A stretch of DNA of 64,000 nucleotides from Octopus vulgaris. Its lineage: Eukaryota. Position numbers and translations under genes: made by a program. The notes under the pieces are model-generated. The model made no database searches. It was given only the letters and a program-made list of their open reading frames with translations, and had not been told where the DNA came from. Positions 1-64,000 of this stretch are shown here, in pieces (the first letter of the stretch is position 1; the number at the start of each line of letters is the position of its first letter). The stretch covers positions 17,422,001 to 17,486,000 of the forward strand of contig OX597826.1 in NCBI GenBank assembly GCA_951406725.2. The letters are read 5' to 3'.

Positions 1-115
1 TTTGTAAATTAATTATTTTTCTTTTTTTGTTTTGCTAATTACTCACTGGACTGAGATGTAAAAGATGATTATTGTCAACGAAAAATAATAACAGCTTTCA
101 TTTTTTTAATTTAGA

Positions 116-665
<550 letters not shown>

Positions 666-739
666 TATTTATGTGAGTGAGTACATATGTATGTGTATGC
701 GTTTGGGGATAAGTGATATAGGTGTGTCCGTGATTGCGA

Positions 740-1205
<466 letters not shown>

Positions 1206-1313
1206 GTCAGCCTTTCCTCACTTTAAAAAAAATCTTCTTGCACAGGCATTGCACGATAACAACATTGATTAAGCTTCGTGCAATGGCGATACTCGATAAC
1301 GAGGGGGCAGCCA

Positions 1314-1315
<2 letters not shown>

Positions 1316-1375
<60 letters not shown>

Positions 1376-1467
1376 TATATATATATATATATATACATAT
1401 ATATACACATATATATACATATATATATATCATATATATATATGTATACATATATATATATATATAC

Positions 1468-1500
<33 letters not shown>

Positions 1501-1561
1501 CATATATACATATATACATACATATGAATGTGTATATATACATATATATATATACACATTC

Positions 1562-1624
<63 letters not shown>

Positions 1625-1795
1625 TATATATGCTTTTTCTGTTCAATATACTCAAACATATACACATACATTATGTGTATGCATGTAGATACCTATACAT
1701 ATCCATATATATATATATATATGGGGGGTGTATGTATATGTATATATATATATATTTATGTATGTATGTGTGTATGTATGTAAGCATGTATGTAT
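1316..1795. repeat. Compound (TA)n/(TACA)n microsatellite
   Basis: Direct reading. Confidence 0.95.
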
Positions 1796-2189
1796 TTCTT
1801 TGAAAGTACAAAGTTTTGTGCTGATCATTATCAGCAACTGACTTTGTTGTTGTGCAGTTGTTGATTTCGGTGTTTTTTACTACTTTTTGGGTTGGGGAGT
1901 GGCCATTCCTTCGGTTGTATTTTTGATATTTGACCTCCTCTTCCATTGACCTTTTATGTCTTGTCCCTTGAGACAAATATTGTAGTTGGTTTGCAAAGGT
2001 TACTTGTGTTATAATTGATTAGAATAACTTGCTTAAGGTTAATGTAGTTGGCGAACTAAAGTTTCAGTGTGGCTACAATCTATCTCTCCCTCACCCACGT
2101 TGATCTGCAACAGAGGAATAAGTTTAAATAGATAATGTTTACACACATAAGTGCACATGTGTGCTTATATATTATACATACGTAATACA

Positions 2190-2373
<184 letters not shown>

Positions 2374-2573
2374 AAATTAAGTTCGAAACCTATTGTATCA
2401 TGCTTAATAAATAATATCATGATTATAAAAAATATATAAACCTTGATGCCGAGTGTACTCCAAAGTATTTGTTATTATAAATGTAATTAGAAATGGCTAG
2501 AAAGTACTTTTCTTATATTCATGTTTTATTAAACATAGATCTATTTTCAAGTGATATTTTTTTTATTTTAGAT

Positions 2574-2807
2574 CAGGTGTTCTCAACTGGGGTTTCATAT
2601 GACCCTTGAGGGCCCATATAAGATGTGTTGTAATTAAAGTTTATGAGCAATAAATTAATTATACTTTTATAATACACTAAATATTTTAACAGGTTTTTTT
2701 ATACAATCCTTTATAACTAATTATAAAAGCATAATTGGATTTTTTTAACATCAGAGTAAATTAGGAATTAAAGGAGTCCATAAACAAAATATAGTTAAGA
2801 ACCACTG
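2574..2807. mobile_element. hAT (Charlie/MER5-like) MITE
   Basis: TIRs CAGGTGTTCTCAAC / GTTAAGAACCACTG; 8-bp TSD TTTTAGAT / TCTTAGAT (one mismatch). Confidence 0.8.
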
Positions 2808-4170
2808 TCTTAGATCTTTCGTATGTTATCAGCTTTTTATGGTTGGTTTAGTTTCTAAAATCATCTTCGACGTTTCTACGCCTTCTGTTTCCCTTTCGAG
2901 AATTGAATATAGTGGGAGTTTGTGTTGTTTCTGGTTGAATTCCTGTTGACTTTTCTGTCAAACTTTCTTGGAGGTCAGCTTCACGCATCACCAGTTGATT
3001 CGTTTATCGCGTCAAATTTTCACCGTAAGTCTTTTTGTTGTATTTTTTATGCTGCGGGTTAAATTTTTGATGTCTATATTTTGCGATATGACTATTGTTA
3101 TCATAATTAATCCTCTATTGTTGTGTGGAATTTTATACTCTATGTATACTCTTCTAGTATTTTCCAATCTAATTTTTTTGTACAGTATGTAGTACAATGT
3201 TGCGCAATGTCTCCACGCTATGAGTACATGGTGAATCTATGTGAATGATCCACTGTAGGAGCTAATGACCTGAAATTTGCAACTTTCAGTTTTATAGTAA
3301 AATTTATAGATCAGATTGGTCGAATGTGATGCATCTTGTGTTCCGTTTTACGAGGATTTTGATTATGCAATAATATAACAATATATCGAGACATGCACCT
3401 CATAGAAATACCCAAACAGCACATAAAAATCTAATACGTGAACTAAATTCTCAGAAATTAACAGACGAGCATATTACTATAATCCTCGTAAACCGGAACA
3501 CAAAAGGCAACACTCTCGACCATAAACTTAAACTATCACTATACTACAAAGATACCAAAGCCAAAAACCTTCTTATCAATTACTAACCACAAGCTTGTAA
3601 ACCCCGCGAGAAAAACTGCGAATAGCCGATGTGATCAATAAATTTTACTGTAAAACTAAAAGTTGCAAACTTCATGACTCTAACTGTTACATTGGACAGA
3701 TCAATACAACTCTCTCACGTAGGTTCACTGAGAACTGTCAGCTCCCATTTAACACTGCCTATCAACAGGGCTTAGTAAATAGCAATGGATTGAAGATCTG
3801 ACGTTTCAAGGTGATCGTTCAATCTTCTAACGATTACTGAACAATGTTTTCATTTTCTTGAGAAGCGTATATTGATTGTGTAATTTATGATATATTGATT
3901 ATATAAATTATGATATAATTATACTCTTGAATATACACACTGTAAATTATTCAAATGTATATAATACAACAAGAAAACAATCAGAGGACAAATTATATCT
4001 AATATACGCAGAGATCAACATGCAGTTCAAAGCATCGGTTAGCTATTCGAAATGACAATCATTCACTGGATACAAACAAACACACATCATATATACACAC
4101 ATATGTATGCATGTATGTATGTATGTATGTATGTATGTATGTGTGTATGTATGTATGTATGTATGTATGT

Positions 4171-5287
4171 CATTATTCACTTTTAGCTCAAGATTTCTTG
4201 CCAATAGAGAAAAAGCCGGTTTCTTACCTAGATCCAAGGCCCCTTCATTGGAATTTCCACAACATCATGTATGTATGTATGTGTATGTGCAGATTTGTAT
4301 CTTTTATTTTATGTATGTATTCTCATGCATATACTTGCATATTTAGACATACTCATATATACTTAAATGATAAACTTCTGGAACATTTTACAGATTTTTA
4401 CAGTTCCAGTGATGGCTTGGATCGGTAATCTTCGAATTAGCTTTCTCCTTTCTGGTTTTGAGAAGCCTAATTTCTCAAGATTGGTATTTAAGCCGTGTTA
4501 TACATATCCCTGTACCCCAATAATTACAGGTATAAACCTGATCTTGTAATCTGGATTGAGTAACAGCAGATTTCTCAATAGTTCAGCATAGGTATTCTTT
4601 TTTTCATTAATCTTCAGCTTTATATTAACATCCACTTGTCGGCTTATTTCCACAACTTAACACACTTTATCGTTTCAATCCCAAATCATTATATCAGGTC
4701 TATTGTGTTTACATTTTACTGAGGTTTTCACTGGGACATTCCACCAATATTCCTTTTTATTATGAGTGGCTATGGCTTCCACCATATTGTGGGCTCTTAT
4801 TTCTTTGTCCTCGGGTTATACTTCCAATAGATTTCCTTATATATTGTCCTAGCTACAACATCATGTCTCATCGGTAGATGATAATGTGATGACATTTTCG
4901 TACAACTGCTTATGATGTGGGTGATATCTTCAGTGTGGACTCCACAAAGTCTGCATCGGTTGCCACATTTTACTGCTTTTCCTGCATTGCTATCCCTTTT
5001 GTGCATCTGGTATTTGGTTGATATTTCCTGTTCCTGGATTGCAAATGCATACTTTTCAAAGTTGGGGGGTATTAATCCAGTTGTTGATCAATGATAGACT
5101 GCTTTGATGATCAACGTTACTATCATCTCGGAGTTTTCTACTAACATATCCATGCATAGTCTTCTGCTCATAAACGTCGATGATTTGTTGCGGTAGTCGT
5201 GCGACTTCTTTGGGTATGTATTTAAGGTTATCAGTCGAGGAATGCTGCTCAAGGAACTGCCTTCCAGGTCTTATATTATCAACCTCA
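4171..5287 (-). mobile_element. R4/Dong-like LINE 3' fragment (CCHC knuckle + restriction-like endonuclease), 5'-truncated
   Basis: CRLCGVHTEDITHIISSC..RHDVVA (ORF 4797-5006), then WWNVPVKT..KHNRPDIMIWD and FIPVIIG; stops present; flanked by (ATGT)n on both sides. Confidence 0.85.
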
Positions 5288-5373
5288 TGTATGTATGTAT
5301 GCATGTATGTATGTATGTGTGTATGTATGTATGTGTGTATGTATGTATGCATGCATGCATGCATGTATGTATG

Positions 5374-5404
<31 letters not shown>

Positions 5405-6213
5405 GTATGTGTGTATGTATGTAAAATAAGTGAACCTTAAAAAGACAGCACAAGAAAATTTAATAGCAGCTTATTTGTCTCTCTTATTCCTTATCTTTTT
5501 TCGCGTTCATCTTGCATTTAAGGCTGACACGACCTCCTCTGGATTCGACCTCGTAACCTCAAATCTGATCTCTATATGAGATTACCACACGTATTCCTAT
5601 GGATATCCATTGTAGGAATGGTAGGAATGGTGGAATGCTTGGTGCTTATAAGGGAATGCACGGTGCTTATAGTAAAACACCATTTAATAGCAAGCACTAC
5701 ACATCTGTTGATGGGTGCGCCATCACCATTACTAAAATGTATGCAGAGGATATGTTGCAAGCCTGTATACATCTTCAAGCACAATAAACACATGCGTTAT
5801 ACACTCTTTCTTTATGTGGTGAGAAACGTGTTTCACACACAACACTGTTGGCGAACACTGACAAAGGCCACTGTATGAATTCGTACAATGGCGTGACTTT
5901 GGTGTGCCTAAAAACATTCAGTTAATCGCTAGATCAATGGTTCCCATGCAACCTTTATATTTTACTCATCTCCAAATACAATAAATACATGCGTCTGTTT
6001 ACATGGTGAGAACCGTGTTTCCTAGACAGCAAACACTACTGTATAAATTCGCACAGAGACATGACTGCGATAAACCTAAAAACATTTAGTTAATCGCTAG
6101 ATCAATGGTTCTCAACATGGTTCTAATCACTGCTGATTTTGTCACAGGGGGAACAGATTTTCCTTTAAGATGGAGATGTGTTTATGACACACTCGATTCA
6201 TAAGTGACAGGGA

Positions 6214-6261
6214 TTCCAGGACATCCAGGGTTTTGACATCATTGTGTCTCATCAGCCAGAA
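6214..6261 (-). ncRNA. Degenerate type I hammerhead ribozyme motif
   Basis: Minus strand TTCTGG-CTGATGA-GACA..TGTC-AAAA(GAAA with CpG-type change)-CCCTGGAT-GTC-CTGGAA; stems I and II pair. Confidence 0.55.
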
Positions 6262-6858
6262 GTACCCCTAGATCAAAGGATCTAACAAGTGCCGATGGTC
6301 CTATCCATAATTTCAGCGAACAAGCTGTTTGTTGATCTGTGCTGATATCTGACAACTGATATATGAACGTTATATACAGGCTATCTTGCTTCACCGGGCA
6401 GTCGTCTATTTTTCTCCATCTTTGTCTAAATCTTGTTTTTTCCAAAGCCGACTGACACATTATCTTTCCCCCTTATCGTGCAATACTTATCTTTCTATCA
6501 TTTTTATTTATCGATGTTTCTTTCCATCTGTCCACCCATCTAGCCATCTTTATATCCATCTGTCTCTGTCTCTATATCTGACTCTTTATATATCTATCTA
6601 CCTACCTATCTATACCTCTTTGTACTTGCCTTCCTATTGCTCTTCCTGTTTACCATTTTCACATAACGGTTTCTTTTTCTTTTTCTCTATTTTTGTATTG
6701 TTCTTTCAATTTTTGCCTTCATTTACCTGTCTCTCGTATTTACACTCAGTCTTCCATCATTGTATCTAACTAGGCTTATCTCTATCACTTTATTTCTCTC
6801 CTCATTTCACACTTCCCACTCTGTTTTATCTCCGAAACAGCATTCATACCTTTGTTTT

Positions 6859-6863
<5 letters not shown>

Positions 6864-6924
<61 letters not shown>

Positions 6925-7021
6925 TCTATTTATCTATCTATCTACCTCTATCTCTCTCTTTCTCTCTATATCTATCTATCTCTATCTATCTTTCAATCTC
7001 TCTCTACCTCTCTCTCTCTCC

Positions 7022-7076
<55 letters not shown>

Positions 7077-7092
7077 TCTCTCTCTCTCTCTC
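6864..7092. repeat. (CT)n/(CTAT)n microsatellite
   Basis: Direct reading. Confidence 0.95.
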
Positions 7093-7849
7093 AACACACC
7101 TGTATACTTTTCTTCTCTCCCTTCCAGCAGAAATACTAGGAGAATTTATCTTTTAATTGGCCGCCCAGCTGCTCTTTCAGTCTCTCCCATATGCTGGTTT
7201 GTCTAATTAATTTTTTAAAAATATTTTTGCCTTACTTCGCAGTCAATTTCATTTTGTGTGTGGGTGTATGTATGCGTGTGTGTGTTTTTTGTTTTATATA
7301 TTCAATGTTACTGTCCTTCTATATTTTTCTCTTAGTATATATTTTTTTTCTGCTCTCCTCGAAACATGTCCTTATTTACTGTTCAGTCTACATACTACAC
7401 ATTTTTTTTTTATTCTTGTCAATATTTTTCTGTCCTTCTAGTTTTTCATGTCCGATCGTTTATATTCTAGTTGCGTACGTTCATGACACCAAACTTAAAT
7501 AATATTGTTGGGGAGTATCGAAACTGTGATGTTATTTGGTTGACAACTGATGAGAGTTGAACTTGTCTGCATCCGTTGTGCGTGTTTTCCTCTGTATTTT
7601 TTTCTGAGAATTCATCGTCCCCAAATGCCACTTTTTTCTCATACATAGATAGATACACTCACATATATATGTGGCGGGTGTATGTATGTATATCTAAATA
7701 ATACAAATACAGACACACTTACACATACCTCCCTTCGGCCACCCCTTCTTCATATATTCACATCATTCACTTACACACACGCATACCTCTATTCATCTAT
7801 CTTATCTCTATGAAACATAAATACACATTGGCATGCGGATACGATAACA

Positions 7850-7850
<1 letters not shown>

Positions 7851-7920
<70 letters not shown>

Positions 7921-7985
7921 AACAAACAAACAAACAAACAAACACACATAAACAAGCAAACACACGAACAAACACAAACACACAT
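7851..7985. repeat. (CA)n/(CAAA)n microsatellite
   Basis: Direct reading. Confidence 0.95.
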
Positions 7986-8569
7986 ATACACACTTTCACA
8001 CTCTGCATTGCTTGACAGCTTTTCATCACATTTTCCCCCCGTCTTTTCACCTGCCACTTGTGATCAACTATTACTCACTGTTCAGCTTGCCAACGCTGAA
8101 AACACACACACAGAGACACACAACACATATAAACATGCAACAATTGTCACTATCCTTCATCACTTGCACACTTCAATACATATATATAGAGAACATACTA
8201 ACACGTACATCACTATCCTCATGCTTGTCTCCATACAAAAACACACTTTGATACTCGCATCAACACACCTCCGCTTTTAACTGTCCAAAAGAACAGCATT
8301 CCCACTTGATTCCCAACATTTTGCATTCATTTCTTTCAATATCTATTTCTTCCTTACTCCCTCTACGCTCGTCTCTTTTTTTCCCCTTCTGGTGGACGGC
8401 TAGATTTCGAAAAGTTCCAGTCACTCTTTTTGCATTAAGGCATTAAACTACTAACATATTTGACAAATTTTGTTCTTCTTGTATCATCTTTTCAATGTTT
8501 ATCGTCTTTATACAATACACGTGTGCCTATACATACATACATACATACATACATACATACATACATACA

Positions 8570-8604
<35 letters not shown>

Positions 8605-8629
8605 GTGTGTGTGTGTGAGTATGTATATT

Positions 8630-8806
8630 CTTTTATTCTTTTACCCCTTTACTTGTTTCAGTCATTTGACTGCGGACATGCTGGATTACAGCCTTTAGTC
8701 GAACAAATCGATCCCGATATTCTTTGTAAGCCTAGTACTTATTCTATCGATCTATTTTGACGAACCAATATCGGTTGTCAAGCGATGATGGGACAAACAC
8801 AGATAC

Positions 8807-8863
<57 letters not shown>

Positions 8864-9245
8864 TTAAGGGTAGAAATTGATATTTATCAATTAAGACCAG
8901 TGGTCTAGCATATTAAAAAGAATCCGAAGATTAAAATATTATATATACCAATTAAGGATGAACACGAAAAGTGGACATCAATGTAGATATAGAGTCATCA
9001 TTCACCACAAAAGATTATGTTCTCAGATCAAACTCAACTTGAGTTTGATCTGAGAACATAATCTTTTGTGGTGAATCGATTTGACGTCTATATCTAGCAT
9101 GTTGACTGTCCACTTTTCGTGTTCATTATATATATATATATATATACATATACAATGGGCTTCTTTCAGTTTCCATCAACTAAATTCACTCACAAGGCTT
9201 TGGTCAGCGGACTGAGCTTCTTACCACACCACTCACACGCCTGCA

Positions 9246-9247
<2 letters not shown>
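8630..9247 (-). mobile_element. SINE-A copy interrupted in its internal (TA)n by a palindromic Penelope-type end fragment
   Basis: Tail half 8630-8810 and head half 9153-9247 match SINE-A; insert 8860-9125 matches 49350-49540. Confidence 0.8.
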
Positions 9248-9278
<31 letters not shown>

Positions 9279-9552
9279 AAATAATTAAGATTCATTTGAA
9301 TTAGGTACTTAAGTTGAAGCACCAAGTCAGTCTGGTATTATCCGCACAACTTGAAGGAAAGTGAATAAAATCAAAATAAGCAACAGGATATCAAGAAGTA
9401 ATGCAGTGCAACCGTTTCAAGCGGCTCCATTTAATTGAACAATGCAATCATTACATCAATTTAAATGCAGTGCTATATTCAGTGTTCTATATATATATAT
9501 ATACATATATATATGATCAAATGAATAAAAGCAGACATTGGATAATTGTCCG

Positions 9553-9637
9553 CTCACTACATCTGTTTCTTACGTATCTTTTTAATAGAAGAATGAGAAC
9601 ATTACTCCATTACAAAAAGCCGTAATCATCAGATGAA
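9553..9637 (-). ncRNA. Type I hammerhead ribozyme motif with long stem II
   Basis: TTCAT-CTGATGA-TTACG...CGTAA-GAAA-CAGATG-TA-GTGAG; stem I TTCAT/GTGAG, stem II TTACG/CGTAA, GUA cleavage triplet. Confidence 0.75.
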
Positions 9638-9959
9638 ACGTAACTTTACAGACAAAATAATATTCCAAGAATACAGCAGGGACGTGGCTGAAGTCTGTCG
9701 ACACCAACTCTCAAATTTGAGATTGACCAACAAAGTTGGCCGTTGAGATTAAGAATATAGTTTGTGAAAGGGTGTAATATGATATCTAAGGTCAGCGACC
9801 CAGGTGAGATAGGAGTCTGCTACACTGGTTCTTGGGTAGGCTGGAGTGGGGTGTAGGTGATATTTTATTATAGTAGGCTTAGAGCAGTGGGTAGCAAGGA
9901 AAGGACCTAAGATAAAATAAGAATAAAGAAAAATAAAGCAATTAAAAAAGTGAATAAAA

Positions 9960-10255
9960 ATAACAAATTGCAGTCATCTTGATTTACATCATTACCGAAT
10001 AGAAGTACTCGTTCCTTCAAGTTGATATAAATGCATACTATTCAAGAATGTCCTCCATACTCCTAAATAAGGCCCTAATTTATGCAAGAAACTTCACAGC
10101 CCTTACCAATGGTAAGATTGAAATTATTCTATTAGCTAGAACAATAATTGAATTTGAAGGTAGACTGTGGACCAGAAGTGACACCCGACAATTTTGATAT
10201 AGCCATGGGGTTGAGTGACTCGGCCCAGGTTACTGGCATTGTAGAAATCTACCTT
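9960..10255 (+). mobile_element. Penelope-like RT fragment
   Basis: Translates to FLQVDINAYYSRMSSILLNKALIYA..LWT..NFDIAMGLSDSAQVTGIV, matching the PLE RT motifs FDIxxFYPSI and FDVTMGSYDGAE. Confidence 0.8.
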
Positions 10256-10262
10256 TTTTCAT

Positions 10263-10295
<33 letters not shown>

Positions 10296-11203
10296 AGCAA
10301 ATATATTTATATATATATACATACGCACACACGCACACATAGACATACACACACATGCACACACACACACATATATATACATATCTATATATATATATGA
10401 GAGAGAGAGGGGGGTAAGACAGATTGCATTAGCTCCGTGGAAATTGAATCAGGCAAAGGTGTCTACTTTCAAATGCAGTAACTTAATACAGGATACATGT
10501 ACAGATTTATCTTCTTTGTTTTTAATACAAATAATGATATATTCTTTAGACAATTACATGGCATATATCGAACAATCCATTAAAGTACACAGTTTCATCG
10601 AGTAAACAAAGAACATATGCGAAGCATCATCACATACAAAATCTTCTTACTAACATCATGTCTGTGCGTGTGTGTGTGATTGTGTGCGTGTGCGTGCATT
10701 CTTCCTTACTTTGGACATTGTATTCAATTCAATATCATTACCTATTGAAGGTTTTTCAATTAATATTAAAATATATACACGTGACTGTAGGTATTCAGCT
10801 AATGGGATATCAAGATTTAAAGCTTATCACTGAGCAACTATTTCTGCAGCGATGTTTGATTCTTGACAGGTGCTGTCAATATAGATATGTCAGGTAATAA
10901 AATTTTTAAAATAAATCCATTGGTAATCTAGATTAAGTCAGCGTCTGTATATTAACTAATGTATAATTAAATGATATCTAGGTCACACGAGCGAATATGA
11001 TGTCAATATGTTTGCATGTGTGTGTCTGTGTGTGTGTGTGTGTATGTTTGAGTAGTGGAGTAGCTTGCCACTTCAATTCGCCAAGCCAGTTACCTGGCAT
11101 ATAACAGTTCGCGGGGTTTTTACAACACCTGTTTCCTATCTCTGTCGTGAACGTCAGGTTGTTGCTTTTCCTGGTATCAATAACCAACTTGTCTTTCTCG
11201 GAA

Positions 11204-11238
<35 letters not shown>

Positions 11239-11685
11239 TGCACACACGTACAGACACACACGTACGCACACACAGTACGCACACGCGCACATGCGCTTAC
11301 GCACGTACATACACAGGTGCACGCACGTATGCACTCACACGCACGCACGCACATGCATGCACGCACACGCATGCACATACGCACCCCACATACACGCACG
11401 CGCACACACGCACACACACACACACCTCAGTAAACGTTTTACGTGCACTTTCACAACATCTCCCTTTTTCTTTCCATATGGAGGAGATCCCCTTCGATCA
11501 TGAATGAGCATGGGATTGCACCTGGAAAGTTACCCTCCGAACACTAAGTCATGAGCACAATCAAGTACCCCAAATATATCCAAAATAGAAACTCTCTAGC
11601 CCGGGGTACTTGATTGTGCTCATAACTTAGTTTTCGCTTCTTCCATGGGTATAAGTAAGTATTTCACTTATTTCTTTGCCGCATT

Positions 11686-11739
11686 TATCACTGATGAAGG
11701 GAAGGTTCTTATGAACTAGCTCTGAAATCGGGTCCGATA
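11686..11739 (+). ncRNA. Type I hammerhead ribozyme motif
   Basis: TATCA-CTGATGA-AGGG..GGTTC TTAT GAACT..CTCT-GAAA-TCGG-GTC-CGATA. Confidence 0.7.
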
Positions 11740-11902
11740 TGGTAATAACGGGATTTTTTAGAAATTTCTGTCGGCTTTATTCGAAACGCGTGCTTGTAGT
11801 GATAAATTACATGGTTATTGTCGTTGTCTATTTTCGGCATATTTTGGTATTAGAATTTTTTTCTTTTGCCCTTACTTATAAATATATATATACATACATA
11901 TA

Positions 11903-12043
11903 TACGACGGGCTTCTTTCAGTTTCCGTCTACCAAATCCACTCACAAGGCTTTGGTCGGCCCGAGGCTATAATAGAAGACACTTGCCCAAGGTACCATAC
12001 AGTGGGACAGAACCCGGAACCATGTGGTTCGTAAGCAAGCTAC
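11903..12043 (-). mobile_element. SINE-A 5' half, cut inside the tRNA head by the adjacent insertion
   Basis: Matches SINE-A up to GTAGCTTGCTTACGAA, then abruptly joins another element's 3' end. Confidence 0.85.
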
Positions 12044-13886
12044 ATTATTTCAAAAATTTTACCATAAAGGCATGATACAGAGTAGCTTACGGGCTGAACT
12101 AAGACATTGATGAGGTGAATGATGATAAGGATCATATTAATGGGAGCAGACATAAAACGCCCGCCGATTTTCTGCTTCTCTAAAACATTATTCATTTCTT
12201 TTTTTCCACAGAAAAAGACAAAATGAGGTAATGAACCTCTTTTGGGACTAATAGCGTAATTAAGAATTGGGGAGTTAAGCCTATTAAACACAATAAACAT
12301 TAAACATTGTAACACTGAGGCTTGTTAACCTCTTGTCATTATTCCTCCCCGTCATCGCTTGTGCCTGTATACTCCACCATCCCCCACGCCTCATTCATGA
12401 CCAAGGCGGGATCCGAGCCGGCGTCGCCTGGCCACAAGCGATATTCCTCGTTGAGTTCCTGCAGCCTAAATCCAACAGACACCATTATGACCTCCACAGC
12501 TATCTTCGGAGGCCATTCGGGATCCTGTGTGAAGGTTAAAGGTACTCCCTTATGGTGCTTTTCCACCACCTTTTCTACCTCTCCGCCCCTGTAGAAGAAT
12601 ACCAATAGTTCCTCTTCCTCCGGGTTCGAAGTAGTTAATTTTACCGTTGGCGGCACAGTTCCTCCAACGGTGTCTCTTCCCTGACGGTGGCACAACTCCT
12701 ACCGGCAAGGTTCCGGGACATTCCGGTGCTATGTCACCGACTGCCGGCAATGTCCTGTTTCTCATCCTTTTCCTCTTTTTTTCATCTCAGCTGAAAGAGG
12801 GTGCGTCTCCTCCGTGACCGGGAGATTCACCTCCTCTCCCTCATCCCCAATATCCTTCGGCGAGCACCCGGGTGGCAAACTACAGACCCAGGCCCTCGTA
12901 AATTTTTTCCCACAATAAGTGGCAAGAAACAAAATTTCTTTACCCTCAACAAGCTGACTCGCAAAACTGCGAGTCTCCTCTGGGATGTCAAACAGCAACC
13001 ACACCTTTGCATGTTTGACTCCCCTAGAAATATACTTAATGGTTGCCAACTCCTGCTCAGTCATCTGCTTGGAGAAGACGGCAATGGTGTCGAGAACCTT
13101 CGAATACGTTCTCAACACCACCGTCCTCTCCTCTTGCTGTCTGAGCCACTCCTTAGGTAGGACAATCTCTCCCTCTACAATCTTATCCGTATTTTTTGTC
13201 ATGATTTAAATTAAAAATAATAAAAAAAGTCCAAAACAATACTTCACAAAAAAGGAAAGAGAGAATTCAAAAGAAAACAAAAGGGAAGAACAAAAAAAAC
13301 AAACACTTCAATAAAAAGTCACAATAGAAGAAGACAATAGTTAAAAAAAACAGCAAAAAACTCTTCTTGGCATTCAGGTACTCCAACCCCTTATGGTACT
13401 CCACTTAGAACCTGGACTGCTCCACTTGAATACAGCTTTCCAACGTAGTTCTAAAATACACACTATTTACAAGCAGCGAACGACTTTTGATGGCAGTAAA
13501 CGTCACCAAACTATATTTCTCACAATGGGAAAATTTTTTCATTTCATATGAACACTTGAAATACAGTTTTCCCGTAATAGTAAATGCTATTGTTGTAAAA
13601 ACATACACTGTTAAAAAGTGAACAATTTTTGGTTAAAGGATACGCCCACCAGACTGTACTTCTCACAATGAGAAAAAAATTTGCTGAACAGCAAGTAGAC
13701 CAACATCCTGAATCCAGTGAGGATTCCCTGTTTGTAAAACATATAGGCACAGACAACGACCCTCACTGGGTCCAAGAGAAAAGTCTTACCTTGCAGCAGC
13801 TTCTTTTTGGCAGGATAAACACTGCCGGCTATCTTCTTCAATGCACAACACAATGACGCATGCGTACACTGACAACAAAGACTCAT
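12044..13886 (-). mobile_element. ORF1-only (HAL1-like) non-autonomous Tx1-related element
   Basis: ORFs 12762-13202 and 12339-12695 share ERTVVL / YISRG / TYxG(K/R)(K/R) / (L/V)PP and LVxF..HH motifs with Tx1 ORF1 at 60603-62030; no ORF2 before the 3' end; 16-bp target duplication 12028-12043 / 13905-13920. Confidence 0.65.
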
Positions 13887-13920
13887 GGGAAGTATGCAGG
13901 CTACTTGGTAAGTAAGCTAC

Positions 13921-16900
13921 TTTATTGGGCGTTACATAGAGGGGACATACAAGGACAGACAAACATATAGGGTGAAGTAGCTTAAAAATATTTTTAAAAT
14001 TTACAATATAATGGGTAAAAATTTCAATGAAAGTTAACAAATTTAATGTTACATAGTAGGGCAAGGAAACCCGCCATCTGGATAGAACCTTTACTTCTTG
14101 ATCCGGCCATACTTACCTGGTGCCAAACATACCCAGCTTGCAAGTCATTGGCTTCCATCTTTTCACAAACATATCTCGTGACAGACACCTCTTCTCCAGC
14201 CTGATCTTACTACCGAGGTGGTAACTAAAAAAGTTAACCAACCCCTGACCGGAGACAAAGGTACCTGTCACTATACCTTTCGTATGCGTCTTCCATACTG
14301 TTTCTTTCAGTATGGCTACTTCACAGGAAAAACAAGCCTTTCTTTCCCTGCTGAGGAAAGGAGGCGGCACAATCTCGATGATAGACTCAGCTGATAGTTG
14401 TATTCTTCCATTCACTGACAACAGTTGTTCGGCAAAAGCAATCAGTCCCGATAACTCCGGGCACTCTACGAATGCGTGCAAGACGGTTTCCCTATCCCGC
14501 TCACATTGCGGGCATGTCGGCGAGACGGCACTTCCGTGCCTTGATAAGCTTGTCGCGAACAGGTAACGCCGCACGGAAACACTGCCAGGCCAGGGATTTC
14601 TGGTAATTATCCAGATACCTCGGCCCGAACGTTCTCCGGAACAGGCTGACCAACTAATTTTCATCGTAGCCCAGGGTCTCACCCAAGACGTATTCTGACA
14701 TAAATTCTACTAACCCGCTATAGAAATCCGCGGTGGAACTCCTGTTGCCGGTGTTGCCAACCCGAGAGAGAATAGCTGGAGCGCCTGACGGCACTCCAAA
14801 TACCAGTCCCCCAGTTTAGGTCTCCGCTTGATCCATGCACCGATGTCCGTTAAGGACGTTAACTGGGGAAGATAGAACCGAACGTGCGGTGACCACACCT
14901 GCTCTCCATCCAGGTAAAGCCAGAGGTGCCTCAACTTTAACGCGAGTTTTCGCATCTTAAGACAAGGCATCCCTAGCGGTTTCTGGCAACCGACAGATCG
15001 CTTTAAATGTTGCTTTCCTCCTTTCCACAAAAAGCGGAAAAGGATTCTCTCCAACTTTTTCATCCACAAATTGGGGCAAGGCACCACGATCAGACGGTAG
15101 GCGATTACTGATGCTATAAACATCTGCACCACCTCCGCCCTCCCTAGCAGGGATAGCGCCCGTCCAGACCAGGTCTGGGTGAGAGCGGTCACCCTGCTGG
15201 CCACCTCACTCCAATTTTTCTCTATCTGGAGGTCTGGACCAATCCAGACTCCGAGCAGCTTAACAGGACCTTCCGTCCAACGCCCCACGACGTATTTGGA
15301 CGACATCGGCTTGCCCCTCCAGGTGCCGAGTTGCAAACCGACCGACTTGTCCTTGTTAAATTTGCTCCTGCCACCGCCTCGTAGCCTTTAATGGCCTCTT
15401 CCACCACTGGGAGCTGGCCTTCATCCGCCACGATGATGGAGATGTCATCCGCGTACGCCGTAGCTCCTCTTCCACACCATAGATCATGAGGTGCGCCCCC
15501 TGGTGCCTCCAACTTCTGCATCAAAGGCTCAAGAGCTAACACACAGAAGCGGGACAGGGGACATCCCTGACGAACTGAACGCTCGATCCAGAACGGCTTC
15601 GAAAAGAAACCGTTCACCTTGACGACAGCCTTGATGTCGCTATACAAAGCAGCGATCCAACCTCGAAAGGTCGGGTCCAGGCCAGCCTCCCCGAGGACCG
15701 CTGGTCGACCCTATCAAATGTACCGACTGGTCTAAATGCACCAGTGCTCCCCCTGCAAATGCTTTAGACTCTCTAAAGTGTAACGTATAAGGTGGAGATT
15801 GTCGTGGATTGACCTGCCCGGGACAGCACGAGTTTGCGCCTCCCCGACAAGTTTGTCCACGACCCGCGCCAACCTTTTTGCCAACACCTTTGGCCAAAAT
15901 CTTTAACTCTGTGTTTAACAGAGTTATGGGCCTAAAGTTACCTATCTCGTCCCCCTTGCTCGGGTCCCTTGCTTTCTGATAAGCGCCACCACCACCCTCT
16001 CACAGACTTGGGAATTCTCCCATTCTGCTGCCAGTTGGCGTAGACGCTAGCTAACAGGTGCCCGAACAAGTCTGGCATACTTTTATAAAACTCATAGGGC
16101 AGACCATCGAGACCCGGCGATTGGCCCGTCACAGAACTCAGCCACTCGTGTCGAGAGACGCAGGCCACCAGACAGGAAGTCCCTAAGAGCCTCCCCATGG
16201 TCCAGCGTCCCGCACCTCCCGAACAACTCGGCGAAGTCCCTGTAAAGCGCCTCACACATTTCGTTCCTCTCCTTGACCGTGCATCCGTATTTGTCAACAA
16301 GAGACCTAATTGTGGCATCGTTTCCACGCTGGGTTTCCATCATACGGGCCCATCCGGTAACATTCATTCCCTCACGACCCAATGCTCGCACTTTAGCCCT
16401 AACTCTACACCCCTCATGTTTGGCTTTGAGGTGACAGTCTAATGACTTTCTCACCGCCAAAATGTGAGATGCAGAGTCCAACCTCAACGCCTCCACTAAG
16501 TTCTTAACTAGTTGTCCTTCTATTCTAGCCCTGTCTAGTCTTAGTTGTTTACTAAACCTAATGGACTCGAATTGAATGGCTCTTCTGAGAGTGAACCACC
16601 ACCGGTCATTAACCACGGCTCCGGTTAACGCCCTCTGCACTAACTCCTTAATCCCGCTACGGTATGCCTTACAAATCAAAATAGACTTGTTCAGCTTCCA
16701 GTAGCCGGGTCCTATCTAAAGTGTGCTACCTATGTCCAGTCTACACTTGACCATTCTATTGTCAGTGTAGGACACCTGGACAAGCTGTGAACAACTAAAA
16801 CTAGACTTATCTCTACTTCTTATCACTATCCTATCTAGATAAGATTTGAACCTTCCGTCGCCACTCATCCAGGTCCGCTCTGGGACGTTCGGATGGTCAA

Positions 16901-16930
16901 GTCTGTAACGATCTGCCAGCTGAAAACGCT
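13921..16930 (-). mobile_element. Tx1-clade LINE ORF2 (APE C-terminus, RT, C-terminal CCHC), frameshifted, 5' part lost
   Basis: SYLDRI..TDNRMV, SPGLDGLPYEFY, VRQGCPLS, AYADD, CPQC..ETVLHAFVEC; 3' UTR ends in AATAAA at 13921. Confidence 0.92.
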
Positions 16931-17285
16931 TGTATAACATATTATGCTTTACATATATAAAAATACCAGTAATTATTAAAATATATAACGTAGAACATAG
17001 AAAGTAGAATAGTTTCTTAGAGATAAATAATAACTTAGTGCAATAACTTGTACGGTCACTTTTGGTCTTTTGTCCCTTATTTGAATTTGGTCCGAATAAC
17101 TTCCAACGTACAATTTTAACCCTATATTACACATATGGTTTAGTAAATATACAAATGATTCTCCTAATTAGACAGATACATGTAATATTATATACTGTCT
17201 TTTTAATAAACTTGTAATAACTTATCTTTCATATGCAGTCTATTAAAACAATATCCCCTTAGTAATATTACTTTAACCTAAAATA

Positions 17286-17367
<82 letters not shown>

Positions 17368-17463
17368 ATCCAAACGAGAAAGCACAAAAAGAACACAACA
17401 ACGCGAGGACGCGGAACAAATATAGTATTATTGGACGCTCAGGAAAGAAGGAAAGAAGGAGGG

Positions 17464-17497
17464 GTTAACGTTTCGAGCGGAGCTCTTCGTCGGAAAC
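17464..17497 (-). ncRNA. Minimal hammerhead-like motif (CCGACGA variant) in a Penelope-type end fragment (17363-17580)
   Basis: GTTT-CCGACGA-A-GAGC TCC GCTC-GAAACGTTA-AC; palindromic AACGTT stem III; fragment bounded by (TA)n on both sides. Confidence 0.55.
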
Positions 17498-18082
17498 ATA
17501 GGAGAAGGAAAGATCCAGAGAAGGGAAGACAGAGGGGAAAAAATCGCCAACGGTACACACAAGGTCACATTTTGAAAAGCATATATATATATATATATAT
17601 AAATTCATAAATTCATTCACATTTTCTTATAGATTGCATAATTTAACATAACTTAACTTAGTTTAATGTTTAATATAATATAAAAGAGTCAAGTCCCTAT
17701 AGTAATTTCTTTATTGACTTTTACTATCCTAGCTACTAATAGTTAACCTTGGATTATTTGTTTTTTATTTGTATACATTTATATATTTTTGCCTACTTTG
17801 TTGTTTTTTGTTCTTAGTTATCCATTAACCAACCATAGCAAAATTATGTCCTTTCGAAACAATAGATGACCAATTAGATTACGGGACTGACCATAACCCC
17901 CTCCCCACTTCCCGCAGGATTTCAGCAACTCGATAAACAAAAGGTAACGGAAAATAAAGTATCTTGATTAATACCCGGAAATTTATTACTTTTAGTACCG
18001 ACTAATATCACAGGTATTAACATAAACTCTAACCCACTTATTGTGGACCTTTATCTCAAGCCCTCAATAGAAAACATATCGC

Positions 18083-18120
<38 letters not shown>

Positions 18121-18497
18121 TTGTGTATAATTATTATAATTATATAAATATTAAAATAATACTAAGTCTCTCTAAAGGAGATTACGGTAGCGTTACTGGG
18201 TATTAATAGTTATCGCCATACTAATATGGCAGTCTATAAATAAGACTAAAGCTGTCGCTGATTAGCTCCAATGGACGCAGGTTCGTGTGTCAAATAGCTA
18301 GCTAGAGGCGATGGCCTCTTTTGGAACTGCTAATCAGCGACAGCTTTAGTCTTATTTATAGACCGTCATATTAGTATGGCGATAACTATTAATATTATAT
18401 ATTATATATATATAAAAATACGAACTACTACAAGAATCCTCCAAGGCATTCTCAGCACATGAAATATGTATGTACCTATGGGTATGTTTGTACGTAA

Positions 18498-18544
<47 letters not shown>

Positions 18545-18647
18545 TGTGCTCCTCATTTATATACCTTTTCATTCCATTATTATTTCTTTCGATAATTTTC
18601 TCTTTCTTCTGTTTATACTTTATCTAATAAGAATAATACAATACACC

Positions 18648-18735
<88 letters not shown>
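18648..18735. repeat. (TAA)n microsatellite
   Basis: Direct reading. Confidence 0.97.
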
Positions 18736-18887
18736 TAATTCCTTTGTATACATATACATATATATACATATATAAATGTATAGATATGTTTTTATGTATA
18801 TTTATGCATATGTATGTGTATGTAAAAGTGTGTATATATAAAAGTGTGTATTTATATTTATAACTTAACATTATGAACTTTCTAAGC

Positions 18888-19009
18888 TCTCTGACGAACT
18901 CCAGAGGCACACCCAAGTACCTTGATCTTATCTACCAAATACTTCAGTTCACTGAAGGTACGGAAGTAAAGTGGGGCACTATAACCTCTTGGCTGAAACA
19001 GCTGTAAGA
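18888..19009 (+). ncRNA. Type I hammerhead motif with ~95-nt stem II region
   Basis: TCT-CTGACGA-..AGAGG...CCTCT..-GAAA-CAGCTG-TA-AGA; palindromic ACAGCTGT stem III. Confidence 0.6.
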
Positions 19010-21429
19010 AACTATTCTACTTTCTATGTTCTATATATTTTAATAATTACTGGTATTTTTATATATGTAAGGCATAATATGTTATACATGTATGTATAAT
19101 GTTATAATTGTTTTTTTAATAAATAAATATACATAATATCAAGTCTAAAAGTTGATGTATACCACCTCTTGTTCCCCTCCATTTTCTTATTGCCGTATAT
19201 ATATATATATATATATATCCTGAGTACGACTTTAAACTGTATCCGCTAATGGATCCTTTGTTCAGGAATGTCTGTTTATAGAGGAGTGTGGGACCAGCTC
19301 TTAGCCACTGTTGTTCCACGTCTACTCTGAACCAAAGCAGTAACACCTGTCAGGTTTCCAGGTATGAATTAACTAGCACATGTCCAATGTGGTCTCAATA
19401 AATTTTACTGTGAAACTGAAATACTCTAGCTGTTATATGAACTGCACGGGAATGCAGACATACACATGGTTGGTTTCAAGGCGTCCAGTAAAACCACAGG
19501 GAGTGAGCGGCCCCAAACTGTTGTATCAAGATCCTTCTAAGAAGGATGTAAAACATGCAGTTTCACAGGATTATTGGCCATCTCACCTCCACCTGTCCCC
19601 AGGTACTAATCACGAAGACTCAGAGAATGGTACTCGTGTTCTACAAGCATTTATCACTATAATCCAGTGACCTACAAATGTCTTTTTATCTTATTCGTCA
19701 TTCCATCAGCTGAAATTTCTATGGCAACGGAGCGCTTAGTAAGTTACAACTTTTGTCTGTCACCTATGCGTCAAACCTTGTAAATCTGCAACGCAACTGA
19801 TTAGTCACTTGAAAGGTCATGGGTGGAAGGTAGAAATATTATCGACAGCGAAGAAGTGCAACGAGACGGCAATCATCGGTGAAAGTGGAACATTCACCAT
19901 GTATTTATGTATATATGTATGTGTGTGCATGAATGTATGTATGTACGTACACACACATATAAAACATGTGTGTGTGTGTGTGTGTGAATGTATGTATATA
20001 CGTACATACACACACATATATATAACGTGTGTGTGTGCGTGCGTTTGTGTGTATCAAATGAAATTTCTGCAACCAAGATTCCAAAGACGATCACGAACTT
20101 AGTTGACAGGGAGTTCACCTTCATAATACGCCACATAATACATCACTCCACAAACATAAATAGAATATTGTGGATTAGATAAATACTTGTTTCGTTTTTG
20201 AGTGGTTTTTTACTATGAAAACAAGTACGTGAACTTCAGAAATAAAGTTATAGAACTTTATCATATTTTCGAATATGAAACTCAAACCTTAGGTAAACAA
20301 TAATAAGTGAGGACATTTAAGTTGCATTTTGAAAGTGTTTTGTCCTTTGAGACTAAGAATATGTCTCATAACTTTATAGCAGCTAATGTTATATGTCAGA
20401 TGATTAAATATATAAAAAGAGATTAATAATTGTTTGAAACACGACCGCCTGTTATACTTTGTTTAAAGACCTTTCACATCATAGATTATTCAAACGTATC
20501 AAAGCATTTTCCCTCGTGATGTTAGGCTCCACACAGTGCTTGCGCCTGTGGTCTCCAGAGAAATACCACAATGTCCTGTGGCAGCATGTAGTTGTTTAAC
20601 TTGAATCTGTATATCGCTGTTTAAAGTTTTGTTTAAGTATTCAATGACATACAATATTTCCCATTAGCGAACCGAAACACTAATTAATTAATTAATAAAA
20701 TGTAGTCATAACTGAATTAATATTGCTTTTACAGATAGCATTTCCTTATTTGTAACAGTATCATGACAAATTATAAGGTTAGTTTCATTTCCTTGTGGTT
20801 AGTCACCGAGAACAAAATGGTTGCTATGGTAAATATATTGATTTCCTTCACTAGGAGCAAGATACGATTTTTACAGAACATCGGACATTCAATAGATTTT
20901 TAGATTTATTTTATCAAAATAAAAATGATCAGAGATAAAACTGACGCTTCAGAATTTGGCTTCAAACAGGGCGTATGTGAAATAGATACATTAAAGCGAC
21001 CTCAGTTAGAAAAGTAACTTTTTTTGTCGCAATGGCTAAGTATTGTAGTCAAGAAAACTCAGCTGATAAGAAATTCAACCAGACGCAAATACCCACAGCC
21101 CAACCCAGTATTCTTGTACCTGTCCCATCCTCCAATTTATGATAGGGCTACGCATATAATCGAGTCATATTATTTAAAAGATGAATTTTAATAAATCTCT
21201 CAATCCTTAAACGGAAGCTCTGTTTAAAAGTTTCTATTTTACTGTATTTATTATTTTTTTTAATATTCAAAAACAGTGGATTAATCAATAACTGGCTAAA
21301 ATCTCCCATTGCATTTCAAGGTTGGAAAGAAACAAATGCTTCTTTGGTTTAATTGATTTATATATATTATATTTAATCGAGATATTTCCATTCATTATTG
21401 ATAATACACAACCAGCATAAATATGAACG

Positions 21430-21607
21430 AAAATAGCGGCATTTCGTCCCTCTTAGTTCTGAGTTCAAATGCGACCAAGGTTGACTTTACCTTTCATCCT
21501 TTTGGTGTCGATGAATTATGCACCGATTGGGCCCCGGGGTTAATGTAATCGACTAGCCCCGCTCATCCAAAATTTCAGGCCTTGTGCCTATAGTATAAAG
21601 GATTATT
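21430..21607 (+). mobile_element. SINE-B fragment (tail variant 1)
   Basis: GAGTTCAAAT B-box, central CCTTTCATCCTTT..GTCGAT domain, tail CAGGCCTTGTGCCTATAGTA. Confidence 0.8.
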
Positions 21608-21719
21608 GATTACATAATCCCATCTATTTGGCAAATAGGGCGTAAAATTCTTCAGGTTTCGAAACAAGAATATCATTTTTAACCTCTTCACAATTGATAA
21701 ATTGTTTTCCCTCTAAATA

Positions 21720-22038
21720 ATTCTTTCTGTTGTAAGCACAAGGCCTGGGAGAGGAGACCAGTCGATTACATCGAAACCAGTGATCCACTGATTATCGATC
21801 CCGAAAGGATGAAAGACAAAGTCGACCTCGGTGGAATTTGAACTCATCTTTATGCTGGTTGTGTATTATCAATAATGAATGGAAATATCTCGATTAAATA
21901 TTATATATAAATCAATTAAACCAAAGAAGCATTTGTTTCTTTCCGACCTTGAAATGCAATGGAAGATTTTAGCCTGTTATTGATTAATCCACTGTATTTC
22001 GTCCGGCGTACTAACGATTCTGCCAGCTCGCCGCCCCT
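21720..22038 (-). mobile_element. SINE-B copy interrupted by an inverted duplication of flanking DNA
   Basis: SINE-B match at 21720-21846 and 21996-22038; the intervening sequence is the reverse complement of 21273-21421. Confidence 0.8.
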
Positions 22039-22239
22039 TAAATAATGTTGCAATGACCTGAAAACAGGTCAGGAGAGTAAAGAAGATGATGCAAACTTTC
22101 ATATTTAGTACTATAATATTTTCGTGGGTGATTTAGGTAATATACTGTCTTGCGTTTTTGTACACAAGCAACACACCTTTAAGACTGGCCAATGATGAGC
22201 GCTTTTTCAGCAATTGTTTGCTCAATTCTTTTTCGTTTT

Positions 22240-22560
22240 GGTTTAAGACGTCATGATAGACGACAGCCTTCACATCTTTCCAAACACAGGGGATAAATTT
22301 TTCTCGGATGTAGTCCCGGTTTCAAGGTGCATTCTCCTTTTCGGTAACTGCTAACCATTTTCGTTTTTTAGTTGGATTATAAAGAATCCACTTTTCATCA
22401 TCTGTAGTGATTCTACTCAGAAAAGGCCAAAGATGAGCAGTGGGTAACTCTTTAATTAAGCTTCCCAGCTTAATTAAAGATGATGAGGGAACTACCGACT
22501 CAGTTTAGACACTTCTTGTAGTTCATAAAGTTGTTGCATGACTAAAGAGTGACTTGAACT
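22240..22560 (-). mobile_element. Mariner transposase fragment
   Basis: VSKLSR*FPHHL and ITTDDEKWIL motifs on the minus strand. Confidence 0.7.
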
Positions 22561-22580
22561 CTTTTGCTAATTCTCGTACG

Positions 22581-22716
22581 GTAGGCGTGACTGTGTGCTA
22601 AGAAGTTTGCTTCCTAACCACATGGTTTCGGGTTCTGTCCCACTACGTGGCACTTTGAACAATTCTGACCAAAATCTTGCGCGTAGATTTGATGTACAGA
22701 AACTGAAAGAAGACCG

Positions 22717-22797
<81 letters not shown>

Positions 22798-23020
22798 CGT
22801 GTGTGTGTGTGTCTGTATGTCTGTGTCTGTGTGTCTGTGTCTCTGTCTGTCTGTCTGTCTGTGTGCGTGTCTTTGTGACTGCGGTTGTTCCTCACCACCG
22901 CTTGACAACTGGTGCTGGTGTATTTACGACCCGTAACTTAGCAGTTCGGCAAAAGAAACCGATAGAATAAGTACCAGGCCTTGCAAAAAGTAATAAGTAC
23001 TAGGGTTTACTCGCTCGACT
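22581..23020 (+). mobile_element. SINE-A with internal (GT)n
   Basis: Similarity to 220-665. Confidence 0.85.
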
Positions 23021-23240
23021 CGCTCAAATCGAGGGAAATCTACATGAGAAAAATTTCCCGAACGAAACTGGTCTAATTATCATTGGCATGTCCAGATACT
23101 TTAAGCTACTTTTCCACAGAGGGAATGAATATTTCTGGCCGGTTCCATTGCTTGAACCGCCCGTCTTTAAATTCTTACAGTATACGGTGTTTGATATGGA
23201 TCTGATTTAAACAAAGAAACTAAAACGAAATTAGAATGTA

Positions 23241-24106
23241 CGAGATGGTATGAAAATGTTCCCGGACTAGTTTTGTAGCACACCAACAGATGCCAGCACT
23301 CAGCTGCTTGCATGGTGAGGGCTAGCAACGAACTACATGAAGCTATGTCCCAAGTAACATCGCTGGGTTTACTTTGCAAGTTATTTACTTTGCAAGTTGT
23401 TTACTTTGCATCATGTGTCTGTGTAGTCTGTGATTTTTGTTAAGGACAGGACATTGAAACAAAGAGCCAACAGGAAATTTTACGTTAAACTTGGAAAAAG
23501 TGAGCATACTTCGGCAATGCTTCGAGTGGTACAGGCGCTTCAAAAGGCACGACAGAGCCGCAAGCTCAGTTAAGAGCATGCACATCGCTTCTTTTCGACA
23601 TCCACGGTATTGTGCATCGAGATTTCGTCCTTCAAGACCAGACTGTCAATCGAGAATTCTACTGCGACGTTTTGAAGTATTTGAGGGAGGAGATTCGACG
23701 AAAGCAACCGGATCTGTGGAGCAACCGGATCTCACGACGACAATGCACCCTGAAACCGAGCTCTCCTCAGTTGTAAGTTTCTCCCCCAAAACAACATGGT
23801 ATCGCTTCCGCACCCTCTCTATTCAGCAGATTTAGCACCTGCGGACTTCCATCTCTTCCCCAAGAGGAAAATGCAGCTCAAAGGTTACCGTTTTAATACC
23901 GTAGTCGAGATCCAGGACGAATCGCGGAAGGTGATCGAATCGCTTATAGAAAAAAGACTTCCGGTCCGGATTCCAAAAGTGGCAGAAACGCTGGGACCGG
24001 TGTACTGATGCGCAAGGGGAGTATTTCAAAGGAGATGATGTTAAAACTTAGGTAAATATGTAATTTTTTATTAAACATAAATAGTCCGTGAGCCTTTTTA
24101 TACTAC
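23241..24106 (+). mobile_element. Mariner element, internally deleted
   Basis: TIR-like CGAGATGGTATGAAAATGTTCCCGGACTAG after TA; CFEWYRRFK, HDDNAP, PHPLYSADLAPADFHLFP. Confidence 0.88.
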
Positions 24107-24901
24107 TAAAGTCAATGTTTATTTTATCTTAAATAGTGAAAAAGTAACCTCAGAGTGTTCAAGTCAAAAATACGACAGCATTTTCTTTCTAGAGGGTTGC
24201 ATGAATATATTACATAGTTCATATTTATATCATACAAGCCTACTTATAAACATGCCTAGTATAAGGAGTAGTATTTCGATACTTCAGAGTTTGCTCATAC
24301 GCAGCCGTGTCACGTGTCAGACTGAAAAACAAATACCATGTTAAGTTCGCAAATCTGAATAAGTTCGTGTACCATCGAGAGGGATGAGTTTTAAATGTTT
24401 GGTCAAAGACATTCTTCGGAAAAATATGTAATTAAATGTTTTCGGTAGAACCGACAAAGAGAATAAAAGGGTACCATTTCAAATTCTGCCCAGAATGTTA
24501 GAATTACGACTCAGAAGATCAAGTGGCTCCTCGACCTGCTCGCAATAACAACCAAATCGCTCTAAAATCAAACCCCTACTGTATTATATGAAATGGGTAC
24601 TTTAGATAATGTAGTCCTAACAAACGCTTAACAAACGCTAGCATTTGATCATAGCTCTACTTGATCATACTTGACCTGGGACTAAACAACAATGACATTT
24701 GCGAACTTGCATTTTATTGGTTTTTTTGTGTTGTTTGTTTTGTTTTGTTTTTGTTTTCTTTTTTTTTTTGCTGATGTAGATTTCCATTGTTTATTTCGTA
24801 ATCAGGTTTTATAATTTTACTTGGGTGCAATCCATGTGAGAACCAGAAAAGGTTATGTGTAGAAATACATTTCATGACCAAAACAATAAGCAGCTGTACT
24901 A

Positions 24902-25088
24902 TGAAGGAGTGCGAAAAAGTTCCTGGTTTTCATGTTATCGTAAAATGCCTGGCTGGATGCCTGACCTTCCGAACTCTTTTATAAGTGTGTTGAAGCCGAG
25001 AGGGAAATATGTTGAATAGAATTGTAATTACATGATCGTCCAGTATTTTTCTTTTACCCAAAGTCAGGAACTTTTCAGCATCCCCTTG
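24902..25088 (+). mobile_element. Mariner-derived MITE
   Basis: Imperfect TIRs GAAAAAGTTCCTGG / TCAGGAACTTTTC flanked by TA; retains the transposase C-terminus KCVEAE..YVE*. Confidence 0.7.
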
Positions 25089-25641
25089 TATATATTCACA
25101 CTGTTTAACTGGTATTTAGTATATCTTATAATGAAGAGCAAATGAAATATATTAACTTTTTCCTAAAATGTCACCCGCATGTTATAATTAAGCAGTTAAA
25201 CAGATGATATTAATGTAATTTGATGTGTTATTTAGTGAGTCAATTGCTACTACTTCGGCATGTTATAATCACGATGCACTTCCGCTGAGAAATTTCAAAC
25301 CAAATCCCTCCGAACTTGCCCCAAATAGTTACAGATAAGATAAAAATAATGTCAGTAATTAACTAAAATTAATTTGCTATTACCAGTTTTTGTTACATGT
25401 ACAACTGTATATTTGAGAAGTTCATTTCGCAAGTGATTCATGCTTCCAACAGTCGGCAAGGCATCTTAGTCAAGTTTCGTTTACTATAACCAATAACTTA
25501 TGAGCGGAATTCGGTCAGTGGGAATTCCACAGAGGTAAGTCTATCTATGAGTCTTAGGCTGGCGTAAACCTACCTAAAAGCTATTGCTGTTTTTTTTTTT
25601 CTTTTTTATTTTGTGTTTTCTGAATATTCCATAATAGATAA

Positions 25642-25860
25642 GGTGGCGAGCTGGCAGAATCGTTAACATGCCGTATTAAAATGCTTAGCGGCATTTTATC
25701 TGTCTTCGTGTTCTGAGTTCAAATTTCGCCCAGGTCGACTTTGCCTTTCATTCTTTCGGGGTCGATAAAATGAGTACCAGTTGAGCACTGGGATCGATTT
25801 AGCCAACTTACCCTGCCCACCGAAATATCTGGCCTTCGAATCCCTAATACAGGGATCCAA
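25642..25860 (+). mobile_element. SINE-B
   Basis: Head GGTGGCGAGCTGGCAGAATCGTTA, B-box, central GCCTTTCATTCTTTCGGGGTCGATAAAATGAGTACC. Confidence 0.88.
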
Positions 25861-26099
25861 TAAACAGATGTCGATAAAATAAGGACCAAAAGAGAATGAG
25901 CATTGCTGTCCAAACGATAGATTATACTTCAAAGGCCGGGTCACAGAAGGGCCGTAGTTAAAGAGTGAAAGCAGCAAAAGAAGAAAAATATGTATGTCAT
26001 TATACTTTCCGTGCTTATTGTTATAATGACCAGTACACAGTAAAGACGGTCAATGTCGAATATAGCTCTCATTGGATGCTGTAAATAAAGGATCTTGTA

Positions 26100-26480
26100 A
26101 TGGGTCACTACCTTTACATTGTGCTCTTTTTACTGCAGTCAGCTACCATCCTTTACTGTAATTCAGAATGCTGTCAATTCTACAACAGAAATAACGCAGA
26201 TTCATTTCATAGCAATTTACAGAGACTTGAAGGGATTTTCCTACTTGAAACATAACTTGCTAGATCATCTCTAGCATAATGATAAAGTCCTCTCAATCTG
26301 CGAACTTCTTTTCTCTAGTTACTTGACCATTTTGATATTGAGTGTCATGTTATTATAAACATCCCACGTTGCCTGCATCTCTGGCACTTCATTATAGGCA
26401 GTCCAGTCGTTATTAGAAGACACAAAATTTTAAAAAAAGCTGGATGCTCTCAGAAAACTTTTCTTCATGGGTTTGCTTGA
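26100..26480 (-). mobile_element. Highly decayed RTE LINE 3' end
   Basis: Minus strand ends RMVADCSKKST, like RTE C-termini; weak. Confidence 0.35.
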
Positions 26481-28146
26481 TCTTGACTGACGTGGGGCAG
26501 AACAACAACTGTCTCAAAAAGAAATTTTAAAAAAAGACAATATTACTTGTTCTATCTTGAAAAAGCATTGTCGATTATATATTATTGGAATTATTTTATC
26601 GATTTCAGAAGTAAAACAACAGTTTCGAATGCGTCAAGATTTGAACCCAACATATATGCTGTAAAACATCTATTTTGATACCCAACTCTTTAGACCACCA
26701 CCAATTATTAACGACCTATAAGGCCAATGTGGTGTATAGTATTACTTCGAGAAGGAGTAGTATCATTGTAACCCAAACATGCTGCACACGTTGGTTAAAA
26801 TAATTTTACTACATAGAAGCACTGATCTCTTACAACTCCCAGTTATAGCTTCAACAAATTAGTATTGAACATTGGTAGCCATTCCACGGTTCTTCGATTC
26901 GGCTGGTGAGCTAAATTAAGCAGGATATATCAGAAGCCCCGAATGGATTATTGCATAGGGGATGGCAACAGAAGTATCTGTGTCAAATTAAAGATTAATG
27001 GTTCTGAATGCATGACAGTAAGATATGCGACACATCAATGACACTCTCTAGATGTAAATGGACAGTGAAAAAAGAACATACAATAAATAATGGGGGAATT
27101 AAATGTAAAGTTGCTCGCGTAAATAACGTTAATATAACAGGTCGAAATGGATTAGGTGGAAGAAATGAAAGAAATAATCAACCATTCGTTTTCTTTTCCA
27201 AGAAATATTTTAGCAATGACTAACACACTGCTCCAACAACCACCAAGAAAATTATTCACGTTGAAAAGTCCAAATGACATGATAGCAAATCGGGCAGACT
27301 ACATTCTGATAAACCAACGGCTTAGAAAGTGTGTGAAACTTGCAAAAAGATTCCTTATGGCAGATATATATTGAAACCATACTTCAATGGTAATTATATT
27401 ACAAATCAAATTTAAGAAAATGAAATAGCTAAAGGAAGAGAACAATTGAACTTAAATTTGCTAAAGTAGACAGAATACAAACAAAGCTAAAATATATCTG
27501 TAAAAATACGAAACAATTATGAATATTTTCACAATAAAAAAGAAATACAACAATAGAATAAACAAACCAATGGAAGGAGAAAATATAACATTTAAAGCTA
27601 ACGTGTAAACATTGTTAAAGAGAAAACTGGCCGAAAGGGGAAAAGAAAAAGAAGAAAAAGTGGATGGCTGGACAGATTCTATCGAAAATTAAAGAAAGAA
27701 ATACAATAATAAAGATCAAGACAGATAGAGCAGTTTAAGTGAAACAAAAAGTAAGGGAGACTAGAAAAGTATAAAAGCAAAGACCAGTTGAAAAAACAAC
27801 TTCAAAAGCAGCAGAAATTTTTTAATGAAATCACAAAATAGCAAATGTATGAGTAAACAAGGTGGTAGCATTAAGGATCGAATGGGGGAATCCTGGGATC
27901 GTGAATAGATTGCATCGAGATGGTGTCTTTATTCTTTTTCTCTTTTATCTTTTACTTGTTTCAACCATTAGACTACGGCCATGCTGGACACCGCCTTGAA
28001 GAACTTTTAGTCGAACGAATCAACCCCAGTACTGGCACATATCCTATCGATCTGTTTGGTCGAACGGCAATCACCGGTTGTCAAGCTGTGGGCGGAGGGG
28101 CACATACAGACACAAAGATGCACACACACACACACACACACACAAA

Positions 28147-28202
<56 letters not shown>

Positions 28203-28306
28203 CTAGATTCGCTCACAAAGCTTTAGTCGGCCCAAGATGTAGTAGAAGACACTTTCCCAAAGTCCCACTGAACCCGGAACCATGTGGTTAGGAAGCTAAC
28301 TTCTTA

Positions 28307-28719
28307 TTTCTTTACGGCCCACAAGGGGCTACACACAGAGGGGACAAACAAGGACAGACAAACGGATTAAGTCGATTACATCGACCCCAGTGCTCAACTG
28401 GTACTTAATTTATCGACCCCGAAAGGATGAAAGGCAAAGTCGACCTCGGCGGAATTTGAACTCAGAACGTAACGGCAGACGAAATACCTATTTCTTTACT
28501 ACCCACAAGGTGCTAAACACAGAGGGGACAAACAAGGACAGACAAAAGGATTAAGTCGATTACATCGACCCCAGTGCGCAACTGGTACTTAAGTTATCGA
28601 CCCCGAAAGGATGAAAGGCAAAGTTGACCTCGGCGAAATTTGAACTCAGAACGTAACAGCAGATGAAATACGGCTACGCATTTCGCCCGGCGTGCTAACG
28701 ATTCTGCCAGCTCCCCACC
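28307..28719 (-). mobile_element. SINE-B (Tx1-type tail), one full and one headless tandem copy
   Basis: Two near-identical units 28307-28487 and 28488-28719. Confidence 0.9.
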
Positions 28720-28730
28720 TTTTTTTTTTT

Positions 28731-28812
28731 CTCAGACAAAAAAATGGCTTCTAAAGACAAGTAATGTCTTCATATATCGATGAGACGGGGAAAGAATTTT
28801 GTAATCATCACT
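28731..28812 (-). ncRNA. SNORD12: C/D box snoRNA retrocopy, SNORD12-like
   Basis: Minus strand A-GTGATGA(C box)-TTACAAAA-TTCTTTCCCCG-T-CTCA(D')-TCGA..ATGAAGA(C')..GCCATTTTTTGT-CTGA(D)-GA then oligo(A). The guide is complementary to conserved 28S CGGGGAAAGAA, and both conserved blocks resemble vertebrate SNORD12 as I recall it. Confidence 0.8.
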
Positions 28813-31086
28813 GCTAACTTCTTACCACACAACCAGACCGCCTACGCCTCTACACAGCCACGCCTGAACTTATATTGGTAAAAAAAAGACTATTCCCAGT
28901 TTCAAAGCTGCTAACAACAAAAGCTTAAAATAAGGAGAAAAGGCAATAAACTCAGTGAAAGTTGAAAAGGCTATGAGAGTCGATGAAATATTAGTATTAA
29001 AAGCATCCTAGATCTAACGACAGGCTTATATAAAGTAATATATGAAAATACAAAGATCCAACCGAAATGAAACAACGTCTTTGTTCCAGAACTAATGAAT
29101 CTTAAAGATCAAACTGTGTGATGTGTCATGTAACTAAATTACCGATAAAAAAACCCATCCAACAACCAATTACATCAAGAATGAAGGAAGAAATAAATCA
29201 ACTAAAAAGTGAAGTCTGCTCTTTGAATGGAAACTCGTGAAGGAACGTTTAACCCAAAAGATATCTGTGAAAGAGTCCTAGACAAGTCAAGATTATAACA
29301 TATATTTTATAGACTCCGCCAAGACTTTTGACATGTAATGATGGTCCAGTGTCATCAGAACTCGAGATATGCGATGAAAAATTCCAAATAATAATGTACA
29401 GTAAGCAATAAGCGTAGTGAGAGCCGAACGATGGGGCGAAAATCTCAAAATTTGAAATTAATAAAAACATCAGGCTAGGCCGTGTACTATCTTCTGGCAT
29501 ATTTTAGCAATACACTGAAATCTTCAAAGAAATAGAAGATACAACGGGAGTATTTGCATGAAGTGTAGTCATTAACAACCTTAGATATGCAGATATTGCT
29601 ATATTAACTTCCAAAGATTACTTACCTAATCTTGTAACCACAAAGAAATGACAAAGGAGTGCCTGATGGAATTGAAGTAAATGTAAAGAAAATAATATCC
29701 ATATTGATACCCAAGAAACAAAAGCCATCTAAAATCAATGTTATAATTGATTGAAAACTAATTGAACTGACACCAAAAATGATATACCTGAGTTATATGT
29801 AGTCAGAAAACGGAAAATGTGAGGCAGACATCAAAAGAAAGATCCAGATGGTTAGGAAATGATTTGAAAATATGTCAAACATACTAACATCAAAAAGCAT
29901 TAAAATCGAAACCAGAAAAAAATATTATTGAGGTGTTATTTATAAACCAGGTACTAGAATAGATGGAACTGAAGTATGGACATTACCAAAATAGATTAAG
30001 AAGCCTTTCAGCTCTGGGCTTAAAGAAAACATTCGAGAACATCATTGACAGATCATAAAACCAATGGTGAAATACTAAGAATGGAAAAAAAAGACTAAGA
30101 AAATTTCATTAGATGCCATCAAAAAGAGAAAGCACATATTTCGGACACTTAATTAGAAAAAAATAGTTTACAGCGACTGTTCATAGAAGACAAAATATAA
30201 ATGGAAAAAGAGGGAAAGTAACATCAAACAGCAAATGTATAAGGACAGTAGAAAACCGAGATGGTGGTGGTGGTCGTGGTGAGGAGGAGGAGGATTTACA
30301 CTACCTAGTTCGGTAATGCGCTATCAGAAATCAGAAATCCTGCCAGATTTCTCCACCTGGTGTATTATTGGGTAGAATCCTTTAGAAATAGTGATTCTGT
30401 GTCTAATAAAAGGAAGCAACTAATCAGGTATGAAGCAAGCGCTGATCATTTCCACTTTCTGGTCAGAAGGCTTACCCTTTAAGCCATCTCTGAACATCCT
30501 GACTGGATTTTGATTTCTTTCCAACGAGAATATTAATTTATATTAAATCCTTGCTAAATAATTAAATCCTTGAGGAAATACAACTTGGGCAGCGTTTCGA
30601 ACCCAACATCTAAACTTGTTAACTACGGTTTCATATTCAATTTTGTCTTTGTTTAGCCTCTCTACGTCTGCCCCGACTGAGCAGGCTCATAATCAAAAGC
30701 ATTCCAGGTGTAGCCATCCTGTCTTTTTATATAACAAGATCTACATTCTCCAGTGTAGCCTTCTTTAACACAGTAACGTCTCATGTGAGGAAAGTGAGGT
30801 AATATTTATAATTAGCCAACCGGATGCGCTGAGTATTTCTTATAACACAAAATGCTATCTAATAATTCCATTGACGTCGAGACTAGAATGCAAATTAAAC
30901 CCAGTACTGTGTCCAGAAATTGGCCTCGTTGGAATCTGAACTCAGAACGTAAAAAAGAGGTAATTATATGCTGCAAGACCATCCCTCTATCTATACACTT
31001 TAAAATCTGATGCTAAATTTGCATCATATAATTATAGCAGACAGACAGACGGACAAATACATACATACATACATGGACAGATAGAC

Positions 31087-31134
<48 letters not shown>

Positions 31135-31225
31135 TAACATAAATACGCATATATATGTATATTAATACACATACATACATACATACATACATGTGTACAT
31201 GCATACCTACATACGCACATACATA

Positions 31226-31458
31226 CCTATTTCTTTATTACCCACAAGGGGCTAAACATAGAGGGGACAAACAAGGACAGACATATGTATTAAGTCGATT
31301 ACATCGACCCCAGTGCGTTACTGGTACTTAATTTATCGATCTCGAAAGAATGAAAGGCAAAGTCGGCCTCGGCGGAATTTGAACTCAGAACGTAACGGCA
31401 GACGAAATACGGCTACGCATTTCGCCCGGCGTGCTAGCGATTCTGCCAGTTCGCCACC
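31226..31458 (-). mobile_element. SINE-B (Tx1-type tail) in a (TACA)n tract
   Basis: Near-identical to 28488-28719. Confidence 0.9.
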
Positions 31459-31510
31459 TACCCACCTACATACATACATACATACATACATACATACATA
31501 CATACATACA

Positions 31511-31544
<34 letters not shown>

Positions 31545-31814
31545 AACGAATGCATTAAAGTATGTACATATATATGACTATATAGTTTATTTCGGCTGAA
31601 TTGTATGGCTGTTTCTCTGGAGTTTCTCAGGTTGGTTATCATACACCTGCTTCAGAGGATGACGAATAAACAACGACCAAGGTGACAAATCGAAATATCC
31701 AGCTGGTTGCTTAGCAACGGGCTTTTACCCTCACCTCCTTGCTTTAATTGTGAAAGAGGATATAAGTCAAAGCGTTCGGATTAAAAAGGAAGTAATAGGA
31801 GAGAGTAAAGTATA

Positions 31815-31990
31815 CCAATGGCACTCCGTCGGTCAACGACGAGGGTTCCAGTTGATCTGATTTACGGAACAGCTTGATCGTGAAGTTAACGTGCAAGTGG
31901 CTGAGTACTCCACAGACACGTGTACCCTTAACGTAGTTCTTGGGGAGATTCAGCGTGACACAGAATGTGACAAGGTTGATTCTTTGAAAT
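31815..31990 (+). mobile_element. Unclassified interspersed repeat (recalled as abundant in octopus)
   Basis: GC-richer block GGCACTCCGTCGG..CCACAGACACGTGTACCC..GTGACAAGG; single copy in this window. Confidence 0.45.
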
Positions 31991-32156
31991 AAATAAAGGT
32001 ACAATATCGACTTAAATATGGGATTTGGGGAGCAGGTATATAACTTTGATGAATATTAGGAAAGGGCTGGAGGAAAGAGATTGAATAGAGAGGAGAAAAA
32101 GAGGAAGCTTAGTGCTATGAGATGATACATAGAATTGATTTATTAGAAATGCACGA

Positions 32157-32329
32157 GGCGCAGGAGTGGCTGTGTGGTAAGTAGCTTGCTTACCAACCAC
32201 ATGGTTCCGGGTTCAGTCCCATTGCGTGACATCTTGGGCAAGTGTCTTCTACTATAGCCCCGGGCCGCCTAAAGCCTTGTGAGTGGATTTGGTAGACGGA
32301 AACTGAAAGAAGCCCGTCGTATATATATG

Positions 32330-32360
<31 letters not shown>

Positions 32361-32580
32361 ATGTTCGTGTGTCTGTGTTTGTACCCCTAGCATTGCTTGA
32401 CAACCGATGGTGGTGTGTTTACGTCGCCGTCACTTAGCGGTTCGGCAAAAGAGAGCGATAGAATAAGTACTGGGCTTACAAAGAATAAGTCCCGGGTCGA
32501 TTTGCTCGACTAAAGGCGGTGCTCCAGCATGGCCGCAGTCAAATGACTGAAACAAGTAAAAGAGTGAAAAGAGAGTAAAG
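32157..32580 (+). mobile_element. SINE-A, full length (intact target site GTGGTAAGTAGCTTGCTTACC)
   Basis: Complete head, internal microsatellite and tail. Confidence 0.92.
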
Positions 32581-33901
32581 TATACCGGCCCCATTACGCA
32601 ATTCTGGAAGGATGAAAGGCAATATTGACTTCAGCAGGGTTTGAACTGAGAATGTAAAGAGCTGGTACAAATATTGCAAGGCAGCATTAAATAAGTCCAA
32701 ATACGTTAAATAAGACACAAGGTAAAATATTAAATATTACACTAGGTTTGAATGATATGAATGATTGCTTAGATGGAGTAGATATAGGGTGGCAGACTGC
32801 AACATGCTCGTAACTAGCTAATTATCCACCAAAATGGAGGCTTCAAAGTGCAGATAATAAAGGTTTGTTACTTAATTGCATACTCAGTGGACTACGGGTG
32901 CATTCGGACCTTACCTGGCAGTTGCTTGAATACATAAATGCATTTATAAGAGAGGAGAGAGGAGGGACAGGAAATCAGGTTTTATCCAATCGTTTAAAAA
33001 CATGAAGTTTAGAAATGGCGACATATAACTGCAGTTACTGGAGCAACTCGTACTTATCTTTGACGACTTGGGAAACATAAGACTAAAATGATGTTAGAGA
33101 CACCAGTTGTTATCTGTTTGATATATCTTTTATCGTAATCCATTTGAAACCTGAGCTGCATGTATTTATTAGAAATGAGATGGGTTAATTAGACTGTTTC
33201 AACATCCTGCTAGAGGTCAGCACCACCGGTTTGTATTCTCTTACTTCTCTGTCCAATAAAATGTTTTTACTTTTTTTGCTTTTTAATATTTTTTTTGCTT
33301 TTAGTAATATAATCTAGTCGAACGAATCTTCATGAAAATTTAACTACTTCAAACTATTAACAAAAATAACCATATAATTTAATCTATTGCAATTGTTTTC
33401 TTTTGTGCCATGCAATAATCTATAGTCGCAACTTAAATGCCGCCCATCTAAACATTTTTAGAGGAAAGGCAATGCAATTTGTCAGCTTAAAAGTTATAAC
33501 TTCCTGAAACCAAATCGGTACTTTTGAGAACGCATTGTTTTTGTCCGGTAAATTTTTAATGAAAATGTTATAGATATTATAAGAGCCAATCCTTCGACAG
33601 GATGTTAACAAAAAGTTAATCTGTATCAAACCTCGTACATGCTCATTAAGGTGGAACATATTCCAGTTTCTATGGCGTATAAGCGACAGTGAGTACAAAA
33701 CGAAAAGGACTCCAGTTCATGGCAGGGTTGGCCCGATACCAGCCGTTGCTGCAATTATTTTCAGCTAGTGAACTTGGACAACGTGACACAACGCACCACC
33801 AAAGCCAAAGACCTTTTCAATTGTAAACCACATATATAAGTTTTATACCATAAATGTGAGAGAAGATATAAAGTAAAGTAGTGGTTTCTCTTTCTGTTAA
33901 G

Positions 33902-33956
<55 letters not shown>

Positions 33957-34459
33957 TACTTGGACATGGATGCATGGCGTTAAATGCTGAATGCTCGAAA
34001 TGAGGAATAGATAGACAGCCGACAACCGATGAAGGGTCTTTTTTTCCTGTGTTTACTTGTCCTGTTTTCCATTTTTTATCGTTATGTATTTCATGTTGTT
34101 TGAACCGTTGTGATGTTCTGTACCCATATATGTATTATTACATATATATGTGTGTGTGTGTGTGTGTACACACACACATATATATATATAAATTGAAAAA
34201 GTTCGTTATAGCTAATAAAGATACCATAAACAATTATAAAAATGGGGAAAAGATGTTAAAAAATCAAAATTAGATTTAATTTAGATTTAAAAAGTTCATA
34301 TTCTTATTGCTTGCTCAAGCAGGATATTTCTGAAAATGATGAATTTTTATTAGAAATTATTTTCTCTCTTTGTGGACTCCTCAAAATGTTTGAATTGTTC
34401 TACTTGAACTTATATATTTTTCATATATATATACTAGCCTAAAAGCCGCACTTTGTTCC

Positions 34460-35560
34460 CTTAGTAACGTGGATCCATCGTGTGCGTTGATGTCACACAC
34501 CAGTAAGTGAGTGATGAAATCGCCTGTAGTAGTAAAGTGAGTGGCGACATACGAAAGCGGTCGGCAAGGCGTTGACCTGTATCTCCAATGTAAAGTATAC
34601 CACATAGTTTGAAAATGATGCAATATATAAGATCAGATGTGCACCAGAAATTATGAGTAAGCGAGTAGAGGACCTTCTGCGATTCGCTCTGGATCTCGAC
34701 AACGATGTTAAAACGGTGACCTTTGAGCAGAATTTTCATCTTGGGGAAGAGATGGAAGTCCGCAGGTGCGGAAGCGATACCATTTTGTTTCGGGGGAGAA
34801 ACTCAGAAGTGAGGAGAGCTCGGTGTCAGGGTGCATTGTCATCGTGAGAATCCAATTCTTCGCGCTCCACAGATCCAGTTGCTTTCGCCGAATATCCTCC
34901 CTCAAACGCTTCAAAACATCGCAGTAGAACTTTCGATTGACAGTCTGGCCCTGGGGGACGAATTCTCGGTGTACAATACCACATTTCCGGGAGTGACGCT
35001 CGTGGCACGTTTTTCAGACCGCTCGTCATCTTCCAGGGAAGTTCTTCCGCTTTTGAAGCGCCTGTGCCACTCGAAACATTGCGTGCGACCCATTGCCTCG
35101 TCGCCGTAAGCTTGCCGAAGCATGCTCAATGTCTCTGTAGCAGACTTCCCAAGTTTAACCCTGTCTCGTTTTTCCTACTTCCTGTCCATGATAAAATCAA
35201 GGACCACAACATACACGTGATCACAAAAACACAAATTACACAACTTGCGAAGTAAACACAGTGATGTCACTCAGCACACTGCCTCATGAATGTCACTGCT
35301 AGCTCTCACTGCGCACGCAACCGTTTGCTGCCATCTGTTGGTGCACTACAGAACTAGTCCCGGTACTTTTTTGTACCACTATAAGGACTTAGGCCCAATG
35401 AGGACTGTAGTGTTGTTAATGTGGAAGCAGGTGTTGCATTGTCGGTGAGTGCATTTAAAAATACCTGGTTGAGTTGGATTGGGTTCTGTGAAGCTACTTA
35501 CTAGGAGATTTCCTATCTTTTTTGAAGGCAAGTAGTAGTAATGCTGGAAAACTAGGTACG
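34460..35560 (-). mobile_element. Penelope-like GIY-YIG endonuclease remnant split by a mariner
   Basis: IGNLLVSS..GIFKCTHRQCNTCFHINNT..GPKS (35379-35520) continues as HNFWCTSDLIYCI..CGILYIGDTGQRLADRF (34550-34655). Confidence 0.85.
34655..35380 (-). mobile_element. Mariner element (same family as 23241-24106), truncated
   Basis: LRQAYGDEAMGRTQCFEWHRRFKSGRTSLEDDERS, HDDNAP; TIR at 35353-35380. Confidence 0.9.
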
Positions 35561-36030
35561 GTTGTGAAGCCAGAAGAAGAATTCGAAAGTTGCGAATCAG
35601 TTTATCTTCCAATGGGTGGGGAGGGCGGGTGAGTGGAAGATGAGAGAGAGATAGATGGGAATACAGACTGAAGGCATAGGTAAAGAGTGTAAGAGAGCAG
35701 TGGCACAGCTGATGGCCTGGGTCCAGCGAAGTACCAGCTCCACAACTAATCGATTCAAGAAAACTTGTTGCTTTCTTTCTCATTTGGATTTGAAATTTAG
35801 ATCAATGTTGTAGAGTCAGTAAAGGCGAATAGAATTGAAAAAGATGGTAGAGAAGATCTGGTGTTTCGTATGAGATGTATAGAGATGATAGGAGTAGGAG
35901 TCATGCCTAAATGAACTATCTTATTTTCTACTCTTACACCTTTTACTTCATTAAACCCTCAGCTTTTAAGCACAATATGCTACTTAATATTCTCTTTAAC
36001 CTTCTCCAACTATGCATCATCTATCTGTAC

Positions 36031-36089
<59 letters not shown>

Positions 36090-36095
<6 letters not shown>

Positions 36096-36672
36096 TATAT
36101 TATATTATATTATATTAAATTAGAGATAAAACCACTATTAGGCAAATCAAACAGTGAAAAACATAAGCCAATACATAAAATTAATTTAAAATATAAAAGT
36201 TAAAAATAAAAATAAAAATAAAAATTATTTAAATAATTTAAACTTATAAATTTTATATATATATACAAATATATATATATATGTATGTATGTATATTTTT
36301 ATATTTATATATTATTTTATTTACTAATTAATTAATTTATTTATTTTTTTATATATATATATCAAAAGTATTAAAAGTTTAATAAAAGATATCTTTTATT
36401 AAACTTTTAATACTTTTGATATATATAAAAAAAATTAATTAATTAATTAATTAATTAATATATAAATATAAAAATATACATACATATATATATATATATT
36501 TGTATATATATATAAAATTTATAAGTTTAAATTATTTAAATAATTTTTAGTTTTAGTTTTATTTTTAACTTTTATATTTTAAATTAATTTTATGTATTGG
36601 CTTATGTTTTTCACTGTTTGATTTGCCTAATAGTGGTTTTATCTCTAATTTAATATAATATAATATAATATA
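36090..36672. repeat. ~580-bp AT-rich palindrome centred at 36390/36391
   Basis: AATAAAAGAT|ATCTTTTATT centre; arms reverse-complementary out to ATTAAATTAGAGATAAAACC / GGTTTTATCTCTAATTTAAT; single-arm relative at 58304-58435. Confidence 0.92.
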
Positions 36673-36760
36673 TTTATACTATAAAATTGGATTTAATCCT
36701 AAATCTCATTTTTCCCTGTAAGTTTGGATTTATTCCCTAATATTATTATATATATATATA

Positions 36761-37790
36761 CAGGTGTGATAGAAGTAAATTGACACTATTGTAATCATTA
36801 AAATTTATTTAAATTTGAAATTATTACAATGTGAATACTAAATATTTAGTAGGCATGCCCTTTGCATTTTTCAATGCAAGGACCCTATTAGGCATATTGC
36901 TGATAGATTGATGAATATTCTCTTGTGGAATTTCCTGCCAAGTTTCATGCAGTAATCTCAAAAGATCTGGCTTTGAAGATACTTTCTTGTTATTTTTATC
37001 AAGTGTCCGGTCCATTATGTCCCAGAGATGTTCAATAGGGTTCATATCTAGTGACTGGCTTGACCATAGAAGCTTTTTAATGGCATTCTCATCCAACAAA
37101 TCTTGGCTCATTTTAGCCTTGTGACATTCTTTAATCATTTTACCACTGGAGAAGATTGGAAGGAGTCCTTAATGCAATATGGACACATATTTATCTGAGT
37201 TTGTTCTCCTCACACTCCACCAGCTCCGATCAACCATTGTTACAAATTGCTTCCCACACCATCACAGAATAGCTGCCGTGTTTCATTGTTGGCTGTAATC
37301 TTTTCATATCAAATTCTTGATCACAGAATCTCCAGACCCACACTCGACCACTGTCAGGTAATTCAACAAATCTGGACTCATTAGAGAATATGTGTGGAGA
37401 TACCTGACAGCTGTTCTGGGACTAACATCAACTTATTCTGCTATATCAGAGACTTTGCAACAAGGATTATCCTCTACAGTTCTCTTAACAAAGAGAAGGG
37501 TCCTGTCGGAGGGCCCTAGTTGATCTGGGCGAGGTGATGTGGACTCCTTCCTCTCTCTGGCGAATTACACAATCACTCCTTCCCCTCTCTGGTGAATTAC
37601 ACAAACTGTAGAAAGCGGGATCACAATGTTTTCTTCGATTTTACGCTAATTATGTCCACCTTCAGAATGACCCACAATAAGGTCCCTTTAAAGTCCAGAC
37701 AGTTCCAAAGCTTCTTTTGTATATGGTATGAGTAAACAGTCGCATATAGAACCTGAAACACAAAGATGTCAAGTAATAAAAAAATATAAA
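36761..37790 (-). mobile_element. Tc1-like transposon, decayed
   Basis: TA-CAGGTGT end; WSSQSLDMNPIEHLWDIM, SMPNRV-like, KHGSYSVMVW motifs. Confidence 0.88.
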
Positions 37791-37891
37791 CCATTACAAG
37801 TTAGAATAAACATAAAACAATGTTTTGTGTAGTGCCTATTTATTTTTGTCATGTCTGTGTACATACATACATACATATAAACATACATACA

Positions 37892-37927
<36 letters not shown>

Positions 37928-37936
37928 CACACACAC

Positions 37937-38025
<89 letters not shown>

Positions 38026-38111
38026 CGAAATGGAAAACAAAAGAATAAATTGAACAATTATAAATTCAATTCGATTTAAATATTTTATACCAACAAATGA
38101 CACGTCTCGTA

Positions 38112-38200
38112 AATTACAGCTGTTTCCGCTTCATTAATAAAACGAAGTTTTTCAAGAATAATCAAATCCGTTTAAATATGTAATGGTGCTTCATCAGATC
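38112..38200 (-). ncRNA. Type I hammerhead motif (long stem II)
   Basis: GAT-CTGATGA-AGC..CATTA...TAATG..GCG-GAAA-CAGCTG-TA-ATT. Confidence 0.65.
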
Positions 38201-38443
38201 GACATATGTCCTTCATTATTTCACGGAAAATATCAATTGAAAATATTCATAACTTCTAAGGCTTTAAAAGAAAAACGCTTTTTGAGAGCGAGCTTAATCA
38301 TAAGTAATTAATCTAAATGAAATTACGTAAACTCCTAACTTTGAATCTATAAATATTCAGTTCTCTAATCGATTTTATTGCACAATGCACACATTCATAT
38401 ATACATATTTATTTATACGCAAGTTTAGTCTCTCTCTCTATAT

Positions 38444-38516
<73 letters not shown>

Positions 38517-39126
38517 TCTATTTTTTACACTTGTACTTTCCATATGATAAAGGTAAATCTTTTTTTCCGCTCTGTAAGGAAGAACTCTATCTAATCCTGT
38601 TCTCAGAGAATGCTCTTGTAAACACGTTTAAAGAACGCGTTTATCGTTGCAAACATTGGCAAAAACATACCTTTAATTCCTATAAGTAGTTTCTACCAAT
38701 CTATAAAATTCTACCTTTAACTGTCTTCCTACATTTCCCTTCCCCCTAAATATATTTATTTCCATACCTTTAAGCTTTATTCCCATTCATCTATTGCACT
38801 ACATTTCTCCACTCTTGGCATTCTGTTAATTTCCTTCTTTCTCCTCCTTCTCTTTCTCTAAGTGAATTTGACGTTAAATCTATTAACGGTTTTTTTTTAA
38901 TAACTTGCCAGCGTTCTCTTCATCATATACGCAGTCATCACATTCGGTTAAAATGGCTTAACAATGTGCTTTATTTCTTTTTTTTCCCAGATAAGAAGAT
39001 CGCATTGTTTTACATCATTTTATTCCCTCTGGAATAATACCAATGTTTTCTTCGAAACATATGTCAGAAGTATATAGATTTGAATAACACCTGTGTTTAA
39101 CTCCATTTCTTTATTTATCTTATAGG

Positions 39127-39344
<218 letters not shown>

Positions 39345-40439
39345 TCCATATACAGCTATATATATATATATATAGGGACCTACATAGATCATCAATAAGT
39401 TTCTATTTACATGCTCACATCTTTAGACTGGGGAAATATTAATTAAGTTCTATTTATAATTTTTAATTACAATTATGAAAGTTATTAATTTACTTTAAAA
39501 TAGTTAAAGATATCGGTTATGAGGTATCGATATGACAGCCTATTAATTATAAACATAATAAAAATCATTTATATCTAATAAATGCATATTTATTTTTATG
39601 TACGCAAGAAATATTTTTTCATCTCTCAGGTTGAGTAAAGGAAACGCAGCCATTAAAATAAATAATTTCTCATTCAAACAAAGAAGGCACTTCTTATTGC
39701 TTATATTGTAACTGGGTGCAGTCATCAAGATATCCCATTCGAGATTAAAATTCATTTTTTATCTTTAAGCTCCCAAATGAATTTACTTAGACTCGTTAAA
39801 TTCTGTCTTTTCCTTTACCGAAATGTATATAAATGTGTTGAAAGACGCTTCTTCATTTCATTTTTAGTTGATCCAATATAAACATATTTATTATTAATTT
39901 CTGTGGTAACTTTACATTGATATACTACATTTTCCACTTTACACAAATTTTTAACCATACAGCTATCTTTATTTTTACAATCACAGGTTCTATAAGAATA
40001 ATCCTTTATATTAGTTGAGGAGGAGGCTTTACATGTAACTGGTTTCCGATCGATCTTAATAATATTATGTTTATTAATGGAATACTTAATAGTATTGCTA
40101 CTAATATATTCTATATTGAACCTAGCAGTAGGGGAGTTATTACTGACACGTTTTCTATTTGCATAAAATAAATCTAATTTTTTATTATTTATAGAAGCTA
40201 TAATAGTAAAGTTATGAGTTAAACTATATCCTAAATGAATGTGTGTATTGTGGAAAAAAATCAGTTATCTAACTGAATATTTATAGATTTAAGTTTAGGA
40301 ATTTACGTAATTTCAGTCAGATTATTTATTTATCTATGATTAAGCTCGCTCTCAAAAAGCGTTTTTTTTTTTTTAAAGCCTTAAAAGTTATGAATATTTT
40401 CAATTGATATTTTCCGTGAAATAATGAAGGAGATATGTC

Positions 40440-40528
40440 GAGCTGATGAAGCATCATTACATATTTAAACGGATTTGATTATTCTTGAAAAACTTCGTTT
40501 TATTAATGAAGCAGAAATGGATGTAATT
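40440..40528 (+). ncRNA. Degenerate inverted copy of the 38112-38200 hammerhead
   Basis: CTGATGA at 40443, GAAA at 40514; stem III mutated (TGGATG). Confidence 0.5.
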
Positions 40529-40758
40529 TATGAGATGTGTCATTTGTTTTTATGAAATATTTAAATCGAATTGAATTAATAATTGTTCAATTTATTGTTT
40601 TGTTTTCCATTCTTGTTTATATTTGTATATTAATAAACTGTATGTTTATTTCTTATTTACCTATAGGAATAACATTGTTATTAACATAGGTAATATAAAC
40701 CAGTAAATTCTTCGGATATTTAATATCTCTTAGGTGAATTTTACACCAAGCTAAATTG

Positions 40759-40816
<58 letters not shown>

Positions 40817-40854
40817 CAGCAAAATTTAGATTCAAATGAATATGGTACTTAAGT

Positions 40855-40900
<46 letters not shown>

Positions 40901-40934
40901 TACGTACAATCATTCATATATGCATATATTTAGG

Positions 40935-41247
40935 ACACGCTTCGATCATGAAGGAATTTGGGTTTACACCTAGAAAGTTACCATCTGAGGCACAAGTCCG
41001 AAGTTTATGGAAGACCAGCAGTCGCCCATGCATACCGGTCTCCCCTCTCCACGCCACCGATGTTATCCAAGGGAAAGGCAAAGGTCAAAACAGATTGGCA
41101 CCAGTGACGTCACAACTCATTTCTGTGAACTGAAGCAACGTGAAATAAAGTGTGTTGCCCAATAACGCAACACACAGTCCGGTCCGAGAATCGAACTCAT
41201 TACCTATTGACAGTGAGCCCGGCGCTCTAACCTCTGAGCCATGCACT
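40935..41247 (-). mobile_element. tRNA-derived SINE-C
   Basis: Head GCATGGCTCAGAGGTTAGAGCG, B-box GAGTTCGATTC, body TTGGGCAACACACTTTATTTCACGTTGC; tail fragment also at about 11490-11545. Confidence 0.8.
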
Positions 41248-41277
41248 TTCAGATGCATACATGCACGCACCCACACA

Positions 41278-41449
<172 letters not shown>

Positions 41450-42999
41450 TTATCTGTCTACATGATTTCCTCTCATGCATTTAGAGTATATTCAAGAATG
41501 AAATGCTTGCTTAATGAGTTTGATTTTTCAAAAAGCCTTGCTTTCTCTGTACTCAGGGTTACGTTCAACTTATCCTCCATAAATACATAGAGAACTAATC
41601 TTTTGATTATAATATATTCAATATTATATAACATGTGTCATACATTATACAAATAATTATTAAACGAATCAATAATTATTAACTAAAATAGTAATTAAGT
41701 AAAGATAATTATCGAAATAATTAGACGACTTAGCGTTAAATATGGGAGCCTGTGTGAAACAGATCAAAGGATGAGATTCCTCCTCCTCTTGTGTGTATCT
41801 CGTTGTTTTGTGTTTTAGTACAGATTACGTTGATTTATTTTCTTTATTCATGTTTTAGTTTGGGTCAGCAATTATAACCTTTAGAGGTCCGCCAAGAAAT
41901 CAATCAATGGTTGATGAATAGATTAAACATCTTTAGCACAACGGTTTCAGGAAATACACGGGCATGAAGGGATTTTTAAATTGTTGGCGTTCTGTGAAAG
42001 AGGTAAAGGGCAAAGTAGTTATGTGGGACTGTTGCAGTGATATATAGTAGAAGAGATATTAGTAGAGGAGAGTAATAGTATCAGTGAAACGTGAAGGTGT
42101 GCATGCAGTTTATATATAACTACTGAGTTCAAAAGAACAGAATGACGAGAACGTCTCTTTGTAGCAAATTGTTAAATATATACTTTATCAACAGGATACA
42201 ATTATTTGGATGCGAACTGGAATATTTGTGTGTGTTGGAAACGCACTGTCCAAAATATAGGGACGGAATGCTTCCCTACAAGTCTTGGTCTTTATAGGTG
42301 CATGGAAGTATTTTCTAGAACCGAAGAAAATACTAGTTTTGGGAGAGGGAACAGATTTATCTCCATTATAAATGTGAAGCTACCATCACAGATTGTCGGG
42401 AAATGTGGTATAAAGATTTTGTAGAGGGTTTTAGCTGGCTAGTGTCATAGACTGAGAAGTCAGTGGTATAAATTGTAGAATAACTACAATGGCTGACCTC
42501 AACAGCTTTTGAAATGGCGGTGGGGAGCAATACCAAGTGAACTGGTTGAGATTGCACCACTCAAGACTAAAACTAGTTAGCAGAGGTCTGTTGCAATTTC
42601 ATCACCCGATATTACCTTTCATTCCACGTGTACTACAGAGAATGGTCCCGAAACAGTAGAGATTGGTCACTCACTGGAAAGTTGAAAGCCATCGTAAACA
42701 AATCCACGCCACTATCATTTCTTCATGCAAATAAGTTCTTCAACATTTATGTTTTATTTATTTTGCTTGAAAAACCTAACATCGATCGGATAAGGAAGTT
42801 GGAAACAGATTTAGTATTGCTTCAGGTTTCTAGTCTAGATCTGCACAATGGCACCAGATGTATGACAGCTGTCTTCTCCTGATCTAATGGCTACCTGAGA
42901 GTTCATGTTCTACATCAGTATCTGGGTGTTATTATATCTAGGAATAGCGCTGCCCATCCTGATCGGGAAAACATGCACTGAAAATCAGAATGCAATTAC

Positions 43000-45230
43000 C
43001 AGTCTCTGATTGACCCGTTTAAGCATTGATATCGCTGTCTTGCGTGAAACTTTCAGGTGTATGGAAGCTTGTAGATTCTGGTTACTTTTGCTTGGAAAGA
43101 GAAAGGTGAGAAAAGATCCAAGCAAATTGGTTTTACTGTTAAGACCAAGGTCATTTTAAGGCAATCAATTAAGTTTGACTGCTGCCAACTCAACAACTTA
43201 CAATTCTACCATTATACCAATGCAACTTCATTGCACTCCTCTCACCAGTTGATTCAACATTTGACATAGGTGAAGATATGGAAATCAATTTTACTACCGA
43301 GAGACCCCTAGGAAAGACGAACTTCTGCTCTTAGGAGATTTCAACACATGAGTAGGAAGAGACAACCGGTTGGTGGACAATGTCATTAGTAAAGAAGGCA
43401 TTGTGAACATTAGTTGCAAGGGGCTTCTTCTTGACTTCTGTTCGGAACATTCTCTTTTCTTCACCAGCACTCAACTCTCCAAACTTTTAAAGCCCATGGA
43501 AGCATCTACGTTCTAGACATTATTGTCTTCTGGACAAGACAAAAGGATATTCTCTGACAAGACAAAAGGATATTCTCATCACTAAGAATAGTTCCCAGTG
43601 CTGATGAATGTTGGACAGACCTGAATAAATCAGAAAAATGAATGCTCGAAGAGAACATATCTCAATGCTTAAAAACCCTGTCATCAGAGCCAAATTCCAA
43701 ACAACTATTTGCCTAAAGTTGAGGTCTCCAATTTCACTGCCATTGTTCTCTTGATTCTTGATGAAGAATGGTCATCAGTTCCAAATATCACAGAGCAGGA
43801 AATGTCACTGGTTTCACCAAAAAGAAAATCCAAGTTTGGTTGAATGACAACAGATATCAAATCAACAAGTTTACCAAGTGAAAGCGAGCTAATTGGATCT
43901 CACACAAGCAAGACACAAGACCAACACCTAAAATGATTTGTTATCAAAACCTCAAATACAAATGTCAAACATAAGCAATTACAGTGCATTTGGTAGCAAC
44001 TAAAAGTATTAGAATTTCAAAACTATGCATATGCCGAGATCTTACAAGCTTCATCACTGGAATGAAGAATATGTTTGGCCCAGTAGAAACATCAATGGGC
44101 AGCGTTTTAGCAGCAGACAACACCAATATCCTGACGGATCCACAAGATAACCGCGAGCGCAGGAAAAACATTTTCTTCACTGCTGAAACGGAAATCAATA
44201 GAGGAAGATTCCTTGAGAAATGCCATCATCATCCCGAATAGCTGCGGATGAATGGAATGTACAGTCATCATTTCGATAGTTTGAAAGTGCTATGAACCAT
44301 TTTAAACGACGAAAATCCCTTGGACCAGACAAGATCCCCCCTTTGAATTGCTAAAAGAATTACTAAAACTTGGGAGACCATAACTTAAAACTACCCTTTT
44401 CTCTCTGGTTCTGAAAATATAGAAAGACTATCGAGTTCCAAGAATTTAAACATGCAGTTATAATCAGAATTTTCGAGAAAGTCGGTTGTAAATCTAATAA
44501 AAATTCTCTCAGAATATTATTCCTATACACTGCAGAAAATCATTTGCAAAACACCTTCTAAAACATCTGTTCACATCGGAGAAAGTTCTTCCTAAATCTC
44601 AATGCAGGTTTTGTTCCTCTCATGACATAACTGACATGATTTGTGTACAATACAACTGCAGGAGAAAACAAAAGCAACTCTTCTCTGTCTTCTAAGAGCT
44701 AGAAAAAACTTTTGACCGTGTATGGTTCTTCAAGGTTTTGCTATGCAAACCTTCACTGGTTCAAGTACTGCCTGATAGTAAGTCATATTGTGTTTTCCAG
44801 TGAAAAAACCTTCTAAGCAATTCCTTATTACCTGTGGATTAAAGTAGAATTGCGCTCTTCTATTTATACTCTTTTGTTTGTGATTCTCTTCCCCTTTTAT
44901 CTGTGATTCTCTCTGAACTACCCCCTAAACACATCAAATGTTGACATCAAACACCTTTTTTGGCAGTGGACTATTTAACAGAGCTATATTTTGATCTCGT
45001 TGACTTGCCAACATCCAACACATCTCAGAATTCCAATGTATGACAATGCTACTCTCGGCCACACACAAAACTTCAGAGAACAATCAGCAACTTCACCAGC
45101 TCATATGATTGTTTGAGCCTCAGTGAATATCAACAACACTAAAATTCTCGGTAACCTGCTTCGAAGATCAACCTTAATGATTTTAACATCATCGTTTCTG
45201 ATACATCTGTAGAGTATAGCCATTTTCAAA
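43000..45230 (+). mobile_element. Decayed RTE-clade LINE (APE + RT)
   Basis: DIAVLRET, LLLGDFNT*VGRD, HLRSRHYCLLD, ADECWTD, SLGPDKIP, LPKSQCRF; many stops. Confidence 0.8.
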
Positions 45231-46561
45231 GAGTAGCGCCAATTTGTGGTAGCTGGCAATATGACGTAAAGTCGTATTGCCGAAGAAATATGATTGTCGT
45301 TTTCCCATTGGTTGAAATAACTGCTCATATAGGAATTCTAAAAATTAGTTAAAGAATATTTTTATGTGGTTTCTATTCTTTAAAGTCAAGTTGAGCAGTT
45401 ATAAAAACCCTGGATTTTGGGAAAAACTTCAGTGTTTGTGGGGTGTAACTAAACTCCACGACACTCACTCTGTTGAGACATTGGTTATTTTTTTATGCCA
45501 TGTCTATGAAAAATCCAACAAGACTTGTTTGAATTGTTCAGATCTATAATGGTTAGAATGAGAAATTAGCGTAAATTTTAAGTCGTAATTCTCTACGACA
45601 AAATTACTTTACTTCAAATTGTATTATAAATATTAAAAATGCTATAAGTACATAGCGGTTAAAAGAACACGAAATTACTTATATTCAACATACATGCATC
45701 CTTAATGTCCATTAGCGTTTCAGAAAATATATTTCTCGTTATGGCGTTTATGTAGCTGGAGTCAGGATTTACGTATAATGAAAACACTTATAAGTAAGTT
45801 ATAAGTGACGGTTTTATCATTATATATCCCTACTTAAAAAGCTAAATATATTTATCTATTTCCAAATAGGAAACATAATAAAGTAGGGTTACACTGACAG
45901 TAAACAAACCGACCAGAAAATATCCGCTATATAATAAAATGGGCGTCCGCTATACATCTCACGGTAAGTTGACCACTTTCCCTATCTTAAAAGTATCCTT
46001 TCCAAGAAGTATAGTTCCGAAAGGGATGTAGAACACAGAATTGGATCGGCAATTCAACATTTGTAAAATTTGCAAACGAGCCTTTTTAAACAAACATAAA
46101 ACTTTAACAGATGAAGCAGTCGTCCTTTCAACCTTATTAAACGACCATGAAACATAAATTGTAGGGTCGTTAAAGAGCTGGAGTGCTTCAATCAAACGTT
46201 TTGTGCCATTCTAAACATCATACAGGAAAACAACATAACCAGTGGTGCGGACTTTAAAAGGGCCAACAGTCAAAGAATGGAATCATCTATGCTGAAATAC
46301 CAGCTATGGTGGTTAGAACATGTGGTTACAAAAAAAAAAATGAGAGATTTTCTCATCAAATTCCCTTCAGTGAATAAATCACCAAGGAAACAAATTACAA
46401 GAATGTCCTTTCCGCCATTACAAGACCACCTAAAGTGAATTATCAAAATAGCTAGAATTGAGGCAAAAACGTAGGAAACTAAAACCCAGCTTGACTGCAA
46501 CTGGCATTTCTCTAAAACCACCATTGTGCGTGTGCGTGTGAGCTTGTGTGCATTCTATTAA

Positions 46562-46629
<68 letters not shown>

Positions 46630-46647
46630 GCAGACAGACAGACAGAC

Positions 46648-46724
<77 letters not shown>

Positions 46725-46742
46725 CAGATAGATAGACAGATG

Positions 46743-46812
<70 letters not shown>

Positions 46813-46826
46813 TAGATAGACAGATG

Positions 46827-46912
<86 letters not shown>

Positions 46913-46935
46913 TAGACAGACAGACAGACAGACGG
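46562..46935. repeat. Compound (GATA)n/(GACA)n microsatellite
   Basis: Direct reading. Confidence 0.97.
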
Positions 46936-47579
46936 ACGGGCAGACAATGTATATACGCATATGAAAATATACATGAATTTATGAATACATATAAATGCAT
47001 TCGCATAAGCATTAATGCAATAATAGCTGAATGCTGGACGGCAAACGTCGACACCATATCTTCAATCAACAGATAACGCTAGAAGCTAAATGACTTCAGC
47101 ATTAAATAATATATCAGCCTTAATTTATCATTAGATTAAAATTCCGTTTCTGTGAGAGAATTGCACTCCCAGAACGGTGGCTATTAACGTTGTATTAATG
47201 CATCATATACAATAGAACACTGTGCTTGTATGTTATATATGTGTGAGTGTATATCACGTGTATGCGTGTGATAGGGCGCGCGCGTAGATGGTCTGTATCT
47301 TGTATGCTTATGTGTGGCATATATATACACATATATATATATATGTGGTTGTCCTATGTAAACAGAATTTGAATGTGTAAGTATATGTACAAAAATCAAT
47401 AAGCATATGCATAAAAGACTATATTAACGGTTTCTATGTGTCTGTGTGCACGAGATTGCGTCGTGTGCATACATGCAGAGATAGATTTACAACTGGCAGA
47501 AAATAACACTCGACGAATGTCTCGAAAGTTAAATACTTGTATTAACATTTGATTCAGACCTGAGTCAAACTATCAGTAC

Positions 47580-47657
<78 letters not shown>

Positions 47658-47661
<4 letters not shown>

Positions 47662-48024
47662 CTCTTTACTCTTTTACTTGTTTCAGTCATTTGACTGCGG
47701 CCATACTGGAGCACCACCTTTAGTCGAGCAAATCGACCCCGGGACTTATTCTTTGTAAGCCTAGTACTTATTCTATCGGTCTCTTTTGCCGAACCGCTAA
47801 GTGACGGGGACGTAAACACTCCAGTATCGGTTGTCAAGCAATGCTAGGGGGACAAAGACAGACACACAAACATATACACACACATACATTTATATATATA
47901 CATATATGACAGGCTTCTTTCAGTTTCCGTCTACCAAATCCACTCACAAGGCATTGGTCGGCCCGAGGCTATAGCAGAAGACACTTGCCCAAGATGCCAC
48001 GCAGTGGGACTGAACCCGGAACCA
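47658..48024 (-). mobile_element. SINE-A, head truncated
   Basis: Reverse complement of 32157-32580. Confidence 0.9.
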
Positions 48025-48029
48025 TTTAA

Positions 48030-48740
48030 ACGACATACGGTATTGCTTGGCATTCGCAACGGAAGCTCCATTACGAACATTTCAGAACGCTTGGATGTCA
48101 GTCTGAGGACAATGCAGAGGATTCGGAAAGAGTTGGATTAAACATCCAGTCAACATCATGGTGCTTAGAGTGACCACTACTGATGGCGACGTTATGGTTC
48201 CATTCATCTTCCCACACAGCCACAGACTCAACACAAGAGGCCTATATCGAGTGCCTGAAGGAGGTAGTGCTGCCCTGGGTCAAGAGGGTGGCTGCTGGAA
48301 GAGCCTATGTCTGGCAGTAGGGCCCTGCACCATGCCACACTACCAGGAGAACCCAGTCATGACTGTCAGATAATTTCTGCGACCACATCACACCTAACAT
48401 CTGACCACCTAACTCCCCAGACTGCAACCACCTTGATTATTATGCGTGGGGCCCAGTTGAGCGAGAGATCAACAAAATTCCTTGTAACACCAAGGATGAA
48501 TTGAAAGCAAGGATTATAGCAGCATTCACCGACTTAAGTAAAGAGATCATCCAGAAGAGTTGCAGGAGATTCCGAAGCTGACTGGAGGCTGTAGTTGAAG
48601 ACAATGGCGATTTTATTAAATAAATTTACTCTTTAGTATTTCAAGATATTTTTATGTAATTCTGGTAAATATATGTTAAAATGAGATGTCAGTGTTTCAG
48701 TTTTACGAAATTGAGACGACAATTTATTCACCGCACCTTG
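48030..48740 (+). mobile_element. Tc1/mariner superfamily (maT/DD37D-like) element, deleted
   Basis: MVLRVTTTDGDVMVPFIF, VWQ*GPAPCH, *PPNSPDCNHLDYYAWG, CRRFRS*LEAVVE. Confidence 0.8.
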
Positions 48741-48746
48741 TGTGTG

Positions 48747-48799
<53 letters not shown>

Positions 48800-48805
<6 letters not shown>

Positions 48806-49302
48806 CTGTAGTTGTGTGAGTGTCTGTCCCCTTCGATTTAGATTCCTAACTACTCCCACATTTTGCGGTGCAGTTTAACCAAATTTGGGTATCTTATAGT
48901 CGTGATTCATATCGAGCCCGTCTGGCTATTAGCGCGCGTCTACGATGAGACTACGATTTAAAAAATAATTTAACATCATTTTTTATTCCATTTTAATGCA
49001 TAATTTTTCGTGTGTCGATGGCGGCGGAGTTGGCGTCCATGGTCACACCTGCACCTGTTTGCTTCTCCCCCTTCTTCCCTCCCTCGTGAAGCTGTGGGGA
49101 AGGGAGTGTAAGGAAATCAACGTCGTAAAGCGTTGTCAAGGAGATCAGCGTTCTTTTAGAACAACGACTTCATGGCTTGAAGACACCAAAACAGAAATGG
49201 CTAAGAAAGCCCTAATTGGCATCTATAAGGGAAGTAACTCTCTAAAAATGCTTATATAGTTATTTCCCTTACAAACCCGAGCAACGCCGGGCGATACTGC
49301 TA

Positions 49303-49303
<1 letters not shown>
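48800..49303 (+). mobile_element. Non-autonomous Helitron
   Basis: 3' hairpin CCCGAGCAACGCCGGG about 8 nt before CTAG|T; 5' end merges into (TA)n. Confidence 0.7.
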
Positions 49304-49354
<51 letters not shown>

Positions 49355-49608
49355 TAAAATTAATTAAGGGTAGAAATTGATATTAGTCAATTAAAACCAG
49401 TGGGCTAGCATATTAAAAAGAATCCGAAGATTAAAATATTTATATATACCAATTAAGGACTGAACACGAAAAGTGGACAGTCAACATGCTAGATATAGAC
49501 GTCAAATCGCCATCCTCCACAAAGATTATGTTCTCAAATAAAATAAAATTCAGCACAAACCAAAGCAATAAATAAGACAAATGAAAATATACGAAATGAA
49601 ATAATCAC

Positions 49609-49671
49609 CTATGTACCGATCAGTTTCAGTTATTAATATCCGCAAGGATATCTGTAACTTCGTCAGCATAG
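49609..49671 (-). ncRNA. Type I hammerhead ribozyme
   Basis: Exact reverse complement of 49851-49913. Confidence 0.8.
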
Positions 49672-49850
49672 CCTGTTATGAACATAATTTGCTGGACTAG
49701 ATGCAAAAAACGATACCGAAGTACAACCGATTAAGTTCGAATGTAAAGGCATTTGAAAGATACATTCGAACTTAATCGGTTGTACTTTATGCATGCGGCA
49801 CTTCGGTATCGTTTTTTGCATCTAGTCCAGCAAATTATGTTCATAACAGG

Positions 49851-49913
49851 CTATGCTGACGAAGTTACAGATATCCTTGCGGATATTAATAACTGAAACT
49901 GATCGGTACATAG
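49851..49913 (+). ncRNA. Type I hammerhead ribozyme
   Basis: CTATG-CTGACGA-AGTTA..GATATCC TTGC GGATATT..TAACT-GAAA-CTGATCG-GTA-CATAG; stems I and II pair, near-palindromic stem III, GUA triplet. Confidence 0.85.
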
Positions 49914-50071
49914 GTGATTATTTCATTTCGTATATTTTCATTTGTCTTATTTATTGCTTTGGTTTGTGCTGAATTTTATTTTATTTGAGAACATAATCTT
50001 TGTGGAGGATGGCGATTTGACGTCTATATCTAGCATGTTGACTGTCCACTTTTCGTGTTCAGTCCTTAATT

Positions 50072-50152
<81 letters not shown>

Positions 50153-50157
50153 CATAT

Positions 50158-50320
50158 ACACGACAGGTTTCTTTCAGTTTTCCGTCTACCGAATCCACTC
50201 ACAAGGCTTTGGTCTGCCCGAGGTTATAGAAGATACTTGCTCAAGGTGCCACGCAGTGGGACTGAATCCGGAACCATGTAGTTGGGAAGCAAACTCCTTA
50301 CCCCAGAGCCACGCCTGTAC
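50158..50320 (-). mobile_element. SINE-A 5' half
   Basis: Similarity to the SINE-A head and body. Confidence 0.85.
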
Positions 50321-50344
50321 CTATATAAATATATATGTATGTGT

Positions 50345-50385
<41 letters not shown>

Positions 50386-50403
50386 TGTGTATGCGTGTGT
50401 GTA

Positions 50404-50795
50404 GGCGCAGTTGTGGCTATGTGGTAAGTAGCTTGCTTACCAACCACATAGTGCCGAGTTCAGTCCCACTGCGTGGTACCTTGGGCAAGTGTCTTATACT
50501 ATAGCCTCAGGCAGACCAAAGCCTTGTGAGTGGATTTGGTAGACGGAAACTGGAAGAAGCCTGTCGTATATGTATATGTGTGTATATATTTGTGTGTCTG
50601 TGTTTGTCCTGCAAACATCGCTTGACAACCGATGCTGGTGTGTTTACGTCCCCGTAACTTGGCGGTTCGGCAAAAGAGAGTGATGGAATAGTACTAGGCT
50701 TACAAAGAATAAGCTCTGGATCGATTAGCTCGATTAAAGGCGGTGCTCCAGCATGGCCGCAGTCAAATGACTTAAACAAGTAAAAGAGTAAGAGT
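50404..50795 (+). mobile_element. SINE-A, full length
   Basis: Similarity to 32157-32580. Confidence 0.92.
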
Positions 50796-50800
50796 ATATA

Positions 50801-50863
<63 letters not shown>

Positions 50864-50864
<1 letters not shown>

Positions 50865-51220
50865 CTCAGTCAAAGTCGACTCTCGGTTACTCGTTGGATC
50901 AGTGTCCTCCAGTCAGTTCTATCCTGGGCCGCTTCTTTCAGATTGGCTAGATCCATTCCGGTATCCCTCTTGATGGTGTCAATCCAGCGGGTTCTTGGTC
51001 GGCATCTTCCTCTCTTGCCACTGACCATTCCGAGCATGGTGTCTTTCTCCAGGGATTTTCTCCACATAATATGACCGAAATATGCCAAACTATGCTTGGT
51101 GATCCTAGCTTCTAGCAACATTTTCGGCCTGATCTGCTTAAGAACTTCTCCATTGGTGAGCCTTGCTGTCCATGGAATCCATAAAAGTCCTCTCCATCAC
51201 CAAAGCTGGAATGCATTAAT
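50864..51220 (-). mobile_element. RTE (BovB-like) LINE 3' end
   Basis: LAYFGHIMW..LEKDTMLGMVSGKRGRCRPRTRWID..AQDRTDWR..VTESRL. Confidence 0.9.
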
Positions 51221-51223
51221 TCA

Positions 51224-51591
51224 TCTCTATATATATAAACGGCAAAATGTCTGTGTGTGTGTGTGTCCTTTATACAAATCCACAATTTTTTAGTTAGAGG
51301 GCTTGCACTTTCTATGGTTATTCAAAACCGACCAAGGGTGGTCGTGCACATCTTTAAATTTCCCCAGTCACCCCGCAAAGCCATTAAAAAATCAATAGAA
51401 GATACTTTTTTGTGAATTTTCTATCCAAAACCCAATCAAAATGCCCGAAACTTGATACGCCAATTGAATGCCAGCTAGCTGTATGTGATTGGTTGGAGAT
51501 TTGGACAGTACTCGCGTGTATGTGCGCGCGCACGCAGCTCTATATGCATGCACTAGCACTATTACCCGGCGTTGCCGGGTCATAGTGCTAG
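51224..51591 (+). mobile_element. Non-autonomous Helitron
   Basis: A|TC start, hairpin ACCCGGC-GTT-GCCGGGT, CTAG|T end. Confidence 0.8.
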
Positions 51592-51906
51592 TGCTAGTAA
51601 GGGAATAATTATGTAGATATTATTATTGTTAATATTATCTACGGTAAATAAAAATAGTTGATAACAAAAACAACAATAATATAGATGGTTGCAGGCCTTA
51701 AATAGCATTAGATAGCATAAACATTTATATTTATCATAGGAGCGCACAAGGAGCCTACCTGCTAGAAAGAGGGGCTAAAACTCTCGGTTGAGCAACCAAT
51801 AACACTGAAAAAAATTAACAGAAAAACAACAATAGTCGGGCGAACGGGTTAAAGTATTTTAACATACCAAGATAAGTCAATGTTATATATTTTGGTATTT
51901 GGATAC

Positions 51907-51960
51907 ACTTATATCATGATTTCGAGTTCTGGCGAAAAGCCTTAACTTTCGTCAGCAAGT
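51907..51960 (-). ncRNA. Type I hammerhead ribozyme
   Basis: ACTTG-CTGACGA-A-AGTT..GGC TTTTC GCC..AACT-C-GAAA-TCATGA-TA-TAAGT; palindromic ATCATGAT stem III, AUA triplet. Confidence 0.78.
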
Positions 51961-52189
51961 TTTACCAAGTGAAAGAAATTTCACCTCGTCACGTTGAAGT
52001 TTACCGGCATTCTGAACTGTTTTGTGCCAAAATCAGAACAGCTTCACTGTAAATATACTAATAAGAAGTAAATATTCAGTACTGAATAATTATATAGATA
52101 TTATTATTGTTATAATTATCTGCAGTAAATATAAATAGTTGATAATAATAAGGTCCTGCAACCACCAATATTATTGTTGTTGCTATATA

Positions 52190-53810
52190 CTCGTAGGGAT
52201 ATATCTTTTATATAACTTGTATGACGAACTTCCTAAAATTAGGGACGGGTTATGTAGGAACAATGCGCTTTTTGTCATCTAAAATACATCTAACAGAAAA
52301 TTGAAATTATATAAGAAAATATTCTATAAGTTTTTTAAAAGATATGGACTCTCTATTTCTGTTGAAAAAGATAATTACTCAGTAAACTTTTTGGATGTTA
52401 ATTTTGACCTTGTAACTGGTAAGCTTGAACCTGTCCACAAATCTAATATGAACTTAAGCTACATTAATTTCCTAAGTTATCACCCAAGTTCAATTAAAAA
52501 CATTCTAATTTCTAATGTAGGGAAAAGAATATCCTATTTATCATCTAATGAAGGGATTTTTATGAAACATGCAGATTATTATAATATAGCTCTAGCTAAA
52601 GCAGGATATAGAGATAAGATAAAATACCATCGACCCGATGATAAAAATATACATGATAGAATTTATTATACGACAAGGCTGGAAACTGGAAATAACAGTA
52701 ATTCGATTAAAACTAAATGTATAAGTAGAATTAAAGAGAGAATTAATAAAACAACTAATAATAAAGTAATAAGAAATAATTATAATAAGCTTGAAAGAAA
52801 TAAACATCAACTTAGAGATATAAATCATAATATACAAAAACAAATATTAAATTACCTTATAAACCTATGATAAATAACACGTAATTTAAAAATAATTATA
52901 AATATTCTTATAGTGACAAATACGTAAATAATAAATCAGAAAAAAATAAATCTGTAATTAACTTGAATACTTATCTCTTGGTAATTCTTATGATATTAGT
53001 AATAGCAAAAATATACTATATACCCCTTTCATAAACTTTGCTAAATCGAAAATGGATTATAAATACAATAAAAGCAATGCTGAAGAATCTAATATTTGGT
53101 TTATTATTCCGTATGCAATGTAAATTAAAAGTAATTTAATTAAATTTATATACAGGTCTATTTATAAACATTTAAATAAAGATAATAAATATAATGAAAT
53201 TATTAATTATATATATTTTAGAGTTGGTTATAGTTTAACTCGTAATCTGTTCAGAATTATATCATCTTTTAATAACAAAAATTGAATAATTTCTACAGTT
53301 ATAGAAATATTATACGTAATAATTCTTCACAACCCAATATGATTTCTCAAACTTTAATAATAACGTTAACAGTCATACATACATTACTGATAGAAGGAAA
53401 ATAACCCATATAACCCACCCCCCTTCTTAGCAATACTTCAAACAAATCTAAACTTAGGGATGTAAACAAAACCTGTGACTATAAAGTTAAAATTAATTGT
53501 AAATTTTTAAATTTATATAAGAAAGATAACTTAGTTTATCAATGTATTATAGAATCACAGGGAAAGAAATTGTAGAACTCTAATGGACTATGTAAGTTTA
53601 TATGGGGATTAAAGGATTAAACATTGAATTTAATCTATAATGGAAAATTGTTAGTTTTACTAAATCATACAGAATCCAAAATAAACGCTGTGAGTTGTGC
53701 ACTAAGGAGGCCTGCCCAATTCTTACATCTAAGAACCATCTCCTCAACTCAAGAAATGAAAAATTTAATCTTGTATTCATTGCGCAAAATATGTTTTTAC
53801 TAAATTTAAT
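52190..53810 (+). mobile_element. Penelope-like element ORF remnant (RT C-terminus + GIY-YIG)
   Basis: GLCRNNAL (decayed GLYRDDGL), VNFLDVNFDL..YIN..SYHPSSI..RISYLSS..YYNIAL..AGY, then NLVYQC..WKIV..CELCTKE..LLNSRNE. Confidence 0.88.
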
Positions 53811-54716
53811 TAAACTATAAACTTATAGAGTAATATAAAATTATGTAATATAAGATTCATATATCTTCTATAATTACAATATACTATAAATTTAATATCG
53901 TTTATTAGATAACATAATAATGAAATAAATTATATTTAATACGCATTTTACCTATTATTAAATTAATATGCACCTTTTTATTGGAAGAATTTTCTGAATC
54001 CATTGAGGTCATAAGTTTTGGTGATGTAATAAGCTTAATCTATATTCATACCTAACCGAATAATATTGAATATATCTCTCACAATGCATAATAAATTCTA
54101 ATTTATTATCTGACATTAATAAAAATTCTAAACACTAATTATTAATACATATTAATTAATTAATAGCGATATAACTTAATTCTTATGTATTAAAATTATT
54201 TCATAACTATTTCTAAAAGCACCAATTGTGATGACGTAATACGCTAGATTCTCTATCTATAGCTAATATAAACGACAATTCGACGTGTAGCGTCATCATA
54301 ATTGACGTTTTCTTGGATATAAGAAACATGAATTTGATAGTAAGATTATACAGTAGCTTTTAATATAAATTAATATAGATTATAGATAATACTAATTAAA
54401 TATAGATTATATCAATACTATTCATAATTTAATTTCAGAAATAGATTAATAAATAATCGGATATTTCTATTTGTAACTTCACAGTCAATATTATAAATAT
54501 TAATGAATATATACATACATGTACACACATACACAGATGGCATTACGTAAATAAAGTAGACCACAACACCAATTAAATTATGAATTAATTAAAACTAGAT
54601 ACTATAGAGTTTAATGTTATAATGAACGCACACACATACACACATACACATACACACACACGAATATTTATGTATATACTTTTATATATGTATGTCTGTG
54701 TGTACACGTGTATCTA

Positions 54717-54717
54717 C

Positions 54718-54798
<81 letters not shown>

Positions 54799-54799
54799 T

Positions 54800-54837
<38 letters not shown>

Positions 54838-54838
54838 G

Positions 54839-54934
<96 letters not shown>
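54717..54934. repeat. (GATA)n microsatellite
   Basis: Direct reading. Confidence 0.97.
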
Positions 54935-55324
54935 CTGGCGCGGAACAATTCATAACGCCTTGGATTCCAACGAAGCAAGTTCGTTTCCCATACGGTGATA
55001 CTTGCTGAGGAGAACAAAGACTGTTGCTAGAATTCGAAATCATGATCCAGGTATATCCGATTCTGTATTCCACAGCTTTGAGCTGCGATGATTTTGTTAA
55101 TCTCTATTTGCTTGCCCGATTTCTGTTGTGTATTTCAGTGTAATTCGGTGGTTTAGTTGAGGATTTAGCTCCTCTTTCTAGCAAGTAGGTGCCTCATGTG
55201 CCCTCTATTATAAATATAAATTTTATTCTCTATTTTATATTTAACGCTATTATTGCTTGCTACCAGTTTATTTCAATTGTTATTATTATCAATTATTTAT
55301 ATTCATTTGAATATTTACTCCTTA

Positions 55325-55908
<584 letters not shown>

Positions 55909-55914
55909 ATATAT

Positions 55915-57191
55915 ATCAGGCTGAGTAAAAAGTATGCAACGTTTTGATACATGAAAGTCATCTCAATATATTTCAGCAATGCGAAAATTTTACTCATTAA
56001 AGTAAGTACCAATACAATCAACACATTCTTGCCAACGAGTTACAAGTTTATTCATTCCGGTAACATAAAAATCTGGAGTTCTGGAGCTGATGAACTCTTT
56101 CAACGCACTTTCAGCTTCGATTTGATTTTTGAACTACTTCCCTCGAAAGAAACCGAGAAGGTGCTTCAGAAAGTGGTAGTCGGTCGGAGAAAGGTCTGGG
56201 GAATAAGCTGGGTGAAAATGAACTTCGTAGCCAAGTTCCCTCAACTTCTGGAGCGTCATTAGAGAAAAGTGTGGTCGAGCATTGTCATGAAGAATGATTG
56301 GCCCTCTTCTGTTGACCAGTCTGGGACGGTGGAGTAGCAGATTTTCGTTCATTTTGGCAATTTTGTGCCAATATGTTTCTGCAGTAATGGATTTTTCGGG
56401 TGTTAAGAAGTTATAGTGGATGAGTCCAGCAGTACACTACCAAACAGTCACCATAGCCTTCTTTTTGAAAAGATTGGGTTTAGGAAAGGTTTTCAGTTTT
56501 TCATTTGGTCCAACCACTGTGAAGAACGTTTTTTATTATTGTTCAGAATCCACTTTTCATCGCAAGTTATAATACGGTCAAGAAATGGATCGGTCTGATT
56601 ACGGAGAAGAAGCGACGAGCAAATTTCATATCTGTGCATTTTCTAATTTTCATTCAAATCGTGTGATACCCATTTATCGAGCTTTTTTGATTTTCCGATT
56701 GTATGCAGATGGTTGCAGGCAGTTTCCTGTCTAACTTGAAGTTCTTTTGCTAGTTCTCGAGTGGTTTTACGTGGATCTTTCTCAATGACGGTCATTAATT
56801 GACTGTCATCGATAACAGATGGGCGTTCATTACGCTCACGATCTTTAAAGCTCAGGTCTCGACTGCAAAATCGTTTTAACCATTTTCGAGTTGACCTCTC
56901 ACTAGTCATTTCCACACCAAATGTTTCGTTGATATCGCGAACAGCTTCGGCTGCTTTACGTCCCTTTTGAAGTTGAATAGCAAAATTGCTCGAATATCGC
57001 GCTTTGCCAGTTCCCTTTCAGATGATTGTAACAGCAGTGAAAAAAAAAATCAATGTTTATTTATTGATGCATTTGAACAATTCTATGTCTGTAGAATTGC
57101 AAAAAGATGCTTTAAATAATAAAAACACTGCAAAACTGCGGTACAAATTTTTCATGGTTCAAAACACTGCTTACTTTTTACTCAATCTGAT
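55915..57191 (-). mobile_element. Near full-length mariner (DD34D), pseudogenised
   Basis: TIRs ATCAGGCTGAGTAAAAAGTA / TACTTTTTACTCAATCTGAT; KWVSHDL, ITCDEKW, HDNARPH, YSPDLSPTDY. Confidence 0.93.
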
Positions 57192-57201
57192 GTGTGTGTG
57201 C

Positions 57202-57255
<54 letters not shown>

Positions 57256-57610
57256 TCTATTTACATTCTATTTTTATTTTTGTTTCATTTTTATTCCTTT
57301 TTTATTTCTTATTTTATTCTATTTCTTATTATATTCAAATTTATCCGTTAGCTCTCACACACACTAAAACAATAATAACAATTCCATGCATTTAGTCTGC
57401 CGGAAAGAACTGATTGGTCGACATGTAATTTTTTCATGTCTAATATTTCCTTGGTGATATTTTGCTCATAACTTATAAATGCACATTTATTGAATAAATT
57501 TGTAATTTATTGAATGAGTATAAATTAAAGGAATTATCAATTTATTAATAAATAATTATTAACCATTAACTCGTTATTTTTTCTCTTAATTGAATATGGA
57601 TTATATAGAT

Positions 57611-57710
<100 letters not shown>

Positions 57711-57800
57711 TGCGTGTGTAGCACAAATAATATTTTCAGGATTAAATAAAAAGACAACAAACGGAAAACATGACATACCTATATATATATATATATATAT

Positions 57801-58238
57801 ATAATTTTTTAAAACGTATAGTAATTACACAGACACACGGAAAACACAGAAAGTCACCAACTCTTCTTCAGTTATCGGCCAGAGAGTCGAGTGCAATTTC
57901 GGCCATTATCGATAATATTGTTTCCACTCTGGCGGCATCGGCAAGAAACTAATTATTGTTTTCGTGTGGCCCTAACCCTTTATTGTGTTTATTGTCTTTT
58001 CCTCGTTCGTCTACTAACGGTCTCGTCTTCAGCCCGTCTCGTTTTGTTATGTTTTGATCCCATTCCCGACGTTTCTTGCCAGTGTTTCCAGAGCGGAAGC
58101 AATATTATCGATAATGGCCGAAATTGCGTTCGACCCTCTGCCCAATAACTGAAGAGGAGTTGGTGATTTTCTGTTTTCCGTTCGTGTGTGTATTTAGTAT
58201 ATGTTCGTATGGCTATTTACTACACGTTTTATAATTAT
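57801..58238. repeat. Diverged inverted repeat (57801-57949 / 58071-58238)
   Basis: e.g. CAATTTCGGCCATTATCGATAATATTG vs CAATATTATCGATAATGGCCGAAATTG. Confidence 0.85.
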
Positions 58239-58434
58239 ATGTATGTATATGAGTATGTATGTGTGTACACACAGGTATGTCATATTTTCCCTTTGTTGTC
58301 TTTTATCTTTTATTAAACTTTTAATACTTTTGATATATATTTAAAATAATATAAATTAATTAATTTTATGTATTGGCTTAAATTTTTCATTGTTTGATTT
58401 GCCTAATAGTGGTTTTATCTCTAATTTAATATAA

Positions 58435-58505
<71 letters not shown>

Positions 58506-58532
58506 TTATATACATATTTATATATATATACA

Positions 58533-58567
<35 letters not shown>

Positions 58568-58829
58568 CAAATATAAAGGACAAAATAGAGTGAATAAGCT
58601 ACAGAAGCTTTATATACAGAAGTGTTATATAGTTATCGAATATATTTGAATCGTTATGTTAGAAAAATGTTATAAGATTTTGTGTATAGTAACATTGTTT
58701 TGGTAGAAATAACCGGTATTGTATTTTCTTTTCAAATTTCTTTACCTATATTGTGTCATCTCTTCGCTATGTTGTGAAATAAGGAGTTCCAGACAGGGGA
58801 AGCCAATCAAAGATTTTTTTGATAGCTAA

Positions 58830-61800
58830 GACCCTATCAAATGCCTTACACTGGTCTAAATGCACCTGTACCCCCACCCTGCTCCAGAAAGTTTCCTAAC
58901 CGTCTCTAAGGAGTAGCGTATAAGGTGGAGATTATCGTGGATTTACCTGTCCGGGATAGTGCAAGTTTGCGCTTCCCCGACAACTCAGACCACGACCCGC
59001 GCCAACATTTTTGCCGGCACCTTGACCAAAATCTTTAACTCTGTTTTTTGCAGAGTTATGGGCCTAAAGTTCCCTATCTCATTCCCTTTGCTCGGGTCCT
59101 TTCTGATCAACGTCACCACCCCCGGCTCGCAGACTTGGGAATTCTTCCATTCTGTTGCCAGTTGGCGTAAACGCTGGCCAGTAGGTGCCCGGATAAGTCT
59201 GGCATACTTTTATAGAATTCATAGGGCAGACCATCGAGACCCGGCAACTTCTCCCTGGGGCAGTCGCCCAGCACCTCGATTACCTCCTCGGCTGTGATTG
59301 GTCCTTCACAGCACTCGGCCTCTCGTGCCGAGAGACGCGGGCCACCAGACAGGAAGTCCCTAAGGGACTCACCATGAGACAGCGTCCCGCCCCTCCCGAA
59401 CAACTCGGCAAAGTGCCTGTAAAGCGTCTCACACATCTCGTCCCGTCTTTCGACTGAACGTCCGTTTTCATCGACAAATGACCTAATCGTGGCAACGTTT
59501 CAACGCTGGGTTTCTACCGTGTGGGGCCATCCGGTAACATTAATTCCTTCACGACCCAATGCTCGCACTTTAGCCCGAACTCTACACCCCTCATGTTTGG
59601 CTTTGAGGGGACGGTCCAATGCCGTTCTCGCTACCAAAATGTGAAATGCAGAGCCCAACCTCAACGCCTTTTCTATGTCCTTGACTAGTTGCCCTTCTAT
59701 TCTGGCCTTATCTAGTCTTAGCTGTTGACTAAACCTAATGGACTCAAATCGCTCTCTTGAGGGCGAACCACCGGCGGTTATTAACCACAGCGCCAGTTAA
59801 CGCCCTCTGTACTAACTCCTTAATCCGGCTACGGTATGCTTCGCAAATCAAAATAGCTTCTTAAGCTTCCAATAGCCGGGTCCTCTCTTAACTGTACCAT
59901 CCATGTGCAGTCTACACTTAACCATTCTATGGTCAGTGTAGGCTACTTGGACAATCCGTGGACAGCTAAAACTAGTCTTATCTCTAGTTCTTATCACTAT
60001 CCTATCTAAGTAAGACTTGAGCTTTCCGTCGCCACTAATCTAGGTCCACTCTAGGACGTCTGGATAGTCAAGCCTGTAACGATCTGCCAGCTGAAAGCGC
60101 TTAAGCAGATCCACGAGACGTGAGTTCACTTTCCTACTGGTCGAGCCAATGCTATCTATGCGTGCGTCAACAATAGCTTTAAAGTCACGTAACACCACTA
60201 ATGTCTTCGGCGTCACGAGAAAGTTCTCCAGGCGCCGATAAAAATCAGTTTGGCATCCTCTAGCACAAGGTGCATAGAGTCCGATCAACCTGAAGGCTTT
60301 TCTGCTGTATGTCACATTAAGGACGACCAGCCCACCTTCTAGGTCCACATAAACTGTGCTTGTCTGCAGAGCAGAGCCTTTACGGATCAGTACCACTACA
60401 TCCACTCGTCCTCCGGTCTGGCCAGGAAACATGATTTTCTCATAGCTATTCAGGAGGGGCGAGAAAGTATGTAGACTGTCCAGCTTGGTCTCTGTAGCAA
60501 CCATCACATATATATCTTGTGATCTGAGGTCGTCGGGGAAACAAGTTTACTTCCACTTCGAACTCAGACCAGGCACATTCAGACAACCAAGGTTAAGTGC
60601 AGTCACAACTTGAAAAGTAGAGGTTCTACATACCCTTCATGGGCGACGATGGGGCTGACCTCACCACACGTGAGGCAGCCTTTTCCTTCTCCTCCTTCTC
60701 CAAATACTTCGGAAGGTTCCCAATTCTTCCGATGGCCGTCGGGTATCTTTCCTTCAAATGCTTGAATAGGGTTTCCCCTATCCAGACACACCTCCTTGGC
60801 GGTGTGGTGGTTCACAATTATTTCGTCCGTGTATTTGTCTCTGGTGTCAAATTCTACCAACACCTTAATGTCACAATCATCTTTTTCTTCTTTTTTTCCG
60901 GGGACAAGGGAGCGGTTTTATTTTTTTTGTAATTGGCTGTGTTCTCGTTTGTTTTTGTGGGGGAAATGGATGGTGACGGTGTATGAGTTCGTTTACGAAC
61001 TACTGCGTACTCCCCCTCGACCACCTCCATGGTGTCGTCCGAGAGAGCTGTACATTTTCCATCAGGTGCCAACAAGGGGTGGGTATTTTTACTTGTATCG
61101 AGGTTTGTGTGTGCAGGGATTGGGATTTTGTGGTGTTATGTTTAGGGGCCGGTACCGTAGTTGGGGGAGTGGGAAGTTTTACTTGTGTGGGGTCTGGTAT
61201 ATGCGTAGGTTTGGAGACTATTTTGGGATTTTCTGAAGGGCCTGGTGTCTACGCCATTTTTCCATCTTTTCCTTTTCTTTTTGTTTCCTTGTTTCGCAGT
61301 CCACGCGAATGTGACCCTTTTTCCCACATTCATAGCAGGTGGGTTTTCTTCCTTCCACCTCCATTCTAAGGGCCACATTCTTGCCCACGAGCACCCTTTC
61401 AGGAAGCTCCTGAAGGTTTTCCTGCGTACCCTGTACAATTGCTGTAATGCTCCGCCCGAGCCAATTCTGGGGGGCAGAGCATGTAATTTGCAAGAATTTT
61501 ATACGGTCCGTCCTGTTAAACAACAGGGCGGCCATCACCTCCTTCGTGTCAACTTCCGGTGGTACTTCTGTCACCTTCGCACCGAAATTCCGCCTTCCCA
61601 TGTATGTTGGTAGACGTACCACTTCCTTTGTCTTCAGGGGACACACGGAATGCCCGCGGGCCATCTCTTCACTAGAAAAACGGACCTCAACTGTACTGTA
61701 TGCCCGTCCCCTTGCAATATAGGCTACGTCTTTCCATATCGAGGACAGGCATTTTTCAATTTTCTCTTTCTCGAAGTGATTAAACTTTCTGTTTTGTGGG

Positions 61801-62220
61801 CAGAAGGATTTAAGCACTACGGTCCGTTTTTCTGTGTCGACCACACTGGAGGAGGGTGATATTTTAACGTCACCGTCCTCCTCTTTCATTCTTTTAAATA
61901 AACCTTCCTGCTGATCGACAGGAATGTCGGTATTTTCGACTGCCACCGCGGCTACCACCGAGAACTTTTTCACATTTTCTTGCTTACTCTCTACGAGAAT
62001 ACACCTCTCGTGTATAATTTCAACCAGCATTCTTCGGTTGAAATTAATTTCACAAGTAAATTACACAAATTACACAAATTAAATAGTTTCCCGCAAAAAT
62101 CGGAAATAAAAAAATTTCCTTGGGGCTGGCCAGATTGGAGACATTTCGAGTATAACCAGTCGAAATTGCAAAGATATTCTGGAACTCGACTGAGGATTGA
62201 AAACTCCAAATGCTCAGTCC
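58830..62220 (-). mobile_element. Tx1-clade LINE 5' part: UTR, ORF1 (CCHC gag knuckle), ORF2 APE and start of RT; 3' lost
   Basis: ORF1 VEGRKPTCYECGKKGHIRVDC; ORF2 CLNVPGL, ATETKL, LIGLYAP, LRDFKA, SYLDRI, PGLDGLPYEFY; aligns with 15700-16930. Confidence 0.93.
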
Positions 62221-62314
62221 TTGTTTTCCTTGCATCATCTGTCTGGATATTTTGTTTTCCCTTTTTTGTTTCACCTAACTATCTGGATGTTTTCCGTTGT
62301 TGTCCCATTTTTTG

Positions 62315-62396
<82 letters not shown>

Positions 62397-62397
62397 T

Positions 62398-62434
<37 letters not shown>

Positions 62435-64000
62435 TTATGTATGTATAGTGCGACAGGAAAAGTGGAGAAAACAGATAGAAATGGAAAGAAACAAGGAAGA
62501 TATATCATATTTTGTACGTGCATATATAGTGGATGCAAGCATGTTTATATGGATAATATGTTGGCAAGTGCCTTTTACTATAGCTTAGGTGTCTTGTCAG
62601 TGACATTCGGTATTTTTGATGGTGAGTATTCCAGATAGTGTGACTTTCTTGCTTGATAATGGAAAACTCCATCAAATTGGAAGTCTGTCGTTTAATAAAT
62701 TCCACTGAGATAACAATCATCAAAGTTTTCAAATATTTAGTGATTTTCACCAATCCTATGACTCGATAATGGACGTATACGGTTCGATTTGTTTTGGAGA
62801 CCCCGATAGCAGGTATCTCAATATACTAAACTAAACAGGCAATAGGAAAGTTAATTTTATTCCATAATATATTGCATAACGGACAGTCTCTGTTCTAACA
62901 ATTGTATGTGGTTAATTTTTCAAAGTCTAATCTACTCGATTGCTGTATATTCGAAACAACCAATAGACCCTACAAGTATACCTTAAAAGATCACCTGATG
63001 TCTTGAAGACCCCGATAGAAGGTGTCTCAATATATTAAACCAAGCAGTTAATAGAAAAGTGAGACGCTTTTAATCTTATTCCTTTCATTGCATATTACAC
63101 CGAGAAGCACAGACTTGGCGGCAGAAGAAAACCAAGTTGTTCTTTGTCTTACAGAATTTTTGAATTCCCAAAATATAAATGATAGAAGCTTTAGTAATGG
63201 ATTTCCGAAACTGAGACCACAGAAATGGCCACCGCACTGATACTCTGTACACGTTAAAAATATATATTAGCGACTAGGACAGTATTAATACTGAAAGATA
63301 ATATTTATCCCCACTTAAACGTGGATGTTCTGTTAAAACAAAAGGGAGAAGACAGGTGAAAGTGGGCAGAAACAGGGAAGATGCATCATATTTATGTACG
63401 TGCATATATAGTGGATGCTAGCATGTTTGCATGGATATGTTGGCAAGTGCATTTTACTATAACTTAGGATCAACAGATGCCTTGTCAGCAAAATTTGTTT
63501 TGATGGCGAATACTTCAAATGGTGTTTCCAAGGTGCCATTGGGATTTTACCCTTCTTAACAGTGAATGCCAAAGAAGATTTGGTTCAGTTTATTTCCTTA
63601 AGTTCTAACTGGCTTGTAAAGGTAATAGCTAATAAACCTGACAAACTTAGAGGAGAAGAGAAATGGTACAGAGACAGCGAGAAAGACTGAAGTGTGAGAA
63701 ACACATGCGTAGGTATTGTATGAATACACACACGTATTTACGTATATATTTATATAACTGTGTGTGTAAATATACAGGTACATCATACCTGTATGATGTA
63801 CCTGTATGGTGGTCTGGCGGATGCAATCATTGCAAGTGACGCCGTTTGGACTGGAAGACGATACCTTCTCTCAAACACATTTACAAGCAGTCTCAGGCTA
63901 TCAAGATCTGATGGTTATCGTAAGAAAATTCTGGAAACCAACATTATCTCAGTCAAGAAACTTTTTACTTTCCGTCTGATCTTCTAAATTTATATGTGAT

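Follow-up and report, generated by a model that had tools for sequence, protein, structure and literature searches.

The window, a 64,000-nucleotide stretch of Octopus vulgaris contig OX597826.1, carries copies of a tRNA-like SINE (SINE-A), two pieces of an L1-group LINE, a non-autonomous element that encodes ORF1 alone, and a second SINE (SINE-B) joined to a snoRNA retrocopy. The features on which the analysis draws all lie on the minus strand:

11906..12043, minus strand: 3′ part of a split SINE-A head and body (head of type 1) that starts with the target GTAGCTTGCTTAC; 89% to the SINE-A copy at 212-375 of the window from position 27 on
12044..13906, minus strand: ORF1-only non-autonomous element, this copy with an internal deletion of ~400 bp; 82% to copy L287
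12060..12071, minus strand: small predicted hairpin GCC-TTTAT-GG(C/T) of the 3′ tail, common to the LINE and the ORF1-only elements (most junction sequences; folding)
12081..12090, minus strand: 3′-UTR motif GYAAGCTACT of the ORF1-only element, antisense to the downstream target (sequence, covariation table, folding)
13894..13906, minus strand: target copy captured in the ORF1-only element's own 5′ end; same sequence in L262, L272, L274, L287 and L296
13907..13922, minus strand: 16-bp duplicated target separating the stacked LINE and ORF1-only element; its first AA could be element or target
13921..16931, minus strand: L1-group (Tx1-like) LINE, 5′ part lost and ORF2 broken; 86-88% to full-length copies L072 and L331
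13975..13983, minus strand: LINE 3′-UTR motif AAGCTACTT, antisense to target AAGTAGCTT (sequence, covariation table, folding)
28213..28306, minus strand: type-2 SINE-A head (AAGAAG variant), 3′ part, including the 3′ copy of a 12-bp duplication (28295-28306)
28305..28706, minus strand: dimeric SINE-B whose tail is similar to these LINEs; 92% to 31226-31445, tail matching the LINE 3′ UTR over 28-31 nt
28707..28812, minus strand: retrocopy of a C/D-box snoRNA (SNORD12/snR107-like) with poly(A), joined to the 5′ end of SINE-B
28813..28860, minus strand: SINE-A 5′ head with the 5′ copy of the 12-bp duplication
58830..62064, minus strand: another fragment from this LINE group, missing both ends; 78-83% to full-length copies, zf-CCHC in ORF1

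Elements in the window and their junctions

Judged from its sequence, SINE-A is a tRNA-derived SINE with a predicted internal Pol III promoter. Its head is colinear with genomic tRNA-Ala(TGC) (z=6.6 against shuffles) and contains A and B boxes; ARAGORN calls it a tRNA only at a lowered threshold, and an Rfam search of SINE-A returned no tRNA match. The LINE and the ORF1-only elements sit at GTGGT^AAGTAGC of this head, directly 3′ of the A box, co-oriented with the head and with the insertion point falling between the A and B boxes. An earlier note on this DNA had described three such 3′ junctions, and all three are present as described and co-oriented with SINE-A. Read on the minus strand, the ORF1-only element ends in ..GAAATAAT|GTAGCTTGCTTACG at 12044/12043, the LINE ends in ..CAATAAA|GTAGCTTACTTACC at 13921/13920 (16-bp target, 13907-13922), and the SINE-B/snoRNA chimera is bounded by a 12-bp duplication at 28295-28306 and 28813-28824. 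Given that one fixed base and strand in 30,896 to 200,000 heads, the latter an assumed upper bound, amounts to 6e-6 to 4e-5 of all sites, chance cannot account for this coincidence.

The SINE 5′ head of the stack formed by the LINE and the ORF1-only element is absent from the window because the LINE is broken at 16931. What had been taken for a degenerate extra copy of the target is in fact the ORF1-only element's own 5′ end, and the same sequence occurs in 5/39 extended ORF1-only loci. By tblastn, ORF1 similarity was found in 6/9 ORF1-only copies and ORF2 similarity in 0/9; a whole element measures ~2.3 kb, and a first-look count gave 1170 candidates. With ORF1 homology, no ORF2, and a 3′ tail (hairpin plus GAAATAAA) in common with the autonomous LINE, these elements are HAL1-like.

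The stacked LINE has ~20 nt deleted near its 3′ end, terminates in AATAAA without poly(A), and retains RVT_1 and zf-RVT fragments. Elsewhere in the genome, intact two-ORF copies are ~99% alike, and the family was recently active. ORF2, a natural ORF of 1133 aa, comprises an N-terminal APE endonuclease whose catalytic motifs align to L1-EN, a reverse transcriptase and a C-terminal zinc motif (Exo_endo_phos 5e-12, RVT_1 1e-27, zf-RVT 1e-8), and a separate 488-aa ORF1 carries a CCHC knuckle (zf-CCHC 2e-5). ORF2 best fits the L1 group (human L1 ORF2p E=4e-67 vs R2 E ~1e-19), so that the identity first proposed, Tx1, is upheld at the level of the L1 group; the narrower label is one that we take from familiar traits of Tx1 families, and no labelled Tx1 reference was present among 120 listed ORF2 homologs or the 8 clusters looked up. 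A sister LINE family, 69% identical, targets (TC)n and differs in an endonuclease loop (TWMSGDGRFKS vs TWARNDGSSRS). The second LINE fragment in the window says nothing on targeting, as both of its ends are lost; a 5′ junction at 62220 had been offered as a counter-example to targeting, but homology with full-length copies ends at 62064, ~357 in element coordinates, and the 3′ end is broken at 58830.

Near-obligate targeting of one base in the SINE-A head

Extraction of 3′ flanks genome-wide showed enrichment for the site in both the LINE and the ORF1-only element. Young LINE copies selected on ORF2 alone and read at both flanks lie on target in 46/46 cases, with a SINE 5′ head upstream in 40 and a stacked element in 6, as do 29/29 young LINE 3′ ends picked by ORF2 score alone (26 copies are common to the two sets), 37/42 older LINE ends and 26/29 ORF1-only ends. 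The 46 young copies, the older ends and the ORF1-only ends thus all exceed the >20% of flanks at which target preference has been recognized, a scale on which SINEU-3 reaches 90% (Kojima 2015, PMC4494074). Site-specific insertion that splits the A and B boxes, as the earlier note had put forward, is strongly supported for the LINE and its ORF1-only partners, and is near-obligate, not "at most a preference"; that both target this base of the SINE head is, in our judgement, virtually certain. The family occupies ~1.2% of exact SINE-A heads, and target duplications range from 0 to 16 bp. Four off-target insertions with a visible duplication (L102, L110, L259, L273) have no more than AAGTA(G) in common on the downstream side of the nick. 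Another 17 loci came from a search that excluded C at position 14 and used a spacing one base long; being biased against the target, they serve as extra loci only.

Two other readings of these junctions were weighed. The element's 5′ end carries ~6-8 target letters, as might be seen if the SINE halves belonged to the element through transduction or hitch-hiking, or if the loci were segmental duplicates; this is extremely improbable and largely refuted, since 5′-truncated copies, from 30 bp to several kb, meet the SINE head at many points, and LINE copies that are ~99% alike occupy SINEs that belong to different subtypes and have unrelated outer flanks. The tRNA-like head carries the site at its D-loop-like GGT, and Dada transposons target tRNA A boxes (PMC3706591, PMC8869645), so that a real tRNA or other multicopy gene might be the evolved target and the SINE struck by resemblance. 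This too is very unlikely, given that GGTAAG[AT]AG occurs in 0/27 distinct tRNA sequences listed (a sample of ~6 isotypes) and that all 46 young copies are in SINE-A or in stacks on SINE-A, with none in a tRNA gene.

The choice among SINE-A heads is itself not uniform. The young family uses type 1 in 46/46 cases, though type 2 makes up 26/100 exact intact heads (p=2e-6); type-2 heads are older, with a body divergence of 17.6% vs 3-8%. The youngest SINE subtype is favoured by young copies (25/43 vs 23/113, p=1e-5, where the background is the 113 heads left after removal of 43 junction copies from 156), and the bodies of targeted SINEs are ~40% less diverged than same-class background. TRE5-A is drawn to TFIIIB/C, and the favouring of young SINEs could likewise mean that the particle is attracted to young SINEs bound by Pol III and cuts the exposed base beside the A box. 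We find such tethering by host factors very improbable in view of the single-base precision, the AAGTA(G) off-target sites that lie outside any SINE, the stacks that put kilobases between A box and B box, and the absence of family-type junctions (0) within 1.5 kb of 30 tRNA loci.

SINE-B behaves differently from the ORF1-only elements. Its junction at the target in the window stands, and 361 SINE-B junctions use the same base as the LINE, while an AAGAA site in the same SINE, taken as a control, has none; however, these are set against at least 102,775 tails (~0.35%), so that SINE-B is not target-specific and the site is only a small hotspot for it. We therefore rejected SINE-B as a dedicated target-specific partner of the SINEU-3 kind, with >20% of copies at the target. 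The SINE-B junctions are type 2 in 94/100 cases, the SINE-B tail reads AAGAA, and the tail end matches the (TC)n-targeting sister family as well as the SINE-A-targeting family; SINE-B may be mobilised by a different LINE. The fused snoRNA retrocopy scores under the gathering threshold in Rfam for both snR107 (E=0.004) and SNORD12 (E=0.07); it has 4 putative source copies on C9, and chimeras of this kind are recurrent.

A 3′-UTR antisense motif and the source of specificity

In the 3′ UTR, a motif of 9-10 nt runs antisense to positions 1-10 of the target. Antisense matches of ≥8 nt are present in 54% of 123 junctions vs 0.3% of shuffles, and the stem closes in 5/7 folded examples once 14 nt of flank is added. 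The motif also covaries with the target: type-1 targets have AGCTAC in 71 cases, AGCTTC in 1 and neither in 17 of 89, while type-2 targets have 4, 12 and 18 of 34, respectively, although related copies enter the Fisher p of 1e-10 and type-2 loci were fetched deliberately. AGCTTC accompanies a type-2 target in ~4-5 separate groups of UTR trees built with the motif removed, whose backbones are weak. The junctions with neither form include a whole ORF1-only group, the type-1 motif stands beside a GAAG flank in L186, L193, L202 and L086, and L004 combines the type-2 motif with a type-1 head; the motif is thus neither required nor strict. Because type-2 heads are older, age matching could generate part of the pattern. 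At the other end, the 5′ junction of full-length young copies ends in ..TAACC in 42/42, including 9 with a TTA-variant 3′ flank, and an extra T is present in 7/9 TTA-variant copies vs 7/32 matched targets. One contig from 4 putative RNA runs crosses a junction, with <31 letters on one side; such contigs cannot show RNA ends.

Specificity could instead lie in the endonuclease alone, with the APE domain reading ~-13 to +13 of the SINE head and the UTR motif being either an RNA structure (3′-end processing or RT binding) or a relic of age-matched LINE and SINE subfamilies; we regard this as possible, though not likely. Young targets are also conserved upstream of the nick, at -13 to -1 (0.3-2.6% vs ~5%), and conservation on both sides fits protein reading of DNA. 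Motif-less copies still reach the site, type 2 is older, and the sister family, whose endonuclease loop differs, targets (TC)n. The AAGTA(G) off-target pattern cannot separate protein from RNA reading, since L1-type endonucleases read the primer side too. Target choice is described as set mainly by the endonuclease (PMC4494074). However, the endonuclease alone leaves unexplained both the complementary T/A switch at one paired position in several LINE and ORF1-only groups and the target-derived 5′ end.

These last two features together suggest a read-through RNA that pairs with the target. More indirectly, read-through priming of the R1 kind is hinted at by an A at position 13 in 4/16 non-1b targets vs 1/43 background heads (p=0.017). 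Subtype use, type 1 in the young family and type 2 in SINE-B with its AAGAA tail, also speaks for pairing. Insertion of the LINE family and its ORF1-only partners at the fixed base is, we think, probably directed by an endonuclease nick combined with RNA pairing to the cut DNA, and the balance leans slightly towards a real role for RNA-target pairing. The APE domain would nick the bottom strand at ~CTACTT^ACC. The transcript would run past AATAAA into the flanking target, such that the RNA is predicted to include target at both ends. The read-through would sit in a stem formed with the UTR motif, then be swapped for the nicked DNA primer, which would have the same sequence as that motif. The cut in the top strand would lie 9-16 nt downstream, and joining of the cDNA may be helped by the 5′ end derived from the target. 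Every insertion would recreate a target, so that elements stack, and an abundant SINE would be a low-cost target. The earlier note's view of the SINE promoter region as a safe harbour is a conjecture about evolution. Symmetric nicking of a quasi-palindromic target with a fixed 13-bp duplication was rejected, since off-target sites without the palindrome also duplicate up to 12-16 bp and truncated copies span deletions to 16 bp.

A bolder version, which we hold to be doubtful, is RNA-programmed target choice in an APE-type LINE, where a one-base RNA change would retarget the element to a successor SINE subfamily with the protein unchanged. The read-through would then pair with the primer strand and the freed motif with the displaced top strand, and the family would have followed SINE turnover from type 2 to type 1 to 1b.

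Relation to known target-specific elements

Tx1 elements that target other transposons are already known, for example Tx1L in Tx1D of Xenopus, and crocodilian Tx1-Mar, Tx1-8_Crp, Tx1-4_AMi and Tx1-9_AMi with SINEU (Kojima 2015, PMC4494074). As described there, these are likewise APE-type L1-group LINEs with a preferred site within another abundant mobile element, non-autonomous partners at the same site, and related lineages that target (TC)n or (TTC)n. The octopus family differs in that its target is a tRNA-like SINE head, hit at a single base at near 100%, and in that its partners include ORF1-only elements; in the available text of PMC4494074 no mention of an antisense UTR motif was found. 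Kibi/Koshi, Keno, Dewa and Mutsu are also sequence-specific Tx1 families, and Kibi shares (TC)n with the octopus sister family, but their described targets are microsatellites, U2, tRNA-array spacers and 5S, with no SINE promoter among them (PMC4494074, PMC3706591). Dada elements have fixed insertion sites in tRNA genes, within the A-box region; unlike the octopus family they are DDE DNA transposons of real tRNA genes with 6-7 bp duplications (PMC3706591, PMC8869645), and the word "SINE" is absent from the main texts of both papers. HAL1 (half-L1) is also a non-autonomous derivative encoding ORF1 alone, but is mammalian and L1-derived, with target specificity undescribed in that account (PMC5753468).

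The closest parallels to the proposed pairing are R1Bm, SART1Bm and Drosophila R1, described as APE-type and site-specific with ~14 bp duplications, in which target-bearing RNA anneals in first- or second-strand priming, a step only proposed here; they differ in belonging to the R1 clade and in their rDNA or telomere targets (PMC7265360, PMC2718515). R1Bm requires downstream target in its RNA (PMC7265360, citing Anzai 2005), and some Drosophila R1 bear target at the 5′ end (PMC2718515). The SART1 UTR motifs, as far as described, are sense to the target and pair with the primer, whereas the octopus motif is antisense to it and varies together with the target variant. Our literature search yielded no description of a SINE head as the target of a LINE, though Repbase-type family annotations and supplements may already record the target, and no report of an antisense UTR motif covarying with its target.

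The usual relation between SINE and LINE is reversed here, as the LINE lands almost exclusively in the SINE's promoter region. Intact, recently active copies and a 69%-identical sister with another target make this a natural test system, in which the shares of the endonuclease and of RNA-DNA pairing in APE-type site specificity and second-strand joining become a testable question. If RNA steers the choice of SINE subtype, this would matter for tools of site-specific gene insertion and for the question of how elements with a specific target keep pace as that target evolves.

Site-specific insertion into the SINE-A head

The three 3′ junctions that the earlier note had placed in SINE-A heads were recovered in the window (G000:C13:17422001-17486000 of the 2.8-Gb assembly), each at exactly the position assigned to it. 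Two lie in one stack, and a separate locus holds a snoRNA-poly(A)-SINE-B dimer inside another SINE-A head with a 12-bp duplication on both sides.

16931-13921, minus strand: 5′-broken LINE
13922-13907, minus strand: 16-bp target copy between the LINE and the ORF1-only element
13906-12044, minus strand: ORF1-only element, downstream of the target copy on that strand
after the ORF1-only element, minus strand: 3′ portion of a SINE-A head, beginning at head position 18-20
28707-28812: C/D snoRNA (SNORD12/snR107-like), recurring in L418-L429

What had been taken for a degenerate extra copy of the target recurs at the ORF1-only 5′ end in 5 of 39 extended loci, and is thus captured target within the element.

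A DNA search with the last 280 nt of the LINE, in which the best 40 of 462 candidates were scored, yielded 29 fetched loci outside the window; the end was intact in 28, and 24 of these ran on into the target. An exact 21-nt LINE-end pattern gave 34 copies, of which 30 were fetched. With both searches pooled and duplicates removed, five of 42 ends were off target; among the 37 on-target LINEs, the 5′ junction showed either the 5′ head of a SINE or a stacked element in about 30, extended past the locus or into a gap in three, and had neither head nor stack in four. A young subfamily whose 1150-aa frames are open, found by protein search with an ORF2 fragment irrespective of flanks, had 29 of 29 3′ ends on target. 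Both flanks were read for 46 young copies (top-ranked of 150 scored hits; 26 shared with the set of 29; median identity to one reference copy 98.9%): upstream stood a SINE head in 40 and another element of the system in six, and downstream another element in three. The genome-wide enrichment anticipated in the earlier note is borne out, by 37 of 42 older ends and 46 of 46 young copies, and the LINE system is real and strongly site-specific. Four on-target copies (L063, L065, L066, L070) carry an internal deletion that spares the 5′ end and ORF1 and leaves the 3′ third of ORF2.

ORF2 contains APE, RT and zf-RVT domains; a CCHC knuckle is present in ORF1. The closest solved protein to ORF2 is human L1 ORF2p (4e-67), and the sole named close homolog among the matches listed is from Argonauta (65%); protein matches place the LINE in the L1 group, and we call it Tx1-like as a putative assignment. 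The SINE-A head is colinear with genomic tRNA-Ala (z=6.6), which places the insertion point in a D-loop-like GGT just past the A box. The target site was present in none of 27 distinct tRNA sequences, and the 1.5 kb on either side of 30 tRNA loci held no family-type junction. Dispersed tRNA-Lys(TTT)-like copies are numerous (L394-L417) and carry variant T-loops; in one of them, L397, a Lys body bears a TTC anticodon.

ORF1-only partners, SINE-B and other window features

ORF1-only ends were on target in 26 of 29 cases, and of nine copies tested six showed ORF1 similarity and none ORF2 similarity. By exact pattern there are 373 AATAAA-target junctions genome-wide (67 GTAG and 33 GAAG among the first 100) and 30,896 intact SINE-A heads (type 1:type 2, 74:26 in 100 of them), an occupancy of about 1.2%, both patterns leaving out the TAACC variant.

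Regarding SINE-B, the claimed targeting holds for the base used and fails as regular specificity, since only 361 of at least 102,775 tails join the SINE-A target site. Type-2 heads host 94 of the first 100 such junctions, and none was found at a control internal AAGAA site of the same SINE, which has one base less of microhomology and a CpG. Several SINE-B insertions, inspected by eye, have duplications of about 12-17 bp and a short run of read-through at the 3′ junction. A large share of tails adjoin SINE-B internal sequence at position ~50, in 184-bp units (L111-L140 and the tail count), fewer adjoin position ~16, and other junctions have variable read-through letters. The snoRNA has 13 genomic matches, 12 of them fetched, including four in a putative source cluster at C9:62.08 Mb. 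Chimeras of snoRNA, poly(A) and SINE-B occur at no fewer than five loci, two in type-2 SINE-A heads, and their recurrence suggests repeated template switching.

Elsewhere in the window, long inverted repeats at 49436-50086 (287 nt, 100%), 38005-40635 (271 nt, 90%) and 36096-36672 (215 nt, 95%) are probably young MITEs or DNA transposons. Translation points to decayed Mariner/Tc1-like transposase fragments at 23458-24070, 34461-35013, 56134-57017 and 36824-37168, and the minus strand at 6200-6272 gives a weak match to the hammerhead ribozyme HH9 (28 bits, E=0.007), short of the gathering score.

Antisense motif and target recognition

At 45-80 nt from the 3′ end, on its upstream side, lies a motif of 9-10 nt that reverse-complements positions 1-10 of the target. 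Of 133 junctions, one artefact was discarded along with very short elements and flanks that could not be classified, which left 123 for scoring: type-1 flanks had AGCTAC in 71, AGCTTC in one and neither in 17, and type-2 flanks had 4, 12 and 18, respectively. In UTR trees of 58 and 39 rows, built with the motif removed and weak in their backbones, AGCTTC with type 2 appears in about four to five groups, distributed over LINE and ORF1-only elements; there are clear exceptions. The 5′ junction ends in TAACC in 42 of 42 full-length young copies, including nine with a TTA-variant 3′ flank, indicating that the element's 5′ end carries these target letters. CTTCCGG or GCGCATGCG is frequent at element 5′ ends beside the duplicated target (L176, L181, L187, L210, L190, L368), and in type-2 heads the CTTCC of the target completes CTTCCGG; CTTCCGG and GCGCATGCG resemble Ets and NRF-1 motifs.

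The model that we regard as reasonably probable combines three steps: the endonuclease would nick the target site, the read-through RNA would form a stem with the UTR motif until exchanged for the DNA primer, and target-derived 5′ letters would help the second junction to form. Its main rival, in our estimation rather doubtful, is recognition by the endonuclease only, with motif and target covarying through age matching. Several observations favor this rival and speak against RNA acting by itself: young targets are conserved on their upstream side too, type-2 heads are older, and elements without the motif still reach the site. That RNA steers the target choice of the LINE we judge unlikely. 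The young family sits on type 1 in 46 of 46 cases (p=2e-6 vs 74% availability), and the youngest SINE subtype supplies 25 of 43 young-family targets versus 23 of 113 in the background. Four of the off-target insertions share only AAGTA(G) 3′ of the cut.

Known systems and a sister family

Tx1 families that insert into other transposons and have non-autonomous partners are on record (PMC4494074), as are RNA-target annealing in R1/SART1 (PMC7265360, PMC2718515), targeting of the tRNA A box by Dada (PMC3706591, PMC8869645), ORF1-only HAL1 derivatives (PMC5753468) and a role of the endonuclease loop (PMC1950540); the passages covering octopus SINEs or L1-Tx1 mention no target (PMC8967140, PMC4758252, PMC3747384). 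No report of a LINE targeting a SINE head was found in the literature searched, Repbase and several key papers being outside its scope.

A sister LINE family (L334-L347, e.g. G000:C29:28018700-28026700), 69-70% identical at the amino-acid level over the fragment searched, is young, has an open 1138-aa ORF2 and ends in AATAAAGAAATA, as does SINE-B. At least seven of 20 fetched copies lie in (TC)n, and this family is a natural partner for an endonuclease swap.

Follow-up and report, generated by a model that had tools for sequence, protein, structure and literature searches.

On the minus strand of the window (the whole stretch of 64,000 nucleotides that was analysed), a copy of a C/D small nucleolar RNA (snoRNA), a run of A and two SINE units lie together inside one short direct repeat. 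The locus raises the question of how these parts were brought together, in a single insertion or in successive ones, and of whether the snoRNA copy is a functional gene or a relic. Read along the minus strand, the composite (28295-28824) runs from a 12-bp target-site duplication (TSD) through an 82-nt snoRNA copy, an A11 run, a full SINE and a headless SINE to the second TSD copy, within a host SINE:

28813..28824, minus strand: 5′ copy of the TSD, 12 bp, exact direct repeat, belonging to an older host SINE (“SINE-A”)
28731..28812, minus strand: snoRNA retrocopy of the SNORD12/snR107/snR190 family with near-mature ends, 82 nt, 40.2 bits with a model of its homologues
28720..28730, minus strand: A11 run, the oligo(A) tail of the snoRNA, from sequence and alignment
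28491..28720, minus strand: full SINE-B unit with head, core and LINE-like tail, 91.6% identical to the copy at 31459-31223
28307..28490, minus strand: headless second SINE-B unit, joined to unit 1 by a junction also seen at other loci
28295..28306, minus strand: second TSD copy, at the 3′ side, identical over 12 nt to 28813-28824
27930..28294, minus strand: remainder of the interrupted host SINE-A, recognised from uninterrupted copies in the window

This layout is the one that an earlier, sequence-only reading had described, and one exact 12-nt repeat does enclose the whole composite, as that reading also held. An exact copy 490-550 nt downstream was found for 1 of the 21,770 non-simple 12-mers of the window. 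In the uninterrupted SINE-A copies of the window (32155-32283, 224-339, 50414-50530 and 22581-22638), the TSD repeat corresponds to a single stretch; therefore, the whole block interrupts the older host SINE. The last one or two A of the A11 run probably belong to the SINE head. The snoRNA ends had been placed correctly at the 5′ side, 1 nt before box C, whereas the supposed “2 nt after box D” consist of one non-A letter and an A.

Regarding the identity of the 82-nt segment, the following elements of a C/D snoRNA were recognised:

28805..28811, minus strand: box C, from sequence and invariant alignment columns
28785..28796, minus strand: antisense element 1 (ASE1), the LSU rRNA guide, with the fifth base before box D′ at 28789
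28781..28784, minus strand: box D′, altered at 28782 (CUCA here, CUUA in the parent-type contigs described below)
28767..28773, minus strand: box C′, followed by a short hairpin, from alignment and fold
28744..28751, minus strand: second conserved motif, GCC-purine-purine, ASE2-like, one A shorter than in the parent-type contigs
28732..28735, minus strand: box D, from sequence and alignment

At the gathering score, Rfam gave no match anywhere in the 64-kb window, and ARAGORN found no genes in it. At the E-value level, snR107 was matched with 26.5 bits (cut-off 44, E 0.01) and SNORD12 with 20.8 bits (cut-off 43, E 0.18), so the expectation that an Rfam scan would return SNORD12 held for the family and failed for the gathering cut-offs. 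A pattern scan of metagenome contigs yielded 47 matches in 46 loci (L001-L046), from which two were dropped for want of a box D in reach and the others were collapsed to 31 distinct homologues. The SNORD12 cut-off was reached by only 2 of the 20 homologue loci scanned, most others lying below it; therefore, the Rfam models of the family are narrow. As a side observation, the SNORD12, snR107 and snoZ103 models match the same stretches of the metagenome loci and may represent one family split three ways. Some of the SNORD12/snR107-type loci (L001, L016, L019 and L042) lie beside a snoR38-like match, and two snoRNA copies share one contig at L023 and at L026/L027.

A sequence-only model built on the 31 homologues (R1) matches the window once, at 28732-28812, with 40.2 bits and an E-value of roughly 2e-11, the agreement of the 5′ 30 nt being built into the search pattern. 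Features of the 3′ part that are independent of this pattern (box C′, the GCC-purine motif and box D) are found together at 32 of 127,840 random starts. MAFFT with seven homologues misplaced the 3′ half of the window copy, and the model alignment was used instead. The ASE1 guide forms 11 Watson-Crick pairs and one G-U pair with the LSU rRNA of another eukaryote (L055), which bears out the earlier claim that it is complementary to conserved LSU rRNA. L055 was verified as rRNA (Rfam LSU_rRNA_eukarya, 210 bits); it is a contig of a viral collection that ends in eukaryotic LSU rRNA, probably through host contamination. Of the 20 viral-contig matches to the rRNA motif used as query, 19 turned out to be other than rRNA. 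SNORD12, snR107 and snR190 are described as orthologues in which ASE1 is the guide for an LSU rRNA G (G3878 in human, G2483 in fission yeast) and a second element is named ASE2 (10.1101/2024.10.03.615557). Chance mimicry of a snoRNA was rejected on the 3′ features, the R1 match and the parent-type contigs. By its letters, the 82-nt segment belongs to the SNORD12/snR107/snR190 family, and the SNORD12-type identity first proposed agrees with the E-value-level Rfam matches, the 40.2-bit model match and the guide pairing.

For the history of the site, contigs of 4 of the 24 listed public runs (organisms A, B, D and E) were compared with 28450-29250. A second sample of organism A matched 28693-28814 unbroken and without difference; therefore, the letters of the window are not assembly errors. 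In organism B, one contig (28920-28702) spans the TSD, the snoRNA, the A-run and the SINE head, which is a filled site. The orthologous flank contig of organism E follows the window from 29250 down to 28813, precisely the edge of the TSD, with 21 differences in 438 letters, and its last 28 letters past 28813 fail to fit the window; this break is apparently an empty orthologous site, of the kind that the sequence-only reading had called for. The flank contig of organism D stops at 28845, short of the site. No intermediate state was seen among the three informative organisms (A and B filled, E apparently empty). The flanks differ by 4.8% between A and E and by 2.4% between A and B, with 2.4-2.7% for orthologous flanks.

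A candidate for the postulated parental snoRNA was also found, as a parent-type contig in all four runs with the same set of differences from the window copy (28782, 28763, 28762, 28751 and an extra letter behind 28744). Its depth amounts to 1.2-4.0 times that of the flank; this version is conserved in all four organisms and probably present at several loci. Summed contig depth, which is not a copy number, is about 10^2 over the snoRNA and about 10^7 over the SINE, implying that there is no large amplified snoRNA family.

The SINE-B pair has a 184-nt period, and its units differ at 11 of 175 positions. Six letters are private to unit 1, all of them differing from the family majority, and four to unit 2; these private letters speak against the SINE having been tandemly duplicated in place, recently and after its insertion. 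The same tail-to-headless junction is bridged by contigs in organisms B and D, with 13 and 15 differences in about 112 letters. These two contigs may be one locus in two organisms, and they represent loci paralogous to the composite because their divergence is far above the 2.4-2.7% of orthologous flanks. The tail of the SINE-B copy at 31459 likewise continues into the same first letters as the dimer junction. The two-unit form thus probably pre-dated the insertion, to judge from these sequences. As the same junction occurs at other loci, the SINE-to-SINE template jump of the sequence-only reading is not needed. Viral contigs gave no match to the dimer-junction pattern, and this set is uninformative for the question.

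In each of the four runs, the summed contig depth of the SINE-B unit is very high, and owing to this flood of SINE contigs the joints and loose ends considered are a minor share of those in the runs. All three SINE-B tails of the window are directly followed by TA(A/G)G. A T precedes the three other SINE heads in the window and appears in the consensus of the listed loose ends in all four runs, while the composite is without it. On the minus strand at 31223-31459, a monomeric SINE-B lies in a TATG microsatellite and shows a 5-bp duplication overlapping its head. The summed depth of the SINE tail (28504-28611) reaches 0.76-0.86 of that of the shared core in organisms A, B and D, but 0.19 in E, hinting that this subfamily expanded after the split from E, with the proviso that depth is not copy number.

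The tail of SINE-B has a stretch in common with an L1/Tx1-like LINE of the window, in support of the earlier reading, which had invoked a Tx1 reverse transcriptase:

13934..13964, minus strand: part of the 3′ UTR of an L1/Tx1-like LINE remnant, similar to the SINE-B tail over 31 nt (93.5%, E 8e-8 in the window)

This LINE is a candidate partner element of SINE-B. Two decayed copies, 81% alike, lie on the minus strand at 58830-62060, which keeps ORF1 with a zinc knuckle, and at 13920-16931, which keeps the 3′ end. The layout of the family is L1/Tx1-like, as judged from domains alone: zf-CCHC in ORF1, zf-RVT and a weak RVT_1, with APE, RT and zf-RVT (PF03372, PF00078 and PF13966) in its relatives. 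A PDB search with the LINE did not separate R2 from L1. On the minus strand at 13905-13922, the LINE 3′ end is continued by 18 nt of host-SINE sequence, exactly from the site where the composite is inserted (17 of 18 agree with the SINE-A copy at 32178), the rest of SINE-A being absent; a target preference of the LINE for this host SINE site is possible. Active L1-Tx1 families as well as small U and U-L1 repeat classes are described in an octopus (PMC13282606), and earlier octopus SINE work is cited in PMC4758252. Elsewhere in the window, Mariner-type transposase remnants (23246-23946, 34658-35378 and 56137-57017), a second LINE remnant with zf-RVT (4800-5087) and a weak, Penelope-like GIY-YIG match (39818-40264) were noted.

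Regarding the origin of the composite, the likeliest course, put at about an even chance, is a single template switch, probably from a pre-formed SINE dimer RNA onto an oligoadenylated snoRNA, within one insertion. The LINE protein would bind the LINE-like tail of the SINE and nick the host SINE at a TAAG site, a sequence that agrees with the 3′ end of the incoming SINE. The LINE reverse transcriptase would then copy a head-core-tail/core-tail transcript, the junction of which is seen at other loci. At the SINE 5′ end, the T-ending cDNA would pair with the oligo(A) of a 3′-trimmed snoRNA, and copying would continue to near the mature snoRNA 5′ end; RNA ligation before copying would be indistinguishable from such a switch. 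The outcome is the single TSD, the filled site in A and B and the break at the TSD edge in E, followed by the changes that set box D′ and the second antisense element apart from the parent-type version, which are documented in part.

Several features of the joints favour the single switch. For the SINE taken alone, the best flanking repeat measures 3 nt and overlaps its head. No A lies between the SINE tail and the TSD, and the tail stops at the same point as in unit 1 and the copy at 31459. The T that precedes the other SINE heads is missing, and the three informative organisms, none of which shows an intermediate state, are in keeping with a joint arrival. Where insertions followed one another in mammals, each mostly came with a TSD of its own or left a triplication (PMC1687206). 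In LINE clades that depend on a tail, U6 is reported to be copied exclusively in chimeric form, U6-SINE of platypus among them (PMC4476161); SINE-B shares its tail with the LINE, and tail dependence of this LINE is assumed.

The main competitor, which is possible and somewhat less probable, is a sequence of two events in which the snoRNA retroposed alone, as a Type-1 snoRNA retroposon (snoRT) with an 11-12 bp TSD, and the SINE dimer landed later at the boundary of A-tail and 3′ TSD with a second duplication of at most 3 nt. The A-tract at the joint is characteristic of a Type-1 snoRT that inserted independently, and the 12-bp TSD is within the snoRT range. A second TSD could be short or absent because the only other complete SINE-B in the window shows 5 bp, and a 3-nt inner repeat does exist. 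The boundary of A-tail and TSD would offer the TA(A/G)G that follows all three SINE-B tails, and the SINE is extremely abundant. Precedent also leans this way: a human H/ACA survey interpreted six cases as an Alu inserted later before the 3′ TSD and one as a template switch (PMC1802619), and a U6atac/Alu joint with an extra A and without a TSD was interpreted as two events (PMC4476161). However, no A is left 3′ of the SINE, there is neither a second TSD nor a triplication, and the T found before the three other SINE heads of the window is missing. Both events would also have had to happen after A and E separated (4.8% flank difference) and before A and B did (2.4%). The earlier claim of template jumping within one insertion is supported in its single TSD round the whole, its SINE-to-SINE step is not needed, and a later SINE insertion fits almost as well.

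Two successive switches of template during a single insertion, the first between SINEs and the second to the snoRNA, as originally proposed, are improbable. One TSD round three parts, two units differing at 11 of 175 positions with six and four private letters, and published tripartite chimeras from a fungus and mammals (PMC2104539) speak for them; the tail-to-headless junction on paralogous contigs in B and D, the tail of the copy at 31459 and the listed joints, which resume at 28477-28484, past the junction, speak against them. Least probable is read-through (a Type-2 snoRT), in which a parent intron already holding snoRNA, A-run and SINE dimer gave a 5′-processed, 3′-extended precursor that was copied through the SINE tail with no switch: it accounts for the single TSD and the mature-like 5′ end, and mammalian snoRTs with downstream intron are common (PMC1687206, PMC1802619), but the parent-type contigs, which are simplified, stop about 3-4 letters past the snoRNA (28728-28727), depth arithmetic finds no matching depth into A-run and head, both points being suggestive, and the contig of A itself is unbroken over 28693-28814.

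A broader form of the preferred single switch, namely that an L1/Tx1-type LINE favouring one older-SINE site repeatedly captures oligoadenylated snoRNAs by tail-dependent switching from SINE RNA, is highly doubtful. If it were true, the 4-10 snoRNA-like contigs per run would include further snoRNA-SINE chimeras, and the locus would mark the beginnings of an invertebrate SINE family headed by a snoRNA, comparable to SINEU.

As for the state of the copy, its box D′ variant (the change at 28782) occurs in none of the 31 homologues, and the two purines after GCC, present in all 31, are lacking from the window copy, in which the motif is shortened by a missing letter. The parent-type contigs carry the family letters at both places. 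The centroid structure has no terminal stem joining the ends and holds only an internal hairpin (z = −0.31), in agreement with the initial remark on the stem. Scanning 140 of the 193 candidate frames outside LINEs for a host gene returned transposon-type domains only, plus one weak HTH match that falls inside a SINE copy; short or non-coding exons would escape such a frame scan. At 28782, 28762 and 28751, the window copy (organism A) differs from the parent-type version. In organism B, all depth at 28782 and 28751 carries the parental letter, and the depths at 28762 sum to parent plus orthologue, suggesting that the three changes are private to A. Three changes in 82 nt are no slower than neutral, in a weak test (P 0.08-0.23 of at least three). 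A new functional snoRNA is unlikely because box D′ and the second element are altered, the stem is absent and no host exon was found in the frames scanned; the earlier suggestion of an expressed new snoRNA is accordingly disfavoured, and by these lesions the copy is probably a decaying pseudogene.

As a clean and dated case of a retroposed snoRNA in a non-vertebrate, the locus combines filled orthologous sites with one that seems empty, and it preserves in DNA the trace of a C/D snoRNA intermediate that had been oligoadenylated. Should the composite have formed in one step, it would show that an enzyme of the L1/Tx1-like type is able to switch from a SINE to a snoRNA with an A-tail. The locus is also a pointer to a SNORD12 family of this lineage, so far unannotated, which escapes Rfam. 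Since a single copy is involved, probably a dead one, and composites of this kind are known, the wider impact is modest. No mollusc snoRNA retrocopy or snoRNA-SINE chimera was found in the literature searched, mostly open-access main texts without supplements. Amplified retroposon families with a small-RNA head are exemplified by the platypus snoRTE.

Compared with known snoRNAs, the window copy resembles SNORD12/SNORD106 (RF00581), snR107 (RF04328) and snR190 in its boxes C, D′, C′ and D and in the same LSU guide, as well as in the conserved D′-C′ stretch, the hairpin after C′ and the GCC-purine motif before box D. Unlike them, it scores below both gathering scores, has an altered D′ and one A fewer in the second motif, is stemless and lies inside a SINE instead of a known host intron.

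Composites of this type are, by their layout, already known in mammals and a fungus. Type-1 snoRTs are defined by near-mature ends, an A-tail of 5-30 nt and a TSD of 8-19 bp (PMC1687206). The composite has what appear to be such ends, such a tail and a TSD of that size, together with a parent-type version elsewhere (four of four runs) and an apparently empty site (E breaking at 28813). It is like the mammalian Type-1 snoRTs (PMC1687206) and the H/ACA retrogenes with Alu (PMC1802619, Fig. 1I, 1J) in its mature-like 5′ end, the 0-9 bases after the snoRNA, the A-tail, the 8-19 bp TSD, its position within another mobile element and the SINE that lies ahead of the 3′ TSD, after the snoRNA. In contrast to these mammalian cases, it is a C/D snoRNA in an invertebrate, it has a dimer SINE with a LINE-like tail and no poly(A), and its partner looks L1/Tx1-like instead of being mammalian L1.

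Template-switch chimeras have one TSD enclosing all their parts, and so has the composite. Like the U6/U3-L1, U6-Alu and platypus U6-L2/Mon-1 chimeras (PMC4476161; 10.1101/2025.02.02.635956), it has the small RNA at the 5′ side, in the same sense and within one TSD; unlike them, it has oligo(A) at the joint. The Magnaporthe WEIRD/Mg-SINE/MGL chimera likewise holds three parts in one direct repeat (PMC2104539), whereas the second and third parts of the window composite probably pre-existed as one unit. Although crocodilian SINEU is an amplified family and the snoRNA composite is without amplification, the two are alike in a small-RNA head, a Tx1-type partner (Tx1-Mar, which mobilises SINEU, and the L1/Tx1-like candidate of the window) and a preference, for the composite a possible one, for another repeat (PMC4494074).
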